In this document: positions 1 through 64,000 of the stretch, in pieces | Layout of the letters: every line of letters starts with the position of its first letter | Position numbering within the stretch: position 1 is the stretch's first letter | Origin: an uncultured Chloroflexia bacterium | GTDB lineage: Bacteria > Chloroflexota > Limnocylindria > Limnocylindrales > CSP1-4 | Direction of reading: 5' to 3' | Assembly: GCA_963828165.1 (NCBI GenBank) | Contig: CAWHDR010000001.1 | Location: 768,001 to 832,000 of the forward strand | DNA length: 64,000 bases | The notes under the pieces: model-generated | What the model was told of the DNA's origin: nothing | The model's input: the letters and a program-made list of their open reading frames with translations, nothing else | Databases searched by the model: none | Position numbers and translations under genes: made by a program

Positions 1-372
1 GGGGTCGCACCCGACGAGGTCGACTACATCGTCGCGCACGGCACCGCGACACCCCTCAACGACGTGACCGAGACGCGGGCGATCAAGGCCGCGTACGGCG
101 AGCACGCCTACAACGTCGCCATCAGCTCGCCGAAGTCGATGATCGGACATCTCGTCGGCGCAGCTGGGATCGCCAGCGCCCTGGCCGCGATCGGGGCGAT
201 CCGCGACGGGATCATCCCGCCGACCGCGAACCTTCGAACGCCCGACCCGGAGTGCGACCTGGACTACGTGCCACTGACCGCTCGCAAGGCCACGGTCGAA
301 ACGGTCGCGGTCGACGGTTTCGGCTTCGGCGGCCAGAACGCGGTGGCGATCTTCCGACGCGTGGTCGACTAG
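1..372 (+). CDS. fabF: Beta-ketoacyl-ACP synthase II, C-terminal part (5' truncated by window)
   Basis: Frame 1 is open from base 1: DYIVAHGTATPLND, KSMIGHLVGAAG and GFGFGGQNA are KAS C-terminal motifs. Confidence 0.9.
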   Translation, partial: GVAPDEVDYIVAHGTATPLNDVTETRAIKAAYGEHAYNVAISSPKSMIGHLVGAAGIASALAAIGAIRDGIIPPTANLRTPDPECDLDYVPLTARKATVETVAVDGFGFGGQNAVAIFRRVVD

Positions 373-1299
373 CTAGTCCTTCGTCGTGGCCCGAAGCTCC
401 TCGAGGACGGCCGGGTCGATCCAGCCCGCGGCCGCCGTCCGCTCTTCCAGGTTGGCCACGCCCATCCAGGTCAGGAGGGCGCTGTCCCAGGCCGCATCCC
501 AGTCCGGGCCGCCGTCCCGTGGCGAGCCGATGCGCGTGACCCCTGCCAGCGCGCCGCGGACGCTCGCGGCGAACGCATCGTCACGCCCGGGCGCCCATCC
601 GGCACGGGTCAGCCGGTCGCGCAGCTCCGCCGCGAGAGCCGGGTCGATCGCCACGAGGTCCTCTGGTTCCGGGTGTTCGGACAGCAGCCGCCAGATATCG
701 AACAGGCGACGGAGTTCGGGGACCGGGTCGGGGTGGTCGTCCACCCGCAGGTCGATCCACCGATCGGTGGTCCCGCCGTAGCCGCCGCCGGCCCGAACCA
801 CCAACATGGCGGCCGACTCGCGACCGCGCGCATCACCGCCTGCCCGATCTCCGGCCAGGAGCGCGGTCAGCAACCGGTCCGGCAGCGAGCCGCCGGATGC
901 CCCATACGCGTCGAACAACGCGTCCACGACCCCCGGGCCGACGAGGATGTTGCCCTGGACGGCCAGCCCGTCCGCGACGCGGCCACCGGCCCAGGCGAGA
1001 CACCCCTCGCCCGTGTGGCTGGCCGACCCGCCGTGCGCATCGACGATGCCCAGCTGTCGCTCCGAGCGTCCATCGTCCGCCTCCGTCAGGCGCGCCAGGA
1101 CGGCGTTCGCATCGGCGCCGGACTCCAGCGCCGCCAGCCCGTCCGGCCCGTACATCACGTTCGCGAGGGCCTGCGTCGCGATGGCCCCGACACCTGCCCG
1201 TGCCCACGGGACGACCGACCCGACGGCGAGGAACTTCGACGCGACGGCTACGCCCAGGTCGCCGTTCGCTGGATCGCGGGCCACGATCGAGAACGTCAC
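373..1299 (-). CDS. DUF1028 / Ntn-hydrolase-like protein
   Basis: N-terminus MTFSIVARDP...GVAVASKFLAVG; GGDARGRESAA and DLRVDDHPDPVPEL motifs are typical of DUF1028. Confidence 0.85.
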   Translation of the reverse strand: MTFSIVARDPANGDLGVAVASKFLAVGSVVPWARAGVGAIATQALANVMYGPDGLAALESGADANAVLARLTEADDGRSERQLGIVDAHGGSASHTGEGCLAWAGGRVADGLAVQGNILVGPGVVDALFDAYGASGGSLPDRLLTALLAGDRAGGDARGRESAAMLVVRAGGGYGGTTDRWIDLRVDDHPDPVPELRRLFDIWRLLSEHPEPEDLVAIDPALAAELRDRLTRAGWAPGRDDAFAASVRGALAGVTRIGSPRDGGPDWDAAWDSALLTWMGVANLEERTAAAGWIDPAVLEELRATTKD

Positions 1300-1802
1300 G
1301 CCAGCGCCCGACCCTCGTATCGCTCGATGGCCGCCACGAAGGCGGGGCCCAGCGGCGTCGGTCGCTCGGTCGCGTAGTCGTAGCGGACCATCACGGATTC
1401 GCTGGTTGCCACGAGGTGGGCTGTCTCATCCGGCGTCCTGGCCGTCAAGCGGTGCTCCAGGACGAAGCTCGAGCGACCCAGCCGGGTCGCGCGCGTCTCG
1501 ACCGTCACCCGTTCCCCGTGAAAGACCGGGGCCCGATACGTGATGCGGGCTTCGGCCAGGATCAGGCTCTCGGCGCCCTCGTGGCCGGAAGCGATGGGCT
1601 CGCCGGTCACATCGGTCCAGTAGCGGATGCGGGCCATCTCGCAGTAGGTCAGGTACTTGGCGTTGTTGACGTGGCCCATCGCGTCGGTATCCGCGAACCG
1701 GACGTCGATCTCGACCCGGTGGGCGAAATCGCCCGCGAGGTCGCGCGGATCGTCGGGGGTCGCGATGCGTGCTCGGCTGGGGGTCGAGGCCGGGACGGTC
1801 AT
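1296..1802 (-). CDS. Acyl-CoA thioesterase (4HBT/YbgC hotdog fold)
   Basis: VRFADTDAMGHVNNAKYLTYCE motif; start moved to the ATG at 1802, just after the ATPase stop. Confidence 0.88.
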   Translation of the reverse strand: MTVPASTPSRARIATPDDPRDLAGDFAHRVEIDVRFADTDAMGHVNNAKYLTYCEMARIRYWTDVTGEPIASGHEGAESLILAEARITYRAPVFHGERVTVETRATRLGRSSFVLEHRLTARTPDETAHLVATSESVMVRYDYATERPTPLGPAFVAAIERYEGRALA

Positions 1803-1810
1803 GTCGAGCG

Positions 1811-4531
1811 TCAGTCTGCGACCTCGACGACGAGGCTGCCGACCATCCCCGCTTCCGCGTGGCCCTCGACCGTGCACTCCACGACGTAGGTCCCCGGCTC
1901 ATCGATCGTGAACCTGATCCGCTGCGTCTGGCCGGGGCGTGCTCCGGCGTCGACGTTGGCGAGACCGGTCAACTCCCAGTCATGGAAGATCGGGTCGTCG
2001 TTCGTGAACTCGAGGACGACCGTCTCGCCGGCACGTACGCGGAGGTCGGCCGGCATGAACGCGACGCGCTCGGCGGTCACTTCGAGCTTGGTCGCATTCG
2101 CGTCGATGATCCGGTCGGCCGCCATCACGCCGCCAGCCAGCGCGAGCGACGCGAGCGCGATCGCGCCGAGGAACCAGGCCTCGCGCAGGTGCCCCAGCGG
2201 CCCGTGCCGGCCGACTCGGTGGACCGCCTCGGGACGGGCGTCGTACCCGCGCAGCCGGAGCGAGTTGGCGACCACGGACACCGATGAGAGGGCCATCGCA
2301 CCCGCGGCGAGCGCCGGCGAGAGCGTGATCCCAAAGGCCGGGTAGAGGGCGCCCATCGCGACGGGGATCAGCAGGACGTTGTAGGCGAATGCCCAGAACA
2401 GGTTCTGGCGGATGACCGTCATCGTCGCCCGGGACAATCCGATGGCGGCTGGGACCCCGCGCGGGTCGCCGCCGATCAGCGTCACGTCGGACGCCTCGAT
2501 CGCCACGTCCGCGCCGGTGCCGATCGCGATCCCGAGATCCGCCTGGGCGAGCGCCGGGGCGTCGTTGATGCCGTCGCCGACCATCGCTACCGTCCGGCCG
2601 CGGGCCTGGAGCCGCTCCACGATCGCGGCCTTGTCGGCGGGGAGCGTCTCGGGCACGACGTTGTGGGCCGGGATGCCGACCTGCTTGGCGACGGACTCAG
2701 CGGTGGCGCGGGCGTCGCCGGTCACGAGCCAGACCTCGATGTTCGCGCCGGCCAGCTCGCGTACCGCAGCCTGGGCTTCGACCTTGACGGGGTCGCTGAT
2801 CGCGAGCATCCCGGCCGCCACGCCGTCCACGGCGACGATGGCGATCGTCCGGCCCGCCCTCGCCGAAGCCTCGATCGCATCTGCCAGCGGCGCCAGGTCG
2901 ATCCCACCACGCTCGAGCAGCCGACGATTGCCGACGATGACCATGCGGGGCCCGCTGGTCGTCTCGACCGTTCCTTGCACACCGCCACCGATGACCGCCG
3001 CGAAATCCGTGACCCGCCCGAACCCGACCTCGTCCTGGTTCGCGCGGGCGACGATGGCCGCCCCGAGCGGGTGCTCGCTTGCGCGCTCGATCGCTCCGCC
3101 GAGATCGAGCACGTCGTGCACCGTGAAGCCGGGGGCGACGGCGACCTCGGCGACGGTGGGACGCCCGAGGGTCAACGTTCCGGTCTTGTCGAGCACGACG
3201 GTGTCCACGCGATGGGCGATCTCGAGCGCCGCACCGCCCCGGATGAGGATCCCCGCCTCCGCCCCACGTCCCGTCCCGACCATGATGGCCGTGGGGGTGG
3301 CGAGGCCCATCGCGCACGGACACGCGATGACCACGACGCCGATGAACGCCGTCAGTGCCAGCGTGATGCGCGGTTCCGGTCCGAACGCCAGCCATACGAG
3401 GAACGTCCCCGCAGCAACGACGAGGACGATCGGGACGAAGACCTCGGCGATGCGATCGGCCAGGCGCTGGATGGGAGCCTTGCTGCCCTGGGCCCGACTC
3501 ACGAGGTCCACGATCCGGGCGAGCGCGGTGTCGCGGCCCACGCGGGTCGCCCGCATGACGAACGTGCCGGTCGTGTTGAGGGTCGCACCGATGACCTCGG
3601 CGCCGGCGGTCACCTCGACCGGCATGGCCTCGCCGGTCAGCATGCTGGCATCGATCGCGGACCCACCCTCGACCACCACGCCGTCGACGGGCAGCCGCTC
3701 CCCGGGCCGGACGCGCAGCAGGTCACCGACCGCCACCGCCTCGAGCGCTACGTCTTCTTCGCGTCCGTCGGTCACGCGCCGGGCGACCGCGGCCTGCAGT
3801 CCGACGAGCCGCCGGATCGCCCCGGTCGTGCTGGTCTTGGCGCGATGCTCGAGCCACCGGCCGAGCAGGACGAGCCCGACGATGATCGTCGACGAGTCGA
3901 AGTAGGTCTCCGGGTGCAGCCCGGCCTCGTGGATGACCTCGGGAAAGAACGTGACGAAGACGCTGTACAGCCAGGCCGCGCTCGTGCCGACCGCCACGAG
4001 GGTGTCCATGTTGGCGGTGCGATGCCGGGCGGCCCGCCACGCGGCGCGATAGAAGCGGCGCCCGGCCCACGCCTGGATGATGGTGGCCGGCCCGAGCGCG
4101 AGCCAGTTGATGCTCTCCATCGCGACGCTCGTCTGCGGGACGAACATCGCGACCATGATCGCGAGGGCCACCCCGATCGAGACGACCGCCTCGCGAAGCA
4201 GCGAGCGCTCCTCGCGGGCGCGGTCGGCATCGCCGGCGGAGAGCTCCTCGAGCAGGGGGACCGGGGAGGCGTCGGCGTCGCCGTCCCGTCCCGCGACCGT
4301 GCGGACGTCGTACCCGGCTGCCTCCACGGCTTCGACCAGGTCGGCGCGAGCGGCCACGTCCGGGAGGTAGCGGATCGTCGCCATCTCCGTGGCGAGGTTC
4401 ACGCTCGCCGTCTGGACGCCTTCGGTGCGGTTCAGGAACCGCTCGATGCGATTGACGCAAGACGCGCACGTCATGCCCTCGATGGGCAGCTCGATCTCGG
4501 TGGGAGCGGCGTCAGGCCGGCCGGTCGTCAT
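1811..4531 (-). CDS. copA: Cu(I)-translocating P1B-type ATPase with extra C-terminal TM helix and cupredoxin domain
   Basis: GMTCASC HMA domain; CPCAMGLATP, DKTGT, SEHPL, GDGINDAP, YN and MALSS ligands; C-terminal H...CTVEGHAEAGM. Confidence 0.93.
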   Translation of the reverse strand: MTTGRPDAAPTEIELPIEGMTCASCVNRIERFLNRTEGVQTASVNLATEMATIRYLPDVAARADLVEAVEAAGYDVRTVAGRDGDADASPVPLLEELSAGDADRAREERSLLREAVVSIGVALAIMVAMFVPQTSVAMESINWLALGPATIIQAWAGRRFYRAAWRAARHRTANMDTLVAVGTSAAWLYSVFVTFFPEVIHEAGLHPETYFDSSTIIVGLVLLGRWLEHRAKTSTTGAIRRLVGLQAAVARRVTDGREEDVALEAVAVGDLLRVRPGERLPVDGVVVEGGSAIDASMLTGEAMPVEVTAGAEVIGATLNTTGTFVMRATRVGRDTALARIVDLVSRAQGSKAPIQRLADRIAEVFVPIVLVVAAGTFLVWLAFGPEPRITLALTAFIGVVVIACPCAMGLATPTAIMVGTGRGAEAGILIRGGAALEIAHRVDTVVLDKTGTLTLGRPTVAEVAVAPGFTVHDVLDLGGAIERASEHPLGAAIVARANQDEVGFGRVTDFAAVIGGGVQGTVETTSGPRMVIVGNRRLLERGGIDLAPLADAIEASARAGRTIAIVAVDGVAAGMLAISDPVKVEAQAAVRELAGANIEVWLVTGDARATAESVAKQVGIPAHNVVPETLPADKAAIVERLQARGRTVAMVGDGINDAPALAQADLGIAIGTGADVAIEASDVTLIGGDPRGVPAAIGLSRATMTVIRQNLFWAFAYNVLLIPVAMGALYPAFGITLSPALAAGAMALSSVSVVANSLRLRGYDARPEAVHRVGRHGPLGHLREAWFLGAIALASLALAGGVMAADRIIDANATKLEVTAERVAFMPADLRVRAGETVVLEFTNDDPIFHDWELTGLANVDAGARPGQTQRIRFTIDEPGTYVVECTVEGHAEAGMVGSLVVEVAD

Positions 4532-4550
4532 ACTCCAGGGGAGTATAGCA
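4530..4550 (-). promoter_or_regulatory. CsoR-like operator palindrome overlapping an extended -10 of copA
   Basis: ATACTCC-AGG-GGAGTAT at 4530-4546; the minus strand reads TGCTATACTCCCCTGGAGT-ATG. Confidence 0.7.
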
Positions 4551-4593
4551 GACGGTGCCTGGGGATCAGCCAAGGAGGTGGCACACTAGACCG

Positions 4594-5157
4594 ATGCCGC
4601 CCGTCGAGATCGCCCTGGTGACCCTGGCTGGACCGTGGGGCCCGTATCTCGTCGCCGCCACGGAACGTGGTGTGGTCGCGGCCGGCTGGGCGACCACCGA
4701 GGGCGCGATCCTGGCTGACCTCCGTCGCCGACTGGGGCCCGTGGAGGTCGTCGCCGGTGGCCCGGCGGCCGATGTGCTCGCGGCCGCCTTGCCATCCCTC
4801 ATGGCGGTCCTTGAGGGCACGCCGGTGCCGACCGCGTCGATCCCGATCGATCTCGACGACCGCCCGCGCTTCGATCAGGTCGTGCTCGACGCGGTTCGCG
4901 GGATCGGCTGGGGTGAGACGGCAAGTTACGGGGAGATCGCCCGACGCGTCGGCGCGCCGCGGGCGTCACGCGCGGTCGGTGGGGCCCTCGGGCGCAATCC
5001 GATCTCGCTCGTGATCCCCTGCCACCGGGTGATCGCCGCGGACGGCACGCTCGGTGGCTACGGGGGTGACGGCTGGATCGACCGCGACCGGGAGCTCTCA
5101 CGCAAAGAGGCGATGCTGCGGCGAGAAGGCGTCACGGTGGCTCGCCGCGCCCAGTAG
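4594..5157 (+). CDS. ogt: Methylated-DNA--protein-cysteine methyltransferase
   Basis: SYGEIA...RAVGGALGRNPISLVIPCHRV active-site motif. Confidence 0.92.
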   Translation: MPPVEIALVTLAGPWGPYLVAATERGVVAAGWATTEGAILADLRRRLGPVEVVAGGPAADVLAAALPSLMAVLEGTPVPTASIPIDLDDRPRFDQVVLDAVRGIGWGETASYGEIARRVGAPRASRAVGGALGRNPISLVIPCHRVIAADGTLGGYGGDGWIDRDRELSRKEAMLRREGVTVARRAQ

Positions 5158-5246
5158 ACTCCGCCCGAGCCGGTGTCGTCATGCGAGCCGGATCGTCGGG
5201 AACGTGGTGAGGGTCGGGCGCCATCGCCGGCGCCGGTGGAGGGTCG

Positions 5247-7073
5247 ATGAGCGTCGCGAGCGCGCCTGCCCCATCCATGTTCGCCGTGTTCCGGCGGCGC
5301 GACTTCTCCATGCTCTGGCTGGCGCAGCTCATCTCGACGGCCGGATCGTCACTGACGGACCTCGCCGCGGGCATCTACGTGTACCGCGAGACCCAGTCCG
5401 CGCTCGCCGTGGGCCTGACCCTGATGGTCACGGCCATCCCGAGCCTCATCGTCGGCCTGCTCGCCGGCGTCTACGTCGATCGCCACGATCGCAAGCGGAT
5501 CCTCATCGGGACCTGCCTGATCCAGGCAGTCATCGTGGCTGCCCTCGCGTTCGTGATCGGGATCGAATCGATCGCCCTCCCGGGGCTGTACGTCCTGCTT
5601 CTCCTCAATGCGGGCGTGAAGCAGTTCTTCGATCCCGCCCATGACAGCCTGATCCCGGAGATGGCGAGCGACGAGGAGCTCGCAGGGGCGAACTCGTTCC
5701 TCTCCATCGCCTCATTCGGCTCGACGGCCATCGGCTTCGCGGGCGCGGGCCTCCTGGCCAGCACCGTCGACCTGACCTGGGCGTTCATCATCGATGCGGC
5801 CTCCTTCGTCGTCTGCGCGGGGCTCATCGCGCTGATGGGCCGCTATCCCATGCCCAAGCCGGAGGACGACGCGACCGTCGCCGTGATCGTGGCCAACTTG
5901 AAATCGGGTATGGCGACGCTGTTCGGGACACCGGCGCTGCGATCGCTGTTCGTCGTCGGTGCCTTCATGTTCGTCTCGTTCGGCCTGTGGAACGTACTCC
6001 TGCTTCCGTTCTCCATCCGCGAGCTCGGGGCCACCGAGTTCGAGTACGGCCTGCAGGAGGGGCTGACGTCGGTCGGCTTCGTGCTGGGCTCGTTCTTCAT
6101 GGCGCGCTTCTCGAGCCGCCTGCCGGAGCCGCTCTGGATCGTCATCGGCCTCATCGGCATGGGTGCAGCGGGGATCTTCTATGGCCTCGCGACGTCGATC
6201 CCCCTGGCGATCGTGCTCGTGATGATCAGCGGCTTCTTCAACTCTCCTTCGTCGGTAGCACGGTCGGTGCTCCTCCAGCGGCACACGCCGCGTGAGATGC
6301 GGGGCCGCGTGTTCTCCGCCTTTTATGTCATGCGCGACATCATCTTCCTGATCGGCATGGCCGGCGCCGGGCTCGCCGATATCGTCGACATCCGGCTCCT
6401 GATCGTGGTCGCCTCCACGCTGCTGTTCGTGTCCGCCGCGTTCACGCTGGTGGCACCCGGGCTCGGGCTGGCATCGATCCGAGCGGCGAACGCCCGTCTG
6501 CGGGACGCCGAGGCCCCGGCCATGGACGCGACACCGGTGCGACCCGCGACCGTGCCCGACTTCGGCCGCGTGGCGCTCCGCCTGCCGCCCATGTCACGCT
6601 TGTCCGCGGAGCAGCGCGACGCGTTCCTGCACGACGCGACCATCCGGCAGGTGCCGGCGGGTACCCGGGTGGTCGAACGGGGCGACGTCGCGAGCTCGGC
6701 GTACTTCATCCTCGAGGGCAACGCGACCGCCGGGATCCCCGATGAGGACGGATATCGTGGCCTTTCGACCATGGGCGCCGGCGACTTCTTCGGGGAGATC
6801 GCGGCGCTGACCGGGAGTCCGCGCACCGCCGACGTCGTGGCCGATACCGACCTGACGGTGATGGAGGTGCCGGCCGAGGCGCTGCGCGCGGTGATGACGG
6901 TGCCGGAGATCCGCAAGCTCGTCCTCTCGACGCTGACCTCCCGGCTGGTGAGGACCGAGGCGGCGGACCTGCCGCGGCTGGCCGGCATCGACCAGGAGTC
7001 GTTGCGCGACCTGCGCACGCCCCGACGGATCGTGGTCGCATCGGCGGGAACCGCGGCGGACGATGCTTCATAG
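5247..7073 (+). CDS. MFS transporter fused to a C-terminal cyclic-nucleotide-binding domain
   Basis: About 12 hydrophobic segments and AGVYVDRHDRKR motif A; C-terminal GDFFGEIAALTGSPRTADV phosphate-binding cassette. Confidence 0.9.
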   Translation: MSVASAPAPSMFAVFRRRDFSMLWLAQLISTAGSSLTDLAAGIYVYRETQSALAVGLTLMVTAIPSLIVGLLAGVYVDRHDRKRILIGTCLIQAVIVAALAFVIGIESIALPGLYVLLLLNAGVKQFFDPAHDSLIPEMASDEELAGANSFLSIASFGSTAIGFAGAGLLASTVDLTWAFIIDAASFVVCAGLIALMGRYPMPKPEDDATVAVIVANLKSGMATLFGTPALRSLFVVGAFMFVSFGLWNVLLLPFSIRELGATEFEYGLQEGLTSVGFVLGSFFMARFSSRLPEPLWIVIGLIGMGAAGIFYGLATSIPLAIVLVMISGFFNSPSSVARSVLLQRHTPREMRGRVFSAFYVMRDIIFLIGMAGAGLADIVDIRLLIVVASTLLFVSAAFTLVAPGLGLASIRAANARLRDAEAPAMDATPVRPATVPDFGRVALRLPPMSRLSAEQRDAFLHDATIRQVPAGTRVVERGDVASSAYFILEGNATAGIPDEDGYRGLSTMGAGDFFGEIAALTGSPRTADVVADTDLTVMEVPAEALRAVMTVPEIRKLVLSTLTSRLVRTEAADLPRLAGIDQESLRDLRTPRRIVVASAGTAADDAS

Positions 7074-7075
7074 GG

Positions 7076-7142
7076 TGTGTCACAGCTGACAGGCGCCACG
7101 TCGCGCGCTGGCCTTGGCTCGCCGAGGGACTGGGCGTACAGT
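7076..7142 (+). promoter_or_regulatory. Putative sigma70 promoter with upstream Crp-like box for the small peptide gene
   Basis: TGTGT-N6-TGACA at 7076-7091 (2 mismatches to TGTGA-N6-TCACA); TTGGCT(7114)-N17-TACAGT(7137-7142). Confidence 0.5.
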
Positions 7143-7184
7143 CCGCAGATCAGACCGCTGGACGAGGGACGAAAGGGGCCGGAC

Positions 7185-7397
7185 ATGGTGCGACAGAGGA
7201 TGAAGCTCCCCAAGGATCAGGCCTTGGAACCCGCGGACGTTGGGCCCAGCGCGACCGGCACCGAGGACGACGTCGAGGGCCACGGTTTTCCGGTGACGGC
7301 ACCTCCGAATCCGGTCATCGGCCGCGGCACCGGACATGGCGGGGAAGCGACCCCGACCGAGGAGGACGCGACCGACGTCAAGGGGAACCTGCGCTAG
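7185..7397 (+). CDS. Small acidic 70-aa protein, candidate precursor peptide (EDDVEGH ... TDVKGN)
   Basis: GAAAGGGG RBS before the ATG at 7185; GC3-biased codons; flanked by its own promoter and terminator. Confidence 0.7.
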   Translation: MVRQRMKLPKDQALEPADVGPSATGTEDDVEGHGFPVTAPPNPVIGRGTGHGGEATPTEEDATDVKGNLR

Positions 7398-7427
7398 TAA
7401 CGATCTGTCGCTGCACCGACATCGTGG

Positions 7428-7456
7428 CGACCACCCGGGCCGGGGTGGTCGTTTCG
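7428..7456 (+). terminator. Intrinsic terminator-like hairpin after the peptide gene
   Basis: CGACCACCC-loop-GGGTGGTCG followed by TTTCG; lies between convergent genes. Confidence 0.6.
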
Positions 7457-7458
7457 AT

Positions 7459-8274
7459 TCAGGCCGGCGTGCTGGCCGTCGCCGCGAGGAGCGCCTTGAT
7501 CTCGAACGGCGTGGCCGCCGCATAGCGCGACCGCAGGCGCGCGGCCTGGGCTGCCAGATGGGGCGCCGCGAACGAGTTGCCCGTTGCCCGGATCCGCCCG
7601 CCATCGCGCCAGGGCACGTCCACGTCGACACCGAAGGCCCCGAATTCCACCGGTGGCGAAGGGTTGTAGAACCAGGCGTCCGGATCGGGGATGTCGTGCG
7701 CGGCAACCGACACGACGGCGGCGAAGAGCGAGGGATACGAGGGGCCTGGGACGTTGTTCGCTGCACAGACCAGCAGGACGTTGGCAAAATACGCCCGATC
7801 CGCGAGCTCGTGGAATGCGCTGAACATCGCCTCGCTCCGAGAGGACAGGCTCAGGTTCACGACCCCAATTCGCTGTTCGATCGCCCACTCGACGGCCGCG
7901 GCGACGGCCCGGCCCTTGCCGCGGTTGTCCGCGCCGAGGACCCGGATCGACACCAGTTCGACCGCCGGCGCGATGCCCGCGATGATGCCGGCGCACGCAG
8001 TCCCGTGCCCGACGAGGTCGGCGCCTTGCGGGTCGTCGACGACTGCGGCGTCCTCACCGTCGATGTCCACGCGCATGCGGCGCGTGACGCGCCCCCGGAC
8101 GCCGGGGTGATCCGCGTCGACCCCCGAATCGACGATGGCCACGACGACACCGGCGCCATCGGTTTCCCCGAAGACCGCGTCACGATCCAGCCGGCCGAAT
8201 GGCCCGTCCCGCGTGAGCCCGGCCCGCGCGTCCGCGGCGAAGGCCTCGCTCCAGGCCGGCAGGGTCACGGTCAT
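7459..8274 (-). CDS. S8 (subtilisin-like) serine peptidase, minimal and without signal peptide
   Basis: IVDSG (Asp), HGTACAG (His), GNSFAAP (Ser) and AANN oxyanion Asn. Confidence 0.9.
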   Translation of the reverse strand: MTVTLPAWSEAFAADARAGLTRDGPFGRLDRDAVFGETDGAGVVVAIVDSGVDADHPGVRGRVTRRMRVDIDGEDAAVVDDPQGADLVGHGTACAGIIAGIAPAVELVSIRVLGADNRGKGRAVAAAVEWAIEQRIGVVNLSLSSRSEAMFSAFHELADRAYFANVLLVCAANNVPGPSYPSLFAAVVSVAAHDIPDPDAWFYNPSPPVEFGAFGVDVDVPWRDGGRIRATGNSFAAPHLAAQAARLRSRYAAATPFEIKALLAATASTPA

Positions 8275-9092
8275 CGGCGGGGCCCCGATCCGGAGCCGCG
8301 GTGGGGCGGGCGTCGGCGGAGCAATGCCTCGAGCCAGTCTGCCGCGAGCTCGATCGAATCCGGATCGACGTCGCGCAGCCGCGCGATCTGGTCGGCCAGC
8401 CGCCAGGTCGGGTCCTCGGGATCGGTCGACAGGGCCCGCGTCGCGTCGCTGACGAGCGCATCGATCGCCGTGTCGTCGAGCGCCCGCTCACCGGTCTCCG
8501 TACCGTCCCGCGCGGCGAGCGCGGCGAGCGCGACGAGGGCGGCGCGCAGGAGCGAGACCGCGTCCCCGGCCGAGCGACGGCGTCGGACGAGCGTCGTCGC
8601 CGCGGACGCAAGGACGCCCGCGATCTCGAGGTCGCGCAGGGTGAACGTCCCGCCGCGCCGGTCGAGGACCTCCAGCACGCCGATCGTGCCGTCCGCGTCG
8701 CTGAGCGGTGTCGCGAGGATGGACGCGGGGACATAGCCGGTGGCCTCGGCGATGGTGCGGTCGAATCGAGGATCGGTCGTCACGTCCGCGATCGCGAGTT
8801 GCTGGCCGGTCGTGAACGCGTAGCCCGCGATCCCCGCAGCCGGATCCAGCTGCATCCCGATCACGTCGCCGCCGGCCGAACCCGCGCTGGCGAGGAACAC
8901 CAGACGGTCGGCGGTGGGGTCGTGGACCGCGACCGAGGCCGCCTGGGCGTCGAGCACGACCGTCGCCGTCGTCACGATCGTCGCGAGGAGGTCGTCATCG
9001 GCGACGGGGGTGATCCGCTGGGCCGCCTCCAGGCGCCGCGCCACCGCAGCGATGGCCAGCAGCGTCTCGTCGGCCGCTCGGCGCTCGGTCAC
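8271..9092 (-). CDS. Stand-alone GAF domain protein
   Basis: GIAGYAFTTGQQLAIADVTTDPRF...SILATPL...IGVLEVLD is a GAF signature; 4-bp overlaps with both neighbours. Confidence 0.85.
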   Translation of the reverse strand: MTERRAADETLLAIAAVARRLEAAQRITPVADDDLLATIVTTATVVLDAQAASVAVHDPTADRLVFLASAGSAGGDVIGMQLDPAAGIAGYAFTTGQQLAIADVTTDPRFDRTIAEATGYVPASILATPLSDADGTIGVLEVLDRRGGTFTLRDLEIAGVLASAATTLVRRRRSAGDAVSLLRAALVALAALAARDGTETGERALDDTAIDALVSDATRALSTDPEDPTWRLADQIARLRDVDPDSIELAADWLEALLRRRPPHRGSGSGPRR

Positions 9093-9820
9093 CGGCGCGC
9101 AGCTGCGGCCAACCGGGCCGCGTCCGGGATCACGAGATCGTCGCCCTCGAAGCGCAGCAGCCCCTGTGCCACGAAATCCGCGAGCAGGCGGTTCACCGAT
9201 TGGCGCGAACCGCCGATCATCCCGGCGAGCTCGCCCTGCGTGTACGGCCAGGGCAGACGCTGCTCGCCCGTCTCGATCCGTGGCGGCCAGGACCCGCCAT
9301 CGTCACCGCCCGGTAACGCGCGCAGGAGGTGGCGCGCCAGTCGCCCTGGCAGGTCCAGGAAGTGGAGGTCACCGAATTGGGCGGTCAGGCGGCGGATCTC
9401 GGTCGCCAGGGCAGCCAGCAACGCGCGTCGAAGGACCGGCTGCTCGTCCACGAGTCGGTCGAAGGCGTCGCGACGCAGGACCTGGGTCTCCACGACACCG
9501 ACCGCGACCGCCGTCGCGGACCGGGCGGCCCCATCGAGCAGGGCCAGCTCACCGAAGAACCCACCAGGCGCGATCGTCGTCAGGATCGCGGGGTCGGATC
9601 CGTCGCCCGGCGGGATCGTGATCTTCACCCGACCCGAGGTCACGATGAACAAGGCGTCGCCGGGGTCGTCCACGTGGAAGATCGTCTCTCCGCGGCGAAA
9701 GCGGCGCGGTCCGAGCGCTGCGGCCACGATGCCCAGGATCGGCTCGTCGAGACCGGAGAACAGGCGACATTCGCGCAGGGCGTCTTGCGCCAGCGCGGTG
9801 TCTCCGGATCGGGCGACCAT
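9089..9820 (-). CDS. Crp/Fnr family transcriptional regulator
   Basis: GGFFGELALLDGAARSATA cNMP cassette; HTH TQGELAGMIGGSRQSVNR; TACGAT 7 nt upstream suggests a leaderless start at 9820. Confidence 0.92.
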   Translation of the reverse strand: MVARSGDTALAQDALRECRLFSGLDEPILGIVAAALGPRRFRRGETIFHVDDPGDALFIVTSGRVKITIPPGDGSDPAILTTIAPGGFFGELALLDGAARSATAVAVGVVETQVLRRDAFDRLVDEQPVLRRALLAALATEIRRLTAQFGDLHFLDLPGRLARHLLRALPGGDDGGSWPPRIETGEQRLPWPYTQGELAGMIGGSRQSVNRLLADFVAQGLLRFEGDDLVIPDAARLAAAARR

Positions 9821-9867
9821 GTCGCCCATCGTACGCGGGCGGGGATCCCGGCGCGGGGCCGGGGGCT

Positions 9868-10542
9868 TCAGGATCGGGGGATCGGGCGCATCGGGTAGAC
9901 GCCCACGACGACCGGCGTCCGCGGATCGAGCGACAGCTCATAGCCGATCTCGCCGCCACGCAGCAACTCGCCCAGGAGGGAGCCTTCCCGCGATGGCAGG
10001 CCGACGTACACCTTGCCCTGCTCGATCGAGACCTGGGTGACGTCGTCGTCGTCACCGTCGATCGCGAAGCGGCGTCGCAGCTCGTGCATGGGCACGTACG
10101 GGCGGCTCTTGATGAACCGACGGAGCTGTGGCGCGGTACAGCCGTTCGATCGCTCCTGGCCGTTGGCCCCCGCGGGACCATGGCCGTTGGTCGGCCCGGG
10201 ACCGTGGCCGTTGGGGCGTCCGTTGGGGCCGACGGGCGACGGTACCGATCGGTCCCGTCCCATGCCTGCCATGCGCGGCTGTCCGCCCGGGGCAGGTGGC
10301 GGCGGGGGGGCGGTACGCGCGGTGGCGTCGGACTGGGGTCGCTGGTCCTCGGATCGCGGTGCCGCGTGGTCGTGTGACGTTCGCGGCCCTGCGGCGGCCG
10401 TGGCATCGACGGGCAGCGGTGGCTCGCCGTTCGTGTCGACCGGCACGGGCGGTACGCCGGGCCCGGGCCCGGGCGTATGGCGCGCGGGGTCATGACGGTA
10501 CCGGCCGCCCCCGTGCGATCGGCCGTGGTGGCGGCGACTCAT
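9868..10542 (-). CDS. Hypothetical protein with Pro/Gly-rich disordered N-terminus and compact C-terminal domain
   Basis: The C-terminal ~90 aa (QLRRFIKSRPYVPMHELRRRF...VVGVYPMRP) look globular with normal codon usage; start uncertain. Confidence 0.6.
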   Translation of the reverse strand: MSRRHHGRSHGGGRYRHDPARHTPGPGPGVPPVPVDTNGEPPLPVDATAAAGPRTSHDHAAPRSEDQRPQSDATARTAPPPPPAPGGQPRMAGMGRDRSVPSPVGPNGRPNGHGPGPTNGHGPAGANGQERSNGCTAPQLRRFIKSRPYVPMHELRRRFAIDGDDDDVTQVSIEQGKVYVGLPSREGSLLGELLRGGEIGYELSLDPRTPVVVGVYPMRPIPRS

Positions 10543-10697
10543 CGGTGGGCGAACCCGGGATGGGCATCCCGGGCGAGTAGCTCGGCGACGGAACGTCGCC
10601 GTTGGTTGGTGGGCATCGGATCTCAGGTGCTGGGCGGGCCGCTTGGATACGGCACGGTCCCGATGATACCGCACGTGTCCGCCGGTGCCGTCGGCGG

Positions 10698-11855
10698 TCA
10701 GCCCTCGACGACGTACAGCTCGCGCGGCGCTTCGTTGAGCACGATCGGTCCATCGTCGCCGCAGACGACGATGTCCTCGATGCGGGCACCGTATTCGCCC
10801 GGGAAGTAGATGCCCGGCTCGACGCTGAAGGCCATGCCGGGTCGCAGCGGCAGGTCGTTACCGGCGACCAGGTACGGGTCCTCGTGCCCCTCGAGTCCGA
10901 TGCCGTGCCCGGTCCGATGGAAGAACGCCTCGCCGTAACCCTCGGCCTCGATCCTCGTGCGCGCCGCGGCGTCCACTGCAGCACACACGGTGCCGGGTCG
11001 AGCGGCGCGAGTGGCCGCCTCCTGGGCGCCGTGGAGGACGGAGAACAGGTGGCGGAATCGCTCGTCCGGGCCCTTGTTCGGGTCGCCGCCGGTCACCCAC
11101 AACGTGCGGGTGATGTCCGAGCCGTAGCCGCCCAGCGTGCCGCCGATGTCGAGCACGATCGGCTCACCCGCCTCGATGACGCGCTCGGAGGCCTCGTGGT
11201 GTGGCGACGCCGCGTTCGGGCCCGAGCCCACGATCGCGAAATGCGCCTCCTCGTGGCCTTCGGCGACGAGTCGTTCACGGACCTCCCGGGCCACATCCGC
11301 CTCCGTTCGTCCGATCAGCCGCCCGTTCGCGATCTGGCCGACCACGCGGTCGGCAGCCTGCGCGGCGAGGCGCAGGAGCGCGATCTCATCGGCGTCCTTG
11401 ATCATGCGCAGCTCGCGCAGGACCGACGACGCTGAGTCGTAGGTCGCCGCCGTAGCGATGGCGGTCTGGAGGCGAAGGACGTGGAGCGCGATCATCGTGT
11501 CCGAAAGGCCGATGCGCACCGACGCCCCCTTCGTGGCGTCCACGACCTCGGCGACCAGCGCGTACGGATCGTCCGTTTCGTCCCACGTCCGGATCTCGAT
11601 CGCGGTGCGCAGGCCGGATTCTGCCGCGCCGCGCTCCAGCCGCGGGACGACGATGAACGGATCCTGGCCGTTGACCAGCACGAGCACGGTCAGCCGCTCC
11701 AACGGCATCGCCTCGTAGCCGGTCAGGTAGCGCAGGTCCGACCCGACGCCGATGAGCAGCGCGTCCAGGCCGGCTGTCGCCGTTTCGGCGGATGCACGCT
11801 CGAGCCGCTCGGCGAAGCGCGTCGCCGGGATGAGCGGGCGGGCCGCCAACGTCAC
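10698..11855 (-). CDS. M24 family Xaa-Pro peptidase
   Basis: PHH, DIGG...YGSDITRT, HRTGHGIGLEGHE, VEPGIY and RIEDIV motifs; GTG start overlaps the upstream stop. Confidence 0.92.
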   Translation of the reverse strand: MTLAARPLIPATRFAERLERASAETATAGLDALLIGVGSDLRYLTGYEAMPLERLTVLVLVNGQDPFIVVPRLERGAAESGLRTAIEIRTWDETDDPYALVAEVVDATKGASVRIGLSDTMIALHVLRLQTAIATAATYDSASSVLRELRMIKDADEIALLRLAAQAADRVVGQIANGRLIGRTEADVAREVRERLVAEGHEEAHFAIVGSGPNAASPHHEASERVIEAGEPIVLDIGGTLGGYGSDITRTLWVTGGDPNKGPDERFRHLFSVLHGAQEAATRAARPGTVCAAVDAAARTRIEAEGYGEAFFHRTGHGIGLEGHEDPYLVAGNDLPLRPGMAFSVEPGIYFPGEYGARIEDIVVCGDDGPIVLNEAPRELYVVEG

Positions 11856-12220
11856 GCTCCGATCTCCGCCGGCCGCGCGAGCCACGCCGTGATGGCCGCC
11901 GGCCCGTCGTCGAACAGCTTGCGGTACGCGTAGACACGATCGGCGCCCGCGGTGAGGGCCCGTTTGCGCAGCTCGTGGTCGTCGTGCTGTCCGACCGCGA
12001 GCACCCGCAGGCCGGCGGTGTGCGCCCGTTCGATCGCGGTCACGCCATCGTAGGCGAGCGCGGTCAGGTCGACGATCGCGGCATCGCTCCCCACCAGGGC
12101 GGCCGCGAATCGCTCCGGAGAGGCCACGCGCACGGGCTCGGCGCCGGCCGCCTCGACAGCCCGGGCCAGACGATCCGCCCAGATGAGGTCCTGGGCGAGG
12201 ACGACCACGCGGGCCGTCAC
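11852..12220 (-). CDS. Atypical receiver-domain (CheY-like) protein
   Basis: VVVLAQDL...AAIVDL...ALTAGADRV pattern without the full acidic pocket or conserved Lys; translationally coupled in the operon. Confidence 0.6.
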   Translation of the reverse strand: MTARVVVLAQDLIWADRLARAVEAAGAEPVRVASPERFAAALVGSDAAIVDLTALAYDGVTAIERAHTAGLRVLAVGQHDDHELRKRALTAGADRVYAYRKLFDDGPAAITAWLARPAEIGA

Positions 12221-12729
12221 GACGAGGCGCGATCCATCGACGACGCCAGGTGGTGGAACACGTCACGCGCGGTGACGACGCCGGTCGGGCGACCGTCCTC
12301 GACGATCGGGATGTGGCGGAATCCCCCGACGGCCATCTTGTGGATGGCGACCGCGATCGGGTCGTCGTGGCGGAGCACGACCGGGTCGGGGGTCATGAAA
12401 TCGCGGACGTGGAAGGAATCCAGACGCTTGCCGGCGGCCTTCACCACCGCGTCGCGGTCAGTGAAGATGCCCACCAGGCGATCGTCCGTCATGACGAGGA
12501 GGCAATCGGTCTCGGCATCGTGCATCCGCGCGATCGCGACGTCGAGCGGCGTGTCCGGCGTGACGGTGATAGGCGCCGGCGCACCCAGCCGATCGAGGTG
12601 CTCGCCCATCAGTTCGCCCTTGAACGCGGGTGCCTGCCCCGGGGTGTCGTGGCCGAAGATGTCCGCCCCGCAGTTGTCGCAGATATCGGCGCCGATCAGG
12701 TTCTCATAGCCGCACGACGGGCAGCGCAT
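12217..12729 (-). CDS. Zinc-ribbon plus tandem CBS domain protein
   Basis: CPSCG..N..GADICDNCG followed by LVGIFTDRD and GFRHIPIV CBS pair. Confidence 0.88.
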   Translation of the reverse strand: MRCPSCGYENLIGADICDNCGADIFGHDTPGQAPAFKGELMGEHLDRLGAPAPITVTPDTPLDVAIARMHDAETDCLLVMTDDRLVGIFTDRDAVVKAAGKRLDSFHVRDFMTPDPVVLRHDDPIAVAIHKMAVGGFRHIPIVEDGRPTGVVTARDVFHHLASSMDRASS

Positions 12730-12779
12730 GCCGTCGCCGCCGGCTTCCTGCCCCGCGACGATGCCGTCTTCGCCGCCGT

Positions 12780-13856
12780 CTACTCGACCGTCCATGTCTC
12801 TCCGCCGGCAAGCACACGTTCGAGGTCGCCGGGTCCTGACCGCGCGATCGCGGCCGACACCTGGTCCTCGAGGAGGCGGTCATGGGTCGGCCGGGTGATG
12901 GCGCGCAGGACGCCGACCGGTACCGGGAAGTCCGGCCAGAACATGCGCGAGAGGACGAGGGCGAGATACGGGTCCTCGGCCGTCTCGTCGTGGACCAGCA
13001 GGTCGGCTTCCGTGACGCCGTTCTCGCCGATCGTCACGACCTCGGGCTTGAGGCCATCGAGCCGGATGCCCTTGTCGCGATCCTTGCCGAAGATCATCGG
13101 CTTGCCGTGCTCGAGGAACAGCATCCGGTCCTCGCGGACCTCACGGTCGGTGAAGTCCCGCCAGGCACCGTCGTTGAAGATGTTGCAGTTCTGGAGGACC
13201 TCGATGAACGAGGAGCCCTTGTGGCGACCGCCGCGCTCGAGCGTCTGCTGCAGATGCTCGGTGTGGGTGTCGACCGAGCGGGCCACGAACGAGGCCTCGG
13301 CCGCGAGCGCGATCGTGAGCGGGATGATCGGCGTGTCGATCGAGCCGACCGGGGTCGACTTGGTCTTCTTCCCGAACTCCGACGTGGGCGACGCCTGGCC
13401 CTTGGTCAGCCCGTAGATGCGGTTGTTGAACATCACCATGTTGATGTCGACATTGCGCCGCATCGAGTGGATGACGTGGTTGCCACCGATGCTGAGCGCG
13501 TCGCCGTCACCGGTGATGACCCAGACCATCAGGTCCGGGCGGGCAGCCTTCAAGCCCGTGGCCAGCGTGGGGGCGCGGCCGTGGATCGTGTGGAAGCCGT
13601 ACGTGTTCATGTAGTACGGCAGGCGCCCGGAGCAGCCGATGCCGCTGATGAAGACGATGTCCTCCCGCTTGTACCCGAAGTCGGGCATGACCTTCTGGGT
13701 CTGGGCAAGGATCGAGTAGTCCCCGCAGCCCGGACACCAGCGAACCTCCTGGTCGGACACGAAGTCCTTGCGCGTGAGCGCGATGATCTCGGCGTTCTCT
13801 GCACTGAGTGCAGGCTGCGCCGGGACGGGCGTCTGCCCGTTCGTCTCCGTGGTCAT
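12780..13856 (-). CDS. korB: 2-oxoacid:ferredoxin oxidoreductase beta subunit
   Basis: RWCPGCGD, SGIGCS, IHGR and GDGD...NNRIYGLTKGQ ThDP motif. Confidence 0.93.
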   Translation of the reverse strand: MTTETNGQTPVPAQPALSAENAEIIALTRKDFVSDQEVRWCPGCGDYSILAQTQKVMPDFGYKREDIVFISGIGCSGRLPYYMNTYGFHTIHGRAPTLATGLKAARPDLMVWVITGDGDALSIGGNHVIHSMRRNVDINMVMFNNRIYGLTKGQASPTSEFGKKTKSTPVGSIDTPIIPLTIALAAEASFVARSVDTHTEHLQQTLERGGRHKGSSFIEVLQNCNIFNDGAWRDFTDREVREDRMLFLEHGKPMIFGKDRDKGIRLDGLKPEVVTIGENGVTEADLLVHDETAEDPYLALVLSRMFWPDFPVPVGVLRAITRPTHDRLLEDQVSAAIARSGPGDLERVLAGGETWTVE

Positions 13857-13857
13857 G

Positions 13858-15777
13858 TCAATCCACCCCCTGGCCGCTGTTCGGGCTGTCGCCACCGGCG
13901 ACCGAGTCGCCGGTTCGCCCGTCGCCGACGCCCAGGATCCGTTCGGCCTCCTCGACGATCTCGGCGATGCGGAACGGCTTGCCGCGGACGCGGTCGTATC
14001 CGACGGCGTCGATGAGGTACTTCGCCCGGACGAGCAGCAGCAGCTGGCCCAGGTTGACTTCGGGGATGAGGACCCGGCGGTAGTTGCGCAGCACCGCCTC
14101 CGTATTGGCCGGGAATGGGTTGAGGTGGCGCAGGTGGGCATGCGCGACCGACCGGCCCTCCGCCTGCAGGCGCTCGGCCGCCGAGCGGATCGCGCCATAG
14201 GTCGAGCCCCATCCGAGCATGAGCAGCTCACCGCTTTCCGGTCCCATGACCTCGAGTGGGGCGATATCGGTCGCGATGCCCGCGACCTTCTGCTGGCGCA
14301 GCATCTGCATCTTGTGGTGGTTGTCCGGGTCGTAGCTGACGTTGCCCGACCCGTCCGCCTTCTCGAGACCGCCGATGCGGTGCTCGAGCCCGGCCGTGCC
14401 CGGCACGGCCCATGGCCTGGCGAGCGTCTCCGGATCGCGCAGGTAGGGCTGGAAGATCCCGCCGTCGGCGGCGGCGTTGGAGACCGCGATGCTCGGGAGC
14501 GACGCGAGGTCCGGGATCGGCCACGGCTCGGACCCGGTCGCGAGGAACGCATCGGACAGGTAGACGACCGGGGTCATGTACTTCAGTGCGATGCGGGCCG
14601 CCTCGATGGCGAGGTCGAAGCATTCGCCGGGTGTCGCCGGCGCCACGATCGGGATCGGCGAATCGGAGTTGCGCCCGAACATCACCTGCAGCAGGTCGGC
14701 CTGCTCGTTCTTCGTCGGCATCCCGGTGGACGGGCCGGCGCGCTGGACATCGATGACGACGAGCGGCAGCTCCACCATGACCGCGAGGCCCATCGCTTCT
14801 GTCTTGAGCGCGATGCCGGGCCCGGACGAAGCCGTCAGCCCGAGCGCACCACCGTAGCTCGCCCCGATGGCCGCCCCGATGGCGGCGATCTCGTCCTCCG
14901 CCTGGAACGTCTTGACCCCGAAGGTCTTGTACCCCGACAGCTGGTGCAGGATGTCGCTCGCCGGGGTGATCGGATACGAGCCGTAGAACAGCGGGCGGTC
15001 GGCGAGCCTGCTCGCGGCGAGGAAGCCCAGCGCGGTGGCCTCGTTGCCCGTGATGTTGCGGTACGTCCCGGGCGCGAGCTTGGCCGGCCGGACGCGGTAA
15101 TGCGTGTGGAACATCTCGGTCGTCTCGCCGAACGCGTAACCGGCGCGCAAGGCGCGCTTGTTGGCCTCGGCGACGACCGGGCGCGCGGAGAACTTGGCGT
15201 CGATCCATCCGAGCGTCGGGTCCATGCTTCGCTCGTACAGCCAGAACATGATCCCGAGCGCAAAGAAGTTCTTGGTCAGGTCCTTCTGCTTGGTCGTCAT
15301 GTCGAGCCCGTCGAGCGAGCGCTCGTTGAGCGACGAGATCGGGATCTCGAACGTGGTGTAGGCCTTGAGCGAGCCATCGGTCAGCGGGTTCGCCGCGTAG
15401 GCGGCCTTGTTGAGGTTGCCCTGGGTGAAGGCGTCGCTGTTGACGATGAGCGCGCCGCCCGCCGGCAGGTCGCCGATGTTGGTCTTGAGTGCCGCCGGGT
15501 TCATGGCCACGAGGACGTCGGGCGCATCGCCGGGCGTGTGGATCTCGGTCGAGCTGAAGCTGATCTGGAAGCCACTGACGCCGGGCAGCGAGCCAGCCGG
15601 CGCGCGAATCTCAGCCGGGAAGTCGGGGAGCGTGCTGATGTCGTTGCCGAAGACCGCCGCGGTCCGGGTGAACTGGGTCCCGGTCAGCTGCATCCCGTCG
15701 CCGGAATCGCCGGCGAAGCGGATCGTGACCCGCTCGAGCTCCTGGGTCGGGAGCTCCGGCTCCCTCGTCGTCGTCAC
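13858..15777 (-). CDS. korA: 2-oxoacid:ferredoxin oxidoreductase alpha subunit (gamma-alpha fusion)
   Basis: FAGDSGDGMQLTG, YPITPAS, QAEDE and QRAGPSTGMPT motifs; GTG start at 15777. Confidence 0.93.
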   Translation of the reverse strand: MTTTREPELPTQELERVTIRFAGDSGDGMQLTGTQFTRTAAVFGNDISTLPDFPAEIRAPAGSLPGVSGFQISFSSTEIHTPGDAPDVLVAMNPAALKTNIGDLPAGGALIVNSDAFTQGNLNKAAYAANPLTDGSLKAYTTFEIPISSLNERSLDGLDMTTKQKDLTKNFFALGIMFWLYERSMDPTLGWIDAKFSARPVVAEANKRALRAGYAFGETTEMFHTHYRVRPAKLAPGTYRNITGNEATALGFLAASRLADRPLFYGSYPITPASDILHQLSGYKTFGVKTFQAEDEIAAIGAAIGASYGGALGLTASSGPGIALKTEAMGLAVMVELPLVVIDVQRAGPSTGMPTKNEQADLLQVMFGRNSDSPIPIVAPATPGECFDLAIEAARIALKYMTPVVYLSDAFLATGSEPWPIPDLASLPSIAVSNAAADGGIFQPYLRDPETLARPWAVPGTAGLEHRIGGLEKADGSGNVSYDPDNHHKMQMLRQQKVAGIATDIAPLEVMGPESGELLMLGWGSTYGAIRSAAERLQAEGRSVAHAHLRHLNPFPANTEAVLRNYRRVLIPEVNLGQLLLLVRAKYLIDAVGYDRVRGKPFRIAEIVEEAERILGVGDGRTGDSVAGGDSPNSGQGVD

Positions 15778-16274
15778 GCCCCTTCCGGCTGCTTCATGCG
15801 CTGGTGCGGCCGCGGCGGCAGGTTCAGCAGCTCCTCGGGGAAGGACTCGGCCAGGTACTTGATGATGTCGTTCTGGCGGACCACGCCGACGAGGTGACCC
15901 GTGGCATCGACGAGGGGGATGTTGCGGTACTGCCCGGTCTGCATCAGCTCGAGCGCGTCGCGGATGGTCTGGTCGAGATCGAGCGTGCGTGGTTCCGTGG
16001 TCATCAGCGACTCGACCGGCTGGTGGAGGTCGACGTTGCCACCGACGATGCGTCCGAAGACATCGCGCTCCGTCAGCACGCCGAGCAGGCTGCCGTCGTT
16101 GTCGCAGACGAAGACCGAATCGCCGGTCCCGGTCCGCTGGATCGCGCGAAGGCATTCGGCGAGGCTGGTGCCGGGCGGAACGGTCACGGGGTGGCGGCGG
16201 CTGAGGACGCGCAGGCGCTCGTCGGTCAGGGATGGGACGCGACTGGCGACCACGCCTTCGGAGAGGTCGGTCAC
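15774..16274 (-). CDS. Tandem CBS domain protein, first gene of the kor operon
   Basis: LLGVLTERD and YRNIPLVD...LVGVV; TACACT 6 nt upstream of the GTG. Confidence 0.87.
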   Translation of the reverse strand: MTDLSEGVVASRVPSLTDERLRVLSRRHPVTVPPGTSLAECLRAIQRTGTGDSVFVCDNDGSLLGVLTERDVFGRIVGGNVDLHQPVESLMTTEPRTLDLDQTIRDALELMQTGQYRNIPLVDATGHLVGVVRQNDIIKYLAESFPEELLNLPPRPHQRMKQPEGA

Positions 16275-16332
16275 GCTCGAAGTGTAGACCGTCCCTGCGC
16301 ACGATGGTTGCGCACTGGTAGCCTCGCGACGC

Positions 16333-17328
16333 ATGGATCGACGGTCGGCCGTGGGCATGGGCCTGGTGGTGATCTCGGCGGCCGGCTACGGATCGGGCTC
16401 GATCCTCGCCGCGCCGATCTACGCGACCGGGGTGGACTGGCTGACGCTCGTGAGCTGGCGGTTCCTGATCGGCGCCGTGCTCGGCTGGATCTGGGTACTG
16501 GCGTCGTCGCATCGCAGGACGGCCCTGCGCAGGCTGGGACGGCGGAGGCTCGGGGTTGCCCTAAGCCTTGGTGCGCTGTTCGTCGGGAACTCCGGGACGT
16601 ACTACGCGAGCCTCGAGACGGTCCCCGCGGCGTTGGCGGGCGTCGTGGTCTACACCTATCCCGTCATGGTCGCGGTCCTGTCGCTGCGCTTCGCCACCCG
16701 CCTTCCGGGCCGGCGTCCATGGGTCGCGGCCGGGCTCGCCGTCGCCGGGTCGGCCCTTGCGCTCGGGGGCATCGATGTCGCCAAGGCGCCACCGGTCAGC
16801 GGCCTCGTGCTGGTGTTCGCCTCGGCCATGATCTACTCGGTCTGGATCATCCTCTCGGCGCGCCTGTCCGGCGAGCGGCGCGACCGCCTGGCCAGCGAGT
16901 CGAGCACGGATGGATCGCCGGCCGGGGATGCGGCCGTAACGACGACACTGATGATGAGCGCGACCGCGGTCGTCTACGCCGCGGCCGGATCCGTGGCGGG
17001 CCGGCCGCTGGATCCAACGACCGTGCCCCAGAGCGCCTGGCCGGCGATCCTGGCCGTCGCGTTCGTCGCGTCGTTCCTGGCGATCCAGACGTTCTACGCC
17101 GGCGCCCGGCGGATCGGTGCGGCCAGGGCGGCACTGACCGCGACGGTCGAGCCGTTGATCATCGTCGTCCTGGCGTGGATCTTCCTCGACCAGACCCTGG
17201 CGCCGATCCAGCTCATCGGCGCGGGCCTGATCCTCGTCGCCGTCGTCGTCGCGCAGACGGCCCCGCGCCCGAGTGGGGCGCCGGAGCCGGCCACGCCCCT
17301 GGAAGCCGAGGTCGGTGGATCGGGATAA
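16333..17328 (+). CDS. DMT/EamA family transporter
   Basis: About 10 TM segments; YTYP and GARRIGAARAA...VEP motifs. Confidence 0.88.
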   Translation: MDRRSAVGMGLVVISAAGYGSGSILAAPIYATGVDWLTLVSWRFLIGAVLGWIWVLASSHRRTALRRLGRRRLGVALSLGALFVGNSGTYYASLETVPAALAGVVVYTYPVMVAVLSLRFATRLPGRRPWVAAGLAVAGSALALGGIDVAKAPPVSGLVLVFASAMIYSVWIILSARLSGERRDRLASESSTDGSPAGDAAVTTTLMMSATAVVYAAAGSVAGRPLDPTTVPQSAWPAILAVAFVASFLAIQTFYAGARRIGAARAALTATVEPLIIVVLAWIFLDQTLAPIQLIGAGLILVAVVVAQTAPRPSGAPEPATPLEAEVGGSG

Positions 17329-17334
17329 GCGGCC

Positions 17335-18543
17335 CTACGGCGCGGCCGACGCCCCGACTTCGATGCCCGTTCGAGCGGTCGCGCGCACCGATTCCAGGGC
17401 ATCCGCAGCGGCTGCCGCCCCGCCGGCCCGGGCGAAACCAGCGGCGATCCCTTCGGCGCCGGCCCGCATCGACATGGTCGTCCGGATGGCAGTGCGGAGC
17501 GACGCGGGGTCGAGCTCGTCGGGCATGATCATCGTCCCGCCACCAGCATCGGCCACTCGCCGCGCGACCTCGGACTGGTCTCGCCCGAAGGGCACGACGC
17601 AGACCGGCACGCCGGCCGCCAGGGCCTTCTGCGTGATGCCCATGCCCCCGTGGCTGACGACGCAGGCCGCCTTGCGTAGCACCGGCCCGTGCGGCAGCCA
17701 GCGCTCGACTCGTGCATTGGGCGGGGCGTCGAAACGTTCGGGGTCGTGTGCCGCCGTGGTGATGACGACGCGGACGTCCTCCGAGCGCAATGCCTCCAGC
17801 GCAACCTCGACCAGCGTGTCGTCGCGCTGGTACTCACTCGACGCGCTGACGAGCACGAGTGGTGCATCGATGTCGTCGAGCCAATCGGGTTCCTCGGTTG
17901 GTGGCTCCCACAGACCCGGGCCGACGAGCCGGAACGAGGCCGGCAGGCCGAACTCCGCGACCTCGAACGGTGGCGCGGTGAAGTAGAGGTAGAGCGGCGC
18001 ACGCCACGCGTCCATGGGATCCGTGACGGGTGCGAGCCCGAGTCGAAGCCGAGGCGCATTCAGGACGTCCATCCCGGCCGGAGCGAGGGTGAACGGGATC
18101 AGGGTCGGCTCGACCGCCTCGCCCGGCACCAGGCCGAAGTGCTGGAAGAACGGGATCGACTGCGCCCAGGGGAGGCCGGTCGATTCGGCGACTGCTGTGG
18201 CACCGGTCGTGGTGACATCGACCAACAGCATCTCGGGATCCACGTGGGCGATCGCGCGCTGGAAGTCGGGCACCTCATGGGTCGCTCGCTCGGCGAACGT
18301 GCGGAATCCTCCGGCAAGGGCTTCGATGGGCGTGCTCCACCTCCAGTCGTCCAATGGCACCGCCTCGATCGCGGCGTCGATCGCTTCGGCTTCGAGGCCG
18401 AGCGCCTTCAGGGCGGACACCTCGGACGCGAGGGTTCGTACATGGACTTCGTGGCCGCGGTCGCGCAGCTCGAGCAGGGTCGCGACGATCGGGTAGAGGT
18501 GCCCGCGGGCGGGCGAGGTGTACGCCAGGTAACGCGTCATCAC
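17335..18543 (-). CDS. GT1 (macrolide/MGT-like) glycosyltransferase
   Basis: GHLYP N-terminal motif; WLPH...VSHGGMG...GVP...PFGRDQ nucleotide-sugar box. Confidence 0.88.
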   Translation of the reverse strand: MMTRYLAYTSPARGHLYPIVATLLELRDRGHEVHVRTLASEVSALKALGLEAEAIDAAIEAVPLDDWRWSTPIEALAGGFRTFAERATHEVPDFQRAIAHVDPEMLLVDVTTTGATAVAESTGLPWAQSIPFFQHFGLVPGEAVEPTLIPFTLAPAGMDVLNAPRLRLGLAPVTDPMDAWRAPLYLYFTAPPFEVAEFGLPASFRLVGPGLWEPPTEEPDWLDDIDAPLVLVSASSEYQRDDTLVEVALEALRSEDVRVVITTAAHDPERFDAPPNARVERWLPHGPVLRKAACVVSHGGMGITQKALAAGVPVCVVPFGRDQSEVARRVADAGGGTMIMPDELDPASLRTAIRTTMSMRAGAEGIAAGFARAGGAAAAADALESVRATARTGIEVGASAAP

Positions 18544-19154
18544 GCTTCTCCTTTCATTGCCTCGATGAGCTCGATGAGCGTTCGCTCGGTCTCGGTCTGG
18601 CTGAGCCCGAGATCGAGGCGAAGCAGCTTCCAGGTGTAGACGTCCGTGATCGCCACGAGACCGATGACCCGACGCTCACGCCTGGCCCCGCGCCGGCCGA
18701 CGAGCAGCGACGCGAAGGTGCGCTCGACCCATCCCCGGTGGTATCGGCGCCCGATCTCGGCACTTTCACGCACGACCGGGATTCGGTGTTCCTGGGAGAT
18801 CATCCGCAGCCGGTTGTTGCCCCAGCGCTCGTAGTGCGCGATCAGGTTGCGGATGGCCCCGCCGATATCGCCGACTGGAGCAGCATCGCGCTGACGCATC
18901 TCGTCCTCGCCGCCATGGGCCATGGCCCGCGAGAACAGCTCCTCCTTGGAGCCGAACCGTCGAAGGACGGTCCGCTTCGTGACGCCCGCTCGCTCGGCGA
19001 TCAGCTCGAGGGAGACGTCCTCGTAGGGTTCGTCCGTGAACAAGAGGAGCGCCGCCTCGAGGACGCCGGTCGCCGTCGCTTCGGCCGCCACGCGCCGGGT
19101 TTCCATCCGGTATGGACGTCGGGCGACCGCCTTGGCCGATTTCATGTCACTCAT
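18540..19154 (-). CDS. TetR/AcrR family regulator
   Basis: SLELIAERAGVTKRTVLRRFGSKEEL HTH; the real start may be the ATG at 19145. Confidence 0.9.
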   Translation of the reverse strand: MSDMKSAKAVARRPYRMETRRVAAEATATGVLEAALLLFTDEPYEDVSLELIAERAGVTKRTVLRRFGSKEELFSRAMAHGGEDEMRQRDAAPVGDIGGAIRNLIAHYERWGNNRLRMISQEHRIPVVRESAEIGRRYHRGWVERTFASLLVGRRGARRERRVIGLVAITDVYTWKLLRLDLGLSQTETERTLIELIEAMKGEA

Positions 19155-19182
19155 GGTGACATCAACTAGAGAACGGTGTCAA
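19144..19182 (-). promoter_or_regulatory. TetR autoregulatory operator and promoter
   Basis: Palindrome ATGTCAC-N5-GTGACAT at 19144-19162 overlaps the -10 (CACCAT); TTGACA lies 18 nt upstream on the minus strand. Confidence 0.7.
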
Positions 19183-19225
19183 GCCCTTTCACGGAGCCGG
19201 AAGCGGTTGCCCCGTCGCCGGTCGC

Positions 19226-20668
19226 CTAGGGCGTGCTGACGAGGCCGGTCGTGTTGACGACCTCCAGGTCGCGGCCCGTGATGTCGTCGAGCTCGTGGAG
19301 CACGTCATCGTCGAACCGCGGGTCGCTCATCCCGCTGACGTACCAGGGCGACCCGTTGTCGGCGAGGATCATCCCGTACCGCTTGAGCGCGACCGCGATC
19401 ACTTTGGCCTGCAGCGAGAGGCCGGCGGTGCTGTAGCTCGACTTCAAGCGGACACGCAGGCCCATGGGCGGCAGGGACGCCGACGTGGATCGGCCAGCCT
19501 GGTGCCGTGCCGGAAAGATGTAGGACTGCCGGGTCCGGTTGGTCGTGAACCGAAGCGCGTGCCGGATGACACCGGTCGCGACCTCGTCATAACGGACGAG
19601 CCCCGGGAGGATCGGCAGGCCGGCTGCATCGGCACTCGTCCAGCCGGCCGGACGGAGGGCGTTCGAGCGCAGATCCCAGGTCGCCCCGCTGCCGGCTCGC
19701 CACGCACCGCCGACACGGGCGGCCGCGAACAGCTCGAACAGGCGGCAGCTGTCCTTGTCGAGCATCAGGATGTGGCGATCGCCGCCGGCGTCGGCGCCAC
19801 CCTCGATGAGCGGCGAGGCAGGGATCGGATAGCCGACGTGGTCCGACTCGTCGTCGTACTCGAAGGTCACGGTCGACAGCGGCGTCGATGCCGAAACGAC
19901 CTGGTACGGGATGCCGTACCCCGCGTACGAGCCGAAGTCCATGTGCAGGCCGCGGTCGAGGCCGATCGCCCCGATCATCGTCGAAGAGTTCGATGCCACC
20001 GCGCGGCCGTCGATGCGGGTGTTCCAGACGTTGCCGGCGGGGAGGATCGGGCAGGAGGCCGCGCCCGGCAGGGACGGGGACGCGTCGACGCGCCCGGCCG
20101 GGTGGCTGTCGGCAGTGCGCGGATCCGTCCCAGCACTGACCTCCGTGCCATCGCGGTAGCCGTCGTTGTCGGTGTCGGATCGGGCAGGGTGCGTGCTGCG
20201 GGTCTGCTCCTCGAGGTTGCGCAGCCCGTCGCCGTCGCGATCCTCGCTCGGGTCGGCCACGCCGTTCCCGTCCGTGTCCGCCAAGCGGGGGTGGAGGACC
20301 GCCCGGAACTCCGTCCAGTTCCACAGGCCGTCGGCGTCGGCGTCCTCGCGATCGTCGCGGGTGCCGTCCTTGTCGGAGTCCGCGGTCCGGGGCCGCGTGT
20401 AGGTCGTCCGCTCATGCAGGTTCGTCAGGAGGTCCCCATCGAGGTCCTCCGTGCCGTCCATGATCCCGTCGCCATCGGTGTCCCGCAGCGATGGGCTGGT
20501 CTTGGTCCATTCGAGCTCGTACGCGTCCGGCAGCCCGTCGCCGTCCGTGTCCGAGGTGGCTGCCGAGGCCGCTCCGCCGCTCCACGCAACCGTCGACACG
20601 ACGAGCGCCGTCAGGACGAGGGGGCGGTGGGCGAAGCGGGACCTCGGCATCTGCTGAGGGTCGGCCAC
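19226..20668 (-). CDS. Secreted protein with Ca-binding thrombospondin-3-like (DxDxDG) repeats and uncharacterised C-terminal domain
   Basis: Signal-like segment ending ASAA; repeated DTDGDG/DSDKDG/DTDGNG/DTDNDG; C-terminal SADAAGLPILPGL...HALRFT domain. Confidence 0.75.
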   Translation of the reverse strand: MADPQQMPRSRFAHRPLVLTALVVSTVAWSGGAASAATSDTDGDGLPDAYELEWTKTSPSLRDTDGDGIMDGTEDLDGDLLTNLHERTTYTRPRTADSDKDGTRDDREDADADGLWNWTEFRAVLHPRLADTDGNGVADPSEDRDGDGLRNLEEQTRSTHPARSDTDNDGYRDGTEVSAGTDPRTADSHPAGRVDASPSLPGAASCPILPAGNVWNTRIDGRAVASNSSTMIGAIGLDRGLHMDFGSYAGYGIPYQVVSASTPLSTVTFEYDDESDHVGYPIPASPLIEGGADAGGDRHILMLDKDSCRLFELFAAARVGGAWRAGSGATWDLRSNALRPAGWTSADAAGLPILPGLVRYDEVATGVIRHALRFTTNRTRQSYIFPARHQAGRSTSASLPPMGLRVRLKSSYSTAGLSLQAKVIAVALKRYGMILADNGSPWYVSGMSDPRFDDDVLHELDDITGRDLEVVNTTGLVSTP

Positions 20669-20753
20669 GAGGCTCAGCGTGGCCCCTCGTCCAAGGTCCC
20701 GATCGGTCCGGACGATAGGCCGGTTCCGGGGCGCACCGTCGCGAGTCGCGGGA

Positions 20754-21515
20754 CTACGCGCGGTCGGCCGCCGCCAGCATCGCCTTGGCGCCCGCGCTGA
20801 CGAACGAGCCCTCCGAGCCCAGCCCGATGAACCGGAACCCGAGCTCCTGGTGGCGGGCCAGCGCCGTCGTGTCGTAGAGCAGGATCCCGGCGGCCTTTCC
20901 ATGACGCTTGCACGCGTCCGTCACCGTTCGCAACGCGGCGAGGTACGTCTCGTCGTCGAAACGGCCGGGGACTCGGAGCGCGTGCGAGAGGTCGGCTGGA
21001 CCCACGAACAACACGTCCACCTCGTCCATCGATGCGATCTCATCGGCGGCGGCAACCGCTCCCCGGGATTCGATCTGGACGATGCCGACCACGCGGTCGT
21101 TCACGACCCGCGCGACGTCTGCGTGGGCGAGAGCGCCCATGTCGGCGCCGCGGGTTCGCAACGCCAGGCCGCGAGAACCCACCGGCGGATAGCGCAGGTA
21201 CGCGACCGCCTGACGTACCTCGTTCGCGGACTGCAGCTGGGGCAGCATGACCCCGGCGGCACCCAGGTCCAGCGCCCGCCCGATCCGGAGCCGCTCGGCC
21301 GACTGCGGACGGACGATCGGGGCCATCGGAGTCGTCCCCACCGCATACAGGAGGGCGAGCAAGTCCGCCTCCGTCGCGGTCCCGTGCTCGAGGTCCAGGA
21401 CGGTCCAGTCGAAGCCGGCGTTGCCACACAGCTCCGCGGCGAGTGGCGAAGCGAGATCGGAGAAGACGCCGATCAGCGTCTCGCCGGCGCGGATACGGGT
21501 TCGAAGGTCGGTCAT
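20754..21515 (-). CDS. HpcH/HpaI class II aldolase
   Basis: LDLEHG, QIES and LFVGPADLS motifs. Confidence 0.9.
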   Translation of the reverse strand: MTDLRTRIRAGETLIGVFSDLASPLAAELCGNAGFDWTVLDLEHGTATEADLLALLYAVGTTPMAPIVRPQSAERLRIGRALDLGAAGVMLPQLQSANEVRQAVAYLRYPPVGSRGLALRTRGADMGALAHADVARVVNDRVVGIVQIESRGAVAAADEIASMDEVDVLFVGPADLSHALRVPGRFDDETYLAALRTVTDACKRHGKAAGILLYDTTALARHQELGFRFIGLGSEGSFVSAGAKAMLAAADRA

Positions 21516-21687
21516 CGGAAGATGATGGCGGGTCGGCCGGCGGTCTGTCGGGCTCCGACGACGGGCGTATCGCGTCGCTGCGACGAAACGGCACCAGCGC
21601 ATACTCCGCCGCGGAATGAACCTTGTCCTCGCTGCGACCATCTGTTGAGGTGAAGCGCCCCGTCGGGGCGTCGCTGGGGTGCCGCGC

Positions 21688-22239
21688 ATGCGGACGAGAC
21701 TGGTCGAACGAGCGAGGGAGGGCGACGACTCCGCCTTCACCGAACTCGTCGACCTCGATGGCAACGTGTGCTACGCGATCGCGTACCGCATCCTGCGCGA
21801 TGCGGAACGGGCGCAGGACGCCGTCCAGCAGGCGTTCCTCCTCGCCTGGCGCGAGCTCCCACAGCTCCGCGACCCGGAACGGTTCGGACCATGGCTCCAC
21901 CGGCTGCTCGTCAACGCCTGCTATGACGAGCTGCGGCGGCACAAGCGCTGGAGCTCGCGTATCCGGGCCCTGCCGCTGGACGGACCCGGCGGGCCGGACC
22001 CGATGCTGACCGTGGAAGATCGGGACCAGCTCGACCGAGCCTTCGCGCGCCTGACGCCGCAGCATCGCGCGGTCTTCGTTCTTCACCACCACGCCGGCCT
22101 TCCGTTGGCCGAGATCGCCGACGCGGTCGGCGTGCCAGTCGGCACCGTCAAGTCACGACTTCATCACGCCACCAGCGCCTTGCGCGCGGCCATCGCGGCC
22201 GACAGTCGCGTCGACAGCGGGGAGGTACGACTCGCATGA
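21688..22239 (+). CDS. ECF sigma-70 factor
   Basis: AQDAVQQAFL..W region 2; EIADAVGVPVGTVKSRLH region 4. Confidence 0.92.
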   Translation: MRTRLVERAREGDDSAFTELVDLDGNVCYAIAYRILRDAERAQDAVQQAFLLAWRELPQLRDPERFGPWLHRLLVNACYDELRRHKRWSSRIRALPLDGPGGPDPMLTVEDRDQLDRAFARLTPQHRAVFVLHHHAGLPLAEIADAVGVPVGTVKSRLHHATSALRAAIAADSRVDSGEVRLA

Positions 22240-23081
22240 ATCCGACGCGCGAGGGAAGCGCCATCGTCGCCGCCTGGCTCGAGGAAGGGCCTAACGAACT
22301 GCCCGAGTCCACCCGCCGGGCGATCGCGGTCGACGTCCGAACGACCCGCCAGTCCCGACGTTCCCCGTGGTTTCCATTTCGGTTTCGGGTCGCGGATCGG
22401 CTGTCAGTGGCCGCGCTGGCCGCCGTGGCGGTGATGGCGTTGGTCATCGGTGGGCTGGTCGTGCGCCCGTTCACGTCAAACGGAAGCAACGTCGGCGGAC
22501 CGCCTCCGGCCCCGTCAGCGTCGCCAACGGCGATGTCGGCGCTGTACGTCTCCGGGCGCCATGGCTACTCCATCAGGTATCCCGCTGACTGGTCCGTGGA
22601 GGGGGCGACCGAGGCGTGGTCGCCCCCTGATTGGAAGGCGGCCACTTCGCTCGGCCAACCATTCGACTTCATCAGTGATGGGGGCCAGCCGCCGATCCTC
22701 CGGGCGGCTTCCGCGCCCCTCCCGGACGGCGTGGCGAATGTGGACGACTGGATCGACGAGTTCCTCATCTTCGGCGACCCGAACTGCGTGCCACCGCGCG
22801 AGACGCAGGAGGAGGTCAGCATCGACGGGGCGCCGGGGCGTATTTGGGATAGCTGCGGCGAGGTCGAGGCCACCATCGTCCTCGATGGCCGCGTCTATAT
22901 GTTCACGCTATTCCTCGGCAGCGATCTGGCGACGAACGGCCGCGCGATATTCGACGCGCTCGCCGCGACCATCGACCTGCGCCCGGAAGACGCCGTGCTC
23001 CCGAGCCCGAGTTCGAGTCCCGACGCCCAGACGGTCGGTGGGCGGGTCAGTCGGGAAATGCCTCGGGACCGCGCTCGCTGA
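22236..23081 (+). CDS. Putative membrane-anchored anti-sigma factor
   Basis: 4-bp overlap with the ECF gene; short cytoplasmic N-terminus, one TM, Pro/Ser linker and an extracytoplasmic domain with two Cys. Confidence 0.65.
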   Translation: MNPTREGSAIVAAWLEEGPNELPESTRRAIAVDVRTTRQSRRSPWFPFRFRVADRLSVAALAAVAVMALVIGGLVVRPFTSNGSNVGGPPPAPSASPTAMSALYVSGRHGYSIRYPADWSVEGATEAWSPPDWKAATSLGQPFDFISDGGQPPILRAASAPLPDGVANVDDWIDEFLIFGDPNCVPPRETQEEVSIDGAPGRIWDSCGEVEATIVLDGRVYMFTLFLGSDLATNGRAIFDALAATIDLRPEDAVLPSPSSSPDAQTVGGRVSREMPRDRAR

Positions 23082-24270
23082 GCTCTGCGGCCTCGCCAGT
23101 GGCGTCCTCGGGCGGCAGCCATGAATAGGGATATCGATCGTCGTCGAGGTCCATCGCCGCCTGGGTGACGTGCAGCGGATGGAAGGTATCGACCATCACC
23201 GCCAGTTCCTCGGTGGCCTCCTTGCCGATGGACGCCTCCACCGTGCCAGGGTGTGGACCGTGCGGGATCCCTGCTGGGTGGAGCGTGAACGACGCGATCT
23301 CCACGCCACGCCGGCTCATGAAATTGCCCGCCACGTAGTAGATGACCTCGTCCGAGTTGATGTTGGAGTGGTTGTACGGCGCCGGGATGGCGAGCGGATG
23401 GTAGTCGAACTTGCGCGGCACGAAGGAGCACACGACGAAGTTGCGTGCCTGGAACGTCTGGTGGACGGGCGGTGGCTGGTGGACGCGACCGGTGATGGGC
23501 TGGAAGTCGCCGATGTTGAAGCGGAACGGCCACAGGTACCCATCCCAGCCGACGACGTCGAACGGGTGGTGCCGGTAGTGATAGGCCGTGATCCGGTCGG
23601 ACGAGCGGACGTGGATGACGAAGTCGCCGTGCTCATCTCGCGGCGCGACCTCGTTTGGGGCGTGCAGGTCGCGCTGCGAGTACGGGGCGTGCTCGAGGAG
23701 CTGGCCGTAGTCGTTGCGATAGCGCTTCGGCGGCTCGATGACCGACGGCGCCTCGAGATAGAGCATCCGCTGTTCCGAGCCCTCGTCAGGATCGAGCCGC
23801 CAGGTCGTGCCGATCGGCAGCACGAGGTAGTCGCCAGGTCCGTAGCGAAGCGGCCCGAAGACCGTGTCGCACAGGCCGGTCCCCTCGTGAACGAACAGCA
23901 TCTCGTCGGCGATGCCGTTGCGGTAGAAGGTGCCGTCCGCCATCGACTCCGCCGGGCGCACGACGCCGAACACGACGTCACTGTTGAAGTACAGCGGGAC
24001 GCGACCCGTCACGACGTCCCCGTTCGGCAGCACGTCACCGGTCTTGGTCAATCGATGCCGATGGAGGTCGTCGTCCGCAGCCTCGAGACGGATCCTGCTG
24101 ACCGGCTCGATCCGGTGGGCCTGCGTCGGCGGGGTGAGGTGGTACAGCAACGAGCTTCGTCCGGTGAAGCCCTCCATGCCGAACAGCTCCTCGGCGTAGA
24201 GGCTGCCATCCGGCGCACGGTGCTGCGTGTGGCGCTGCTGCGGGACGCTGCCACGGCGGGCGTAGTACAT
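23047..24270 (-). CDS. hmgA: Homogentisate 1,2-dioxygenase
   Basis: HPFDVVGWDG, PITGRVHQPPPVH, PYNHSN..SDE, HGPHP and ELAVMVDTF motifs. Confidence 0.92.
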   Translation of the reverse strand: MYYARRGSVPQQRHTQHRAPDGSLYAEELFGMEGFTGRSSLLYHLTPPTQAHRIEPVSRIRLEAADDDLHRHRLTKTGDVLPNGDVVTGRVPLYFNSDVVFGVVRPAESMADGTFYRNGIADEMLFVHEGTGLCDTVFGPLRYGPGDYLVLPIGTTWRLDPDEGSEQRMLYLEAPSVIEPPKRYRNDYGQLLEHAPYSQRDLHAPNEVAPRDEHGDFVIHVRSSDRITAYHYRHHPFDVVGWDGYLWPFRFNIGDFQPITGRVHQPPPVHQTFQARNFVVCSFVPRKFDYHPLAIPAPYNHSNINSDEVIYYVAGNFMSRRGVEIASFTLHPAGIPHGPHPGTVEASIGKEATEELAVMVDTFHPLHVTQAAMDLDDDRYPYSWLPPEDATGEAAELSERGPEAFPD

Positions 24271-24494
24271 GGACGACTGGCCTCCTCGCGTGAAGAGGCC
24301 AGTCTAGGTCGCGTGGCGTGCCGCGCAAACGTTCAGCCGAACGGACTAAAGGTTCGCGGCGCCGATCGGCCCGGAAATAAAGGCGAGACGATCCCGAAGA
24401 TCGGGAGGTCGCCCGATGGCAGCACCGCCTGCCCGCCCTACGTTAGGGACATCGCGAAGACCAACGACCGCGATACCGCAACGAGGGAACTCCG

Positions 24495-24677
24495 ATGACC
24501 GCCGAGATCACCATCCTGACCGCCGCTCATGACCATCAGACCGAGCTCCTCGCCGACGCCGAGGCCCGCCGCCTGCTCCGCCGGTCGGCTGCTCCGACGT
24601 CGGGGTCGCAGCCGGTCGCCAGGCAACGACTGAACACGCTGCTTCGCCGGCTTGCCGGCGCGACGTCCTTCGCCTGA
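24495..24677 (+). CDS. Small hypothetical protein upstream of the AAA-LuxR regulator
   Basis: GAGGGA RBS; HQTELLADAEARRL helical motif; 60 aa. Confidence 0.65.
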   Translation: MTAEITILTAAHDHQTELLADAEARRLLRRSAAPTSGSQPVARQRLNTLLRRLAGATSFA

Positions 24678-24730
24678 TCGTGCCGGCCGTCGCTCCGGGA
24701 CGGGAGCGTGGCTCCCGTACCATGAGCCGC

Positions 24731-27700
24731 GTGACGACGCGCGTCTCGAGCTCGCTCTTCATCGGACGACAGGCCGAGCTGCAACGGATCATGGGGGCCG
24801 TCGAACGCGCCGGGGCCGGGGAGGCGGCCGTCGTTCTCGTGGGTGGCGAGGCCGGCATCGGCAAGACCCGGCTCATGGACGAAGTCGGAGGGCGCTCGCA
24901 GGACTTGGGGGCGCTCCTCCTCGAGGGTGGGTGCGTCAGCCTGGGAGACGGCGGGGGCCTGCCGTTCGCACCGATCGTGGAAGCGCTGCGGCGGCTGCCG
25001 GCGGCACTCGCCGGGGGCAAGTTTGGCGCGATCGACGTCGAAACACTGCGAACCCCCGCCACGGTCGAGCTCGGTCGACTCCTGCCCGAGTTCGGGACGC
25101 CGGCGGCGGCCGATGCCGAAGGCCCCGGACGCCCGGAATGGATCCAGGCCAGGATCTTCGAGGGCGTGCTGGCCCTCCTTCGTGGCCTTGGCGAGCGGGC
25201 GCCGGTCGTGTGCGTCCTCGAGGACCTCCACTGGGCCGACAGCTCGACCCGCGATCTCGTGGCGTTCCTGGCTCGCAACGTCCGGACCGAGCCTCTCGTC
25301 GTGATCGGGACGTATCGAACGGATGAGCTACATCGCCGTCATCCCCTCCGGCCCTGGCTGGCGGAGATGGACCGACTCCCGCGGGTACAGCGCATGGAGC
25401 TCGCACGGTTCGGACGCGAGGAGCTCAGCGCACAGGTGGAAGCGATCATCGGGCACGCCCCCGAGACCGAACTCCTCGACGCGATCGGGCGGCGGGCCGA
25501 AGGAAACCCGTTCTTCATCGAGGAGTTGCTCGCGGCGGGCGGAGGCACCGCCGTGACCGGGCTGTCGGAAACACTGCGCGAGGTCCTGCTGTCGCGGGTC
25601 TCGGCCCTGTCCGAGGGAGCCCAGCGCATCCTGGGCATCGCGGCTGTGGACGGGCGCTCCGTGGACCCGACGCTGCTCGCGGAGGTCGCTGCACGCCCGG
25701 AGTCGGACCTCGAGGAACCTATCCGCGAGGCCCTCGCGGCGCAGCTTCTCGTCAGCGACATCGACGAAGGGCGGTATCGGTTCCGCCACGCCCTGCTCGC
25801 CGAAGCGGTCTACGACGATCTCCTCCCGTCGGAACGACGCCGGATCCACGCCGCCTATGGGGCGACCCTCGATGCGAGGCCGGTGCCGGACGGCGCCGAA
25901 GGGGCCAGCCTGCTCGCAGCCCTCGCCCACCATGCGACGGCCGCGCACGAGCCCGTCCGTGCCCTGCGCGCCTGGATCGCTGCCGCTCGTGCCGCGGCGG
26001 CCAGCTATGCCTTTGCCGAGAGCGTCCGGTCCTTCGAGCATGCGATCGAGCTGTGGGATGTCGTCCCGGCGGACGACCGCCCCAGCGGCGTTGACGCGTC
26101 GACCTTGCATCACGAGGCGAGCCTGGGGGCGATGATCATCGGCCGCCTGGATCTCGCGGTGGACCTGGCCCGGGTGGCGGTCGAGCTGGTCGATCCCGTC
26201 CGTGATCCCGAACGCTGGGCCGCCGCCAACGAGCGCCTCGCGCGAGCGTCGTGGGTGGCCGGCGCGACCCAGGAGGCGACCGACCTCCTCGAGTCGACGG
26301 CCGCGACGATGGAGCGCTCCGGTCCCTCGCCGGAGCGTGCCCGCGTCCTCGCGGCTCTGGCCGGGGCGTACATGCTGCGCGGCGGACACGCTCGCGCGAT
26401 CCCGGTCGCCGAGGCAGCCATCGACCTCGCCCGATCGACGCATGCGGCGCTGCCGGAAGCGCACGCGATGAGCACGCTCGGAACCAGTCTCTCCCTCATC
26501 GGGCGGTGCGCCCACGGGATCACCGTGTCCCGGGAAGCCTTCGCTCGCAACTTGGCCGACGGCGACATCGACGCCATCGGTCGGGCGTACGCCAACTACA
26601 GCTCGGTCCTGCTCGTCTGCGGTTCATTCGAGGAAAGCCTCGAGGTCGCCGAGGCAGGGGTTGCCTGGGCACGATCCGCTGGCGCGTATGAACAGTACGG
26701 ACGCTTCATCCGATCGAACGTCGCCGAGGCAGAGATCGAGCTTGGCCGATGGGACGCTGCCGAGCAGACGGTCGACGAGCTCGTGGCGGCGAAGGTCTTC
26801 GGCGGGACCCGGATGGGCATCCTCGCCGTCGCGGGCCTGTTCCTCGTGCGGCGCGGTCGCTCGGCCGATGCTCGTCCGCTCCTCGAAGAAGGGAGGGCGC
26901 TCGTGGAGCCGTTGCGGGATGCACAGTTCACTGGGCCGGTGCACGTCGGCTTGATCGAACTGGCATTGACGGATGAAGACGCGATCACCGCGGCGAACGT
27001 CGCGGCCGATGCCCTCGATCGACTGGGGCGGACCGGCGACCACTTCTACGTCACCGAGCTCGCCGCCATAGCCGCTCGCGCCGAAGCCGATGCTGCGAGC
27101 CTGGCTCGTGCGCTCCGCGACGACGCAGGGGCCGCGCGGGCCAGCGCCCGCGCCCGCGATGCCGCGGCGATCCTCGAGCAGATACGGGCCGAGCTGCCCG
27201 GATCGGACGCCTTCGGGGGTCGCCTCGAGAGCATGGTGGCCCTCGCGCTCGCCGAATGCCATCGAGCGGACGGCGACGCGGCACCGGATGCGTGGCGTGC
27301 GGCGGTCGACGCCGCGGATCGGGCCGGCATCGTCTGGCCGATCGCCTACGCGCGGTTCCGGCTTGCAGAGTCGTTGCTCGGGGCGCGCGCGCCACGTCGC
27401 GACGCCGAGGCAGCGCTCGTGGCGGCACATGCGGTAGCGGATGGCCTCGGCGCCGGCCCACTCCGCGGCTGGATCGAAGGGCTCGCTCGCCGGGCGCGGG
27501 TACGGATCGCGGAACCGGCTGCGATCGGCGCCGTGGCAGCGATCGATGGCGTCGTCGATGCGGACCTGCCCTCCGCGGCGGCCGTCGCGCTCGACGGTCT
27601 CGGGCTGACGAGGCGTGAGCTGGAGGTGCTGCCGCTCGTCGCCGCGGGTCACACGAACAAGCGCATCGCGCGAGATCCTGTTCATCAGCGAGAACACGGC

Positions 27701-27803
27701 CGGCGTCCACGTGTCGAACATCCTCGGCAAGCTGGGAGTAGGCACCCGGACGGAAGCGGCCGCCATCGCGGCACGATTGGGGCTCGACCGGGCCGAGGCC
27801 TGA
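24731..27803 (+). pseudogene. Large AAA-ATPase/LuxR (LAL/MalT-like) regulator with a +1 frameshift in the HTH
   Basis: GEAGIGKT, LEDLHWAD and GNPFF motifs; LTRRELEVL...TNKRIA continues as EILFISENTAGVHVSNILGKL in another frame after ~27670. Confidence 0.8.
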
Positions 27804-28316
27804 TCAGTCCGACGGGGGCGTGCGGTGCTCCAGCAGGACGACGTCCCGCCAGCGCCCACCGGGATCGCGCCCCAGGGCTCGCTGGACCCCCACCCGCCGA
27901 AACCCGACGGATTCATGGAGCCGGAGGCTGGCCGTGTTCTCGGCCATGACGCCGGCGAGCAGCGTCCAGAAGCCCGCCTGATTCGCTGCCGGGATGACCG
28001 CCTCGAGCAGCGCCCGCCCCACGCCCCGGCCACGAACCTCGGCCGCGACGTACACGCTCTCCCACGCGACACCGCTGTACACGCGGCGCGATGAATACGC
28101 CGTCAGGGCGACCCAGCCCAGCACCGCCGAGCGCGCCGACTCGCGCGCGACCAGCCGGCAGTCCGGTCGGTGCGACCGATCGAAGTGGTCCCAGTCGGGC
28201 GCCTCGCGCTCCAGCGTGGCGTCGCCCGTTGCGATTCCCTCGGCATAGATCCGGCGGACGATCGGCCAGTCGGCCGGCGTCATGGGATCGATCCGGAATC
28301 TGTGCACCGCCGCCAC
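27804..28316 (-). CDS. GNAT N-acetyltransferase (phosphinothricin/MnaT-like)
   Basis: IYAEGIATG.AT.E, ESVYV...RGRGVG and N.ASLRLHESVGF motifs. Confidence 0.88.
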   Translation of the reverse strand: MAAVHRFRIDPMTPADWPIVRRIYAEGIATGDATLEREAPDWDHFDRSHRPDCRLVARESARSAVLGWVALTAYSSRRVYSGVAWESVYVAAEVRGRGVGRALLEAVIPAANQAGFWTLLAGVMAENTASLRLHESVGFRRVGVQRALGRDPGGRWRDVVLLEHRTPPSD

Positions 28317-28345
28317 GGCGGCATCATCACATGTCCGCGGGGGGC

Positions 28346-29353
28346 TTAGCCGGGGCGTTCGATGACCGGCGTGACGAGCGTGCCGAGACGATCCACCTCG
28401 AGACTGACCTCGTCACCAGGCAGGAGATAGCGGCCCAGCGTGGCATCTCGCACCTCGAGCAGGCAGCCCGTGCCCACCGTCCCCGACCCGATCAGGTCGC
28501 CGGGTCGGAGCAGGGCGTCCGAGGACGCCCGGGCGGTGATGTCCGCCAGCCCGTGGACCGCGTCGGACCATCGACCGCGCGACGTCTCGACGCCGTTCAC
28601 GGACGCCGTCATCGCGAGGTCGAAGCCTCTGTCTGAGCGCGCGTCCTCGAGCTCGTCAGGCGTGACCAGCCACGGCCCGAACGAGCTCGCGAAGTCCTTG
28701 CCCTTGGCGGGCCCGAGCCGGACCGCCGTCTCGTCCCGCTGGAGGTCGCGCGCCGACCAGTCGTTGAAGATCGTATAGCCGCCGATCGCCTCCTCGGCAC
28801 GCTCGGGCGACAGGTCACGAGCGGGCGTGTCGATGAGCGCCGCGACCTCCAGCTCGTAGTCCAGCTCTTCGGATCCGCGCGGCGCCCACACGGGATCGCC
28901 CGGCCCGCGGATCTCGGACACGTTGGAGAAATAGAAGACGGCCAGGCGGTACCAGGCCTCGGGGACCTCGCCGCCGCGCCGTTCCCACATCGTGCGGACG
29001 TGGCCCTCGAAGCCATAGCCATCGCGGAGCGACGGCGGGGCCAGCAGTGCTGCCCCGAACACGAGGTCGGCGCCCTGCCCTACCGCTTCGTCGTCGTCGC
29101 CGCGGGGCTGGAACCCGTCAACGAGCTCGGTCAGCGCCGCGACGCGCAGCCCGCGCGCGAGGTGATCGTCGAGCGTCGTGACCGGCTGGCGGAACAGCGC
29201 CGCGTCGTGGGCGCGTGCCGGACGAGCGGCGACCAGCCGGCGACGGGCGAGCTCCAGGTCGAGCCAGCGGGTCGGGGGGTCGTCGAGGGCGGCCGCCAGC
29301 CGCCACGGCGCACCGGCCGGGGCGTTGCGCTCGCGAACGTGGGCCAAACGCAT
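28346..29353 (-). CDS. Fumarylacetoacetate hydrolase family protein
   Basis: LDYELE, NDWSARDLQ, GPAKGKDF and GSGT motifs; lies between hmgA and hppD. Confidence 0.88.
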   Translation of the reverse strand: MRLAHVRERNAPAGAPWRLAAALDDPPTRWLDLELARRRLVAARPARAHDAALFRQPVTTLDDHLARGLRVAALTELVDGFQPRGDDDEAVGQGADLVFGAALLAPPSLRDGYGFEGHVRTMWERRGGEVPEAWYRLAVFYFSNVSEIRGPGDPVWAPRGSEELDYELEVAALIDTPARDLSPERAEEAIGGYTIFNDWSARDLQRDETAVRLGPAKGKDFASSFGPWLVTPDELEDARSDRGFDLAMTASVNGVETSRGRWSDAVHGLADITARASSDALLRPGDLIGSGTVGTGCLLEVRDATLGRYLLPGDEVSLEVDRLGTLVTPVIERPG

Positions 29354-29369
29354 CGCTCGTGGCCTCGAC

Positions 29370-30146
29370 TCAGCTTCGCGTGAACGTGAGCGGAACCGCG
29401 CCGCCGAGGACGAGCCGCCCGGCTTCGTCCATCGACCAGGTCGCGATCCCGGCGAGGGCCGTCAGGTACTCGGCCTCGACGGCACTGGCCGGCGGCTCGC
29501 AGGCCATCTTCGTGGTAGCGAGCGGCCCGAGAGCCAGGGCATCGCCGGTCGACGTGTACGAGGCGGTGAACGTGTTGCACCCCGCAGATCCCGATACGGT
29601 CCCGTCTACCCCGAACTCGAGGGTCGGAACGGGGTGTGCGAGATCCGCGGTGCCACCCAGATCGGCGAGGCTCCATGACGTCCCGGCGAGGTTCGTGATC
29701 GGCTCGGCCGGCGGGTCGCCCGGAGGCCCCTCGGCGACGCCGGGCGCGGCAACGATCTCCGCCGCCCCACCGATGACCAGATTCCCATCGTCCCCCTGCC
29801 GCCAGGTTGCCGCGCCCTGCAGGCCCGACAGGAATGCCGCCTCCTGCTGTCCGCGCAGGCCCTCGCAGCCCATGAGCGTCGATGACACCTGGCCGAAGGC
29901 GATCCGGTCGCCGTCCGTCCGGAAGCCGCCGGTGTACTGGTTGCAGCCGCCGCTCCCGCTGACCGTGCCGCCAGCGTCGAAGGTCATGGTCGGGCGCGCA
30001 TCGGGCGCCGTGGGCTGCCCGGCGATCGAGAGGACGGTCCAGGACGTGTTGCCGAGGCCGCCGTTGGCCGTGTCGTCGCCACGCGGCGCGCAGGCAAGGA
30101 GGATCACGGCGAGGGTCGTCAGTGCGAGCAGCTTGGTGGTTGGCAT
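29370..30146 (-). CDS. Lipoprotein with two META/HslJ domains
   Basis: Lipobox LLAC; two SG.(G/A)GCN...T.M(G/A)C repeats; AGGAG RBS. Confidence 0.85.
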   Translation of the reverse strand: MPTTKLLALTTLAVILLACAPRGDDTANGGLGNTSWTVLSIAGQPTAPDARPTMTFDAGGTVSGSGGCNQYTGGFRTDGDRIAFGQVSSTLMGCEGLRGQQEAAFLSGLQGAATWRQGDDGNLVIGGAAEIVAAPGVAEGPPGDPPAEPITNLAGTSWSLADLGGTADLAHPVPTLEFGVDGTVSGSAGCNTFTASYTSTGDALALGPLATTKMACEPPASAVEAEYLTALAGIATWSMDEAGRLVLGGAVPLTFTRS

Positions 30147-30241
30147 GCGAGCTCCTGGCCTGACGGGCTGAGTCCGGACTCCGCGAGACGCGACGGTCAC
30201 CGCAAGACGGGGCTTCCCGGTGCCGTGGTTCCCGGGGCCGT

Positions 30242-30736
30242 TCAGAAGGGCTTGAACATCATCAGCCAGATCAGGACAAGCAGCCCGACGACCCCGACGA
30301 GCGCGATCACATCCGGCCGGCGCGAGTCGACGATGGCGGCCAGCTGATCGGCCGATACCGCGACGGGATCCGGGGCGTCCTTCGGTGTCTGCGGCGCGCG
30401 GATCCCCACGGCTTCACGGACGCGGCGGTAATAGGTCGTCGCAAGCGCGTACATCAGGACGGCGACCGTGACGAGCACCGCGATCGAAGCCCAGATCCAA
30501 CCTCGCGCGAAATGGCCACCGATGATCCCCGCCGCGATCCCGGCGATCAGCAGCGTCAGCAATGCCGCGTAGACAAGGCCAAGGCTGCGAGCGGACATCT
30601 CCAGCAGCACCCTGACCCGGGCCACGTCAGGTTCGTGGCGGATCTGATCCGACGCCCACATCGACGCCCCATGACCCATCACGAACAGGAACGCCGCCGC
30701 GACGTGGACGAAGACGATCCACGGATACCAGTCCAT
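30242..30736 (-). CDS. DUF2269-like 4-TM membrane protein
   Basis: FVHV near the N-terminus, C-terminal LMMFKPF, GGAGG RBS. Confidence 0.75.
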   Translation of the reverse strand: MDWYPWIVFVHVAAAFLFVMGHGASMWASDQIRHEPDVARVRVLLEMSARSLGLVYAALLTLLIAGIAAGIIGGHFARGWIWASIAVLVTVAVLMYALATTYYRRVREAVGIRAPQTPKDAPDPVAVSADQLAAIVDSRRPDVIALVGVVGLLVLIWLMMFKPF

Positions 30737-30849
30737 CAGGTACCTCCTCTCCCTCCGGGCATCGCGCATGACACGCGACGACCTACCCCGTCGTCAGGAA
30801 CGATAGCGGCGCGGGTGGCCCGAAGAGCGACCATGCCGGCAGCCAAGGG

Positions 30850-32019
30850 TCAGAGGTTGCCGCGCTTCTCCTGCTCGCGTTCGATCGCCTCGAACAGCGC
30901 CTTGAAATTGCCCACACCGAAGCCGCGCGAGCCGTGGCGTTCGATGATCTCGAAGAAGAACGTCGGGCGGTCCTGGACCGGCCTCGTGAAGATCTGGAGG
31001 AGGTAGCCCTCTTCGTCGCGGTCGGCCTCGATCCCGAGCTCCTCGAGCGTGTCGATCGGCACGCCGACATCGCCGACGCGATCCGCCAGCGTCGCGTAGT
31101 ACTCGTGCGGTAGCCCCAGGAACTCGACCCCGTTCTCGCGCAGCCGCCGGACCGTCCCCACGATGTCCTCGGTCCGCAGCGCGATGTGCTGGCAGCCGGG
31201 CGATCGGTACCAGTCGAGGTATTCCTGGATCTGGCTCTTCTTCTTGCCCGACGCGGGCTCGTTGATGGGGAACTTGATGCGGCCGTTGCCGTTGGTCATC
31301 ACCTTGGACATGAGCGCGCTGTAATCGGTGTGGATGACCTTGTCGTCGTAGTGGATCAATTGGGCGAAGCCCAGCACGTCCCGGTAGTAGTCGACGAACG
31401 TGTCCATCTCGCCCAGGGCGACGTTGCCGACGCAGTGATCGACCTCGAGCAGGCTGAGCCCGCCCGCCGCGCGCGCGGGTTTCGCGACCTTCCGGTATCC
31501 GGGGGCGAAGCTGCCGTGATAGTCACGCCGGTCCACGAAGGAGTGGAGCGTTTCGCCATACGTCCGGATGGACGCGCGGCGGAGGATCCCGTCCTCCCCA
31601 CCGTCGATCTCGGTCGGCTTCATGGCGGACGTGGCGCCACGGGTCGTGGTCTCGCGCCACGCCGAATCGACGTCCGCGACGGCGAACGCGATGTCGTGGA
31701 CCCCGTCGCCGTGCTCGCGGACATGCTCGGCGATCTCGCCGTCCGGGGTCAGGGGTGCGGTGAACACGAAGCGGATCCCGTTCTGGACCATGACGTAGCT
31801 CGCCCGGTCGCGCACCTTCGTCTCGAGGCCGCTGAACGCGACGGGCGTGAAGCCCCACAACGCCCGGTAGTAGGCCGCCGCCTGGCGGGCGTTCCCGACC
31901 CAGAATTCCACGTGATCGATGCCGTCGATCGGCAGGAAATCGGCGGCCTTGGCATACGCATCGGCATCCACGCGGGCGCCCGCCTGGTTGGCGGCCCCAC
32001 GGCGCAGCGTCTCGGTCAT
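30850..32019 (-). CDS. hppD: 4-hydroxyphenylpyruvate dioxygenase
   Basis: HGDGV.DIAF, DHCVGN, PINEP, SQIQEY, QHIAL and EIIER...GFG.GNFKALF motifs. Confidence 0.95.
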   Translation of the reverse strand: MTETLRRGAANQAGARVDADAYAKAADFLPIDGIDHVEFWVGNARQAAAYYRALWGFTPVAFSGLETKVRDRASYVMVQNGIRFVFTAPLTPDGEIAEHVREHGDGVHDIAFAVADVDSAWRETTTRGATSAMKPTEIDGGEDGILRRASIRTYGETLHSFVDRRDYHGSFAPGYRKVAKPARAAGGLSLLEVDHCVGNVALGEMDTFVDYYRDVLGFAQLIHYDDKVIHTDYSALMSKVMTNGNGRIKFPINEPASGKKKSQIQEYLDWYRSPGCQHIALRTEDIVGTVRRLRENGVEFLGLPHEYYATLADRVGDVGVPIDTLEELGIEADRDEEGYLLQIFTRPVQDRPTFFFEIIERHGSRGFGVGNFKALFEAIEREQEKRGNL

Positions 32020-32133
32020 GTCATGTCTCCGCTGCAGGCGGTTCCGGCCCGGGGCCGCGCGTCCGACGACGGCGGCCAGCCCGGGCATTGATCAGTGGCG
32101 TCATCGTACGCCCCGCGTGCGACACTGGCGACC

Positions 32134-32646
32134 ATGACGACACCCGATCTCCCCTCCGACCTGGATCGACTCGCCGAGGTGCGCGCCGCGTACGCGGGCC
32201 TGGCTTCCCGTGTCACTGCCGGTGAGCCGTGGCCGCTGGCCGAGCACTTCGGTACGGAACCCGAGGCGTCGTGGGGCCCGCGCGAGGTCCTTGCCCATGT
32301 GGCCGAGATGCTTCCCTTCTGGCTCGGCGAGCTGGAGCGGGTCGTCGATGGCGAAGGTGGGGCGCCGGTCCCGTTCGGTCGGATCGCAGACGACGCCTCG
32401 CGGATCGGGTTGATCGCGCGCGACCGATCGCTGCCGCTGCGGGTTCTCTTCGCGCAAATCGATGCTGGCCTGGGTGGGTGGATCGAACGATTGCCGACCC
32501 TCACCGAGACGGAGGCCGGCAGGATCGGCCAGCACCCGCGCCTGGGCGAGATGCCCGTCGGGGCCATCGCGGAGCGCTTCGTCATCGGGCACGGCGAGGA
32601 GCATGTCGTCCAGCTGGAGGGCATCCTGGCGGCGGTCGGCCGCTAG
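32134..32646 (+). CDS. DinB superfamily protein
   Basis: W.PREVLAHVAE and C-terminal H.EEH..Q metal-ligand pattern. Confidence 0.75.
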   Translation: MTTPDLPSDLDRLAEVRAAYAGLASRVTAGEPWPLAEHFGTEPEASWGPREVLAHVAEMLPFWLGELERVVDGEGGAPVPFGRIADDASRIGLIARDRSLPLRVLFAQIDAGLGGWIERLPTLTETEAGRIGQHPRLGEMPVGAIAERFVIGHGEEHVVQLEGILAAVGR

Positions 32647-32658
32647 CCCGACCCGCCC

Positions 32659-33192
32659 GTGTTCATCCTGTACGCCATCCCGATCGGGATCATCGCGGGC
32701 TACGTGCTCGGGGGCCGTCTGGATGGACTCGCCGGGATCCCGTTCCGATGGGGCTGGCTCGCGCTCGCCGGCCTGCTCGTCCAGGTGCTGCTCTTCGCCG
32801 AGCCGGTGGCCGCGACGATCGGCGCGGCCGGGACGCCGATCTACCTGGGCTCGACCGCGGCCGTCCTTGTCGCGGTCCTGCGAAACCTCGGCATCCCTGG
32901 CATCCCGCTCGTCGCCCTCGGCGCGGCCAGCAATCTCCTGGCCATCCTCGTCAACGGCGGGGTGATGCCGGCCTCGCCCGAGGCGGTGGCCGCGCTCGAG
33001 CCCGAAGCCGCCGGATTCTCCAACAGCGCGGTCATGTCCGACCCGGTCCTGCGGCCGTTGACGGACATCTTCACGCTGCCGCCGTGGGTCCCCTTCGCGA
33101 ACGTCTTCAGCGTCGGTGACGTGCTCATCGGACTCGGCGTGGTGACGGTCATCGGCCTGGGAATGCGCCAAAGGGCTACCCAAACCGGCTAG
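32659..33192 (+). CDS. DUF5317-like membrane protein
   Basis: GGRL..L, N...I.VNGGVMP, L..LTDIF and VFSVGDV signature. Confidence 0.8.
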   Translation: MFILYAIPIGIIAGYVLGGRLDGLAGIPFRWGWLALAGLLVQVLLFAEPVAATIGAAGTPIYLGSTAAVLVAVLRNLGIPGIPLVALGAASNLLAILVNGGVMPASPEAVAALEPEAAGFSNSAVMSDPVLRPLTDIFTLPPWVPFANVFSVGDVLIGLGVVTVIGLGMRQRATQTG

Positions 33193-33298
33193 TCGTACCA
33201 GTACCGATGGCCTATGGCCGATCGATCCGGTCGGCCGTAGGTTTCTGGTACGGGGGCACGCAGAGCGCACTCCCAAGTGAGCCCAGAGGGACGCACCC

Positions 33299-33400
33299 AT
33301 GAACACATTCAAGAATCAGACCTTCCGGATCGTCATGTTCCTGTCCGTTCTGGCCAGCTCGAGCCTCGTGCTCATGGCCGGCCGACGCTGGGGACCCTGA
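33299..33400 (+). CDS. 33-aa hydrophobic peptide MNTFKNQTFRIVMFLSVLASSSLVLMAGRRWGP (not in the ORF track)
   Basis: AGAGGGA RBS, ATG at 33299, TGA at 33398-33400, GC3-biased codons, downstream hairpin. Confidence 0.7.
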   Translation: MNTFKNQTFRIVMFLSVLASSSLVLMAGRRWGP

Positions 33401-33418
33401 CACCCGATCGCATACCAA

Positions 33419-33438
33419 GGACCCGCTGGGGCGGGTCC
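33419..33438 (+). terminator. Hairpin after the 33-aa peptide gene
   Basis: GGACCCGC-TGGG-GCGGGTCC; weak U tail. Confidence 0.5.
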
Positions 33439-33542
33439 CGCCAGCCTCTTGAGCGGTCGTCTGCCCAGACGGCCGCTCTTCGATTCCCCGGGCATGCGAC
33501 GACGCGGCACCGCAGCCGGGCGAAGCGACTAGATTCCCCGCG

Positions 33543-34064
33543 ATGCCATCGCTTCCGGAGATCGGCTCCAGTCTCCCCGAGGTGGTCCTGCGGACCGCCA
33601 TCGTCTACCTCTTCGTCGTGGTGGCCCTGCGCCTGTCGGGCAAGCGCGAGGTGGGCCAGATGTCCGTCCTCGAGCTCGTGGTCATCCTCGTCATCAGCGA
33701 TGCGGTCCAGAACTCGATGGTCGGCGAGAACACGACGCTGTGGGGCGGCCTCGTCGCGGTCGTCACGCTGCTCGCCATTGACTTCGCCCTCAAGGCGGTC
33801 GCCAAGCGGTCCAAGACCGTCAGCCGGGCCATCGAGGGCGAGCCGCGCCTGCTCGTCCGTGACGGGCGACTGCTGGCCCAGGCGATCAAGGAGGAGGGCC
33901 TCGAGACCGAGGAGGTTCGCGCAGCGATCCGATCGCACGGCCTCGTCGGCCCTGAGGATGTCCGGCTGGCCGTGCTCGAGACCGACGGCTCGATCAGCGT
34001 CATCCCGCGAGACGACGCGGGCCCCGGATCGAACCGACCGCCGAGCGACGAACGCACGACCTGA
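33543..34064 (+). CDS. DUF421/YetF family membrane protein
   Basis: RLSGKREVGQMS, EGEP..LV.DG and AVLETDGSISV motifs. Confidence 0.88.
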   Translation: MPSLPEIGSSLPEVVLRTAIVYLFVVVALRLSGKREVGQMSVLELVVILVISDAVQNSMVGENTTLWGGLVAVVTLLAIDFALKAVAKRSKTVSRAIEGEPRLLVRDGRLLAQAIKEEGLETEEVRAAIRSHGLVGPEDVRLAVLETDGSISVIPRDDAGPGSNRPPSDERTT

Positions 34065-34483
34065 TGCGGGCGGTCGCCACAGCGATCCTGGTGCTGACGC
34101 TCGCCACGCTCGCCGTCGGCGGCTGCAGCCCGCGTCCAACGCGGACCGTGACCATCGGGGGCGAGCCGTGGACCGTCTACCGGGGCGGTGGCGACGGCAT
34201 GCGCGGCTTGCCGGGTTTCGGCGATGTCGACGGGATGCTGTTCGATCCGGAGCAGGACGTCAGCCTCGGCGGGGCGGCCTTCACGATGGAGGGCGTGCCT
34301 TATGCCATCGACATCGCGTGGTTCGACGCGTCGGGTGCCCTGGTGAGCCTCGCCGCGATGGCACCCTGCGAGGCGGCGCCGTGCCCGCTGTACCGGGCCG
34401 AGGGTCCATATCGGTGGGCGATCGAGGCACCGCCCGGGGCGTTCGCCGACCTGGGACCGGACGACCGGCTCGTCGTGGACTAG
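34064..34483 (+). CDS. DUF192 family lipoprotein
   Basis: Lipobox VGGC; GMLF...F.M....IDI.W; PC...PCP.Y; AIE. Confidence 0.75.
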   Translation: MRAVATAILVLTLATLAVGGCSPRPTRTVTIGGEPWTVYRGGGDGMRGLPGFGDVDGMLFDPEQDVSLGGAAFTMEGVPYAIDIAWFDASGALVSLAAMAPCEAAPCPLYRAEGPYRWAIEAPPGAFADLGPDDRLVVD

Positions 34484-34839
34484 GACGCCTCGATGGTCCA
34501 GGTACCGCCGCGGCAGACCAGGTACAGCTCGTCGATCTCGGCGCCCTGCTGATCGTGTGCGACCAGCCGGCCCGTGCGGCAGAGCCCGTCGCGTCCGGCG
34601 AAGATCTCGTCGATGACGATCTGCTTGCCGGGCGCGAGCTCCGTGAGCGGCTCCGAGCCGCCGTCGGGGCTCTCGTAGTGGATGCGCACGGTGACGTCCA
34701 TGCCGTTGTCGACCGTGATGCCGTTGGCGGGATCACCGGTCGGAACGGGGTCCGCGCCCCGGCAAGCCTGGCCGCCGAAGGCCAGCAGCACCGCGAGCAA
34801 CGCGATCGCCAGGCCGTGCGACCCTCGGCTCGCCCTCAT
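34480..34839 (-). CDS. Hypothetical exported or lipoprotein
   Basis: MRASRGSHGLAIALLAVLLAFGGQAC signal/lipobox; 4-bp overlap with the S9 peptidase stop. Confidence 0.6.
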   Translation of the reverse strand: MRASRGSHGLAIALLAVLLAFGGQACRGADPVPTGDPANGITVDNGMDVTVRIHYESPDGGSEPLTELAPGKQIVIDEIFAGRDGLCRTGRLVAHDQQGAEIDELYLVCRGGTWTIEAS

Positions 34840-36833
34840 TTCGTGTCGTCGGCCTCGGTCGGCGGCTCCTCGAGGACATGCGTCTTCAGGAACCGGAGGA
34901 TCCGTTCGAAGGCGTCGCGGCGGTTCTCGCGGCGCTCCCAGCCGTGGCCCTCGTCGTCGTACCAGTGGACCTCGTGGGTCTTGCCCTCGATCTCGAGCGC
35001 CTCGACCATCCGCTCGGTCATCAGGGGCACGACGCGCTTGTCCTTGCGCCCGTGCAGGAGGAGCAGCGGAGCCTCGATCCGCTCGGCTCGATAGACCGGG
35101 GAGCCGCGCCGGAAGAGCTCGGTCAGTGCCGGGTCGTCGGGCGTGCCCATCATCTTGAGGAGGTCCAGGCGCCCCGGTCGGTCGCCGTGACGGAAGCTCT
35201 CCGCGATCTCGGAATCGCCGTAGAGGTCGATGCCGGCCGCGAACATCGCGGGCTCCTCCACGAGCGCGCACAGGACCATGTAGCCGCCATACGACCCGCC
35301 GAAGATCGCGAGTCGCCCGTCGGACCAGGGCTGGTCCGCTGCCCAGCGACCGGCGTCGATGAGGTCGTGCACGTCGGCGTGGCCCCACTCGCCGTGGTTG
35401 GCCTGCCGGAACGCGCGCCCGTAGCCCGTCGACCCGCGGAAGTCGACGTCCAGGAACGCGAAGCCCTCGCGCGCCAGCAGCAGCTTGAACGGCTGGAAGC
35501 TGCGATAGGCCTGCCAGGTCGGTCCGCCGTGCGGGTAGATGACCGTCGGGACCTGCTTGCCGCCGCGCTTCCCGGTCGCGCCGCTCGGCCGCCACAGGGT
35601 GCCCTCGATGCGCAGGCCGTCGCGGGCCTTGATGGCGATCCGCTCGCCGGCGGGCACACGACCCGCGGTCAGGCTGGACGCGAGGACCGCCGGCCTCGAA
35701 TCGGTGACCTGGCGCGGACGTGCTCCGTCGGGTGCCACGCCCGGGACCGGCAGCAGCCACAGGTCCTGGGGCCGGGTCTCGCTCTCGCCGATCGCCGCGA
35801 CCCACGCGCCGTCGGGCAGCCAGCCGATGGCCCGCCACACACCGTCCCACGGCGAGATCCGCTCGGCCTTCGTGGCCGCCGCGACGGTACGCGGGGTCTT
35901 GGGCGGCCGTCCGCGGCCACGTTTGGGCTGGGCCGTCTCGCCCAGGCCGCGCACGATCAGGTCGATCAAGCCGTCGTGGACCTCGATGTGGACGACGCGG
36001 CTGCCGTCCGGCGAGGGAAGCGGAACGTACCCGTAGCCGCCCGATGGCTCGCCGTGCTCGCGCTCTCCGTCGGTGAGGATGATGCGGTCACGGCCATCCG
36101 GGGAACGGCGCACGACCTGGAACCACCCGTCGGCGTCCGACACGTAGACCAGCGCCCCGTCGGGCAGCCACCCCGCGCCGGTGTCGTGGCTGCGCTCGCC
36201 CGCCACGACCTCGCTCTTGCCGGTCGCGATGTCCACGATCGAGATCTGCGAGGTGGTCAGGTCCTCAGGCGATTGTTGGGCCATGACCGCCATCCGGCCC
36301 CCGTCCGGGGACCATGCCATCCGTTCTACATCGAGGCCGCTGGGCGTGAGCGCCACCGCCTTCGGCGGGCGCGGATCCCGCTGCGGGCGACCGCGACGAG
36401 GGACCGGGGCATCGATCAGCCAGACCTGCGACCAGCCGCGTCGGCGCGAAATGAAGGTGATGCGCCGCCCATCCGGCGACCACTGCGGGTCACGACCGCC
36501 GCCGGGCCTGGGGACCACCTTCGTGAACCGGGACCCATCCGCCTCGACGATCCAGATCTCCTCGTCCCGGACGAACGCGAGGCGCCGGCCGTCGGGCGAC
36601 CACTGCGGTTCACCGATCGCCTTCTCTGAGGCGGTGATCTGGGTGGCCGGCGCCCCGGTCCCGCGCAGCGAGAGCGTGAACAGCTGGCGAGCACCGGCGA
36701 CCTCGGACGTATAGGCGACCATGCGCTCCCGTGGGCTGATTCGGAATTCCCGCGGCGATTCGACGGCGACGATGCCCTCGATCGTGAGGCCGGCGGCGCC
36801 GGTGGCCGCTCCCGGACTACGGTCGGTCGGCAT
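34836..36833 (-). CDS. S9 family (acylaminoacyl/dipeptidyl) peptidase with PD40 beta-propeller
   Basis: WSPDG repeats, HGGP, RGSTGYG, GGSYGG, HG.KD..V and EGHG motifs. Confidence 0.92.
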   Translation of the reverse strand: MPTDRSPGAATGAAGLTIEGIVAVESPREFRISPRERMVAYTSEVAGARQLFTLSLRGTGAPATQITASEKAIGEPQWSPDGRRLAFVRDEEIWIVEADGSRFTKVVPRPGGGRDPQWSPDGRRITFISRRRGWSQVWLIDAPVPRRGRPQRDPRPPKAVALTPSGLDVERMAWSPDGGRMAVMAQQSPEDLTTSQISIVDIATGKSEVVAGERSHDTGAGWLPDGALVYVSDADGWFQVVRRSPDGRDRIILTDGEREHGEPSGGYGYVPLPSPDGSRVVHIEVHDGLIDLIVRGLGETAQPKRGRGRPPKTPRTVAAATKAERISPWDGVWRAIGWLPDGAWVAAIGESETRPQDLWLLPVPGVAPDGARPRQVTDSRPAVLASSLTAGRVPAGERIAIKARDGLRIEGTLWRPSGATGKRGGKQVPTVIYPHGGPTWQAYRSFQPFKLLLAREGFAFLDVDFRGSTGYGRAFRQANHGEWGHADVHDLIDAGRWAADQPWSDGRLAIFGGSYGGYMVLCALVEEPAMFAAGIDLYGDSEIAESFRHGDRPGRLDLLKMMGTPDDPALTELFRRGSPVYRAERIEAPLLLLHGRKDKRVVPLMTERMVEALEIEGKTHEVHWYDDEGHGWERRENRRDAFERILRFLKTHVLEEPPTEADDTK

Positions 36834-37888
36834 CAGGCTCCGGGCCAGTCCGCCACGGCGCACCAGCGCCCCAGCATCGCGAGGTGCTTGCGAACATGGC
36901 CGTGGAGACAATCCTGCGCCCAACTCCAGCCGTCCGGGGACCGGAGATCCTCGATCGAGAGGGTATCGACCGCCGCCAGCATGGCCGCGCTCGACGCGTC
37001 GTAGCGTGCCAGGACGGCGTCCGGGCTCTCGCCGCGCGCCGCGATCACATGGCGCTCGTTCCAGACGTCGATGCCTTCCTCGGGATCGGCCAGCCAGGTG
37101 CCGCTGGCGTGGTAGGCCTCGATGGCACGGATGCCTTCCGCCGCCCAGTCCGCGAGATGGCCCACGTGATCCTTGAGGGTCCAGCCAGGGGTGACGTCTT
37201 CGCTCCAGCGCCCCTGCGGCACCGTCCGGACGAGCGCGTCGAACTGCGCCCCGATCTCTGCCTCCTGCGCGCGGAAGCCGGGATGGTCGGGCGCCCGCGG
37301 ATCGGCGACGAAGGGGTCGCCGTCGATCTGACGGAGCCGGAGGCCGTCGGTCCACGGCTCGACGACCGCGAGGTGATCGAGATAGTGGCCGTGCAGGACG
37401 AAGTAGACCCAACCCCAGGCCTCATGGCCGCGGATCGACTCGGGCGCGAGGTGCTGCGCGGCCGCCAGCACGCGCGGTCGGGCGGCACTCAGGCGCGCGA
37501 GGATGGCCTCGGCCGACATCGTCGTCCAGGGCGCCCGCCGACGTTCGTTGTAGCGGTCGAAGTCACCGCCGTCGTAGTCGTCGTCCGACGGCCAGCGGCC
37601 CGTCCCGATCGCTGCCGGGATGTAGTCGGCCGCGAGCTCCTGCCAGTCGGCGATGTGACCGATGTGCTCCGCGAGCGACCAGTCCGGCCCGCCTGCGTCG
37701 GACGGCGCCGCACCGGGAAGGTGCCAGGCTGCGTCGTCGAGACCGGCCCACGTCGCGATGAGGCGATCCCAGAGGGCGGCCTCGTCGGCCCACAGGTCGC
37801 GCTCGGCGTCGCGCAGGTCCACGGCGCGGACGTCCGCCAAGGTCGCTCGGCGAAGGTCGACCGTCGCCGTGGTCATGGGCGCCGTCAT
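36833..37888 (-). CDS. Tandem DinB/ClbS-DfsB-like four-helix-bundle protein
   Basis: Two internal repeats: WSLAEHIGHIADW...HGHYLDH and WTLKDHVGHLADW...HGHVRKH. Confidence 0.75.
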   Translation of the reverse strand: MTAPMTTATVDLRRATLADVRAVDLRDAERDLWADEAALWDRLIATWAGLDDAAWHLPGAAPSDAGGPDWSLAEHIGHIADWQELAADYIPAAIGTGRWPSDDDYDGGDFDRYNERRRAPWTTMSAEAILARLSAARPRVLAAAQHLAPESIRGHEAWGWVYFVLHGHYLDHLAVVEPWTDGLRLRQIDGDPFVADPRAPDHPGFRAQEAEIGAQFDALVRTVPQGRWSEDVTPGWTLKDHVGHLADWAAEGIRAIEAYHASGTWLADPEEGIDVWNERHVIAARGESPDAVLARYDASSAAMLAAVDTLSIEDLRSPDGWSWAQDCLHGHVRKHLAMLGRWCAVADWPGA

Positions 37889-38754
37889 CGGGTGCGCGGA
37901 CCCTCCCTGGGGGGCACGTCGAGGCTGGATTCGAGCTGGTCGCCGAGCTCGACCGTGCGCCGGAACGCCGCCCAGACAGCCTCCGACATCACGGTCCGGA
38001 GGCGGCCGCTCTCCAGCTCGTGCAGCGCCGCGGCCGATGTTCCGCCGGGGCTCGTGACCATGTTGCGCAGCTCAGCCGGATGCATGCCGGATTGCTTCGC
38101 GAAGAGCGTCGACCCTTCGAGCGTCTCGATCACGAGGTCGTGGGCGACGTGTCGCGGGAAGCCAAGGTGCACGGCCGCGTCGATGAGCGCCTCCATGACG
38201 AGGAAGACGTAGGTCGGCCCGGTCCCGCTGACCGCGGTGGCCATCGCGACCATCTTCTCGTCGTCGACCTCGAGCTGGAGGCCGAGCGCCCCGAGCAGTG
38301 CGGCCGCCTGGGCGCGCTGCGCCTCGGTCGTCTCGGGGGTGGCGTACCAGACCGTCACGCCCTTGCCGAGGCGGGCGGGCGTATTCGGCATGCTGCGGAC
38401 CACCTGGTCGTGCCCGAGGATCCCGGTGAGGGCCGCGGTCGTGGCGCCGGCGAGGACGCTCAGGACCAATTGGCCGCGGCGCAGGTGGGGACCGATCTCG
38501 CGGCCGACCTTGTTCAGCATCTGGGGCTTGATGCCCAGCAGGATCACGTCCGCGTCCCGCACCGCGTCGAGGTTGTCGGCCACGGTCCGGATGCCGTATT
38601 CGCGCTCAAGGGCGTCGCGGCGCTCGGCTCGGGGATGGCTCGCGACGACGCGTGCCGGCTCGACGAGCGCGCCGCGCAGCAGGCCCGCGATCATGGCCTC
38701 GGCCATGACCCCAGAGCCGACCGTGGCGATCGTCGCGTTCGCGAGGGGGGACAT
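37885..38754 (-). CDS. proC: Pyrroline-5-carboxylate reductase
   Basis: GSGVMA, KPQ, RSMPNTP, SGTGP and VTSPGGTS motifs. Confidence 0.95.
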   Translation of the reverse strand: MSPLANATIATVGSGVMAEAMIAGLLRGALVEPARVVASHPRAERRDALEREYGIRTVADNLDAVRDADVILLGIKPQMLNKVGREIGPHLRRGQLVLSVLAGATTAALTGILGHDQVVRSMPNTPARLGKGVTVWYATPETTEAQRAQAAALLGALGLQLEVDDEKMVAMATAVSGTGPTYVFLVMEALIDAAVHLGFPRHVAHDLVIETLEGSTLFAKQSGMHPAELRNMVTSPGGTSAAALHELESGRLRTVMSEAVWAAFRRTVELGDQLESSLDVPPREGPRTR

Positions 38755-38821
38755 CGGCCGGAGTATAGCGACGCGGTCGCCGGGCTCCTCGAACGTCTCA
38801 CGGGGTCGCGGCGTGACCGGA

Positions 38822-39814
38822 TCAGGCGGCGCGAGCCGTTGCCGTCAGGAAGAAGCGGCCGGTCGTGGTGACCTCGACATCCTCGAAACCCGCCTTGCGG
38901 AGGGCGCTCGCCAGCTCGTCGGGCGTGTAGAACACCTTGACGATCGTGAATTCGCGCCCGTCGGACAACCGGCGCAACGAGAGGTCGTTCGCGGGCTCCG
39001 GATGGTCGGCCGCACTGGAGGCAGGGTCCGGCAGGGAATCGATGCAGGCCAGGCGCCCATCGGATCTGAGCCAGCGCCGCGCGAGGGCCAGGAACTCGCC
39101 GAGTCGATCGCGCGGGACGTGACTCAGCCAGAACCCAAGGAACAGCCCGTCCACCGCGCGGTCGGGCTCGGCCCACGCGTCGCGCACGTGCAGGTGGGCG
39201 CGCAGGTCGTGCGCCACCAGGCGCTCGCGCGCCCGATCGAGCGCCGCGGGCGAGGCGTCGTACAGGGACAGCTCGCCGCGGGACGCGAGCAACGGCGACC
39301 ACCAGCCCGTCCCGGCAGCCAGCTCCACGATCTCGCCCTCCCAGGGCAGGGCATCCAGCCATCGGCCGGCGCTGTCGAGCTCGGCATGCCAGGCGGCGTC
39401 ATGGATCGCGCCCCGCGCGTATCGGCCGCGGCGCAGGTACCAATCGTCGTACTCCGGAGCGCGAGCCTCGTAGTAATCGACCATCGAGCGCTCGGGGTCG
39501 ACCGCGGCGGTCGGGGAGCCCGTCGCGCCGGGCGGCGACACGCTCATCGGTTGCCCCGCGGCCGTGCCGCCAGAGGAGGCCGTGACGGCGTTCTCGGCCG
39601 GCGGCGCCGCCTCGCGCTCCGTCGCCACGCCGTTCCGCGCCGCCGCCGATCGCTCGGTCAATGCCTGGCGCAGACGGAAGCGAAGGAACCCGTTGTCGCC
39701 AGCCTTGCCGACGCAGTCCGGGCAGAGCTGCGCCCAGCCTTCCAGGTCGTCCGGCGATCGGACCGTGTGGGCGGTGCCGCACCACAGGCACGAGAACGAC
39801 GCGAGGAAGGGCAA
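38822..39814 (-). CDS. Class I SAM-dependent methyltransferase with N-terminal Cys4 zinc ribbon
   Basis: CLWC...CPDC, then YYEARAPEYDDWY, VELAAGTG and FWLSHVP; a TTG start next to the upstream stop is assumed. Confidence 0.8.
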   Translation of the reverse strand: MPFLASFSCLWCGTAHTVRSPDDLEGWAQLCPDCVGKAGDNGFLRFRLRQALTERSAAARNGVATEREAAPPAENAVTASSGGTAAGQPMSVSPPGATGSPTAAVDPERSMVDYYEARAPEYDDWYLRRGRYARGAIHDAAWHAELDSAGRWLDALPWEGEIVELAAGTGWWSPLLASRGELSLYDASPAALDRARERLVAHDLRAHLHVRDAWAEPDRAVDGLFLGFWLSHVPRDRLGEFLALARRWLRSDGRLACIDSLPDPASSAADHPEPANDLSLRRLSDGREFTIVKVFYTPDELASALRKAGFEDVEVTTTGRFFLTATARAA

Positions 39815-39816
39815 GG

Positions 39817-40749
39817 TCAGCCGACCGGGACGGGGGTCCAGCCGCCGGGCGGGGCGATGTCCACGAACCCGGCCGGGTCCATGATCTCGGCGAGGAGCTC
39901 GATCCCGTCGATCACCCGTGGACCGGGCCGCGAGAAGTACGCCGAGCCATCCACGGCGAACACCGCCCCGCGCTGGACCGCCGGGAGCTCGGCCAGCCAC
40001 GGCGGGATCGGCGTCCGCGCCCAGTCGCGGACCGTCTCCGAGAGGTGGAGGCCGCACGGCATCAGGAACAGCATCTCGGGATCCACTTCGGCGACGGCGT
40101 CCCATGTCGTCGGATGCGCCTTCTCGCCGTCCGAGCCGAGCAGGTCCCAGCCGCCGGCGCGGCGGATCTGTTCCGGTACCCAATGACCGACGGCGAACGG
40201 CGGGTCGAGCCACTCGAGCCCGACCACCCGCGGCGCACGGTGACCGGCCTCTCGACGCGCCGCGACCCGTTGCTCGATCGCCCCGAGCCGCTCGCGCAGC
40301 GCTTCGACGACGTCGATCGCGGCATCCTCGACCTCGGCCATCGCCCCGACGGTGGTGATGGTGTTGAGGATCCCCTCGATCGATGTCGGCTCGAGCGAGA
40401 CGACCGTGATCTCGGCATCGATCCGACGAGCGACCTCGTTCACCTCGCGGTAGCTGACCGCGCACACGCGGCACAGCTCCTGGGTCAGGATGAGGTCGGG
40501 CTTGACCGCGGCCAGCGCCTCCTCGTCGAGCTCGTACAGCGACGATCCGCCGTGCATCGAGGCGGTGACCCGCGCATGGATGTCGCGCGACGACACCTCC
40601 GTCAGATCCTGCACGCTCCGCGTGACCACCGGCTTGCCCACGACCGACGGTGGCCAGTCGCACTCATGCGTGACGGCGACGAGCTCGTCCTGCAGCCCGA
40701 TCGCACAGACGATCTCGGTGGCTGACGGGAGGAGGGAAACGATACGCAT
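39817..40749 (-). CDS. BtuF/cobalamin-binding-like (helical-backbone) substrate-binding fold protein, no signal peptide
   Basis: MRIVSLLPSATEI, THECD, LTQELC.VC, LEWLDP and FSRPGPR motifs. Confidence 0.82.
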   Translation of the reverse strand: MRIVSLLPSATEIVCAIGLQDELVAVTHECDWPPSVVGKPVVTRSVQDLTEVSSRDIHARVTASMHGGSSLYELDEEALAAVKPDLILTQELCRVCAVSYREVNEVARRIDAEITVVSLEPTSIEGILNTITTVGAMAEVEDAAIDVVEALRERLGAIEQRVAARREAGHRAPRVVGLEWLDPPFAVGHWVPEQIRRAGGWDLLGSDGEKAHPTTWDAVAEVDPEMLFLMPCGLHLSETVRDWARTPIPPWLAELPAVQRGAVFAVDGSAYFSRPGPRVIDGIELLAEIMDPAGFVDIAPPGGWTPVPVG

Positions 40750-40830
40750 CAGGGGCCTCGAGAGTGCTGCGCCCTCAGCGGGGAGCTGAAACTCGCGCCC
40801 GGGAGGTCTGAGGTGGCCTCCGCCGGGCTT

Positions 40831-41121
40831 TCAGCCCGGCGGTTTGAGCTCGTCGACGGACGCGCGCGCCGCGGCCTTGTCCGTGTACCACGTGGCGTCG
40901 ATGACCGTGTACGGAGCCCATTCCGGCGGCAGCGACTCCTCCGGGAAGATCGCGTTCACCGGGCATTCCGGCTCACAGGCGCCGCAATCGATGCACTCGT
41001 TCGGGTCGATGAACAGCTTGCGGTCCACGCCCTCTTCGTAATGGATGCAGTCGACCGGACAGACGGACACGCACGAGATGTCGAGCACATCGATGCACGG
41101 CTCGGCGATCACATACGTCAT
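40831..41121 (-). CDS. 7Fe ([3Fe-4S][4Fe-4S]) ferredoxin, FdxA-like
   Basis: MTYVIAEPCID...C..VCPVDC and CIDCGACEPECP; GAGGAGG RBS. Confidence 0.92.
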   Translation of the reverse strand: MTYVIAEPCIDVLDISCVSVCPVDCIHYEEGVDRKLFIDPNECIDCGACEPECPVNAIFPEESLPPEWAPYTVIDATWYTDKAAARASVDELKPPG

Positions 41122-41203
41122 GCAACGTCCTCCTCGAGGGGTGTCGGAATGTCTGAGAAGCGCACCCCGCCGGCGCGGGTCCAGAGCGTACCACCGAGCG
41201 GGC

Positions 41204-41737
41204 TCACGAGACGCCGACCCAGCGCACCGGGACCTGCATCCCGCGCTCCCAGTGGCCGGGGATATGGCAGCCGACGATGAACGCCGGCGGTGCGTCGCCA
41301 GGATCGCCCGCCGGGACCGTCCACAGGACGTCCACGCGCTCGCCCGATCGGACCACGATGCGCAGGCCCGAAACGTCGGGCGCCACGCTGACGACGGGCG
41401 TCGGACCGGGCGGTGCGCCGGCGACCGCGGCCTCCGCTCGTTCCCAGGCGTCCTGGACGCGCTCGTCGCCGATGATCGCCTCGTGGACATCGAGGCCGCC
41501 GTTGATGACGTGCAGCAGCACGGTCTCGCCGGGCACGAGGTCGAGCGTCGCGGGCAGGAACTCGTAGTCCTTGGCGATGAGGTTGACCTCGCGTGGAGCC
41601 CCACTCGCGCCGGCCACGATCGGCGGGGTCACCGCGGGCCCCGCCTCGCACGCCATCCCGGCGGCGGCCAGAGCGACCAGCGCGATCGGGAGCACGTGGC
41701 GGCGGATGCGCCGTTTGCAGCGGCGGGCGTGCTCCAT
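41204..41737 (-). CDS. Cupredoxin-domain lipoprotein (CopI/rusticyanin-like)
   Basis: Lipobox-like GMAC; HEAIIG and CHIPGHWERGM type-1 Cu ligands; start may lie downstream. Confidence 0.75.
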   Translation of the reverse strand: MEHARRCKRRIRRHVLPIALVALAAAGMACEAGPAVTPPIVAGASGAPREVNLIAKDYEFLPATLDLVPGETVLLHVINGGLDVHEAIIGDERVQDAWERAEAAVAGAPPGPTPVVSVAPDVSGLRIVVRSGERVDVLWTVPAGDPGDAPPAFIVGCHIPGHWERGMQVPVRWVGVS

Positions 41738-41861
41738 CGGGGGAGTCTATGGCGCGGCGACCGCAACGACCGCGGAACTCGCTTGACACCGTGGATGGGC
41801 GCGTCGCATCGTTCGCGCGTCCCACCGGGCCGAGGGGCTCTGTGACCCATGAGGGAGCTGT

Positions 41862-42998
41862 TTGGCACTGTCGACCGACACCCGCGGATCGCACCCACCG
41901 GCGGCCCGGGGCTTCACCACGGGCGACGGGACCGAGAGGGCCGGGATCGCCGTCCAGCTCGTCGGCGTGGAGAAGCGTTACGGGGACGTCGTCGCAGTCG
42001 CCGGTCTCGACCTCGAGGTGCGCGACGGCGAGTTCTTCTCGATGCTCGGGCCATCCGGATCCGGCAAGACGACGACGCTTCGGATGATCGCCGGCTTCGA
42101 GCTTCCGACCCGAGGGACGGTGGTCCTCCACGGTCGCGATGTCACGGACGTCGCCCCGTTCGACCGGGACGTCAATACGGTCTTCCAGGACTACGCGCTG
42201 TTCCCGCACATGACGGTCGGGGACAACGTGGGCTACGGCCTGCGGGTGCGCAGGATCCCGATGCCTGAGCGTTCGAGTCGCGTGGCCGAGGCGTTGCGGA
42301 TGGTTCGCCTGGACGGATACGAGAAGCGCCGGCCCTCGCAGCTGTCAGGGGGCCAACGCCAGCGCGTCGCTCTTGCCCGCGCCCTCGTGAACCGGCCACG
42401 CGTGCTGCTCCTGGACGAGCCGCTCGGCGCGCTCGATCTGAAGCTGCGCGAGGAGATGCAGATCGAGCTCAAGGAGATCCAGCAGCAGGTCCGCATCACG
42501 TTCATCTACGTGACGCACGACCAGGAGGAAGCGCTCACGATGAGCGACCGGTTGGCCGTCTTCAACGCAGGTCGCATCGTGCAAGTCGGGACGCCCGCCG
42601 AGGTCTACGAGCATCCCGCCACTCGGTTCGTGGCGGGTTTCGTCGGGACCTCGAATCTGGTCAGCGGTGAGGTCGCGCGTTCGATCATCGGGCGCGACGG
42701 CACGTTCACGATCCGCCCCGAGAAGATCCGCATCGCGGGACCGGATGCCGCGATCGGGGCGGACGAGGCCGCGGCTGCGGGCACGATCCGGGATGTCGTC
42801 TACCTCGGGCCGGACACCCGCTACATCGTGGAGCTGGACGCCGGCGGACGCCTGGTCGTCACCCAGCAGAACCTCGCGACGACCTCGACGGAGGCGCTCG
42901 CCCAACAAGGCCGAACGGTCCGCCTGGTCTGGAAGCGACAGCACGAGCTTCCCCTCGTCGAGGGGGAGCCGGACACCATGGAGGAGGTCACGGCATGA
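41862..42998 (+). CDS. Polyamine-type ABC transporter ATP-binding subunit (PotA-like)
   Basis: [22 protein letters not shown] and TOBE-like C-terminus; TTGACA-N18-CATCGT upstream at ~41783-41812. Confidence 0.9.
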
Positions 42999-44176
42999 AG
43001 CTTCGGAGATCCATGAGCCTGCTTGCTGCGGGCGCCTTGCTCGTATCCGCGTGCACCACGGGCCCCGGTGCGTCGCCGGCACCCAGCACGATCAGCGCGG
43101 TCGGTGACGGGGAGGGCAAGGTCACCGTTCTCGCCTGGCCGGGCTATGTGGAGGACGGCACGACCAGCCCGGATGTCGATTGGGTCTCCTCCTTCGAGCA
43201 GGAGACCGGCTGCCAGGTCACGGTCCAGACCTTCGGCACGTCCGACGAGGCGTTCACGCTGTTCCAGACCAATCCCACGCAATATGACGTCATCTCCGCA
43301 TCGGGCGACGCGACGCTGCGACTCGTCGCAGGCGGCTTCGTCCAGCCGGTCAACGTCGAGCTGATCCCGAGCTATGCGGAGATCTTCGCGGACCTCAAGG
43401 ACAAGGACTACAACACGGTCGACGGCGTCCACTACGGCGTGCCTCACGGTCGCGGCGCCAACGTCCTGATGTGGCGCACGGACGAGGTCACGACCGCGCC
43501 GACCTCCTGGAGCGCACTCTTCGATCCGGCGTCCGAATTCGCCGGCAAGTTCTCCGTGTACGACGCCCCCATCTACATCGCCGATGCGGCGGTGCTCCTG
43601 ATGAAGACCAACCCGGAGCTGGGCATCAAGCACCCCTACGCGCTCGACGACACGCAGTTCGCCGCTGCGATCGACCTGCTCGAGAAGCAGAAGCCAGCCG
43701 TCGGAGAGTACTGGGGCGACTACACCAAGCAGATCAGCTCGTTCCAGAACGGCAACACCGTCATCGGAACGTCCTGGCAGGTCATCGCCAACGTCCTGCA
43801 GGGCTCCGACCCGCCGACGCCGATCGAGGTGGTCAAGCCCGTCGAAGGCGCCACGGGCTGGTCCGATACCTGGATGATCAACTCGAAGACACCGAACATC
43901 AACTGCTCGTACAAGTTCGTGAACCACATCACGTCCGCGCCGGTCAACATCCAGATCGCCGAGTACTTCGGCGAAGCGCCCGGCAACTCGAAGTCGTGCG
44001 CGCTCGCGTCAAACCCGGATCACTGCGACATCTTCCACGCCGAGGACACCGAGTACTGGAAGGACGTCTGGTACTGGACAACGCCCACGGCCAAGTGCCT
44101 CGACGGCCGGACCGATGTCACCTGCAAGGACTTCGCGGCCTGGGTCGAGGCCTGGACCGGCATCCGCGCCGGGTAG
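42995..44176 (+). CDS. Polyamine-type ABC substrate-binding lipoprotein (YdcS/PotD-like)
   Basis: Lipobox VSAC; AWPGY, SASGDA and [10 protein letters not shown] motifs. Confidence 0.88.
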
Positions 44177-44200
44177 CGGCTCCGACACACCGAGCGAAAC

Positions 44201-44228
44201 GGCCCCGCGGCGTCACCGCCGCGGGGCC
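44201..44228 (+). other. Intercistronic 12-bp hairpin after the substrate-binding gene
   Basis: GGCCCCGCGGCG-TCAC-CGCCGCGGGGCC, a typical mRNA-stabilising or attenuating stem. Confidence 0.65.
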
Positions 44229-44254
44229 ACCACGTCCCAAGGGGATCCGTCCGC

Positions 44255-45151
44255 TTGTCCAGCACCGCGCGCGATGTTCCGTCCCCCCGCCCTCCCGTCC
44301 CGAGGCGGCTGGCCGCGTGGCTGCACCGGCACCCCAGGACGCGGCTGGGCCTGCTCCTGGCCAGCCCGATCGGCTGGCTGGTCGTCATCTACCTCGGGTC
44401 GCTCGCGATCCTGTTCCTCAATGCCTTCTTGACGCGTGACGCATTCAGCGGCGCCACGATCTACGAGCCGACCCTCGACAACTTCGCACGGCTTCTCGAA
44501 GACCCGTATCCCGGCATCACCCTGCGGACGCTGGGCATGGCTGCGATCGTGACCCTGACGTGCGCCGCGCTGGCGCTCCCGATCGCCTTCTTCATGGCCC
44601 GCGTCGCGTCGCCGCGCCTGCGGAACGTCCTGGTCGTCGCGGTCATCGTCCCGCTCTGGGCCAGCTATCTCATCAAGGTGTACTCCTGGCGCCTGATCCT
44701 GGCCGAGGAGGGCATCCTCAACGAGGTCCTTGGCGCGGTGGGGCTGCGAGGGCCCGGGTTCGGCGACATCGCGGTGTGGCTCGTGTTCACCTACCTGTGG
44801 TTGCCCTACATGATCCTGCCGGTCTACGCCGGCCTGGAACGGATCCCCGACTCCCTGCTTGAGGCGTCGGCCGATCTCGGCGGTCGCTCGTGGATGACCT
44901 TCCGGCGGGTCGTCCTGCCTCTGGCCCTGCCGGCCCTGGTCGCTGGCTCCATCTTCACGTTCTCTCTGACGCTCGGCGATTACATCGCGCCGGCCCAGGT
45001 CTCGACGACGATCTTCATCGGGAACGCCATCTATGCACAGTTCGGGGCGGGCAACCTACCGCTCGCCGCCGCCCTGTCGCTGGTCCCGCTCGGCATCGTC
45101 GTCCTCTATCTGCTGGTCGCGCGGCGACTTGGCGCCTTCGAGGCGCTCTGA
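44255..45151 (+). CDS. ABC permease (PotB-like)
   Basis: LLEASADLG EAA loop; TM helices. Confidence 0.88.
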   Translation: MSSTARDVPSPRPPVPRRLAAWLHRHPRTRLGLLLASPIGWLVVIYLGSLAILFLNAFLTRDAFSGATIYEPTLDNFARLLEDPYPGITLRTLGMAAIVTLTCAALALPIAFFMARVASPRLRNVLVVAVIVPLWASYLIKVYSWRLILAEEGILNEVLGAVGLRGPGFGDIAVWLVFTYLWLPYMILPVYAGLERIPDSLLEASADLGGRSWMTFRRVVLPLALPALVAGSIFTFSLTLGDYIAPAQVSTTIFIGNAIYAQFGAGNLPLAAALSLVPLGIVVLYLLVARRLGAFEAL

Positions 45152-45948
45152 TGTCGATCGGTCGAGGCACCCGGCTGGCCCTCGGGATCGTGACGATGCT
45201 GATCCTGTCCTTCATCTACCTCCCGATCGGGCTGATCGTCGTGTACTCCTTCAACTCCGGGACCACGCCCGCCTGGCCGCCGGTCGGCTTCACGCTCGAC
45301 TGGTGGGCCCTGGCATTCCGCAACAGCGGGCTTCAGCAGGCCTTCCTGACCTCGATCGCGGCGGCGTTGAGCGCCACGGCCATCGCATTGGTTCTCGGGA
45401 CCCTCGCGTCGATCGCCGTGGCGCGCCACCGATTCTTCGGGCGAGAATCGATCTCCTTCATCGTGGTCCTGCCGATCGCGCTGCCCGGCATCGTGACCGG
45501 CATGGCGCTCTCCACGACGTTCGCGCAGGTGGGGTTCCCCCTCGGCTTCTTCGCGATCGTCGTGGGACATGCGACGTTCTGCATCGTGATCGTCTACAAC
45601 AACGCGATCGCCCGCCTCCGGCGAGTCTCCGGGTCGTTCGAGGAAGCGGCCGCGGACCTGGGCGCCGACCAGTGGCTGACCTTCCGAACGATCACGTTCC
45701 CGGCGCTCCGTTCGGCCATCCTCGCGGGTGCCTTGCTGGCGTTCGCGCTCTCGTTCGACGAAGTCATCGTCACGATCTTTACCGCGGGCGGCGTGAAGAC
45801 GCTCCCGATCTGGATCTTCCAGAGCTTCCGCCTGGCGAACCAGCTCCCGCTCGTCAACGTAGCGGGTGTCGTCGCGATCCTCCTGTCCGTGGTGCCGGTC
45901 TATCTCGCGACGCGCCTCAGCTCCAGCGTGGTTGGCGCTAGGACCTGA
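45151..45948 (+). CDS. ABC permease (PotC-like)
   Basis: EEAAADLGA, SFDE and TLP motifs; TGATG coupling at 45149-45153. Confidence 0.88.
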   Translation: MSIGRGTRLALGIVTMLILSFIYLPIGLIVVYSFNSGTTPAWPPVGFTLDWWALAFRNSGLQQAFLTSIAAALSATAIALVLGTLASIAVARHRFFGRESISFIVVLPIALPGIVTGMALSTTFAQVGFPLGFFAIVVGHATFCIVIVYNNAIARLRRVSGSFEEAAADLGADQWLTFRTITFPALRSAILAGALLAFALSFDEVIVTIFTAGGVKTLPIWIFQSFRLANQLPLVNVAGVVAILLSVVPVYLATRLSSSVVGART

Positions 45949-46146
45949 TCAGGGACCCCAGCGCCGGCCGAATTCGATCAGGGTCGGAGCAACGACCATC
46001 AGGTAGAAGACCAGCGACGAGCGCAACCGCGCCATCGGGCACCTCCGCCGGCCGGGGGCCGGCACCGCATCCGCCGGTCGATCCCAACGAGGAGTGCCCG
46101 ATCGATCCGTGGACCGGCAGTATCGCGATCAGCGCTTAGCTGCGAC

Positions 46147-46572
<426 letters not shown>

Positions 46573-46644
46573 GTCGGCATCGTACGCGGCACTCGTGTCG
46601 GGACCGTGACGGATCGCGGCGCGCGCGACCGTACGCCACGGACC

Positions 46645-46815
46645 CTACATCGAGGGCTTGTAGCCAGGATCGAGGTACTTGTCCGGGTCGTCCTGGAACT
46701 CGAGCAGGCAGCCCTTGCCGCAGAACCAGTAGGTCGTGCCGTCGTGCTCCAGGGATAGCTGCGAGGTCGTGGTGTCGACCTCCATCCCGCACACGGGATC
46801 GATGGCGGTGGCCAT
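46645..46815 (-). CDS. YHS/TRASH domain metal-binding protein (56 aa)
   Basis: AIDPVCGM.V...Y.FC..GC...F; GGAGG RBS. Confidence 0.88.
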   Translation of the reverse strand: MATAIDPVCGMEVDTTTSQLSLEHDGTTYWFCGKGCLLEFQDDPDKYLDPGYKPSM

Positions 46816-46835
46816 TGGTATGTCCTCCAGCTTGG

Positions 46836-46853
46836 TACTCCCAGGGAGTATAT
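46836..46853 (-). promoter_or_regulatory. CsoR-like operator palindrome upstream of the YHS gene
   Basis: TACTCCC-A-GGGAGTA at 46836-46850 overlapping a TATACT -10; near-identical to the copA site. Confidence 0.7.
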
Positions 46854-46894
46854 GACGAGCGGCGGGCCAGTGCCGGCGGGCGTACAGTCCGCGG

Positions 46895-47239
46895 ATGGAC
46901 GAGATCGACCCGGTCGGCATTCGTGCCGCCCTCGCCGCCGAGCGTGTGCACCTCGTCGGGGAGCTCGGCGAAGCGATCCAGGCGCCGGGGCAGATGACCT
47001 ATGGCTCGCAGGCCGCGGCGGCGACACAGGTCTTCGAGCAGCAGCGCGACCTCGCCCTGCGCGATCGGGCGAGCCAGCAGCTGGAGCTCGTCGACGCAGC
47101 CCTCGCGCGGCTCGACGCCGGAACGTTCGGGACGTGCGTGCGCTGCGGCAAGCCGATCGCACCGGCGCGGCTCGAGGCACTTCCCTGGGCGGCGCACTGC
47201 ATCGATTGCCAGGCGATCGTCGACCGCGGTGGCCGGTGA
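46895..47239 (+). CDS. TraR/DksA C4 zinc-finger protein
   Basis: ALARLDAGTFGTCVRCG..I...RLEALP....CIDC. Confidence 0.88.
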   Translation: MDEIDPVGIRAALAAERVHLVGELGEAIQAPGQMTYGSQAAAATQVFEQQRDLALRDRASQQLELVDAALARLDAGTFGTCVRCGKPIAPARLEALPWAAHCIDCQAIVDRGGR

Positions 47240-48228
47240 TCGACGCCCCGGCCCTCGTCACGATCGAAGCCATCCGTGGCGCCGCCGGCATCCTGCGCGG
47301 CGTCGCGATCCGAACCCCGCTGGTTCCATACGGCCCGCCCCAGGACGGCATCCTGCTGAAGGCTGAGAGTCTGCAGCCGATCGGGGCGTTCAAGATCCGT
47401 GGTGCCTACGTCGCCATCGCCGGATTGGCGCCGGCCGAACGTGATCGGGGCGTCATCACGTACTCCTCGGGGAACCACGCTCAGGGGGTCGCACGTGCGG
47501 CCCGCCTGCTCGGCGCACCGGCGGTCATCGTCATGCCCAGCGACGCCCCCGAGATCAAACGCGAGCGCGTCGCGGCCGACGGAGCCGAGATCGTCACCGT
47601 GGGGACTTCCTCGGAAGAACGCCGGGAACGGGCTGAGGCGATCGCGGTGGAGCGCGGTCTCGCCATCATCCCGCCCTACGACGACGACCGCATCATCGCC
47701 GGCCAGGGCACGGTCGGGCTCGAGATCGCCGAGGAGCTGGCGGAGGTCGCGCTGGTCGTGGTTCCGATCGGTGGCGGTGGACTCGCGGGTGGTGTCGCCG
47801 TGGCGATCAAGGCGCTGGTCCCGGGGGCGCGGGTCATCGGCGTGGAACCCGAGCTCGCCGCCGATGCCCGCGAATCGCTCGAGCGTGGGGAGATCGTCGA
47901 GTGGTCGGCGGCGGACGTATCGCGGACCATCGCGGATGGCACGCGAACGCAGGCGCTGGGGCGACGGACCTTCGCGCACCTCCGTGCGTACCTCGACGGG
48001 ATCGTGACCGTGAGCGAGGCGGAGATCGGCGCCGCGGTCCGGCTGGCGGCAGAACGGTCGCGCCTGGTCGCGGAACCGAGCGGCGCCCTTGCCCTCGCGG
48101 CGATCGCGTTCCGCGGCGGCGAGCTGGGCCTGCCGGACCTGGATGGCCCGGTGGTCGGCGTCGTCAGCGGCGGCAACGTTGATCCGGCGCAGTACCGCGC
48201 CTACCTGGAGGCGCCGCTCCCCGGTTGA
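47236..48228 (+). CDS. PLP-dependent threonine/serine dehydratase
   Basis: KAESLQ..GAFKIRG, SSGNHAQG, GGGGL and SGGN motifs; GTG start overlapping the upstream stop. Confidence 0.9.
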   Translation: MIDAPALVTIEAIRGAAGILRGVAIRTPLVPYGPPQDGILLKAESLQPIGAFKIRGAYVAIAGLAPAERDRGVITYSSGNHAQGVARAARLLGAPAVIVMPSDAPEIKRERVAADGAEIVTVGTSSEERRERAEAIAVERGLAIIPPYDDDRIIAGQGTVGLEIAEELAEVALVVVPIGGGGLAGGVAVAIKALVPGARVIGVEPELAADARESLERGEIVEWSAADVSRTIADGTRTQALGRRTFAHLRAYLDGIVTVSEAEIGAAVRLAAERSRLVAEPSGALALAAIAFRGGELGLPDLDGPVVGVVSGGNVDPAQYRAYLEAPLPG

Positions 48229-49250
48229 CTCTCCTCGCGCTCGCGCGCGAGTCGATCGGCCAGCAGCCCCTCGCGGACCCGGATGTCGGCCATCTCGGTT
48301 GCCGCCTGGCGGTCCATCCGCACGGTGTCGCGCGCATCGGCCCGCATCCAGCCGACCACGATGGCCATGACCGCCACGAGGAAGATCGCGTCTCCGACGA
48401 GCCACATGATCCCGGCCGCCGCCTGCTGATCGGCGAGGGGCGTGGGCCCCCAGGTCCGTACGAGCGTGGCGTAATGCGGGTAGAGCGCGGCCGGGGCGTT
48501 GAGGAGCACGACGGCGAGGAACGTGTTCTGCGGCATCTGGAGGAACACGTACAGGGCGCGGGCCGGGTGGGGCATCCGCCACGGCGCCGGATCGAGCGCC
48601 ACCGCCGGCCACCAGAACAGCAGGCCCGCGCCCAGGAACAGGGCGTGCTCCAGGTCGTGGACCAGCGGGTCCTCGAGGGCCGCCTCGAAGAGCGGCGAGA
48701 AGTGGCTGACCCACATGACGGTCGCGAAGACGATCCACGCGACCACGGGGAAGGCGAGGATCCTCGTCAGCCGAGCATGGAGGAACGGCAGGACCCAGCG
48801 ACGCCTCGTGACCGGCGAGACGAGACGCAGGACCAGGGTGATGGGCGCGGACAGGGCGATCAGCGGCGCGGCCACCATCGCGAGCAGCAGGTGCTGGACC
48901 ATGTGCACCGAGAACAGCGTCGTGTCGTACCGGTCGATCCCCGACACGAGCGCGACGGCGAGCACCGCCAGGCCGGCGGCGAAGGCCACCGACCGGCGAA
49001 CCGGCACGGGATTGGTCGGATGCTCGGCGTTCACGCGCCGAACCGCCCACCACCACCAGATGACTGCGACGGCGATGCCCAGCGTTGGCAGAGGCTCGAA
49101 CGTCCAGCCGAGCAGGAGTGTCGTCGCCGACGGCGGCTCGGTCGGCACGGGCCCGTGGGCCGTGACGGACGCCGCGGATGCGAGCCACACGATCGCGCCG
49201 GGGCCAGCGAGCCAGCCGAGGCGGAGCGCGAGCATCCGGCGTCTGGACAT
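48201..49250 (-). CDS. ctaG: caa3-type CtaG cytochrome oxidase Cu-assembly factor
   Basis: FSVHMVQHLLL...APL, W..H, H.LEH, FWWP and DQQAAAGIMW motifs; divergent from the oxidase operon. Confidence 0.85.
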   Translation of the reverse strand: MSRRRMLALRLGWLAGPGAIVWLASAASVTAHGPVPTEPPSATTLLLGWTFEPLPTLGIAVAVIWWWWAVRRVNAEHPTNPVPVRRSVAFAAGLAVLAVALVSGIDRYDTTLFSVHMVQHLLLAMVAAPLIALSAPITLVLRLVSPVTRRRWVLPFLHARLTRILAFPVVAWIVFATVMWVSHFSPLFEAALEDPLVHDLEHALFLGAGLLFWWPAVALDPAPWRMPHPARALYVFLQMPQNTFLAVVLLNAPAALYPHYATLVRTWGPTPLADQQAAAGIMWLVGDAIFLVAVMAIVVGWMRADARDTVRMDRQAATEMADIRVREGLLADRLAREREESQPGSGASR

Positions 49251-49410
49251 CGTCCCCCATCCTCGCACGAACCCCGGCCGGTGGCCGCGCGAGACACCGA
49301 CACTCCGGGTATCATGGCGCCGGTCCGACCCTCGGGCGGTTCGGCCGCGATCTTGACCGGTGAGCCACTCCCAGGTGCGGTGCTCGCCGACGTTACCGCT
49401 GAGGATCTGC

Positions 49411-50577
49411 ATGGCGAGTCCCCCCCGAAGTGGCCGTCCCGCGCTCCAGGCTCTCGTCATCGGCGCCATCGCGCTCGGGATGGTTGCGATCGCGATCGTG
49501 GCCGGTGTCGACCTGATCGGGACGAGCCAGCGCGTGGTGACCGGCCTCTATCCGCCGGAGGCGGTGACCGTCCAGGGCCAGCACATCCGCGACCTGTACA
49601 CGATCGTGTTCCTGATCGCGGTCGCCATCTTCTTCCTCGTCGAGGGACTGATCCTGTGGACCGTCCTGCGTTATCGCCGGCGGCCCGAGGACGTGACGCT
49701 CCCCGCGCAGACCCACGGCAACGCGATCGCCGAGGTCGTCTGGACGGTGGTCCCGACCCTGATCGTCGCCTTCCTGTTCGTGATCTCGTGGCAGACGCTG
49801 AACACCGTGGAGGTCGTGTCGGCCGATCCGCAGACCCGGATCAAGGCCGTGGCCGGCCAGTTCCAGTGGACCTTCGAGTATCTCGATGAGAGCGGCGAGA
49901 ACACGGTCTACACGCAGCTCCTCCCGGCCGGCGAGGATGGCGGCCTCGTGCTTCCGGCCGGCCGAACGGTCCAGCTGAGCCTGGAGAGCCCGGACGTCAT
50001 CCACGCCTTCTACGTCCCCCAGTTCCTGTTCAAACGTGACGTCGTGCCGGGCCGGATCAACGTGTTCGAGATCACGGTCAACGAGGAAGACGCCGGCCAG
50101 ACGTTCCGCGGCCAATGCGCGGAGCTGTGCGGGGCCGGCCATCGCCTGATGCTGTTCGACGTCCACGCCTACACGCCCGCCGACTACGACGCCTGGCTCG
50201 AGCAGAAGATCGCCGAGGCCGAAGCGAGTCCGCCGCCGCCACCCTCCGGGGCTCCGTCAGGTGGTCCGCCCGGTCCGTCCGGCCCGCCTGCCGGATCTGC
50301 GCTGGCGGTGACGGCATTGAACCTCGCGTTCCAGCCAACGGAGTTGCAGGCCCCGGCCGACACGCCGTTCAAGATCGACTTCGACAACCAGGACCCGAGC
50401 GTCCCGCACAACGTCGCGATCCACGAAGGGAGCCCGACCGGACCCGAAGTCTTCAGAGGCGAGGTCTTCCCCGGTCCGGCCAAGAAGCCCTACGACGTGC
50501 CGGCGCTCAAGGCCGGCGCCTATGCCTTCATCTGCACGGTCCACCCCAGCATGACCGGCACCCTCACGGTCAACTAG
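49411..50577 (+). CDS. coxB: Heme-copper oxidase subunit II with fused C-terminal cupredoxin
   Basis: EVVWT, DVIHAF and CuA motif CAELCGAGH..M; Pro/Gly linker, then HNV...CTVHPSM. Confidence 0.93.
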   Translation: MASPPRSGRPALQALVIGAIALGMVAIAIVAGVDLIGTSQRVVTGLYPPEAVTVQGQHIRDLYTIVFLIAVAIFFLVEGLILWTVLRYRRRPEDVTLPAQTHGNAIAEVVWTVVPTLIVAFLFVISWQTLNTVEVVSADPQTRIKAVAGQFQWTFEYLDESGENTVYTQLLPAGEDGGLVLPAGRTVQLSLESPDVIHAFYVPQFLFKRDVVPGRINVFEITVNEEDAGQTFRGQCAELCGAGHRLMLFDVHAYTPADYDAWLEQKIAEAEASPPPPPSGAPSGGPPGPSGPPAGSALAVTALNLAFQPTELQAPADTPFKIDFDNQDPSVPHNVAIHEGSPTGPEVFRGEVFPGPAKKPYDVPALKAGAYAFICTVHPSMTGTLTVN

Positions 50578-50586
50578 GAGCATCGC

Positions 50587-52239
50587 GTGGCGACCACCGT
50601 CCTGCACCCCGCCGCCCCGACCTACCGCAGCAACCTGTACGACTGGGTGACGACGACCGATCACAAGAAGATCGGGATCCTCTATGTCGTGAACTCGTTC
50701 CTGTTCTTCTTCATCGGCGGGATCCTGGCCATGCTCGTGCGAACGGAGCTCGCCTTTCCGGGCCTCCAGTTCCTGACTGACCAGACCTACAACGAAGTGT
50801 TCACGATGCACGCGACGTTGATGATCTTCCTGTTCATCATCCCGATGCTGGCGGGCTTCGGGAACTACGTCGTCCCGCTCCAGATCGGCGCCCCCGACAT
50901 GGCCTTCCCGCGCATCAACGCGCTGTCGTTCTGGATGCTGCCGCTGGGCGGGTTCCTGATCCTCCTGGGCTTCGTCACGGGCGGCGCCGCGGCCGCTGGA
51001 TGGACGTCCTACAGCCCACTCGCGCAGGACCGCCCATTGGCCTCGGTCGGGTCGGGGCAAGACTTGTGGATCGTCGGCCTGGCGCTCGTTGGCACGAGCT
51101 CGATCCTGGGCGCGGTCAACTTCCTCGTCACGATCTTCAAGATGCGGGCCCCGGGAATGACCCTGTTCCGCATGTCGCTGCTGACCTGGACCGTCCTCGT
51201 GACCGCCGTGCTCGTCCTGCTGGCCACGCCCGTGTTCACGAGCGCGGTGATCATGCTGTTCATCGACCGCAACCTCGGCGGGAGCTTTTTCGATCCGGCC
51301 AACGGCGGCGACGCGATCCTGTACCAGAACATCTTCTGGTTCTACTCGCACCCGGCGGTCTACGTGATGATCCTCATCGCGATGGGCACGGTCAGCGAGA
51401 TCCTGCCGGTCTTCAGCCGCAAACCCCTGTTCGGGTACAAGGCGTTCGTCTTCGCGACGGTCGGCATCGGGGCGCTCGGATTCTCCGTATGGGCCCATCA
51501 CATGTTCACGACGGGCGCGGTGTACCTGCCGTTCTTCAGCCTCATGACGTTCCTGATCGCGGTCCCGACCGGCGTGAAGTTCTTCAACTGGATCTTCACG
51601 ATGTGGCGCGGCCAGCTCCGGCTCGCGACCCCGCTCCTGTTCGCGCTCGGGTTCCTCACGATGTTCCTGATCGGCGGGATCAACGGCGCCTTCGCCGCCT
51701 CCGTCCCGGTGGACTTCGCTCTCCACGACACGTACTTCGTCGTGGCCCATATCCACTACGTGTTGTTCGGCGGATCGGTCTTCGGGGTGATGGCCGGCCT
51801 GTACTACTGGTTCCCGAAGATGACCGGCCGGATGCTCAACGAGACCCTGGGCAAGGTCCAGTTCGTGCTGATGTTCATCGGCTTCAACCTGACGTTCTTC
51901 CCGATGCACGAACTCGGGTTGTCGGGCATGCCGCGGCGGATCGCGGACTATTCGTCGACCGCCGGCTGGAACGACCTCAACCTGGCGGCCACCGTGGGTG
52001 GCTTCCTCATCGCCGCGAGCATGATCCCGCTCCTGTGGAACGTCTTCATCTCGCTCCGCAGCGGCGAGGTCGCCGGCGACGATCCGTGGGAGGGCAACAC
52101 CCTCGAGTGGGCGACCACCTCGCCACCGCCGCCATACAACTTCGACCGGCTTCCGGAGATCCGCTCCGAGCGACCCGTGTTCGACGTTCGCCATGGCCCC
52201 AAGCCCGGTGCCGCGGCCGTGGCTCCGAGCGAGCACTGA
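50587..52239 (+). CDS. coxA: Heme-copper oxidase subunit I (A2 type)
   Basis: TTDHKKIG, MH, DMAFPR, FWFYSHPAVY, WAHHM, AHIHY and GMPRR motifs. Confidence 0.96.
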   Translation: MATTVLHPAAPTYRSNLYDWVTTTDHKKIGILYVVNSFLFFFIGGILAMLVRTELAFPGLQFLTDQTYNEVFTMHATLMIFLFIIPMLAGFGNYVVPLQIGAPDMAFPRINALSFWMLPLGGFLILLGFVTGGAAAAGWTSYSPLAQDRPLASVGSGQDLWIVGLALVGTSSILGAVNFLVTIFKMRAPGMTLFRMSLLTWTVLVTAVLVLLATPVFTSAVIMLFIDRNLGGSFFDPANGGDAILYQNIFWFYSHPAVYVMILIAMGTVSEILPVFSRKPLFGYKAFVFATVGIGALGFSVWAHHMFTTGAVYLPFFSLMTFLIAVPTGVKFFNWIFTMWRGQLRLATPLLFALGFLTMFLIGGINGAFAASVPVDFALHDTYFVVAHIHYVLFGGSVFGVMAGLYYWFPKMTGRMLNETLGKVQFVLMFIGFNLTFFPMHELGLSGMPRRIADYSSTAGWNDLNLAATVGGFLIAASMIPLLWNVFISLRSGEVAGDDPWEGNTLEWATTSPPPPYNFDRLPEIRSERPVFDVRHGPKPGAAAVAPSEH

Positions 52240-52243
52240 GCCG

Positions 52244-52909
52244 ATGGCGACCGAGAGCCACGCCCTGACGACCACCGACGACCACAGTCCGGTCGCCGGC
52301 CTGAGCCACGACTCGTCGGGCGGCATCAGCAATGTCGTGCTGGGGATGCTCCTGTTCCTGACCTCGGAGGTCATGTTCTTCGCGGGACTGTTCGCGGCCT
52401 ACTTCGCGGTGCGGGCCAAGACGGACCTGTGGCCGCCGATCAACCCCGAGACGAGCGAGCAGTTCCACCTCGCGATCCTGCCGCTCGTCGGGCCGGCCAC
52501 CGTCCTGCTGATCCTGTCGTCCTTCACCTGCCAGTTCGCGGTCTGGGCGATCCGGCGCGGGGACCACGTCGCCTTTGTCCGCAACATCGCGGTGACGTTC
52601 CTGATCGGGGTCACCTTCCTCGTGATGCAGGCCATCGATTACGTGGAGCTCGGCTCCGAGGGACTGACCATGGCGTCCGGCCCCTACGGCACGACCTACT
52701 TCACTCTCACCGGTTTCCACGGAGCGCACGTGTTCGGTGGCGTGGTGATGCTGGGGGTCGTCCTGTACCGGGGCATGGCCGGGCAGTTCTCGCCTCGCCA
52801 TCACGATGCGGTCGAGGCGACGTCGCTGTACTGGCACTTCGTCGACGTCGTCTGGATCCTGCTGTTCTCGCTGCTGTACCTGCTGCCAGGCAAGACTCCC
52901 CAGGGGTAA
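52244..52909 (+). CDS. coxC: Heme-copper oxidase subunit III
   Basis: FLTSEVMFF, TGFHGAHV and YWHFVDVVW motifs. Confidence 0.94.
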   Translation: MATESHALTTTDDHSPVAGLSHDSSGGISNVVLGMLLFLTSEVMFFAGLFAAYFAVRAKTDLWPPINPETSEQFHLAILPLVGPATVLLILSSFTCQFAVWAIRRGDHVAFVRNIAVTFLIGVTFLVMQAIDYVELGSEGLTMASGPYGTTYFTLTGFHGAHVFGGVVMLGVVLYRGMAGQFSPRHHDAVEATSLYWHFVDVVWILLFSLLYLLPGKTPQG

Positions 52910-52913
52910 CTAG

Positions 52914-53108
52914 ATGCATCCGCTGCGTCATCCTCGCAACGCCATCTTCGTCGGCATGCTGTTCGTGATCGTCGGGGCGGTCTACTGGACGGTGCAGACC
53001 GTCGCCGGCTGGGAGGTCGACTACGCCGGGGTGACCCTGCTCGTGCTGCTCGGCGTCGCGATGGCCGTCATGGCCTACGTGCTCATCGCCGGATCCCCGA
53101 ACGACTGA
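52914..53108 (+). CDS. Small 2-TM protein, resembles the N-terminal half of actinobacterial oxidase subunit IV
   Basis: Two TM helices around YW...D.AG.T.L; inside the cox operon. Confidence 0.6.
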   Translation: MHPLRHPRNAIFVGMLFVIVGAVYWTVQTVAGWEVDYAGVTLLVLLGVAMAVMAYVLIAGSPND

Positions 53109-53114
53109 CGCCCA

Positions 53115-54263
53115 GTGCTCGAAGAGATCTGGAACGGCATCCTGGAGCTGATGGCGCAGTTCGTCATCCCCGATTGGGGCGCGCTGATCGCCCTCCTGCC
53201 GGTCTTCGTCTTCGTCCTCACCCTCCTCATCCTCGCGTGGCTCTTCGTGCGTCTGTTCCGCGCACCCAAGCCGCGTCGCGGGATCCAGCGCGTGCCACCG
53301 CGCACGCCGGCCGGCCTGCACATGCCCGGCCCGTCCTTCGCGCCGATCCTGGCCTCGATCGGGGCGTTCCTGCTGTTCCTCGGGGTCGTCTTCCCAGGCC
53401 CGCTCCTGCTGCTCGGAGGGATCGCCCTCGGCCTGACGCTCCTGTACTGGCTCAAGGAGTCGGTGCGGATCTACGACCACGACCTCGGTGTTCGCACGGC
53501 AACGGAGCTGCCGGCCGTCGCCCACGAGGGCCCGCCACCGGGCGTCCACATGCCGGGCCCGTCGTTCCGGCCGTTCCTGGGCGCCGTCGGGACGGGCATG
53601 CTGATGCTCGGGCTCGTGTTCGGCGGCTGGCTGCTGGCCGCCGGGGTGATCGCCCTGATCGCGACGCTGGTCGGCTGGCTGATCGATGCCCGCGGCGAAT
53701 ACGTCAAGACCGTCGAGGCGGATACGACCGGCCACCTGGAGAACATGCCCGCCCCGCGGACCCCGGCGCTGCTGCTCGTCGTGCTGGCCGTGCTGCTGGT
53801 CGGCGGCGTCGCGCTCCAGGCCGGCTGGCTCCCGCCGCGAGATGTGAGTGGTGGCGAAGGGGCCGCGGCCTCTGGTGCCCCGCCCGGTGGCGCGGGCGAA
53901 TCCGGGGGCTCCGGTGAGCCAGGCGGCCCGCCCGGGGGCTCTGGCGAACCGGGCGGCTCAGGTGGGCCGCCGCCCGGTGAACCCGCGGCCGACGCCGTGG
54001 TCCATGCCAAGAACATCGCGTTCGCTGAAAGCAGCCTGACGGCTCCGGCCGACCGTCCATTCAAGCTTGCCTTGGTCAATGAGGACGCAGGCACCCCGCA
54101 CAACGTCGAGCTCAAGGACGCTGCCGGGGCGAGCGTCTACCAGGGCGAGGTCTTCAATGGCGTTGAGACCCGCGTCTACGACGTGCCAGCGCTCGCCGCG
54201 GGGACGTACACGTTCCTGTGCACGGTCCATCCGAGCATGACGGGCAGCGCCACCCTCCAGTAG
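53115..54263 (+). CDS. Membrane protein with duplicated subunit-IV-like HMPGPSF repeats and C-terminal cupredoxin
   Basis: Two G.HMPGPSF.P + 2-TM units, a Gly/Pro/Ser linker and HNV...CTVHPSM. Confidence 0.8.
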   Translation: MLEEIWNGILELMAQFVIPDWGALIALLPVFVFVLTLLILAWLFVRLFRAPKPRRGIQRVPPRTPAGLHMPGPSFAPILASIGAFLLFLGVVFPGPLLLLGGIALGLTLLYWLKESVRIYDHDLGVRTATELPAVAHEGPPPGVHMPGPSFRPFLGAVGTGMLMLGLVFGGWLLAAGVIALIATLVGWLIDARGEYVKTVEADTTGHLENMPAPRTPALLLVVLAVLLVGGVALQAGWLPPRDVSGGEGAAASGAPPGGAGESGGSGEPGGPPGGSGEPGGSGGPPPGEPAADAVVHAKNIAFAESSLTAPADRPFKLALVNEDAGTPHNVELKDAAGASVYQGEVFNGVETRVYDVPALAAGTYTFLCTVHPSMTGSATLQ

Positions 54264-54333
54264 GGCGCACGCAGCAACGAAGGTCATCGTCACGCCGCGC
54301 CGTCCGATCCTCATCGCCCTGGCCATCGCCGTC

Positions 54334-54804
54334 GTGACGACGGCCGCCATCTGGTGGTTCGTGCGCGTCGGCGAGGCACCGAGCGTCGGCGTCGGGCAAC
54401 CCGCGCCGCGCATCATCGGCACGACGCTCGATGGCGAGGCGTTCGACCTCGCGACGTACGCTGGCCGACCGGTCGTGCTCAACTTCTGGGGCCCGACCTG
54501 CATCCCGTGTCGTGACGAGTTCCCGTTGCTCGCCGCCAAGCTCGCCGAACATGCCGACGACGGCCTCGCGATCGTCGGGATCCTGACCGACGATCCGGCC
54601 CCGTTGGCACGTGACTTCGTGACGGAATTCGGCGCGACTTGGCCGACGGTCGAGGATCCGGACAAGACCTACAAGACGGCCTACCGGGTCCTGGGTCGAC
54701 CGCAGTCGTTCTTCATCGACGGATCCGGTGTCGTGCGCTCCGTGCAGATCGGCGAGGTTCGCGGCAACGATTTCGAGACGCACTACGCTCGGATCGCGCC
54801 GTGA
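54334..54804 (+). CDS. TlpA/ResA-like membrane-anchored thioredoxin
   Basis: VVLNFWGPTCIPCRDE and P.SFFID motifs; the hydrophobic frame extends upstream to ~54286, so the start is uncertain. Confidence 0.85.
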   Translation: MTTAAIWWFVRVGEAPSVGVGQPAPRIIGTTLDGEAFDLATYAGRPVVLNFWGPTCIPCRDEFPLLAAKLAEHADDGLAIVGILTDDPAPLARDFVTEFGATWPTVEDPDKTYKTAYRVLGRPQSFFIDGSGVVRSVQIGEVRGNDFETHYARIAP

Positions 54805-55739
54805 CCGCCCCGGCGGTCCTCGTCGAGGAGGTGCGCAAGCGCTACGACGGCCGGGCCGTGATCGACGGGGTCTCGTTCGCCGTCGCGCCGGGCGAGCTGG
54901 TCGCCTTGCTCGGACCCAACGGGGCCGGCAAGACGACGACCGTCGAGATCGTCGAGGGCTACCGCCGCGCCGACACGGGCACGGTGCAGGTCCTCGGGGA
55001 GGATCCAGCGCGGGGTGGTCGCTCGCTGCGAGCCCGCGTGGGCCTGATGCTCCAATCCGGTGGCATCGACCTTCGGGCGCGACCGCGCGAGACGATCGTC
55101 CAGTACGCCCGGTTCCACGCCGATCCACGCGACCCGGATGAGCTGCTGGACCTGCTTGGTCTGCGGTCCGTGTCATCCACGCCGTTCCGCCGCCTGTCGG
55201 GCGGGGAGCGGCAGCGGCTGGGCCTCGCGCTCGCGCTGGTGGGCCGGCCCGAGGTCCTGATCCTCGACGAGCCGACCGCCGGCTTGGACCCGGAGGCGCG
55301 GGCCGTCGTCCGCGAGCTCATCGCTGACCAACGGGCCGCCGGCGTGGCCATCCTGCTGACCAGCCACGACCTCGTCGACGTCGAGCGCCTGGCCGACCGG
55401 ATCATCGTCCTGGTCGCGGGGCGAGTCGCCGCGTCCGGGTCGTCCTCCGAGCTGGCCTCGGGGGTGGGGCCGCGGCTGCGGTTTCGGCTCGACCGTCCAC
55501 TCGAAACGGATGAGCTCGAGCGGCTGAGCGCGGCGGTCCAGGCCGCCGCAGCGGCAACGGTCCAGCCAGGTGATGACCGGGCCTGGCTCGAGGTCGTCGC
55601 GAATCCATCGCCGGCCCTGATCGCTGCGATCGCGGACGCGTGCCGGGATGCCGACCTGCTCATCGTGGAGGCGCGCACCGGCGGCGGCTCCCTGGAGGAC
55701 GTCTACCTGGACCTCGCCGCAAGGACCGAGCCCTCGTGA
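54801..55739 (+). CDS. ABC-2 exporter ATP-binding subunit
   Basis: GPNGAGKT, LSGGERQR and LDEPTAG motifs. Confidence 0.9.
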   Translation: MTAPAVLVEEVRKRYDGRAVIDGVSFAVAPGELVALLGPNGAGKTTTVEIVEGYRRADTGTVQVLGEDPARGGRSLRARVGLMLQSGGIDLRARPRETIVQYARFHADPRDPDELLDLLGLRSVSSTPFRRLSGGERQRLGLALALVGRPEVLILDEPTAGLDPEARAVVRELIADQRAAGVAILLTSHDLVDVERLADRIIVLVAGRVAASGSSSELASGVGPRLRFRLDRPLETDELERLSAAVQAAAAATVQPGDDRAWLEVVANPSPALIAAIADACRDADLLIVEARTGGGSLEDVYLDLAARTEPS

Positions 55740-56473
55740 GCCGGCCTGCGCCGTGGGCGACGGCGGTCCTGGCCCAGGCCGGCGTCGAAGCACGACTCGC
55801 CTCGCGACGCGGCGAAAACCTGCTGGCGATGGTCGGCGTGCCGATCGCCGTGCTGCTCTTCTTGGGGGTCTTCCCGCTCAGCCGCGGCACGGTCGAGGTG
55901 ATGCTGCCCGGAACCCTCGCGCTCGCCCTCGTCGCGAGCGGCCTCGTCAACCTTGGGATCGCGACGGCGTACGAACGCGGCTACGGGGTCCTGAAGCGTC
56001 TCGGCGGATCGCCGCTCGGAAGCTCGGGCGTGGTCGCCGCGAAGCTCGGTGTGGTGCTCGCGATCGCCCTGGCCCAGGTCGTCGGGCTCCTCGCCATCGC
56101 GGCGCTGGTCCTGGGCTGGCGACCCGATCCCGACGCCTCCGTCCTGGCCGTCGTGGTGACGACGGTCGTCGGAGCGGCGGCATTCGTCGGCCTGGGCCTC
56201 GCGATCGCGGCGACACTCCGACCGGAAGCGGCCCTCGTCGTTGCCAATGTCCTCTTCCTGCTGGCCCTCGGGTTCGGGGGCGGCCTCGTGCCGATCGGCG
56301 ACCTTCCGGCTCCGCTCGCCGGCGTCGTGAGCGTCCTGCCGGTTGGCGCGCTCAGCGAGGCTTTTGCGTCTTCGCTGGGCTCTGGCGGGGCGCTTGCGGT
56401 CCCGCTTGCCGTCGTGGGCGCCTGGGCGATCGGATCGCTCGTCCTGGCGGCGCGGACGTTCCGCTGGGACTGA
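55736..56473 (+). CDS. ABC-2 exporter permease
   Basis: IATAYER.YGVLKRL..SPL; ends FRWD. Confidence 0.88.
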   Translation: MSRPAPWATAVLAQAGVEARLASRRGENLLAMVGVPIAVLLFLGVFPLSRGTVEVMLPGTLALALVASGLVNLGIATAYERGYGVLKRLGGSPLGSSGVVAAKLGVVLAIALAQVVGLLAIAALVLGWRPDPDASVLAVVVTTVVGAAAFVGLGLAIAATLRPEAALVVANVLFLLALGFGGGLVPIGDLPAPLAGVVSVLPVGALSEAFASSLGSGGALAVPLAVVGAWAIGSLVLAARTFRWD

Positions 56474-56521
56474 TCGGCAAACGAAACGGCCGGCCAGGTA
56501 GGAGCCGTCAGCCTCGGGGAC

Positions 56522-57790
56522 CTAGCCGGGCTCCGGCAGGTGGTGCAACCGCAGGACCCGCGAGCCCACGAGCCAGAGCACGCCCAGGGTCGCGCCGATC
56601 GAGGCGATGAACAACGTCTCGCGCACTCCGATGGCCGCGCCCAGCAGCCCGCCAACCAGCGCACCGATCGGTCGTACGCCGTAGTTGATGAAGCGGAACG
56701 CGCCCGACGAGCGCGACCGGATGCGATCCGGGGTGCGCGCCGACATGATCGCGCCCACGTTGATGTCCAGGATCATCACGCCGAATCCGGCGCCGAATTC
56801 GGATGCGAATAGCAGCCCGAGGATCAGCGGCATCGGCATGCTCGCGTCCGCGATGGGGATGAGAACCAGCGGCAAGGGGAACAGCAGGCAGCCGAGGGCG
56901 TAGGCCGGTCCCAGCCCGATCCGACGTCCGATGCGAGCGGCGACCACGGCGCCGATCAGCCCGCCCACCGCCCCAGCGCCGAGGGCCAGCCCGAGCAGGC
57001 CTGGCTCCACAAGGAGGATCGTCGTCGCATACAGGATGAACAAGGCGTGGAACCCGAAGGTGAACAGGTTGATCGTGGCAACGGCGAGCAGCGTCGGGCG
57101 CATGATCGCGTCGCCCAGGATGAAGGCGAGCCCGGCGAGGATCTGCTCGCGGAGACCTCCTGCCTCGGGCTCGATCGGCGGCTCCGGTGACTGGACCCGG
57201 CGCAGGAAGAGCGCCGAACCAAGGAACGAGACGGCATCGGCCAGCATCGCGAACGGCGCGCTGAGCACCTGGACGAGCACGCCGCCGACCGTCGGGCCGG
57301 CGACATACGCCATCGATCGGCTGCCGTTCAGCAGCGACATCGCGTCGACGAACCGCACGCGCCGCACGACCGCCACGAACACCGTGTTCCACGAGACGTC
57401 GAACACCACGGTCAGGCAGCCACTCAGGAAGCCCACGACGTAGAGCTGCGCCATGCTCAGGACACCGAGCACGTAGGCGATCGGGATGGTCGCGATGAGC
57501 GCGGCCCGGCCATAGTCCGCCCAGATCATCAGGCGACGCCGCCGTTGGACCCGATCGAGCCAGATGCCGGCCGGCATCGAAAACAGCAGGTGTGGCAGCA
57601 GCCCGACCGAGGTCAGATAGCCCATCTGGGCAGCGTCGGCACCCAGGGTCAGGACAGCCACCAGCGGCAAGCCGATTCGCGACACCTCGTCGCCGAAGAC
57701 CGAGATCGTCTGGCCGATCCAGAGGCGGCGGAAGTCGGGGACCCGGCGCAGGAGCGGCGGGATGAGGCGCGCGGGTCGCACCCGCATCAC
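56522..57790 (-). CDS. MFS transporter (DHA3/MFS_3-like)
   Basis: FRRLWIGQTIS and AGIWLDRV.RRR; about 12 TM segments. Confidence 0.88.
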   Translation of the reverse strand: MMRVRPARLIPPLLRRVPDFRRLWIGQTISVFGDEVSRIGLPLVAVLTLGADAAQMGYLTSVGLLPHLLFSMPAGIWLDRVQRRRRLMIWADYGRAALIATIPIAYVLGVLSMAQLYVVGFLSGCLTVVFDVSWNTVFVAVVRRVRFVDAMSLLNGSRSMAYVAGPTVGGVLVQVLSAPFAMLADAVSFLGSALFLRRVQSPEPPIEPEAGGLREQILAGLAFILGDAIMRPTLLAVATINLFTFGFHALFILYATTILLVEPGLLGLALGAGAVGGLIGAVVAARIGRRIGLGPAYALGCLLFPLPLVLIPIADASMPMPLILGLLFASEFGAGFGVMILDINVGAIMSARTPDRIRSRSSGAFRFINYGVRPIGALVGGLLGAAIGVRETLFIASIGATLGVLWLVGSRVLRLHHLPEPG

Positions 57791-57854
57791 CGTCGGTCAG
57801 CCATCTTCCCGCCGATGGTAGGGCGGGCCGCGTCGCGTCGTATGGTGTGTGGAC

Positions 57855-58718
57855 ATGCGTGCTGCCGAGCCGGTGCCCACCGAAATCGTGGTCCTCGTCG
57901 ATGTCCCGATCACGTTCGAGACCGAGGACGGAACCACCGTGCACTCGCCGATGGTCCACGCCACGGTCGGTGGCATCGGCACTCGGCTGATCCTCGACAC
58001 GGGCTCGACCGACCATGTGCTGACGAAGGAGCTCGTCGATCGCGTAGGCGCGGACAGCGCGACCGCCGAAGATGGGACCGACCACGCGGGAGCGGCGGTG
58101 CCCAGCTGGTCGGTCGGGGCCCTCGAGGTCCGCATCGCGGATCGTCCGTTCGCGCTCCGGGACGTGATCGCGATCGCCGGGCCGCCGCCGTTCGCTGGCT
58201 GGGGCGTCGGCGGCTTCTTGAGTCCGCAACACCTGCATCCGGGCGCGCGGGTCCTGATCGACCTCCTGAACGATCGGCTCGTGGTCGTCGAGTCGTCCGG
58301 CGCGGATGTCGATGCGTGGTTGATCGGTCGCGTCCCCTCGCTGCGGCCGATCGCCCTCGATCGGATCACGGACGAGTCGACGGTGGCCGTACCCGCCGCG
58401 ATCGAGCCCTTCGCGACCGTTCCGACGATGCTCAACACGGGAGGTCGTCAGACGGAGTTCGCAAGCGGCGCCGTCCCGGGCCTCCGCGGCACGGCAGACG
58501 AGCAGGGCGGCACGGGCGTCGGCGGAGGCAAGGTCGTCGGGTCGGACGTCGGCGAACGCGTCCTGCAGGTCGGAGGCGCCCGGATCCCGGTCCCGCGGCT
58601 CGTTGTCCGCGACGAGATGGACGGTCCGCCAGGCCTCGTCGGGGTCGACGTCCTGCGCGGCACGGCCCTCATCTGCAGCGCCGATACGGACCTCGGCGTC
58701 GTGTGGCTGGTCGCCTGA
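57855..58718 (+). CDS. Retropepsin-like aspartyl protease with two lobes
   Basis: LILDTGS...GFLS and MLNTGG...GLVGVD. Confidence 0.7.
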   Translation: MRAAEPVPTEIVVLVDVPITFETEDGTTVHSPMVHATVGGIGTRLILDTGSTDHVLTKELVDRVGADSATAEDGTDHAGAAVPSWSVGALEVRIADRPFALRDVIAIAGPPPFAGWGVGGFLSPQHLHPGARVLIDLLNDRLVVVESSGADVDAWLIGRVPSLRPIALDRITDESTVAVPAAIEPFATVPTMLNTGGRQTEFASGAVPGLRGTADEQGGTGVGGGKVVGSDVGERVLQVGGARIPVPRLVVRDEMDGPPGLVGVDVLRGTALICSADTDLGVVWLVA

Positions 58719-58797
58719 AGAACCGTTCGCGCAACGACGACGCCATACCCTGTGAGCACGACCACCCTGGCCGTGCCGGACAGATCACGAGGCGACC

Positions 58798-59361
58798 GTG
58801 GACCAGCGAGGGCTCGTGGAGCGTGCGCGGGGAGGCGATCATGAGGCCTTCGCCGAGCTCGCCCGCGCCGCCATCGTGCGGCTGGACCAGGCCGCGCGCC
58901 TGATCCTCCGTGACCCCGAGCTCGCACGCGACGCGGTCCAGGAGGGGTTGATCCGAGCCTGGCGCGACCTCCCGAAGCTTCGGGAAGCCGACCGGTTCGA
59001 TGCGTGGCTGTACCGACTCACCGTGAATTCCTGCATCGACCAGACTCGCCGCCGGCGTCGGCGCGCGATCGAGGTCGAGCTGACGCCCATGCACGCGCCG
59101 TACGCATCTGACACCTCCGGCGCCCTCGCCGATCGCGACCAGGTCGACCGGGTGCTTCGCCACCTGGACGAGCGCGGTCGCGCGATCGTCGTCCTGCACT
59201 ACTTCCTGGGGCTGCCGCTGACCGAGGTCGCGACGACCCTCGGCATCCCGGTCGGGACGGTCAAGTCACGGCTGCATCGCGCCCTGGGCGAGATGCGGAT
59301 CGCGATCTCCGCCGATCCGGCGCCCACCCCGTCACCGGTGTCGGGAGGGCAGCTCGCATGA
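58798..59361 (+). CDS. ECF sigma-70 factor (paralogue of 21688)
   Basis: ARDAVQE...AW..LP.LR and GIPVGTVKSRLHR. Confidence 0.92.
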   Translation: MDQRGLVERARGGDHEAFAELARAAIVRLDQAARLILRDPELARDAVQEGLIRAWRDLPKLREADRFDAWLYRLTVNSCIDQTRRRRRRAIEVELTPMHAPYASDTSGALADRDQVDRVLRHLDERGRAIVVLHYFLGLPLTEVATTLGIPVGTVKSRLHRALGEMRIAISADPAPTPSPVSGGQLA

Positions 59362-60668
59362 CGACTGAACGTCGTTTCGAGCGCGACCTCCCCCAGATCC
59401 TGGGCGATCTCGCGACGGGGCCCTATCCCGACTACATCGATGACGTCCTGGCCACCACGGCGCAGCGTCGCCAGCGGCCCGCCTGGACGTTCCCCGAAAG
59501 GTGGCTCCCGATGGTTGCCATCGCTCGTCAGCCCGTTCTCGCTCCGCGCATCCCGTGGCGCTCGATCTCCTTCGCGATCCTGCTGATCGCCATCCTGCTC
59601 GCGGCGGTCGTCGCCTTCATCGGCTCCCAGCCCCGGGTGCCGGCCCCGTTCGGTCCCGCCGCGAACGGCTTGATCGCGTACGAGGCGGATGGCGACATCT
59701 TTGCCGCCGATGCCGTGACCGGGGTCGCCACGGCGGTCGTGACCGGTCCGGATGTCGATGCCGGTCCGCGCTGGTCACCGGACGGGACCCACGTCGTCTT
59801 CGCGCGCGAGGTCCAAGGGGGGCGGGTGCTGCTCACGGTGGCGAGATCCGACGGCAGCGACCTCACCGTGATCACGCCGAAGCCCATCGAGCTCACGGAA
59901 AGCCTCCTTGGCGAGCCGTGGGAACCATACGAGTTCTCGCCAGACGGTCGGTCGGTGGTGTTCGCGGCGGTCGAGCGCGGTCTCCCGACGATCTCGATCG
60001 CGCAGAGCGACGGCAGCGGCGTGCGTGCCCTCCCGGTCGACATGGCGGCCTATGAACCGTCATTCCGGCCTCCGAACGGCGCCGAGATCCTGTTCGTCGG
60101 TGAGGACGCGAACGAACAGACCTGGCATGGCATGTTCGCGATCGACCTGTCGACCGGGGACGTTCGCACGGTCGTCGCACCCTCGCCCGCCTTTGACCTC
60201 GCGGGCGCGACCTGGTCTCCGGACGGTTCGAAGATCGCCTTTTGGGCATGGGCCGGGAGCGAGGGGATCACCGCGCATACCCACGTGATCTCGGCCGACG
60301 GGACGGGCGATCGCGAGCTGCCGAGTCCTCCGACGGCGGCCTGGAGCATCGGGTCGGAATGGTCCAACGACGGTACACGTCTGCTGATCGTCCGGGGGTA
60401 CACGTCGGGCCTTGGCGATGTTCGGGCCGTGGTGATCCCCGTCGAGGGCGATTCGTCGGGGGTCGAGATCCGTGTCCCGGACCTTGTCGGCGGAGAATGT
60501 TGCGCGGCCTGGGAGTGGTCGCCCGACGACTCGCTGATCCTGGCCACACCGACCGACGCGCGGGCCCAGCGCCAACAGCAGCTCATCGTCGACCCATCGA
60601 CGGGTGAGGTGCGTCCAGCCCCATGGTCCGCGACCAGTGACCCGACCTGGCAGCGGCTCGCACCCTGA
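59358..60668 (+). CDS. Putative anti-sigma factor with one TM and extracytoplasmic PD40/TolB beta-propeller
   Basis: 4-bp overlap with the ECF gene; T..RRQRP.W N-terminus; WSPDG/FSPDG/WSNDG repeats. Confidence 0.75.
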   Translation: MTTERRFERDLPQILGDLATGPYPDYIDDVLATTAQRRQRPAWTFPERWLPMVAIARQPVLAPRIPWRSISFAILLIAILLAAVVAFIGSQPRVPAPFGPAANGLIAYEADGDIFAADAVTGVATAVVTGPDVDAGPRWSPDGTHVVFAREVQGGRVLLTVARSDGSDLTVITPKPIELTESLLGEPWEPYEFSPDGRSVVFAAVERGLPTISIAQSDGSGVRALPVDMAAYEPSFRPPNGAEILFVGEDANEQTWHGMFAIDLSTGDVRTVVAPSPAFDLAGATWSPDGSKIAFWAWAGSEGITAHTHVISADGTGDRELPSPPTAAWSIGSEWSNDGTRLLIVRGYTSGLGDVRAVVIPVEGDSSGVEIRVPDLVGGECCAAWEWSPDDSLILATPTDARAQRQQQLIVDPSTGEVRPAPWSATSDPTWQRLAP

Positions 60669-60720
60669 CGGGGTCTCGCCCCATCGGCGACCCCCGCTGT
60701 CGACCGCGGCGGGCAAGGAA

Positions 60721-60750
60721 GAACCCCGGGTTGGTCGGGACCCGGGGTTC
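60721..60750 (-). terminator. Terminator hairpin downstream of the tRNA
   Basis: GAACCCCGGGT-N8-ACCCGGGGTTC, followed on the minus strand by TTCCTT. Confidence 0.7.
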
Positions 60751-60762
60751 AGGAAAAGGCGT

Positions 60763-60837
60763 TGGTTGCGGGGACTGGATTCGAACCAGTGACCTTCGGG
60801 TTATGAGCCCGACGAGCTGCCGCTGCTCCACCCCGCT
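60763..60837 (-). tRNA. tRNA-fMet (CAT), initiator
   Basis: AGCGGGGTGGAGCAGCGGCAGCTCGTCGGGCTCATAACCCGAAGGTCACTGGTTCGAATCCAGTCCCCGCAACCA; three G-C pairs in the anticodon stem, 1:72 mismatch, encoded CCA. Confidence 0.95.
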
Positions 60838-60842
60838 CGGAG

Positions 60843-60871
60843 ATGATAGGCAGCCAGCCCGATTCGGTCAA
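60843..60871 (-). promoter_or_regulatory. Sigma70 promoter of tRNA-fMet
   Basis: TTGACC-N17-TATCAT, ending 5 nt before tRNA position 1. Confidence 0.75.
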
Positions 60872-62232
60872 ACGCCGGATACTGCCGGCTCCATCGTGGG
60901 CGATCGGCCACTCAGGCGGCGCCTGCCGATCGCGAGGCCCACGACCAGGGCGATCACCATGACCCCACTGAACACGTAGAACGGGTACAGGATGCTGCGC
61001 TCGGCCAGGATCCCGGCGCCGAGTGACGCGGCGATGAACCCGAGCGTGCCCGCGGCCCCGAACAAGCCCTGCGTGGTCGACGACCGACCCGGCGGCGAGT
61101 TCGCGGCCACGACCGCGTACAGGGCCGGGTTGAGCATCGCGAAACCGGTCGCCTCGACGAGGATCAGCGGCACCGCCAGGAACGGATCGGACAGGAACGT
61201 GTACAAGATGCCGGCGGCCGCGGGCAGCAGCGACCCGATGACGATGAAGGCCATCGATCCGCGCCGGTCCACGATCTTGCCGGCCAGTGGCGACAGGATG
61301 AGGATCGGCAGCCCGAACATCGCGAAGGTCAGGCCGATGAGCGGGAGGTCCGCGCCGAGCCCTTGCAGGAACAGGCTCCAGATGACCTCGTAGGTGCCGC
61401 CCCCGTAGTACCCGCCGAGATTGATGATGAGCGCCGCGATCAGCCCGCGGTTGAGCAGCCGCATCGTCTGTGAGGGTCGCTCCGGCTCGTCGGCGGCGAG
61501 GTCTGCAGCAAGCCGACGTTCGAGGAACGGCGAGTCCGGTGGCAGGGTCGTGACGTCCGGCGGCCGCGTCGGGTGGACGTGCCGCTCGTAGCGCTCCTCA
61601 CGTACGCGCAGCGCGATACCGACCGCGGCCACCACCGTCGCGATCGCGCTGAAGACGAAGACGAACGCGATGCCCCCGAACTGTGCCGCCCCGAAGGCGC
61701 CGATCGTCGGGCCGAGCAGCAGCCCGCCCATCTGCGCGGCTCCGTACAGGCCGAAGGCCTCCCCGCGCCGGTCCGGCGGGGTCGCGTCGGTCAGGAAACC
61801 ACGCGCGGCAGGGTCGTAGATGGCGGCACCAAGCCCGGCTCCGGCGCGCAGCAGGACGAAGGCCAGGGGCCCGGTGAGGACGAGCGGCAGCGCCCCGAAC
61901 ACGCCGGTCGCGACGAGGCCGATGACCATCAACGGGACTCGCTCGGTCCGGTCGGCGAGCCAGCCGAAGATCGGCTCGCTGACGAGACGCGCGGCGGGCC
62001 ATGCGGCGATGACGATGCCAAGGGTCGCAAGGTCGATCCCCTGCTCCGTGAAGTAGAGCGGCAGGACCGGGAGCAGGCCCCCGAACCCCAGCCAGACCAC
62101 GAACTCGGCGACGAGGAGCGGCGCGATGCCACCCCATCGTTCGAACCAGGCCGTCCATCGACGGCGGAGGCGGGTGCCGAGCGAGGGGTCGGACGGGTCC
62201 GAGGGGGCGGTTGTCGGAGGGCTGGGCGACAT
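60868..62232 (-). CDS. MFS transporter (DHA1-like)
   Basis: FGWLADRTER, AGKIVDRRG and GLLLGPTIG motifs. Confidence 0.88.
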   Translation of the reverse strand: MSPSPPTTAPSDPSDPSLGTRLRRRWTAWFERWGGIAPLLVAEFVVWLGFGGLLPVLPLYFTEQGIDLATLGIVIAAWPAARLVSEPIFGWLADRTERVPLMVIGLVATGVFGALPLVLTGPLAFVLLRAGAGLGAAIYDPAARGFLTDATPPDRRGEAFGLYGAAQMGGLLLGPTIGAFGAAQFGGIAFVFVFSAIATVVAAVGIALRVREERYERHVHPTRPPDVTTLPPDSPFLERRLAADLAADEPERPSQTMRLLNRGLIAALIINLGGYYGGGTYEVIWSLFLQGLGADLPLIGLTFAMFGLPILILSPLAGKIVDRRGSMAFIVIGSLLPAAAGILYTFLSDPFLAVPLILVEATGFAMLNPALYAVVAANSPPGRSSTTQGLFGAAGTLGFIAASLGAGILAERSILYPFYVFSGVMVIALVVGLAIGRRRLSGRSPTMEPAVSGV

Positions 62233-62377
62233 GGGACCGGTGCTGCGGGTCGGCGGGCCAGCGTAGCCCACGAGGTCGTACGCGGCTCCCCGGATGCGCC
62301 GGGCAGGACGGGGCCTGTTAACACGCAAGGCCTATACTCGGGTCTCCGATCGACCGAAACCAGGGGTGCGCCACCGC

Positions 62378-63370
62378 ATGGACGCCATCACCGCCGAAGG
62401 CCTCGTCAAGATCTACACGACCCGCAAGAGCGAGGTCCGGGCGCTCGACGGTGTGGACCTGAACGTCCCCGAAGGCACGGTGCTGGGCCTGCTCGGCCCC
62501 AACGGGGCCGGCAAGACGACCGCCGTCCGGATCCTCGCCACGCTGCTCAAGCCGGACGCCGGCCACGCCACCATCGCCGGGTTCGACCTGGAGCGCCAAC
62601 CCGACGACATCCGCCGCGTCATCGGATTGTCGGGGCAGTACGCCGCCGTCGACGAGAACCTGACGGGGAGCGAGAACCTGTGGCTCTTCGGGCGGCTCTA
62701 CCAGCTGTCATCGGCCGAGGCGCGGCGACGAGCCACCGAGCTGCTCGACGAATTCGATCTCGCCGACGCCGCCGATCGGGTCGCGAAGACCTATTCCGGG
62801 GGCATGCGCCGCCGATTGGACCTGGCGAGCGCGCTCATCGGGCGACCGCGCTTGTTGTTCCTCGACGAGCCGACGACCGGCCTCGATCCGCGAAGTCGGA
62901 TCGGGATGTGGGACGTCATCCGTGGCCTGGTCCGGGAGGGCGTGACGCTGCTTCTCACCACGCAATACCTCGAGGAGGCCGACGAGCTGGCCGACCGGAT
63001 CGTGGTGATCGACCACGGCAAGATCATCGCCCGCGGCACCGCGGACGAGCTGAAGTCCGAGGTCGGCGGCGAGCGCATCGAGGTCGTGATCCACGATCGC
63101 GATGCCATCCCGCGAGCCAGGGACATCCTGTCGCGCGATTGCGCCGGCGACGTCACCGTCGATGACCACACGCGTCGATTGACCGCACCCACCAGTGCTG
63201 GCGCGGGCGCCCTCGTCCAGGTCGTTCGCGACTTCGACGAGTCGGGCATCCGGATCGACGACATCTCGCTGCGGCGGCCGACGCTGGACGATGTCTTCCT
63301 GGCCCTCACCGGCCACGCGGCCGAGGAGGAGAGCCTCACCGCCGAGGCCGGGACGGGGAGCGCAGCATGA
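62378..63370 (+). CDS. DrrA-like ABC exporter ATP-binding subunit
   Basis: GPNGAGKT, YSGGMRRRLDLA, TTQYLEEAD and PTLDDVFL.LTG motifs. Confidence 0.92.
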   Translation: MDAITAEGLVKIYTTRKSEVRALDGVDLNVPEGTVLGLLGPNGAGKTTAVRILATLLKPDAGHATIAGFDLERQPDDIRRVIGLSGQYAAVDENLTGSENLWLFGRLYQLSSAEARRRATELLDEFDLADAADRVAKTYSGGMRRRLDLASALIGRPRLLFLDEPTTGLDPRSRIGMWDVIRGLVREGVTLLLTTQYLEEADELADRIVVIDHGKIIARGTADELKSEVGGERIEVVIHDRDAIPRARDILSRDCAGDVTVDDHTRRLTAPTSAGAGALVQVVRDFDESGIRIDDISLRRPTLDDVFLALTGHAAEEESLTAEAGTGSAA

Positions 63371-64000
63371 CCGCACGAACGACATCGGCGCCGAGCAGCG
63401 TCCTCGGCAGGTCGGTCACGGACGGCCTCCTCGTCGGCTGGCGGAACCTCAAGCGGATCCCCCGGATCCCGGAGCTCGCGATCTTCGCGATCCTCCAGTC
63501 GATCATGTTCGTGCTGCTCTTCGTGTTCGTGTTCGGCGGTGCGATCAACGTCCCGGGCGATTACACGTCGTTCCTGATGCCCGGCATCTTCGCCCAGACG
63601 ATCGTCTTCGCCTCCGGTACCACGGCGATCGGCATGACCGACGACATCAACAAGGGGATCATCGACCGGTTCCGGTCGCTCCCGATGTCACGCTCCGCGG
63701 TCCTGACCGGCCGGACGTTCTCCGACGTGATCTACAACGCCGGGATCCTCGTGGTGCTCATGCTGACCGGCTTCGCCATCGGCTGGCGCGTCGAGAGCCT
63801 CCCGTCGCTCGTGGCAGGCTTCGCGCTGCTGCTGTTCTTCGCCTACGGCATGGTCTGGCTCGGGGTCTGGCTGGGATTGAACGTCCCGACCGTCGAAGTC
63901 GGTCAGCAGGTGATCTTCACGGTGCTGTTCCCGATCACCTTCATCTCGAACGTCTTCGTCCCGGCCTCGACGTTGCCGGACTGGCTCCAACCGATCGCCG
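63367..64000 (+). CDS. DrrB-like ABC-2 permease (3' truncated by window)
   Basis: ATG at 63367 overlaps the upstream stop; WRNLKR..R.P, FVFVFGGAI, GIIDRFRSLPM and LPDWLQ motifs. Confidence 0.88.
   Translation, partial: MTARTTSAPSSVLGRSVTDGLLVGWRNLKRIPRIPELAIFAILQSIMFVLLFVFVFGGAINVPGDYTSFLMPGIFAQTIVFASGTTAIGMTDDINKGIIDRFRSLPMSRSAVLTGRTFSDVIYNAGILVVLMLTGFAIGWRVESLPSLVAGFALLLFFAYGMVWLGVWLGLNVPTVEVGQQVIFTVLFPITFISNVFVPASTLPDWLQPIA

Follow-up and report, generated by a model that had tools for sequence, protein, structure and literature searches.

The prohormone convertase Kex2, a protease of the S8 family, cuts the repeated-unit polyprotein of yeast alpha-factor at a short motif so that many copies are released; this eukaryotic system cleaves at dibasic sites, within the secretory pathway. 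In the maturation of quinohemoprotein amine dehydrogenase, the leader of QhpC is trimmed by QhpE. Among bacterial peptide systems, the cytoplasmic LanP-type S8 protease ElxP (epilancin 15x) recognizes the motif (D/E)(L/V)xxQ, with D/E at position -5, L/V at -4 and Q at -1, and cuts after the last residue, and the PatA motif G(L/V)E(A/P)S, likewise cut after its last residue, is repeated in the multi-core precursor PatE (both from part of PMC10885120). HetC of Nostoc PCC 7120 is a peptidase-containing ABC exporter, the N-terminal cNMP-binding domain of which was required in vivo and bound ppGpp; cNMP-fold domains can thus bind other ligands too, as does NtcA with 2-oxoglutarate (part of PMC10986499). 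In the Bacillus-type intracellular subtilisin proteases (ISPs), the LIPY pro-peptide is inhibitory (part of PMC6220982).

Here we report a conserved, previously undescribed five-part system comprising an MFS protein with a cNMP domain, a small peptide, an S8 protease, a GAF-domain protein and a Crp-family regulator. Its parts, their co-occurrence, an operator and the anatomy of the peptide motif are established. A literature search of main texts for the motif or the gene combination, with thin coverage of subscription journals, found nothing relevant; an earlier note on this DNA had not recognized the combination as a described pathway.

Organization of the locus and comparison with known systems

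The locus was analyzed in a 64,000-nucleotide stretch of the genome of an uncultured Limnocylindria bacterium (the window), in which it has the following features:

5247-7073, plus strand: MFS protein joined to a cNMP domain, 608 aa (Pfam MFS_1, 1.4e-33; MFS_3; cNMP_binding, 3.3e-18, at residues 467-550)
7076-7091, no strand: Crp/FNR-type palindromic box, TGTGTCACAGCTGACA, 94 nt upstream of the peptide ATG
7185-7397, plus strand: precursor-like peptide of the pep70 type, 70 aa, no Pfam or NCBIfam family
7426-7452, plus strand: terminator-like hairpin, 11-bp and GC-rich, then UUUCGAUUC, in the gap where the peptide and S8 genes converge
7459-8274, minus strand: S8 subtilisin-like serine protease, 271 aa (Peptidase_S8, 1.8e-29), proposed site-specific peptidase
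8271-9092, minus strand: GAF-domain protein, 273 aa (Pfam GAF/GAF_2), proposed sensor partner of S8
9089-9829, minus strand: Crp/FNR-family transcription factor, 246 aa (cNMP_binding, 5.7e-22; HTH_Crp_2, 7.4e-14)

Translation placed all five open reading frames at the positions given by the earlier note, and Pfam upheld its layout and domain calls, including the joining of the MFS protein to an intact cNMP domain. The S8/GAF and GAF/Crp reading frames overlap by 4 nt each, which makes translational coupling of S8, GAF and Crp plausible. Since two of the 11 cNMP_binding matches in the genome and the only small-ORF DVEGH in its 3.31 Mb fall inside this locus, the clustering of these genes is beyond chance. 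The PADLOC defence models gave no system-specific match, only domain-level ones to Pycsar effectors (through the cNMP domain) and to a generic subtilase.

As far as the partial source describes them, ElxP is alike in pairing an S8 fold with a ribosomal peptide, and its motif lines up with D-V/T-x-G-H. The module differs from ElxP and other LanP systems in having no lanthionine synthetase or other modifying enzyme, near Cys-free peptides, His at P1, a GAF partner for its S8, an MFS rather than an ABC exporter, and multi-copy precursors. PatA/PatG with PatE are alike, again from that partial source, in subtilisin-like cutting after a short repeated motif, but heterocyclase, macrocyclase and DUF domains are all missing from the module, which also comes from different host phyla. 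Neither QhpE nor the S8 of the module, both of them short S8 proteases, has a signal peptide or a prodomain; among the neighbours of the S8 of the window we saw no qhp genes. The likeness to HetC lies in a peptide exporter that carries a cNMP-fold sensor domain, which for the module is proposed from the genes; HetC is of the ABC/C39 type, whereas the module has an MFS with a C-terminal cNMP domain and a protease encoded separately. ISPs are likewise cytoplasmic with a short conserved N-terminal extension, but they are general stationary-phase proteases without GAF partner, dedicated peptide or exporter, and the N-terminal motif in the module is LPAWS...F. In contrast to the Kex2 system, the module is bacterial and cytoplasmic, with an acidic-Gly-His site.

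Distribution and co-occurrence of the module

In 128 loci with an orthologous S8 from Limnocylindria and Actinomycetota, we found GAF in 127, adjoining S8 in each, Crp in 120 and MFS in 110. The genomes sampled are related, and these and the following counts do not represent independent events. Acidic D(V/T/A)xGH ORFs with at least one motif were present in 119 of these loci and with at least two motifs in 110; the motif ORF was missing in nine, four of which are short. The motif occurs in 23 of 25 close S8 loci, versus one chance-like match in 27 distant ones. Conversely, among the matches listed in a search for tandem DVEGH codons (80 titled, at least 120 found), only Limnocylindria-containing Chloroflexota and Actinomycetota appeared. 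With 2-kb flanks, 66 of these 80 loci contained a module gene and 55 contained S8, and 14 had no module gene within that distance. For five genomes with repeats unlinked to S8, the protease was encoded elsewhere in four; in one Acidimicrobiaceae genome with unlinked repeats, no S8 was found with this query.

Gene order is crp-GAF-S8 with convergent peptide and MFS genes in Limnocylindria, and MFS-GAF-S8-crp-peptide in Actinomycetota. The synteny and the co-occurrence of DVEGH-type ORFs, on which the earlier note had staked its reading, thus hold across two phyla in differing orders, and a cyclase, the co-occurrence of which it had also proposed to examine, is often linked (52 of 131 family loci). 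The parts shared by the two phyla are Crp, GAF, S8, MFS-cNMP and the peptide, often together with a cyclase, and no others. In its strict sense, a RiPP label is unsupported, since conservation of the module extends to no modifying enzyme. CopA, MGMT, hyp268, M24 and CBS were rejected as module parts, being linked in Limnocylindria only; the first four occur in 1, 1, 4 and 4 loci of the Actinomycetota set, with Chloroflexota loci among them.

That the genes are neighbours by inherited order alone, without a common function, would fit the equally syntenic but unrelated MGMT, CopA and M24 genes of Limnocylindria. We judge this almost negligible: a second phylum has the same five parts, differently ordered, but not the remaining neighbours, the motif search leads back to S8, and the two phyla are largely apart in the S8 tree, which makes the link an old one.

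Of 201 genomes sampled from the class, 80 contained S8 (78 of 199 when the unpublished G087 and G123 are left out). In one search of sequencing runs, no RNA run with the locus was among the matches listed, and soil DNA runs matched at a small share only.

Peptide precursors and the D(V/T)xGH motif

The pep70 peptide has a leader that contains LPKD, then a canonical DDVEGH, a middle section rich in Pro and Gly that contains HGGE and, C-terminally, a degenerate DVKGN. The motif codons lie at 7269-7283 (DVEGH) and 7374-7388 (DVKGN), and the window holds the single-core form with one canonical and one degenerate site. The ATG follows a Shine-Dalgarno-like AAAGGGG at a distance of 6 nt. We identified 28 pep70 orthologues, in all of which D-V-E-G-H is invariant, and 17 of 17 invariant residue columns use two to five synonymous codons; the peptide is therefore a real coding gene. 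No family was assigned by Pfam to seven or by NCBIfam to six DVxGH proteins, apart from stray repeat matches in one (L015). Among 1.84 billion proteins, 62 representative relatives were found, and matches in a protein atlas were Chloroflexota clusters without a name only (score 0.84). One apparent 251-aa fusion (P0041) was discarded as a likely mis-called ORF, which extends from the MFS end across the peptide.

Precursors of relatives contain up to 15 near-identical repeats per polyprotein. In the site, P4 is V, T or A and P3 is variable, with constant Gly at P2 and His at P1. Proline was absent at P1', directly after His, in all 475 unique contexts, although it makes up 5.1% of repeat-region residues and occupies P3' in 61 of the 475; this points to cleavage after His. 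Motif conservation and the missing Pro fit a putative subtilase P5-P1 recognition site. The pep70 layout of leader, recognition site and core, with putative cleavage, matches RiPP-like or pheromone-type precursors. Covariation of P4 (Val versus Thr) with S8 alignment columns could be assessed in only six independent pairs, a comparison without power.

The repeat regions contain 29.3% Asp+Glu, 7.4% His and 0.05% Cys, a composition that would suit metal handling, with units of acidic residues and His as a metallophore or buffer in metal homeostasis; two genes away, Limnocylindria encode a CopA that carries HMA and cupredoxin domains. CopA is unlinked in Actinomycetota loci, however, the sole match in that set (L210) being a Limnocylindrales locus, and its adjacency is therefore lineage synteny. 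Moreover, the conserved module includes no metal regulator, and the regulators present are nucleotide-type sensors. We regard this explanation, which is compatible with cutting and export of the peptide, as quite improbable.

The S8 protease

S8 scores 103.4 bits against PF00082 (gathering cut-off 21.8) and is single copy in its genome. The Asp-His-Ser triad and the oxyanion Asn (D49, H90, S234 and N174) are invariant in 54 orthologues. On inspection of the translation by eye, the N-terminus shows neither a hydrophobic or twin-arginine segment nor an extension the size of a prodomain. Both results bear out the description of a full triad without signal peptide or obvious prodomain in the earlier note. 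Conservation is high in the N-terminal extension, where P6, A7, W8 and F12 are invariant. By sequence, the closest PDB relative is subtilisin BPN', relative to which the 156-166 loop is shortened and the S1/S4 pockets are not mappable without coordinates; the solved ISP 7y6m is also among the PDB matches (5.4e-31).

Several assignments to known S8 groups were rejected. The best NCBIfam match, QhpE (NF049966, 5e-32), reaches 111 bits against an equivalog cut-off of 165. The mycosin of type VII secretion (TIGR03921) gives 108.9 bits against 278.75, and the S8 translation shows no signal peptide or anchor, with no ESX genes among the neighbours. PatA/PatG (TIGR03895) gives 17.8 bits against 421.05. 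For a LanP/ElxP type, no lanthipeptide synthetase recurs with the module, and the repeat regions of its peptides are nearly devoid of Cys.

We also predicted the complex of S8 with peptide residues 14-48, a check that the earlier note had put forward. The score was 0.52 (runs 0.48, 0.52 and 0.57) versus 0.18 for the best of three controls, with the runs agreeing in at least 72% of contacts and partner pLDDT of at least 45. Of 157 solved complexes, 116 reach the mark applied, as do 2 of 215 mismatched pairs; scores up to 0.60, the band in which reaching the mark carries little weight and into which S8 falls, account for only 18 of the 157 and for both mismatches. The alignments were made in this analysis, the model may remember solved subtilisin-peptide complexes, and no interface was returned. 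The prediction lends weak support to S8-peptide binding and does not address cutting.

The same prediction, which places the peptide on S8 and is silent on cutting, would also suit a DVxGH peptide that acts in trans as inhibitor, pseudo-substrate or folding helper, with GAF-S8 directed at other cellular substrates; the missing prodomain and the conserved N-terminal extension agree with such a role. An inhibitor, however, needs neither up to 15 repeats nor avoidance of Pro at P1', and the linked exporter would be left unexplained, so we give this reading little credence.

The MFS protein and proposed regulated export

The MFS protein scores 116.8 bits against MFS_1 (cut-off 33.4) and is DHA3-like, with a C-terminal, cytoplasmic cNMP domain; we propose that it is an exporter. 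Its best NCBIfam match is TIGR00900, of the efflux type (TIGR00900/EntS/Mef-like); membership in that DHA3-like efflux family was rejected at 200.7 bits against a cut-off of 319.6. MFS and cNMP domain are contiguous in 79 of 97 S8 loci from Limnocylindria and relatives, and in the Actinomycetota locus L023 an MFS-cNMP protein is present at only about 26% identity. In Limnocylindria loci, MFS proteins at least 50% identical to that of the window accompany 27 pep70-type and two repeat-type peptides, and those below 40% accompany 0 and 27, a match that is confounded by kinship.

These data bear on regulated intracellular proteolysis as an alternative, in which the DVxGH protein would be a cytoplasmic disordered regulator or anchor (in some relatives, the cytoplasmic tail of a membrane protein) that GAF-S8 destroys or releases on a nucleotide signal, and the MFS-cNMP protein would move a small molecule. 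Consistent with this, a single DV(E/D/A)GHG(F/L) motif precedes a hydrophobic, transmembrane-like segment in two relatives (L153 and L025), the repeat proteins encoded upstream of crp share a conserved helical tail at the C-terminal end that suggests a folded or interacting part, and the peptides have no evident export signal. We nevertheless consider it unlikely, because an efflux-type MFS is kept in 110 of 128 loci of both phyla, its subtype tracks the peptide type, and polyproteins of up to 15 near-identical units resemble cargo rather than a regulator.

Putative nucleotide sensing and the candidate operator

The GAF protein consists of an N-terminal helix, a GAF domain and a C-terminal helical bundle (model mean pLDDT 82.1). 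Compared by fold and relatedness, its nearest solved relatives are 4mcw (an HD-GYP GAF), then the cAMP/cGMP-binding GAFs 1ykd, 5w10 with cAMP, and PDE2/5/10; the fold search returned GAF domains only, with no match to the helical bundle. The Crp protein has the N-terminal cNMP_binding and C-terminal HTH_Crp_2 domains of Crp/FNR regulators and was rejected as an equivalog of E. coli CRP (66.3 bits versus 266). As read from the translations, the cNMP domains of both MFS and Crp retain Gly-Glu ... Arg-(Ser/Thr)-Ala, the phosphate-binding cassette of such domains. Cyclase domains lie within about 6 kb in the linked family loci; the window has none, and its genome encodes 11 in 3.3 Mb. We infer cAMP or cGMP as the probable ligand of the module.

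Upstream of the peptide genes we identified a palindrome, TGTCA-N6-TGACA, the consensus of which was refined after inspection of sites: 51 of 66 sites with at least 9/10 positions matched fall in these upstream regions, which make up 3.6% of the sequence. Adding motif-anchored loci gave 82 sites in 75 loci, at a median of 158.5 nt upstream (IQR 138.5-181.5). The box of the window matches this consensus at 8/10 and is also a perfect TGTCA-N4-TGACA, and the same box is found in the close kin L001, L002, L011 and L016. The classical CRP consensus TGTGA-N6-TCACA was rejected as the poorer fit. Of the promoter and terminator ascribed to the peptide gene by the earlier note, the Crp-type box and the hairpin, which has a weak U-tract (-33 kcal/mol and z -2.17 for 7392-7465), lend support, but a consensus scan found no sigma-70-like promoter.

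Proposed mechanism and implications

We put at about an even chance that the five-gene module performs nucleotide-signalled cutting of peptides at the motif and their export. The Crp-family regulator would bind the palindrome upstream of the small gene and switch on the peptide. The cytoplasmic S8, made with its GAF partner, would cut directly after His of D-(V/T)-x-G-H, recognizing D at P5, V/T at P4, G at P2 and His at P1. In the peptide of the window this predicts one cut after His33, and a second at the degenerate DVKGN is possible; in relatives, a polyprotein of up to 15 repeats would be diced into peptides of 12-40 residues. The MFS protein would export the released fragment with its cytoplasmic cNMP domain as a gate, and the three sensor domains would answer one nucleotide second messenger, most likely cAMP/cGMP from class III cyclases. 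Candidate roles of the exported peptide are that of a signal and that of an acidic metal binder containing His. For this scheme, in essence that of the earlier note, synteny, the linked cyclase and the subtilase-like site pattern speak in favour, and the complex model does so weakly.

Rather less probable, though a serious possibility, is a bacterial counterpart of prohormone processing, in which cAMP/cGMP would act on transcription (Crp), proteolysis (a GAF-controlled cytoplasmic subtilase) and efflux (a cNMP-gated MFS), and a polyprotein diced at D(V/T)xGH would yield many unmodified short peptides, released as intercellular signals or metal-binding agents by widespread soil Limnocylindria and Actinomycetota.

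If the mechanism is true, the module would represent a new class of proteolysis-only ribosomal peptides, with a new site-specific protease cutting after Asp-Val/Thr-x-Gly-His, the first GAF-partnered subtilase, and a nucleotide-gated MFS peptide exporter. The module is common in soil bacteria that are abundant and poorly known. With a five-residue site and a P1' free except for Pro, the protease could serve in tag removal. The module is directly testable, since it is carried by the cultured Nocardioides mangrovi GBK3QG-3, N. tweenelious CN2-186, Marmoricola sp. RAF53 and Geodermatophilus sp. CPCC 205761.

Genomic organization of a putative peptide-processing module

The earlier note had described five adjacent genes as a putative system for peptide cleavage, export and cyclic-nucleotide signaling, and ORF coordinates together with domain matches place all five ORFs where it had put them:

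5247-7073, + strand: MFS transporter with a C-terminal cNMP_binding domain (608 aa; MFS_1 1.4e-33; cNMP_binding 3.3e-18, residues 467-550; Pfam)
7185-7397, + strand: peptide (70 aa; no Pfam or NCBIfam family)
7459-8274, - strand: S8 peptidase (271 aa; Peptidase_S8 1.8e-29)
8271-9092, - strand: GAF protein (273 aa; GAF/GAF_2)
9089-9829, - strand: Crp-family regulator (246 aa; cNMP_binding and HTH_Crp_2)

The S8, GAF and Crp ORFs overlap by 4 nt at each junction, and an 11-bp hairpin followed by UUUCGAUUC lies downstream of the peptide gene. The window has a G+C content of ~70%, and its closest relatives are soil genome bins of Limnocylindria (Chloroflexota). Across the 3.31-Mb genome translated in six frames, DVEGH occurs in a small ORF at the module locus only, the other three matches being inside long frames; two of the 11 cNMP_binding matches in the genome are also at this locus.

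Conservation of the module in two phyla

Three scans for S8 relatives yielded loci from Limnocylindria and Actinomycetota. The strict motif was found in 23 of the first 25 loci with a close S8, and 27 loci with a distant S8 only gave one chance-like match. A locus was counted as family when its S8 match covered 180 or more residues with an identity of 45% or higher (n=128); L021, L024 and L157 are family loci with a fragmented S8 that fell into the control set. A GAF protein is present in 127 of the 128 loci, a Crp regulator in 120 and an MFS transporter in 110, and 119 have one or more acidic D(V/T/A)xGH motifs, 110 of them two or more, four of the nine loci without it being short. Of 97 loci, 79 have an MFS contiguous with a cNMP domain, 6 an MFS only and 12 no MFS, many of these last being cut by contig ends. 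In Limnocylindria the order is crp-GAF-S8 with a convergent MFS and peptide (and/or a repeat protein upstream of crp); the typical order in Actinomycetota is MFS-cNMP, GAF, S8, crp and repeat peptide. The same fused architecture is seen in the MFS-cNMP of one Actinomycetota locus, L023, at ~26% identity to the protein of the window; this locus also carries a PAS-GAF histidine kinase and a response regulator (3295-5225, +) directly upstream of GAF-S8-crp. The synteny of module genes with motif-bearing ORFs that the earlier note had proposed to look for in other genomes thus holds in most of the 128 family loci, in two phyla and with differing gene orders.

In the reverse direction, 185,579 species genomes were scanned for exact pairs of DVEGH codon runs separated by 18-48 nt, and at least 120 stretches were returned; all 80 titles among the matches listed belong to Actinomycetota or Chloroflexota, and several of the carriers among these matches are cultured strains. 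Nocardioides mangrovi GBK3QG-3, N. tweenelious CN2-186, Marmoricola sp. RAF53 and Geodermatophilus sp. CPCC 205761 are among the carriers in culture. When the 80 motif-anchored loci were taken with 2-kb flanks, at least one module gene was present in 66 and none in 14 (S8 in 55, GAF in 55, a Crp/cNMP domain in 55, MFS in 21). Five whole genomes without a linked module gene were searched, and S8 was found elsewhere in four (E <=2.9e-89); one Acidimicrobiaceae bin gave no S8 in the whole-genome search with this query.

Other neighbors of the module in Limnocylindria (CopA, MGMT, hyp268, M24 and CBS) were rejected as parts, being essentially unlinked in the set with Actinomycetota loci, where they gave 1, 1, 4, 4 and 0 matches, respectively, with those of hyp268, M24 and CopA belonging to Chloroflexota loci. 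The module therefore consists of five parts, and the remaining neighbors represent lineage synteny. Three of these neighbors in the window are as follows:

1811-4573, - strand: copper-type P-type ATPase (CopA) with an N-terminal HMA and a C-terminal cupredoxin/plastocyanin-like domain (Cupredoxin_1, residues 820-905), syntenic with the module in Limnocylindria only
9868-10674, - strand: ORF of up to 268 aa (hyp268) just upstream of crp, with a conserved C-terminal part of ~100 residues and no family in Pfam or NCBIfam; relatives have a repeat-protein gene between this ORF and crp
12217-12795, - strand: CBS-pair protein with an N-terminal zinc-ribbon, syntenic in Limnocylindria only

Sampling of 201 genomes from the class gave an S8 orthologue in 80, a tally that takes in the unpublished genomes G087 and G123 (78 of 199 without both; no other claim rests on them); within the window's own genus, 8 of 12 genomes have it. 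Broken down by family, it occurs in 32/60, 47/66, 0/66, 0/7 and 0/1 genomes. Given these counts, the gene is accessory. A FastTree phylogeny of 129 S8 rows keeps the two phyla apart but for 4-5 label changes, and its midpoint-rooted drawing places the Gaiellaceae/Solirubrobacterales rows outside the main split; with the phyla so separated, the association of the module looks old rather than recently transferred.

The peptide and its predicted cleavage site

Codon patterns mark the peptide gene as coding: its frame is preserved in 28 orthologues, 17 invariant residues are each written with 2-5 synonymous codons, and of 57 ungapped codon columns 39 show variation at position 1, 36 at position 2 and all 57 at position 3. 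The peptide of the window represents a single-core form (pep70), in which an MVRQRMK-LPKD leader is followed by DDVEGH, a Pro/Gly-rich middle with an invariant HGGE, and a C-terminal DVKGN-LR; 11 of the 28 orthologues have another DVEGH as their C-terminal site, with 2-5 residues after it. Among 1.84 billion proteins, the pep70 profile matched 62 representatives at E <=0.001 and 27 at E <=1e-10.

Motif statistics were compiled from 475 unique contexts in ORFs with at least two motifs, using a search pattern that fixed P6, P5 (Asp), P2 (Gly) and P1 (His). Acidity increases ahead of the motif (D 30% and E 19% at P8; D 43% and E 27% at P7), P4 is V in 81% and T in 17%, P3 is mostly E but also Q, A, T and others, and the residues after His are variable, often basic or small. 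In the independently aligned pep70 family, D29-V30-E31-G32-H33-G34 is invariant. Pro is absent from P1' (0/475) in repeat regions that contain 5.1% Pro and have it at P3' in 61 of 475 contexts, and acidic residues are likewise avoided at P1' (1/475). Textbook subtilase sites present side chains at P4 and P1 and a small residue at P2, leave P3 open and do not have Pro at P1'. A closely similar frame is recognized by two published S8 leader peptidases (PMC10885120): the cytoplasmic ElxP, which reads (D/E)-(L/V)-x-x-Q, and PatA, which cuts after G(L/V)E(A/P)S. From the subtilase-type pattern and the ElxP and PatA frames, the S8 would cut D(V/T)xGH directly after His. With Cys nearly absent (0.05% of repeat regions) and no modifying enzyme recurring with the module in loci of both phyla, the products would carry no modification and so would not be RiPPs in the strict sense.

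Repeat proteins encoded upstream of crp (L119 3459-4382, L084 3876-4289, L078 3683-3982, L015 3401-4300), a type absent from the window, carry after the last DVEGH a conserved tail of ~45 residues that looks helical (…LAR.RE..IQR…); the convergent downstream repeat type ends in …SRGE. In some Actinomycetota (L153 2379-3164, -; L025 3048-3413, +, and 1493-2371, -), a single N-terminal motif, DVEGHG, DVDGHG or DVAGHG plus F/L, precedes a hydrophobic stretch resembling a membrane span, a hint that membrane-protein tails may be further targets of the protease.

The S8 protease and its putative substrate

The catalytic triad D49, H90 and S234 and the oxyanion Asn174 are kept without exception across 54 orthologues. 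By inspection, the N-terminus shows no signal peptide and is too short to hold a prodomain, in line with the earlier note. Residues 1-39 form an N-terminal extension strongly conserved in both phyla, with P6, A7, W8 and F12 invariant. It is reminiscent of the LIPY pro-peptide, which is inhibitory in Bacillus intracellular subtilisins (PMC6220982), and could be an autoinhibitory or GAF-docking segment. Assignment of the S8 to QhpE, mycosin or PatA/PatG was rejected by scores below the NCBIfam cut-offs of all three, and it is part of no PADLOC system.

Binding of the peptide by the S8 was assessed by complex prediction from the S8 alignment and peptide residues 14-48, with our own alignments. 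The pair scored 0.52 (runs 0.48, 0.52 and 0.57) vs 0.18 for the best of three controls; the runs share at least 72% of contacts, with partner pLDDT of at least 45. Of 157 solved complexes, 116 passed the same mark, as did 2 of 215 mismatched pairs; the passes at scores <=0.60 comprise just 18 of the 157 and both mismatches. The pair's score falls in this band, where a pass counts as weak support, and the model may remember solved subtilisin-peptide complexes. The prediction, which returned a score and no interface, nudges the odds of S8-peptide binding upward without settling them.

Exporter, sensors and candidate ligand

Among Limnocylindria loci with an MFS of 50% or higher identity to that of the window, 27 have pep70-type peptides, 2 have repeat proteins and 20 are unclassified; among those with an MFS below 40% identity, 27 have repeat proteins, none has a pep70-type peptide and 4 are unclassified. 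These counts, which kinship confounds, would fit an exporter-cargo match.

The predicted GAF structure (mean pLDDT 82.1, pTM 0.63) and the GAF profile are closest to an HD-GYP GAF, followed by the cAMP- or cGMP-binding GAFs of CyaB2, Lcd1 and PDE2/5/10. Beyond the GAF fold, the model contains one helix at the N-terminus, a long one at 152-195 and a bundle of three helices; the bundle gave no match in the fold search. Class III cyclase domains are encoded in 52 of 131 S8-family loci (~12.8 kb each), in both phyla, and directly upstream of crp in the close kin L011 (3870-4292) and L016 (3788-4288); the window has none, and 11 are encoded elsewhere in the genome. For the sensors of the module we infer a cyclic nucleotide as the candidate ligand, but cNMP-fold domains can bind other ligands: that of the peptide exporter HetC binds ppGpp (PMC10986499).

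Comparison with known systems

The S8 would work most like ElxP/LanP or like PatA acting on PatE. A peptide exporter fused to a sensor has a precedent in HetC, and the dicing of alpha-factor by Kex2 offers a distant analogue. The new features are the GAF partner, the predicted triple sensor wiring, predicted export by an MFS transporter, the D(V/T)xGH site and the lack of a modifying enzyme. Literature searches with motif strings or word combinations, in a coverage that leaves out most subscription journals, returned nothing relevant. The present analysis adds the reverse motif-to-protease search, the operator statistics and the P1' argument.

A predicted operator upstream of the peptide genes

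The box recurring across loci is TGTCA-N6-TGACA. In 1.46 Mb of scanned sequence, 66 sites agree with it at 9 or more of the 10 positions, and 51 of them fall 30-400 nt ahead of the first motif codon, in a zone that covers 52.7 kb (3.6%). Adding the motif-anchored loci gives 82 sites in 75 loci at a median distance of 158.5 nt (IQR 138.5-181.5), counts that overstate independence, the consensus having been refined after the sites were viewed and the genomes being related. The predicted box is kept in both phyla at one distance. In the window, TGTGTCACAGCTGACA at 7076-7091, 3 nt past the MFS stop and 94 nt ahead of the peptide ATG, is the sole CRP-consensus match of at least 8/10 between 4500 and 11000, the whole 64-kb window having four. 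It is a weaker variant (8/10), also a perfect N4 palindrome, and is common to the loci L001, L002, L011 and L016.

Follow-up and report, generated by a model that had tools for sequence, protein, structure and literature searches.

To our knowledge, the physiological substrates of intracellular subtilisins (ISPs) are poorly known even in Bacillus. In the cyanobactin systems, PatA acts at a G(L/V)E(A/P)S site, with V-E at positions P4-P3. Two published accounts describe how a short pro-peptide that contains proline keeps ISPs in an inactive state by spanning the active site (PMC6220982, PMC3901451), and the second presents IPI as a folded Ig-like protein whose gene is in no case located near that of a subtilisin (PMC3901451). 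Here, we analysed a 64-kb stretch of DNA (the window) in which a small protein is encoded in a compact island of cyclic-nucleotide sensors (MFS-cNMP, GAF and Crp proteins) beside an apparently leaderless subtilase. Limnocylindria-type Chloroflexota abound in soils, and hardly any of them have been cultured.

A conserved small gene

The small open reading frame (ORF) at positions 7185 to 7397 of the forward strand starts with an ATG at 7185 and stops with a TAG at 7395-7397, and the 70 residues listed in the preliminary description are its exact translation (P0001). Its GC content by codon position is 0.72/0.51/0.83, like that of the neighbouring genes, and ten pairwise comparisons gave dN/dS values of 0.20-0.75. 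Profile matches to the small protein numbered 429, all of them unnamed and from Chloroflexota/Limnocylindrales. On the evidence of its GC pattern, dN/dS and homologues, the ORF is a real, conserved gene, and its family is confined to one group of soil Chloroflexota. The scan of genome contigs was seeded with two peptide patterns and samples only genomes whose copy carries them; P0028 and P0030, which are repetitive out-of-family sequences, were left out.

Searches of Pfam, NCBIfam and PADLOC with the small protein returned no match, ten of its relatives produced only noise in Pfam at E values up to 1, and tblastn of P0001 and P0139 against plasmids found no match. The best ESM Atlas scores (0.83-0.84) were to unnamed Chloroflexota clusters and gave no lead (recognition 1438 vs a benchmark of 2300). 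Full-text literature searches on DVEGH-type motif strings retrieved unrelated papers only, and nothing relevant was found on an MFS protein with a cNMP domain together with subtilisin in Chloroflexi; the small protein is unnamed and has no domain, and no paper in the literature library that we searched matched it. An Rfam search of positions 6800-7700 gave only Guanidine-II, a sub-threshold match inside the coding sequence (18.3 bits vs 32; E 0.4), which we rejected.

We rejected a longer reading frame from a GTG at 7077, since the N-termini of the family line up at the ATG, its additional 'codons' coincide with conserved promoter DNA, and a Shine-Dalgarno-like stretch precedes 7185. Antisense ORFs at 7080-7787, 7217-7381 and 7150-7302 were also rejected, as they do not have the coding GC pattern.

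The small protein carries no hydrophobic segment, has a net charge of about -5 and is rich in proline and glycine (8 P and 10 G out of 70 residues). AF2 modelling with 129 sequences yielded no fold (pLDDT 64.5, pTM 0.13), and the protein is predicted to be intrinsically disordered.

Conserved motifs and the DVEGH repeat

The acidic motif DDVEGH occupies residues 28-33 (positions 7266-7283, forward strand), with DVEGH itself at residues 29-33. Its conservation among the 129 family members reaches 100% for D29 and H33, 99% for V30 and G32, 88% for E31 and 95% for the following G34, and we propose V-E-G-H, before the glycine, as a putative docking or cleavage site. The second motif, DVKGN (residues 64-68, positions 7374-7388, forward strand), is degenerate, with E changed to K and H to N relative to the family consensus D-V-E-G-H, in which V is present in 58%, E in 70%, G in 64% and H in 51% of the 129 members. 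As first described, acidic residues precede both motifs, which bracket a Pro/Gly-rich stretch.

Judged within P0001 alone, the recurrence is suggestive: when the rest of the protein was shuffled 20,000 times, DV.G. arose in 5.2% of the shuffles, and in 0.8% it was preceded by at least two acidic residues among five. At the family level the DVEGH repeat is real. Exact DVEGH occurs once in 64 of the 129 members, twice in 49, three times in 1 and not at all in 15, and a second copy appeared by chance in only 4 out of 22,800 composition-preserving shuffles. Copies are mostly 34-36 residues apart, with the second usually 3 residues from the C-terminus. The preliminary description had read DVKGN as a recurrence of DVEGH and ADVGP (residues 17-21) as a weak third copy. 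The repeated module stands across the family (50 of 129 members have at least two exact copies), with the DVKGN of the window being a decayed copy; ADVGP is a chance resemblance, columns 18-21 holding E/D/Q, R, R/T and P with low information.

The number of units varies among the relatives P0018, P0033, P0124, P0136 and P0137. P0033 has two complete units, which shows that the C-terminal motif opens a second repeat unit of which the rest is cut off. A fusion ('Rosetta stone') search for the family in longer proteins gave four matches, all internal-repeat expansions with no foreign domain. The same module is also found in a second protein family with DDVEGH repeats (hhalign probability 94%, E 9e-8).

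Three further motifs are conserved along the chain. L8-P9-K10 (positions 7206-7214, forward strand) lies in the N-terminal basic segment, with L in 99%, P in 100% and K or R in 100% of the 129 members. The segment F-P-V-T-A-P-P (residues 35-41, positions 7287-7307, forward strand) has P36 in 92%, A39 in 91%, P40 in 100% and P41 in 98%. In G-H-G-G-E (residues 50-54, positions 7332-7346, forward strand), H51 is found in 92% of members and G52, G53 and E54 in all 129.

The cassette layout of ribosomally synthesized and post-translationally modified peptide (RiPP) precursors, with conserved recognition sequences around a variable core, had been suggested for this protein. The alignment contradicts the expected pattern of a conserved motif and a varying core: P36, A39, P40, P41, H51, G52, G53, E54 and P57 are among the most conserved positions, and across the 129 members the second motif is less conserved than the segment between the motifs. 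Cysteine occurs in 1 of 129 members and no Tyr or Trp is conserved, which removes most known RiPP chemistries. Pfam found no YcaO, radical SAM, LanB/C/M, ATP-grasp or PqqD-like RRE domain in the 12 loci or the 64-kb window. These scans covered ORFs chosen by a GC3 criterion. In the 12 loci, where ORFs were selected up to 6 kb away in both directions, 75 of 108 were scanned; in the window, 54 of 55 were scanned, and the last, the frame of the small ORF, was scanned from its ATG as P0001. With a conserved core, essentially no Cys and no modifying enzyme nearby, the cassette-RiPP layout is unsupported as stated, and a protease-processed, unmodified precursor is possible.

Gene neighbourhood

Directly upstream is a 608-residue MFS_1/MFS_3 transporter with a C-terminal cNMP-binding domain (positions 5247-7073, forward strand). 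The convergent neighbour is a Peptidase_S8 protein (S8) of 271 residues, with no signal peptide and no I9 prodomain (positions 7459-8274, reverse strand). Its start overlaps the stop of a GAF-domain protein gene (positions 8271-9092, reverse strand), and a Crp-family regulator (cNMP_binding plus HTH_Crp_2; positions 9089-9829, reverse strand) is the first gene of the Crp-GAF-S8 string. The closest PDB matches of the GAF domain are the cyclic-nucleotide-binding GAFs of phosphodiesterases.

The preliminary description referred to S8/MFS-cNMP loci, and both proteins recur beside the small gene: by tblastn, S8 was found in 12 out of 12 loci (fragmented in L009 and L010) and the MFS protein in 11 out of 12. 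Pfam identified an intact MFS-cNMP orthologue directly upstream in 8 out of 12 loci; in L010, frameshifted remnants are present. Crp was matched in 10 out of 12 loci, with no match by tblastn in L006 and L008. The order MGMT-like, MFS-cNMP, small, S8, GAF and then, except in L006 and L008, Crp is kept across the 12 loci, in which the small protein falls to 32% identity and S8 remains at about 70% or more where intact. The upstream flank differs in L011 and the downstream flanks in several loci. All 12 are orthologous regions of one clade, with neighbours 47-97% identical, and the synteny may reflect inheritance rather than functional coupling.

In the syntenic slot of L010 is a DDVEGH-repeat protein with three DDVEGH motifs and no LPK, TAPP or GHGGE, which points to DDVEGH as what persists beside the protease. 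Past Crp in the same locus, at a distance of 3.3 kb from the slot, there is one DDVEGH-repeat gene.

In the window, a P-type copper ATPase carrying HMA and cupredoxin domains is encoded 2.6 kb upstream of the small gene; the ATPase is present in 11 out of 12 loci (all except L011). In some genomes, adenylate cyclases are also found in the cyclic-nucleotide island. PADLOC matches in the cluster were limited to the cNMP-binding domain and a generic subtilase, with none for the small and GAF proteins; a Pycsar-like anti-phage defence system was rejected, as nothing matched the defence models beyond these shared domains.

Transcription and translation signals

Three nucleotides after the MFS stop codon lies a conserved 16-bp dyad, TGTGTCACAGCTGACA (positions 7076-7091, forward strand), of the form TGT-N10-ACA. 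In 12 aligned upstream regions its family form is TGT[G/C]N4AG[G/C]NGACA, with TGT, AG and GACA invariant. A single instance of this pattern is present in the 64-kb window (0.17 expected; at least one in 14 out of 100 shuffles), and 11 out of 12 loci also have a single one, at the same place. The CRP consensus is TGTGA-N6-TCACA. Against it the dyad has two mismatches, with the outer triplets alone matching, and two-mismatch matches to that consensus are not enriched in the window (4 found vs 11.7 expected). We regard the dyad as a candidate CRP/FNR-type operator for the small gene.

A -10-like hexamer, TACAGT (positions 7137-7142, forward strand), is conserved in the 12 loci, with T, A, G and T invariant and GTACAGT nearly so, and would set the transcription start; it falls below the 9-of-12 threshold of a generic sigma-70 scan, which did not call it. 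The good ribosome-binding site noted earlier is borne out by the Shine-Dalgarno-like AAAGGGG (positions 7173-7179, forward strand), 6-12 nt before the ATG, and by purine-rich GGAG/GGGG-type stretches at the same distance in other loci. Between the convergent stop codons, an 11-bp GC-rich hairpin followed by UUUCGAUUC (positions 7426-7453, forward strand) resembles a terminator. Its predicted folding energy in the window is -32.2 kcal/mol (z = -2.5), and a GC-rich hairpin is predicted at the same place in 9 out of 10 other loci folded, despite sequence changes, with that of L011 being weak. The conserved TACAGT, the upstream dyad and the hairpin after the stop thus support the earlier proposal of a separate transcription unit, and the small gene is probably monocistronic.

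The neighbouring subtilase

Peptidase_S8 is the only Pfam match of S8 (residues 40-267 of 271, E 1.8e-29). The catalytic residues D49, H90 and S234 and the oxyanion residues N173/N174 are invariant among 11 orthologues, and the N-terminal 35 residues contain no hydrophobic stretch (maximum hydropathy 0.88 over 12 residues). Judged by these residues, S8 has an intact catalytic tetrad and is leaderless. Its best PDB matches are subtilisin BPN' variants, and the matches include the intracellular serine proteases 7y6m (2e-20) and 7xr8 (1.5e-17). An N-terminal extension of about 20 residues contains an invariant P6-A7-W8-S9 preceded by L, I or V, and not LIPY/F, the motif of the ISP pro-peptide of about 18 residues. 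The AF2 model of S8 was poor (pLDDT 50 with an 11-row alignment; 27-33 at the N-terminus). The segment aligned with subtilisin BPN' residues 100-105 reads N-R-G-K-G-R, with N117, R118 and G121 invariant; from the subtilisin structure, we take this strand to pair with substrate positions P3-P5, and by analogy it would suit an acidic D-D-V-E.

We predicted a complex of S8 (11-row alignment) with the small protein (129 rows). The median score of three runs was 0.33 (0.33, 0.22 and 0.45), against 0.01 for the best of three controls, with at least 55% contact agreement and a partner pLDDT of at least 37. The mark used for such predictions was reached by 116 out of 157 solved complexes and 2 out of 215 mismatched pairs; at scores of 0.60 or below it was reached by 18 of the 157 and by both passing mismatches, so most passes in this range would be false for a guess that was not likely beforehand. 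The predicted complex is no more than compatible with S8 binding, to which it lends weak support.

A candidate substrate of the subtilase

Our main reading, to which we assign a probability of about 0.3, is that the small protein is a cAMP/Crp-controlled substrate of the neighbouring subtilase, cut after DDVEGH; we infer all four of its steps, namely Crp control, subtilase binding, the cleavage site and export. The cytoplasmic, disordered protein would act through short conserved linear motifs, with no fold. Its gene would be transcribed alone, the CRP/FNR-type dyad most likely being read by the Crp protein encoded 1.7 kb away, and its level would follow cyclic-nucleotide signalling. The partner would be the convergently encoded intracellular subtilase, in whose substrate cleft the acidic DDVEGH, followed by G, would dock with Val at P4, Glu at P3 and His at P1. 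The protease would cut after His33, and again 3 residues from the C-terminus where the second copy is intact, parting a basic, LPK-containing N-terminal piece from a G(F/L)P.TAPP...GHGGE piece. Activity would reside in the acidic fragment so released, or in some smaller part of it, and this active species may leave the cell through the adjoining cNMP-gated MFS pump.

The substrate model draws on the concentration of conservation in linear motifs of a protein with no predicted fold, on a neighbourhood order that is kept across 12 loci while the small protein diverges to 32% identity, and on a leaderless, prodomain-less S8 with invariant catalytic residues and PDB matches to intracellular proteases. 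Val at P4 and an uncharged P1 fit the preference of subtilisins, and V-E would presumably occupy P4-P3 of DVEGH as in the PatA site. Crp control is suggested by the conserved dyad with CRP spacing and by the three cNMP/GAF sensor proteins in the cluster. Against the model, S8 and the small gene are convergent and not co-transcribed. More than half of the family, the protein in the window included, has either no second motif or a degenerate one. A substrate needs only a cleavage site, yet four or five separate motifs are conserved, which also argues against it. We know of no MFS pump that moves 35-residue peptides.

Motifs are conserved from one end of the chain to the other, as would be expected of an extended interface that wraps around a partner. 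This would suit a pseudo-substrate regulator, a possible if rather unlikely alternative in which the intact small protein spans the S8 active site and holds the enzyme inactive, or targets it, until cAMP signalling shifts its level. It shares the context evidence of the substrate model (12 loci). It would work in trans as the LIPY/F pro-peptide of Bacillus-type intracellular subtilisins does in cis, and published accounts of ISP inhibition describe such a proline-containing pro-peptide (PMC6220982, PMC3901451). A proline supplied by the invariant L-P-K, or by G-x-P, would be positioned to keep the bond from being cut; L8-P9 is invariant and P36 adjoins the DVEGH site. However, the conserved P-A-W-S segment at the N-terminus of S8 itself, preceded by L, I or V, could serve this role, and variation in repeat number is no obvious feature of an inhibitor. 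The protein inhibitors of subtilisins known to us are folded, which also counts against a disordered regulator.

That the synteny comes from one clade only and that dN/dS is fairly relaxed would also fit a disordered protein whose partner is encoded elsewhere, its neighbourhood reflecting phylogenetic inertia; the small protein would then be, for example, a stress hydrophilin, a ribosome- or RNA polymerase-binding factor, or a protein that partners the cNMP/GAF sensors. The related DDVEGH-repeat family with a basic C-terminal helix, one gene of which lies 3.3 kb from the slot in L010, points the same way. We consider this account unlikely too, as the MFS-small-S8-GAF-Crp block is retained in loci with altered outer flanks, the dyad is conserved, and the small gene is set among genes for cNMP signalling.

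Docking alone hardly accounts for the absolute conservation of the Gly-Gly that follows His, and H33, H51, G52, G53, E54 and D29 are invariant or nearly so. H-G-G-E could bind Cu(II) or Ni(II) with the imidazole, the Glu carboxylate and the deprotonated amides of both Gly residues as ligands, in the manner of H-G-G-G in prion octarepeats, and variation in the number of units is typical of metal-binding repeats. A metal-binding peptide would chelate Cu, Ni or Zn through DDVEGH, GHGGE and the optional C-terminal DDVEGH, buffering the metal or handing it over in conjunction with the nearby CopA-type pump (2.6 kb upstream, 11 out of 12 loci). This reading is improbable: Cys and Met, the usual cytoplasmic Cu(I) ligands, are lacking; a protein with no signal peptide would not come into contact with Cu(II); the ATPase gene, which is divergent, lies two genes away and is missing from L011; and the LPK, EPE and TAPP motifs would have no role.

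A long shot is a cyclic-nucleotide-gated peptide signal in Chloroflexota, a leaderless precursor that would be induced by Crp-cAMP, cut at DDVEGH by the cytoplasmic subtilase, itself co-expressed with Crp and a GAF sensor, and exported unmodified by the cNMP-gated MFS pump, its product possibly binding metal via H-G-G-E; if true, it would represent a new ribosomal peptide system in which production, processing and export are controlled by a second messenger, with no modifying enzyme. A cassette-type RiPP precursor, in which DVEGH recognition sequences would flank a core destined for modification, excision by S8 and export through the MFS protein, is very improbable even though the motif is repeated, the number of units varies among relatives and an S8 protease and an MFS_3-type exporter adjoin the gene. 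The core is conserved rather than variable, Pfam scans of 75/108 locus ORFs and 54/55 window ORFs revealed neither a modifying enzyme nor an RRE, and Cys occurs in 1/129 members with Tyr/Trp unconserved. By the NCBIfam cut-offs, S8 also falls outside the PatA/PatG family, with 17.8 bits (cut-off 421), and the QhpE family, with 111 bits (cut-off 165).

If the protease-substrate link of our main reading is true, the small protein would provide a concrete physiological substrate for an intracellular subtilisin, and the locus would be an instance, outside the model phyla, of regulated proteolysis or release of a peptide under cAMP control. If it is false, the family is still a clean case of a disordered protein family built from motifs, with a common DDVEGH module.

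Comparison with known systems

Like Pup and UBact, the small protein is about 65-70 residues long, acidic and disordered, with an absolutely conserved G-G-E. Unlike in those tags, its G-G-E (residues 52-54) lies within the chain, 16 residues short of the C-terminus, and there is no sequence similarity. No Pup-ligase family (PafA/Dop type) match was found among the 54 scanned window ORFs and P0001. A Pup/UBact tag was rejected, there being no C-terminal G-G-Q/E and no cognate ligase among the scanned window ORFs.

The cyanobactin PatE cassettes, processed by PatA/PatG, share with this locus a short precursor, a repeated recognition motif, an adjacent subtilisin-family protease and a variable number of units. 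By contrast, the small-protein locus has no heterocyclase, oxidase or DUF domains, and its core is conserved and Cys-free; S8 differs from PatA/PatG in its score (17.8 bits, far below the model cut-off of 421) and in being encoded by a convergent gene in an operon with regulators.

The DDVEGH-repeat proteins with a basic C-terminal helix (P0013, P0026, P0138, P0139 and L010:9454-9792) are unnamed and uncharacterised. They carry, as P0001 does, an acidic DDVEGH(G/S)(F/L) module at similar spacing, but they have no LPK, TAPP or GHGGE and contain three to four motif copies separated by variable basic spacers. They also differ in ending with a conserved segment that contains ARELARARERDIQ.

The ISPs compared here were those of Bacillus clausii and Planococcus and Isp1 of B. 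subtilis, with its reported inhibitor IPI. S8 resembles them in consisting of a catalytic domain only, with no leader, no I9 prodomain, an N-terminal extension and PDB matches to intracellular serine proteases, and on these features it is a candidate member of the ISP family. Unlike the ISP pro-peptide, the candidate peptide here is a separate, conserved and disordered gene product encoded beside the protease.

The small gene and its family

Translation of the ORF at 7185-7397(+) gave exactly the 70 residues quoted in the preliminary description. Its GC content by codon position was 0.72/0.51/0.83, a signature also found in the flanking genes, and dN/dS against four orthologues was 0.20-0.75; by this measure, selection is purifying and fairly relaxed. 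No hydrophobic segment is present in the protein (19-residue hydropathy reaches -0.09 at most), and its net charge is about -5, with a basic N-terminal stretch of 16 residues and an acidic remainder. Together, the translation, codon GC, dN/dS, lack of a hydrophobic segment and charge profile argue for a real gene encoding a cytoplasmic small protein. Overlapping antisense and alternative ORFs, which were without this coding GC signature, were rejected. AlphaFold2, supplied with 129 sequences, returned pLDDT 64.5 and pTM 0.13, with two one-turn helices as the sole secondary structure, and on this model we read the protein as intrinsically disordered.

Pfam, NCBIfam and PADLOC gave no match to the protein. 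A single-sequence search found nine close relatives (51-90% identity, 69-74 aa), an exhaustive search of representatives 21 matches at E up to 1e-3, and a profile built from 31 members 429 proteins at E up to 1e-3. All source names given for the 120 matches listed from these 429 read 'hypothetical protein', and those listed with an organism name were mostly from Chloroflexota or Candidatus Limnocylindrales. A search of longer proteins yielded four matches, all internal-repeat expansions without a fused domain.

Across 129 family members, the N-terminus follows M-x-x-K-R-I-K-L-P-K-E-G-L-V-E-P-E (L8 99%, P9 100%, K/R10 100%, P16 95%). The first motif and the residues downstream read (F/L)-I-x-x-D-V-E-G-H-G-(L/F)-P-x-T-A-P-P (D29, H33 and P40 100%; V30 and G32 99%), followed by a third block, R-x-P-G-H-G-G-E-x-x-P (G52, G53 and E54 100%), and, at the C-terminus, by an acidic run and then D-V-E-G-H-R-R, where conservation is only partial (H 51%). 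Exact DVEGH is present as a single copy in 64 members, in duplicate in 49 and in triplicate in 1, and is missing from 15; a second copy arose by chance in 4 of 22,800 shuffles. The copies mostly lie 34-36 residues apart. This spacing, together with homologues carrying two complete repeat units (P0033), an extra N-terminal unit each (P0018 and P0124) or still more units (P0136 and P0137), indicates that the small protein consists of a single unit and the first motif of another. The window's DVKGN, earlier proposed as a recurrence of DVEGH, is a decayed second copy, and 'ADVGP', proposed alongside it, finds no support in the family. The motif is shared by a second unnamed family (P0013, P0026, P0138, P0139 and one gene in locus L010), which has three to four copies of ...ATEDDVEGHGF..., spacers that vary and a basic C-terminal segment that is conserved; the DDVEGH motifs are what align it with the small-protein family (hhalign probability 94%).

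The gene had been likened to cassette RiPP precursors, a model that calls for conserved motifs around a variable core and for a modifying enzyme. Among the 129 members, the inter-motif segment was one of the most conserved parts, Cys occurred in only one protein, and neither Tyr nor Trp was conserved; no modifying enzyme or RRE turned up in those ORFs of the 12 loci and the window that were scanned. On this evidence, neither expectation of the model is borne out.

Gene neighbourhood

One scan of species-representative genomes, seeded with two peptide patterns only, provided 12 loci, and tblastn with the window's proteins established their shared gene order. A cupredoxin-domain copper P-type ATPase (-; missing from L011) and an MGMT-like gene (+) precede an MFS_1/MFS_3 transporter with a cNMP-binding domain (5247-7073(+); no tblastn match in L010). 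The small gene (+) lies about 110 nt downstream of the transporter and is convergent with a Peptidase_S8 gene (7459-8274(-)), beyond which come genes for a GAF protein (8271-9092(-)) and Crp (9089-9829(-); no match in L006 and L008). In the window, both junctions among these last three genes are 4-nt overlaps, pointing to a single operon. Identity to the window's proteins was 47-97% for the neighbours and 32-90% for the small protein. The synteny is suggestive and not independent evidence, because the loci are orthologous regions of one clade.

Ten of the 12 loci are labelled Chloroflexia, Chloroflexota or Limnocylindrales; the other two have the same gene order. By title these are Saccharimonadales (L007) and Gemmatimonadales (L009), and with seven genes in this order and 47-86% protein identity to the Chloroflexota loci, their bins are probably mislabelled or contaminated. 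Neighbour genes are split over frames in several long-read MAG loci (L001:4057-5560, L008:634-3349 and 4054-5881, L009 and L010), affecting the transporter in L001 and L008, the ATPase in L008 and the majority of genes in L010, a pattern that suggests indel errors or decay and limits the evidential weight of L010.

The outer flanks vary by locus: some have an M24 peptidase, others adenylate cyclase-AAA_16-TPR proteins. In five of 12 loci (L004:8314-9375, L006:9618-12173, L008:9636-12155, L009:7597-11826 and L011:8733-11612), adenylate/guanylate cyclase proteins lie just past the GAF/Crp genes, several of them fused to AAA_16 and TPR domains and a DUF7577 zinc-ribbon. Their presence reinforces the island's cyclic-nucleotide character. 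No cyclase domain was detected in the window's AAA_16 protein (24680-27949). Between Crp and the M24 peptidase, a 268-aa ORF (9868-10674(-)) has a coding GC pattern and no Pfam, NCBIfam or PADLOC match.

The window's ATPase (1811-4573(-); HMA, E1-E2 ATPase, HAD) has its cupredoxin/plastocyanin-like domain at the C-terminus (residues ~820-917), an arrangement seen in 10 of the 11 ATPase-bearing loci. The TTG start annotated for this ATPase gives a 19-nt overlap with the divergent MGMT-like gene, so that one start or the other may be misplaced. A cytochrome c oxidase operon (49360-54263(+)) also has extra C-terminal Cupredoxin_1 domains, on subunit II (49360-50577(+)) and a subunit-IV-like protein (53115-54263(+)).

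Transcription signals

Alignment of the 12 upstream regions revealed a conserved 16-bp dyad, TGT(G/C)N4AG(G/C)NGACA (7076-7091), a -10-like TACAGT (7137-7142) within conserved GTACAGT and an SD-like purine run ahead of the ATG, in keeping with the RBS reported previously. Past the stop, an 11-bp GC-rich hairpin (7426-7453; -32.2 kcal/mol, z = -2.5) followed by UUUCGAUUC is predicted, with GC-rich hairpins of differing sequence at the same place in nine of ten other loci folded (L011 weak). These signals support the proposal that the gene is its own transcription unit.

The window contains a single instance of the dyad pattern (0.17 expected), and 11 of 12 loci likewise have one each, at this same position. 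In its TGT-N10-ACA spacing the dyad corresponds to CRP/FNR sites. It agrees with the consensus in the outer triplets only, and loose CRP-consensus matches show no enrichment across the window (4 versus 11.7 expected), so Crp control is an inference; the gene has control of its own, probably of the Crp type. A second TGT-N10-ACA element (TGTCGCTGCACCGACA, 7406-7421) lies between the stop and the terminator hairpin, the only other such string in the first 17 kb. Its GTCGCTGCACCGAC core is common to the closest loci, L001-L003, and it could be either a further operator or merely a small hairpin.

The neighbouring protease and a proposed role

The S8 protein (271 aa) has Peptidase_S8 as its sole Pfam match (residues 40-267), with D49, H90, S234 and N173/N174 invariant in 11 orthologues and no hydrophobic stretch at the N-terminus. 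Its best PDB matches were subtilisin BPN' variants (1e-21) and intracellular serine proteases (7y6m, 2e-20). Assignments to QhpE (111 versus 165 bits), mycosin or PatA/PatG fell below model cut-offs. The N-terminal extension, of about 20 residues, contains an invariant P-A-W-S. In intracellular subtilisins, a short pro-peptide at the N-terminus is known to block activity, its proline moving the scissile bond away from the serine (PMC6220982, PMC3901451).

What remains is a disordered, motif-built protein beside a leaderless subtilase and a predicted cNMP-gated MFS pump. We favour a direct relation with the subtilase, supported by the protein in the syntenic slot of L010, which retains only three DDVEGH motifs. 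The small protein would then be a substrate cut after DDVEGH, to which we give a probability of about 0.3, or, somewhat less probably, a pseudo-substrate regulator of the subtilase. The subtilase segment aligned with BPN' 100-105 is N-R-G-K-G-R, a strand that presumably pairs with substrate P3-P5; being basic, it would suit acidic D-D-V-E. L010 itself has two DDVEGH-repeat genes: the slot gene (L010:5941-6291(+)), with none of the small-protein family's other motifs, and, 3.3 kb away, one of the type with a basic C-terminal segment (...ARELARARERDIQ...; L010:9454-9792(-)), whose family is likewise unnamed.

Among alternatives to a direct relation, it is rather unlikely, about as much so as the regulator reading, that this disordered protein has its partner encoded outside the neighbourhood. 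A metal-binding peptide is improbable; the invariant H, G-G-E and D and a nearby CopA-type pump speak for it, though that pump does not adjoin the gene and L011 lacks it.

The small protein falls within no curated family, and we found no mention of a DVEGH-type motif in the literature searched; the kinds of system to which it might belong, a protease with a dedicated small substrate or regulator and an unmodified peptide precursor, are already known.

Follow-up and report, generated by a model that had tools for sequence, protein, structure and literature searches.

A conserved peptide gene downstream of DUF5317 membrane protein genes in Limnocylindria (Chloroflexota)

Introduction

In this study, we show that a 33-codon open reading frame (ORF) next to a gene for a DUF5317 membrane protein is a real and conserved gene, and that the linkage of its peptide to DUF5317 is conserved as well, strong but not absolute. 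Both genes lie in a 64,000-nucleotide stretch of DNA from an uncultured Chloroflexia bacterium of soil; the whole stretch is called the window here (Table 1). The pairing of peptide and DUF5317 is previously undescribed, and no mention of DUF5317 was found in the literature searched. DUF5317 is a widespread membrane family and hereby gains a concrete partner candidate, a very small gene whose product has a sharply delimited tail motif. The pair is connected with c-di-GMP in three independent ways, through a riboswitch, through an adjoining GGDEF-EAL enzyme and through fusions of DUF5317 with GGDEF proteins. As best reading we tentatively propose, at clearly less than even chances, that a short G-x-R/K-W peptide is processed and released with DUF5317 as its dedicated partner. 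Whether or not this reading holds, ORFs of about 30 codons that are unnamed or labelled 'hypothetical protein' in public sources are direct targets of some c-di-GMP riboswitches.

Results and Discussion

The 33-codon ORF is a gene

The ORF at 33299-33400 had been proposed as a gene with a ribosome-binding site in an initial annotation made from the DNA sequence. This is correct, as judged from the ribosome-binding site, a coding-type substitution pattern and coverage by contigs from RNA libraries. Start codons and purine-rich boxes are found in 75 family ORFs, and related loci carry AAGGGG, GAGGTG or AAGGAG at the same distance from the start as GAGGGA in the window. The pN/pS ratio is 0.70 in frame as compared to 1.22 and 1.41 in the shifted frames, and variability is greatest at the third codon position. 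Contigs from three soil RNA libraries (three studies) cover the ORF (33259-33407, 33319-33414 and 33323-33480), and four of the five altered codons are synonymous; the parts of the 1-kb stretch without contigs (the DUF5317 body) are uninformative on expression. The host-like codon bias claimed earlier is evident from G or C at the end of 28 of the 33 codons. Likewise the hairpin that had been seen downstream is present and is followed by a second one, which is the likelier terminator of the two. A scan of 32500-33700 for the intrinsic terminator consensus found none and called neither hairpin; G+C-rich hairpins also lie 3' of related peptide genes.

In the peptide, K5 and R10 form a basic N-region, residues 11-26 a hydrophobic core, and A27-G28-R29-R30-W31-G32-P33 the tail. 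No family was matched in NCBIfam at E up to 1 or in Pfam at E up to 0.1. The initial annotation had called the peptide unannotated, which holds for its lack of a name but not for its absence from databases: by exact look-up, the identical 33-aa sequence is present, nameless, in a public protein collection, and near relatives are labelled 'hypothetical protein'.

Table 1. Features of the peptide locus, in window positions.
Feature	Position	Strand	Evidence
DinB_2 superfamily gene	32095..32646	+	Pfam PF12867, E 3.9e-08
DUF5317 membrane protein, 177 aa, GTG start, five predicted TM helices	32659..33192	+	Pfam PF17248
Conserved box 1, 5' of stand-alone type-2 peptide genes	33201..33218	+	alignment, 29 upstream regions
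Conserved box 2, CGTAGGTT	33236..33243	+	alignment of upstream regions
Small G+C-rich hairpin, presumed 5' leader	33252..33274	+	fold
RBS GAGGGA, 7 nt 5' of ATG	33286..33291	+	read from sequence
Peptide gene, 33 aa	33299..33400	+	ATG to TGA; sequence MNTFKNQTFRIVMFLSVLASSSLVLMAGRRWGP
First downstream hairpin, 8-bp stem, 4-nt loop	33419..33438	+	fold
Second downstream hairpin, 12-bp stem, then TTCGATT	33451..33478	+	fold
YetF/DUF421 membrane protein, conserved downstream neighbour of window-type locus	33543..34064	+	Pfam PF04239, E 1.8e-15

Upstream of the gene, GTAC is invariant in box 1 and the remainder almost so in 29 aligned regions; the box is possibly a promoter or operator. Box 2 is a possible -10-like element with a putative promoter role, and one of the RNA-library contigs (record 11, run X19; 33259-33407) starts 16 nt 3' of it. 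We predict the 5' end of the transcript at about 33250-33259. A sigma-70 promoter scan of 32500-33700 returned no hit. Relatives have a hairpin of different sequence at the position of the window's leader hairpin, and RNAalifold on 29 leaders of window-type peptide genes gave no conserved structure (4 pairs, -4.4 kcal/mol). The strong leader hairpin is thus ruled out as a conserved RNA structure, and what is conserved in window-type leaders are the two sequence boxes.

The peptide family is defined by its tail

A profile was built from 14 peptides of loci L001-L030. It matches 83 frames in 69 of 110 DUF5317 loci, and the matches at E up to 1e-3 lie 3' of DUF5317 on the same strand. Run over all 63,809 stop-to-stop frames of at least 15 aa in this genome, the profile gave only two matches at E < 1, the window ORF and an ORF beside the other stand-alone DUF5317 gene, followed by a match of E 1.1. 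The profile was partly built from these two peptides, and the informative outcome is the absence of further genome matches. Small ORFs were searched in Chloroflexota only, where the family was encountered.

In the class Limnocylindria the peptides comprise 28-37 residues. Their N-end is basic and precedes a hydrophobic stretch of about 16 residues, which is followed by L-x-A-[G/A]-x-[R/K]-W and a final 0-2 residues. In a MAFFT alignment of 50 peptides only R10, A27 and W31 are invariant, and the hydrophobic core is the least conserved part. The initial annotation had suggested a scan for ORFs below 40 aa ending in (A/G)G-x-(K/R)-(W/F), and this is indeed the conserved signature of the family beside DUF5317 homologues. 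Among 68 distinct peptide sequences, A occupies position -4 throughout, while position -3 has G (53 sequences) or A (15) and position -6 has L (56), V (9) or I (3); the small residues are followed by a variable position, R/K and W, and there is no conserved Cys. The h-region of the family has about 13 hydrophobic positions. By pattern, the 33-aa ORF has the Sec-type signal-peptide features, i.e. a basic n-region, an h-region and small residues at -3/-1. The -3/-1 rule describes the sites of signal peptidases, and A at -4, G/A at -3 and L/V/I at -6 fit this rule. A second, non-hydrophobic type of peptide keeps the tail alone (RPGP-x-AGHRW-x), suggesting that it is the tail that is recognised.

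According to our preferred reading, the 33-aa ORF would be a signal-peptide-like mini-precursor that inserts in the membrane with its tail presumably at the outer face. A cut at the small-residue site, with L-x-A | G-x-R/K-W as the best fit, would then free a cationic Trp peptide of 4-6 residues, GRRWGP in case of the window copy. DUF5317 would be a partner devoted to maturing or handling the peptide, be it as a peptidase or as a factor for export or recognition. A new membrane peptidase family and a peptide signal in the phylum would follow from processing of the peptide; to our knowledge, no peptide signal is known in Chloroflexota. Two arguments drawn from the tail stand against this reading: passage of an Arg-rich tail across the membrane is unfavourable, and the motif varies too little for a typical strain-specific pheromone. 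A further objection is that signal peptidase I, the general enzyme, could cut the peptide even if DUF5317 were absent.

Linkage to DUF5317 is strong but incomplete

Two types of loci are distinguished here. Loci with a DinB homologue directly 5' of DUF5317 (window-type) make up 66 of the 105 DUF5317 loci whose downstream sequence extends to 450 nt or more. At 33 of these 66 there is no peptide gene, and there YetF starts 0-43 nt past the DUF5317 stop. EAL-type loci have the peptide in 20 of 20 cases. When the search started from the peptide, DUF5317 was found just upstream on the same strand in 20 of 30 loci; the other ten are without DUF5317 within 1.5 kb, and six of them have the order DinB, peptide, YetF. 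The absence of the peptide from 33/66 window-type loci and of DUF5317 from 10/30 peptide loci argues against our preferred reading. The order DUF5317, then peptide, is kept in a second Limnocylindria family at 45-48% DUF5317 identity, and one locus from a different Chloroflexota family encodes a 28-aa peptide with the end GAGIHWT. Sequence boxes in the intergenic region are common to both locus types. A leader-peptide attenuator of YetF was considered as well and is ruled out, since peptides of this family are also encoded behind riboswitches where YetF is absent.

The two genes may also be neighbours merely by descent, from a segment duplicated within Limnocylindria, with an unrelated function of the peptide, e.g. 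as a small envelope or stress protein. The strong linkage comes entirely from one class of one phylum, so that the loci cannot be counted as independent; each of the two genes can be absent singly at the DinB-YetF locus, as the counts above show; and shared intergenic boxes are what a segmental duplication leaves behind. We nevertheless regard descent alone as unlikely, for a second family with DUF5317 identities down to 45-48% has the same gene order, which also appears once in another family of Chloroflexota, and the peptide is present in all 20 EAL-type loci. Furthermore, small precursor-like genes, of a different family, again come after DUF5317 in other classes, and the descent of one segment cannot account for this recurrence. 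In other Chloroflexota, proteins of about 90 aa follow 8 of 22 stand-alone DUF5317 genes, several with a 4-nt overlap. They match the RiPP-precursor families Os1348 (NHLP clan) and Frankia_peptide, above the curated cut-offs in one of the eight. The likeness to the window peptide lies in the slot, immediately 3' of DUF5317 and in some cases overlapping its stop, whereas these proteins are longer, not hydrophobic and without a W tail, and the window peptide matches neither family.

The paralogous locus is linked to c-di-GMP

The same genome contains a paralogous locus with the order membrane GAF-GGDEF-EAL enzyme, DUF5317, c-di-GMP-I-type riboswitch, peptide. It shares the arrangement of c-di-GMP-I riboswitch operons, which is absent at the window copy, where both the riboswitch and the GAF-GGDEF-EAL enzyme are lacking. 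The aptamer of the paralogue (G000:C1:748379-748454) scores 61.9 bits against a gathering score of 59 (models of Rfam clan CL00126, RF03167 being best). A full-length aptamer lies directly 5' of the peptide start at the paralogous locus and at 12 of 20 related loci scanned; 14 of 15 aptamer matches exceed the gathering score. The peptide ORF under riboswitch control has 29-31 aa. At the 27 other riboswitch loci sampled in the phylum there was no such peptide; these riboswitches mostly lie 5' of larger proteins, many of them with N-terminal hydrophobic segments. A comparison of window positions 32000-34200 with Rfam at E up to 1 gave no riboswitch, with an unrelated sRNA (E 0.53) as the sole match, and neither L001 nor five further peptide loci of the window type had an aptamer.

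Within ACGCGAAG, these RNAs have an A at the position where the RF03167 consensus has a G. The A is the canonical c-di-GMP-I state and makes c-di-GMP itself the probable ligand. The name of RF03167 suggested a variant with an orphan 'GGC' ligand, which was dropped in view of the A at the model's G and of the ordinary larger proteins downstream of most RF03167 matches in the phylum.

It had been suggested in the initial annotation that DUF5317 often neighbours membrane HD-GYP proteins, and noted that none is present here. The second statement agrees with our scan of the window neighbours (DinB_2, DUF421/YetF, DUF192, S9 peptidase, HPPD, META-domain protein), among which no HD-GYP, GGDEF or EAL gene was seen. 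The first statement holds in spirit, as a link to c-di-GMP by way of the GAF-GGDEF-EAL enzyme of the paralogue, the riboswitch and the fusions, though not as an HD-GYP neighbour at the window. In our preferred reading, the window copy is a reduced duplicate that has conserved upstream boxes of its own, and at the paralogous copy, with the riboswitch ahead and the GAF-GGDEF-EAL enzyme adjoining, the output of peptide would follow c-di-GMP.

The same surroundings suit an uncleaved single-pass membrane micro-protein that serves as partner, ligand or regulator of DUF5317 and the adjoining membrane c-di-GMP enzymes, with DUF5317 as sensor or adaptor and the R/K-W tail at the membrane interface in touch with the invariant Asp/Asn cluster of DUF5317. 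This explanation, possible though doubtful when taken alone, is nearly as likely as the processed peptide. It agrees with the existence of a GAF-GGDEF protein (P0030) whose N-terminal membrane domain is DUF5317, an architecture which looks like that of a sensor domain and argues against a protease. It agrees further with the paralogue, where DUF5317 directly follows a GAF-GGDEF-EAL protein with six hydropathy segments (residues 481-696 of the long frame); the membrane part of this protein had no match in Pfam. The invariant Arg and the R/K-W that flank the 16-residue core have the pattern of an interfacially anchored helix, and the likeness of DUF5317 to signal peptidase II described below is marginal. 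Some c-di-GMP enzymes have membrane domains for sensing whose unknown ligands are probably intramembrane, as described for MASE9, a domain with eight TM helices (bioRxiv 10.1101/2021.11.05.467447). The peptide, if not processed, is a candidate for the long-sought input of such domains. However, the core is the least conserved part and the non-hydrophobic type keeps the tail alone, which is odd for a helix-packing subunit; the invariably small residues at -4/-3, together with an aliphatic one at -6, are rather what a cleavage site would show; and the NHLP-clan neighbours as well as the fusions of DUF5317 with MFS exporters suit peptide handling better.

Processing and sensing might even be parts of one circuit. 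The G-x-R/K-W-x tail, once released from the cell, would be a diffusible signal that DUF5317 or MASE-type membrane domains sense in setting the synthesis or breakdown of c-di-GMP, the riboswitch ahead of the paralogous peptide genes would close the loop, DUF5317 would be a new family of intramembrane di-aspartyl peptidases or of peptide receptors, and the window copy a constitutive second pheromone gene. We consider this circuit a long shot. If true, it would be peptide quorum sensing wired directly to c-di-GMP, the first in Chloroflexota.

The DUF5317 protein

The gene preceding the peptide had been described as DUF5317-like and encodes a true DUF5317 protein (E 8.1e-27; 94.5 bits, cut-off 25; match over positions 2-150 of the 151-position profile). 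Its AlphaFold2 model has a mean pLDDT of 93.8 and helices at 3-16, 32-45, 48-74, 82-98 and 152-175. N76, N92, N99, D136, N148, S151 and D154 form an invariant polar cluster. It includes the two Asn and two Asp named in the initial annotation, which are the conserved ones: N92 in 147 of 150, N99 in 144 of 149, D136 in 131 of 132 and D154 in 125 of 125 sequences, counted for each column in those of the 150 best family representatives that cover it, fusions included. With the topology taken from the positive-inside rule, the cluster with both Asp would lie on the outer face. None of the Cys or His residues is invariant in 68 sequences. A search of PDB sequences with the DUF5317 profile gave only a chance-level match to carbamate kinase (E 0.67), and the ESM Atlas without PF17248 clusters gave no usable match. 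Complex prediction of DUF5317 with the peptide, run without controls, scored 0.06 and 0.24 against a mark of 0.32 and counts neither for nor against a complex.

The family has 4,741 cluster representatives at E up to 0.001 and occurs in Thermus and Thermotoga among the control genomes. This wide distribution, as compared to a peptide encountered in Chloroflexota only, argues against our preferred reading. On the other hand, fusions of DUF5317 with MFS exporters exist, one of them in this genome, and together with the NHLP-clan-type neighbours they fit peptide handling.

The MFS fusions would also be in line with a membrane-active toxin or bacteriocin-like peptide for which DUF5317 is the immunity or export protein. 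The peptide is short, hydrophobic and cationic, and tandem copies occur at three loci (L024, L027, L030). Yet we saw no signature of an antisense RNA or antitoxin, the peptides match no NCBIfam family, and peptide genes persist without adjacent DUF5317. The context of c-di-GMP riboswitch and enzyme suggests signalling or envelope remodelling instead of warfare, and we hold a toxin to be very improbable.

Comparison with known systems

Phr of the Bacillus Rap/Phr systems and SHP and ComS of the streptococcal Rgg/ComR systems are pro-peptides. The window peptide resembles them in its very short precursor, its signal-peptide-like or hydrophobic N-part, a candidate mature part that consists of just the last few residues and the tight linkage to a partner gene; a Trp near the end is shared with ComS-type peptides. 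It differs in that the phylum is another one, that the partner is a membrane protein of unknown function and that the tail is almost invariant across species, whereas theirs are diversified. No RRNPP/Rgg-type receptor and no Opp importer was seen among the immediate window neighbours scanned.

The pair had initially been thought to resemble AgrB/AgrD, and a small precursor adjoining a polytopic membrane protein proposed as its processor is common to both. Beyond this arrangement the comparison failed. DUF5317 is not AgrB-like, with PF17248 as its only Pfam match and no conserved Cys/His pair. As for AgrD features, the peptide has no conserved Cys or Ser for a ring, a basic tail in place of an acidic C-tail, and its candidate mature part is C-terminal, as compared to internal in AgrD.

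The likeness of DUF5317 to signal peptidase II (LspA) is marginal. We used 29 Chloroflexota LspA sequences for comparison (PF01252, MEROPS A8; structures 6RYP and 5DIR), in which two catalytic Asp lie near the outer membrane face within VVDF-like and FNxAD-like consensus motifs. The alignment by hhalign pairs D136 (LTDIF) and D154 (FSVGD) with the two invariant Asp of LspA at E 0.051 and a probability of 1%; a score as good was reached in 4 of 100 column shuffles and in 1 of 100 block shuffles. In a structure ranking of 48,161 chains both LspA representatives are within the top 15 for the DUF5317 model and have the highest sequence identities in the list (6ryp_A, Z 5.2, rmsd 2.9 A over 93 residues, 17% identity; 5dir_A, Z 4.8, rmsd 6.0 A over 100 residues, 20% identity). 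According to the tool's own note, Z around 5 is common for helical bundles, and the best match is a designed helical barrel (Z 6.2). Foldseek, which had been suggested for a comparison of DUF5317 with intramembrane proteases, gave nothing at E < 1 when run against the PDB (6ryp, TM-score 0.40, E 3.9). DUF5317 does not belong to PF01252; a Pfam scan at E up to 0.1 yields DUF5317 alone.

LspA has four helices, DUF5317 five. Both are small polytopic proteins with two invariant Asp, which in DUF5317 are 18 residues apart with the second starting the last helix. If they point outward as predicted, the two Asp would be arranged locally as in signal peptidase II, and the putative substrate is likewise signal-peptide-like with small residues at the site. 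The peptides differ from signal peptidase II substrates in the absence of the lipobox Cys and do not qualify as lipoprotein signal peptides. A true LspA is also encoded in this genome.

A peptide family downstream of DUF5317

In 24 genomes of the genus, 30 DUF5317 loci were examined by tblastn and an ORF scan, which revealed a similar small ORF downstream of DUF5317. A peptide profile was built from 14 peptides chosen by coordinates among these loci and searched against every frame of 110 DUF5317 loci (80 public contigs besides the 30 genus loci). It matched 83 frames in 69 of the 110 loci, and all matches at E <= 1e-3 lie downstream of DUF5317 on the same strand. A start codon is present in 75 family ORFs, preceded at 5-9 nt by purine-rich boxes.

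Only R10, A27 and W31 (window numbering) are invariant in a MAFFT alignment of 50 peptides. Residues were counted in 68 distinct nucleotide sequences in a register set on the [R/K/Q]-W pair, which renders W and the preceding basic residue invariant by construction. In this register, A at position -4 and R at position -21 occur in 68 of 68 sequences, position -3 is G (53) or A (15), and position -6 is L (56), V (9) or I (3). The W is followed by no residue in 15 of the 75 ORFs, by one in 39, by two in 16 and by three to nine in 5. As read from these sequences, the family signature is R, about 16 hydrophobic residues and L-x-A-[G/A]-x-[R/K]-W, with 0-2 residues more. The search motif proposed in the initial annotation for small ORFs near DUF5317 genes fits this tail, and the sequence features it listed for the DUF5317/peptide site were all recovered in the window.

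The source MAG belongs to the Chloroflexota, class Limnocylindria, as the public contigs closest to it are titled. In the window, 106 intergenic nt separate the DUF5317 gene from the peptide ORF, and the pair is flanked by DinB_2 upstream and by YetF/DUF421 and DUF192 downstream. Across the whole genome (G000, MAG completeness 87.7%), 2 of 63,809 frames of at least 15 aa match the peptide profile at E < 1, both adjoining stand-alone DUF5317 genes.

Features at the window locus and at related loci. Positions without prefix refer to the window; G, C and L numbers denote genomes (G000, that of the window), contigs and fetched loci, X numbers soil RNA-library runs.
Feature	Position	Strand	Remarks
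Window	G000:C1:768001-832000		
DUF5317 member, 177 aa	32659-33192	+	Pfam DUF5317, E 8.1e-27
Conserved boxes upstream of stand-alone type-2 peptide genes	33201-33218 and 33236-33243		from alignment
Peptide ORF, 33 codons, ATG to TGA	33299-33400	+	GAGGGA 7 nt upstream
Two G+C-rich hairpins downstream of peptide ORF	33419-33438 and 33451-33478		
RNA-library contig, X19	33259-33407		
RNA-library contigs, X18	33319-33414; 33319-33600		depth 118; depth 25
RNA-library contig, X20	33323-33480		
Paralogous locus	G000:C1:747000-753500 (L233, L111)		long frame (GAF-GGDEF-EAL), DUF5317, c-di-GMP-I-clan aptamer (61.9 bits), 30-aa peptide ending GAGMRWSW
DUF5317-MFS_3-type transporter fusion, 728 aa	L113:736-2922, G000:C1:1363000-1366500	-	outside window
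Non-hydrophobic mini-ORFs, 24-28 aa, after type-1 genes	L027:2867-2953, L030:538-624, L026:1049-1135, L020:1032-1118, L019:2403-2477		ending RPGP-x-[A/S]-G-H-R-W-x
Loci with ~90-aa protein after DUF5317	L175, L177, L179, L180, L183, L187, L188, L189		

Coding and probable expression of the window ORF

The window ORF codes for protein and probably is expressed. When all sequence pairs are pooled, pN/pS is 0.70 in the reading frame and 1.22 and 1.41 when the frame is shifted; of the three codon positions, the third has the highest column entropy (0.98, 0.74 and 1.26 at positions 1, 2 and 3). The exact window peptide is already present in public gene calls, although without a name, and its relatives are called 'hypothetical protein'. 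Contigs from three soil metatranscriptome libraries of three studies cover the ORF, which is support for expression and not proof of it, since RNA libraries can contain DNA. The contigs depart from the window sequence in five codons, four of them through synonymous third-position changes. The X18 contig of depth 118 stops at 33414 with a loose end resembling a sequencing adapter, so that many short RNA fragments may end just before the first hairpin.

Two locus types and a c-di-GMP-I-clan riboswitch

Two peptide types were distinguished. Type-1 peptides start with M/V-K-A-N-L-A-R-F-T, end in G-A-G-x-R/K-W and always lie downstream of a c-di-GMP-I-clan aptamer: in an Rfam scan of 20 loci, model RF03167 matched 15 times at 12 loci, with 14 matches exceeding the gathering score, and in the larger set no type-1 peptide lacks a sequence proxy of the aptamer ahead of it. 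Type-2 peptides end in S-S-x-L-V-L-[M/E]-A-[G/A]-R-R-W and are either the second ORF of a riboswitch unit or, as the window copy, stand alone without an aptamer. RF03167 is the best-scoring model, and the aptamer RNA has A at the G of its consensus. Across the phylum, RF03167 matches mostly stand before larger proteins, many of which carry hydrophobic segments at the N-terminus. We consider the predicted riboswitch an ordinary c-di-GMP-I-clan aptamer and claim no new ligand; papers found under the name 'c-di-GMP-I-GGC' do no more than list the model.

At some loci, the second ORF encodes a non-hydrophobic peptide that keeps only the family tail, RPGP-x-A-G-H-R-W-x. Its ATG lies 2 nt (CC) past the TAG stop of the type-1 ORF (TAGCCATG), a spacing which suggests translational coupling of the two. 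The first 26 nt of type-1 ORFs (L027:2286-2311 and other type-1 loci) are near-invariant as nucleotide sequence and self-complementary: the region around the start codon pairs with codons 7-9. Their conservation may reflect a place in the riboswitch expression platform instead of a constraint on the peptide.

Upstream of stand-alone type-2 genes, RNAalifold detected neither conserved RNA structure nor conserved pairing, and we infer that the two conserved boxes are a promoter or operator. They are also kept at L205, a locus where DUF5317 is absent. In the window sequence the boxes are mutually complementary.

The gene upstream of DUF5317 was recorded for the 105 loci whose downstream sequence spans 450 nt or more. 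DinB, as in the window, precedes 66, with a peptide in 33 and none in 33; an EAL-domain gene precedes 20, all with a peptide; in the remaining 19 the upstream gene is another or unseen, and 16 have a peptide. At peptide-less loci YetF starts 0-43 nt past DUF5317. The EAL-type locus of G000, paralogous to the window locus, lies outside the window at a distance of 52 kb; its long frame probably encodes a 6-TM GAF-GGDEF-EAL protein. Behind the 30-aa peptide of this locus lies a second small frame, degenerate and ending AGHRW....

A second c-di-GMP-I-clan aptamer of G000, outside the window (L112, G000:C1:703477-703554; 54.2 bits, below the gathering score), precedes a protein that combines an N-terminal hydrophobic segment with a long tail rich in Pro and Thr and looks like an ordinary c-di-GMP-controlled surface protein. 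In a genome of the same genus, a riboswitch match at L146 (G164:C11:62010-65084) stands before a hydrophobic ORF of 35 aa that is of another kind and lacks the W tail; c-di-GMP riboswitches may have a further small-ORF target here.

Linkage of peptide and DUF5317

The peptide alignment was also searched, blind to DUF5317, against 121 genomes of the class; 20 genomes had matches, and 30 loci were fetched. In 20 of the 30 loci, DUF5317 sits on the same strand, no more than about 1 kb upstream; 6 show DinB, peptide and YetF with no DUF5317 in between, and in the other 4 both DUF5317 and DinB are absent within 1.5 kb, 3 of these having a riboswitch-like motif. All linkage counts come from related genomes, many of them incomplete MAGs. 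The order DUF5317, aptamer, peptides also occurs at two loci in a second family of the class (DUF5317 identity 45-48%), and in another Chloroflexota family DUF5317 is followed at one locus by a 28-aa ORF ending GAGIHWT. The link is therefore strong and old, but at the window-type locus one or the other gene can be lost. A missing DUF5317 could be replaced in trans by a paralogous DUF5317 or by the DUF5317-MFS fusion found in nearly every genome of the class. Frames of 650-750 aa, like the 728-aa fusion, recur in most genus genomes and in a sister family. At L021 (G015:C14:28061-31234), DUF5317 is split over three frames and a peptide frame without stop runs into a DUF192-like protein, reflecting either a decaying locus or assembly errors.

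DUF5317 was found in 48 of 151 Chloroflexota genomes. Outside the Limnocylindria, 8 of 22 stand-alone loci carry a ~90-aa protein after DUF5317, in several with a 4-nt overlap. All eight match NF038399 (Os1348 family NHLP clan protein) and seven also Pfam Frankia_peptide, only that of L183 above the curated cut-offs (the other seven, E 2e-7 to 4e-4). With the W-tail peptides counted in, DUF5317 thus precedes small precursor-like genes from two unrelated families, and this recurrence is the best argument that DUF5317 handles peptides. At L190, L193 and L197, DUF5317 is instead followed by a membrane protein with many hydrophobic segments, at a guess an AI-2E-type transporter.

DUF5317 and its comparison with LspA

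Full-text literature searches returned no mention of DUF5317, PF17248 or Franean1_4349. A profile search gave 4,741 cluster representatives at E <= 0.001. N76, P104, L134, D136, P141, S151, G153, D154 and G160 are invariant in 68 diverse members, and among the best 150 of the 4,741 representatives D136 occurs in 131/132 and D154 in 125/125, fusions with GAF-GGDEF, MFS transporters on either side, TPR and a MazF-like domain included. The AlphaFold2 model is confident (pLDDT 93.8), with five long helices and a loop (99-151) with short strands. By the positive-inside rule, the C-terminus should be cytoplasmic and the loop with both aspartates should face outward.

LspA (signal peptidase II, family A8) was counted in 40 of 41 genomes, including one unpublished genome (G078) whose sequence went unused. 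In hhalign, DUF5317 and 29 Chloroflexota LspA aligned Asp on Asp, LTD(136)IF...FSVGD(154)VLIG with VVD-F...FN-x-AD-S-x-I, at E 0.051 and a probability of 1%; shuffled controls scored as well in 4 of 100 cases when columns were shuffled and in 1 of 100 when blocks were. Two LspA representatives ranked 3rd and 15th of 48,161 chains in an all-against-all structural search, with the highest sequence identities in the match list, but their Z scores (5.2 and 4.8) are of a size common among helical bundles and the best match is a designed barrel. Foldseek and a PDB sequence search with DUF5317 gave no significant match. DUF5317 appears to have an LspA-like local di-aspartate arrangement; homology is unproven, and the protein is outside family A8.

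Possible role of the pair

The conserved peptide positions fit a signal-peptide layout (n-region Arg, h-region, and a c-region of aliphatic, variable residue and Ala), followed by a very short, very conserved cargo, and the tail is kept even in peptides whose hydrophobic part is gone. Recognition or cleavage at the tail is the preferred, tentative reading, and a peptide acting purely as a helix-packing subunit is nearly as likely. Both are proposals; the layout, together with a tail surviving the loss of the hydrophobic part, favours tail recognition or cleavage. Signal peptidase I alone could make such a cut.

Phr and SHP/ComS pro-peptides carry their cargo as a few C-terminal residues. The window pair most resembles these, except that no RRNPP receptor was found among the neighbours scanned at the window locus; the pair is not AgrBD, the analogy drawn in the initial annotation. 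A role as sensor or ligand would agree with the GGDEF fusions of DUF5317 and the adjacent GGDEF-EAL enzyme, whereas the MFS fusions and NHLP neighbours speak for processing and export.
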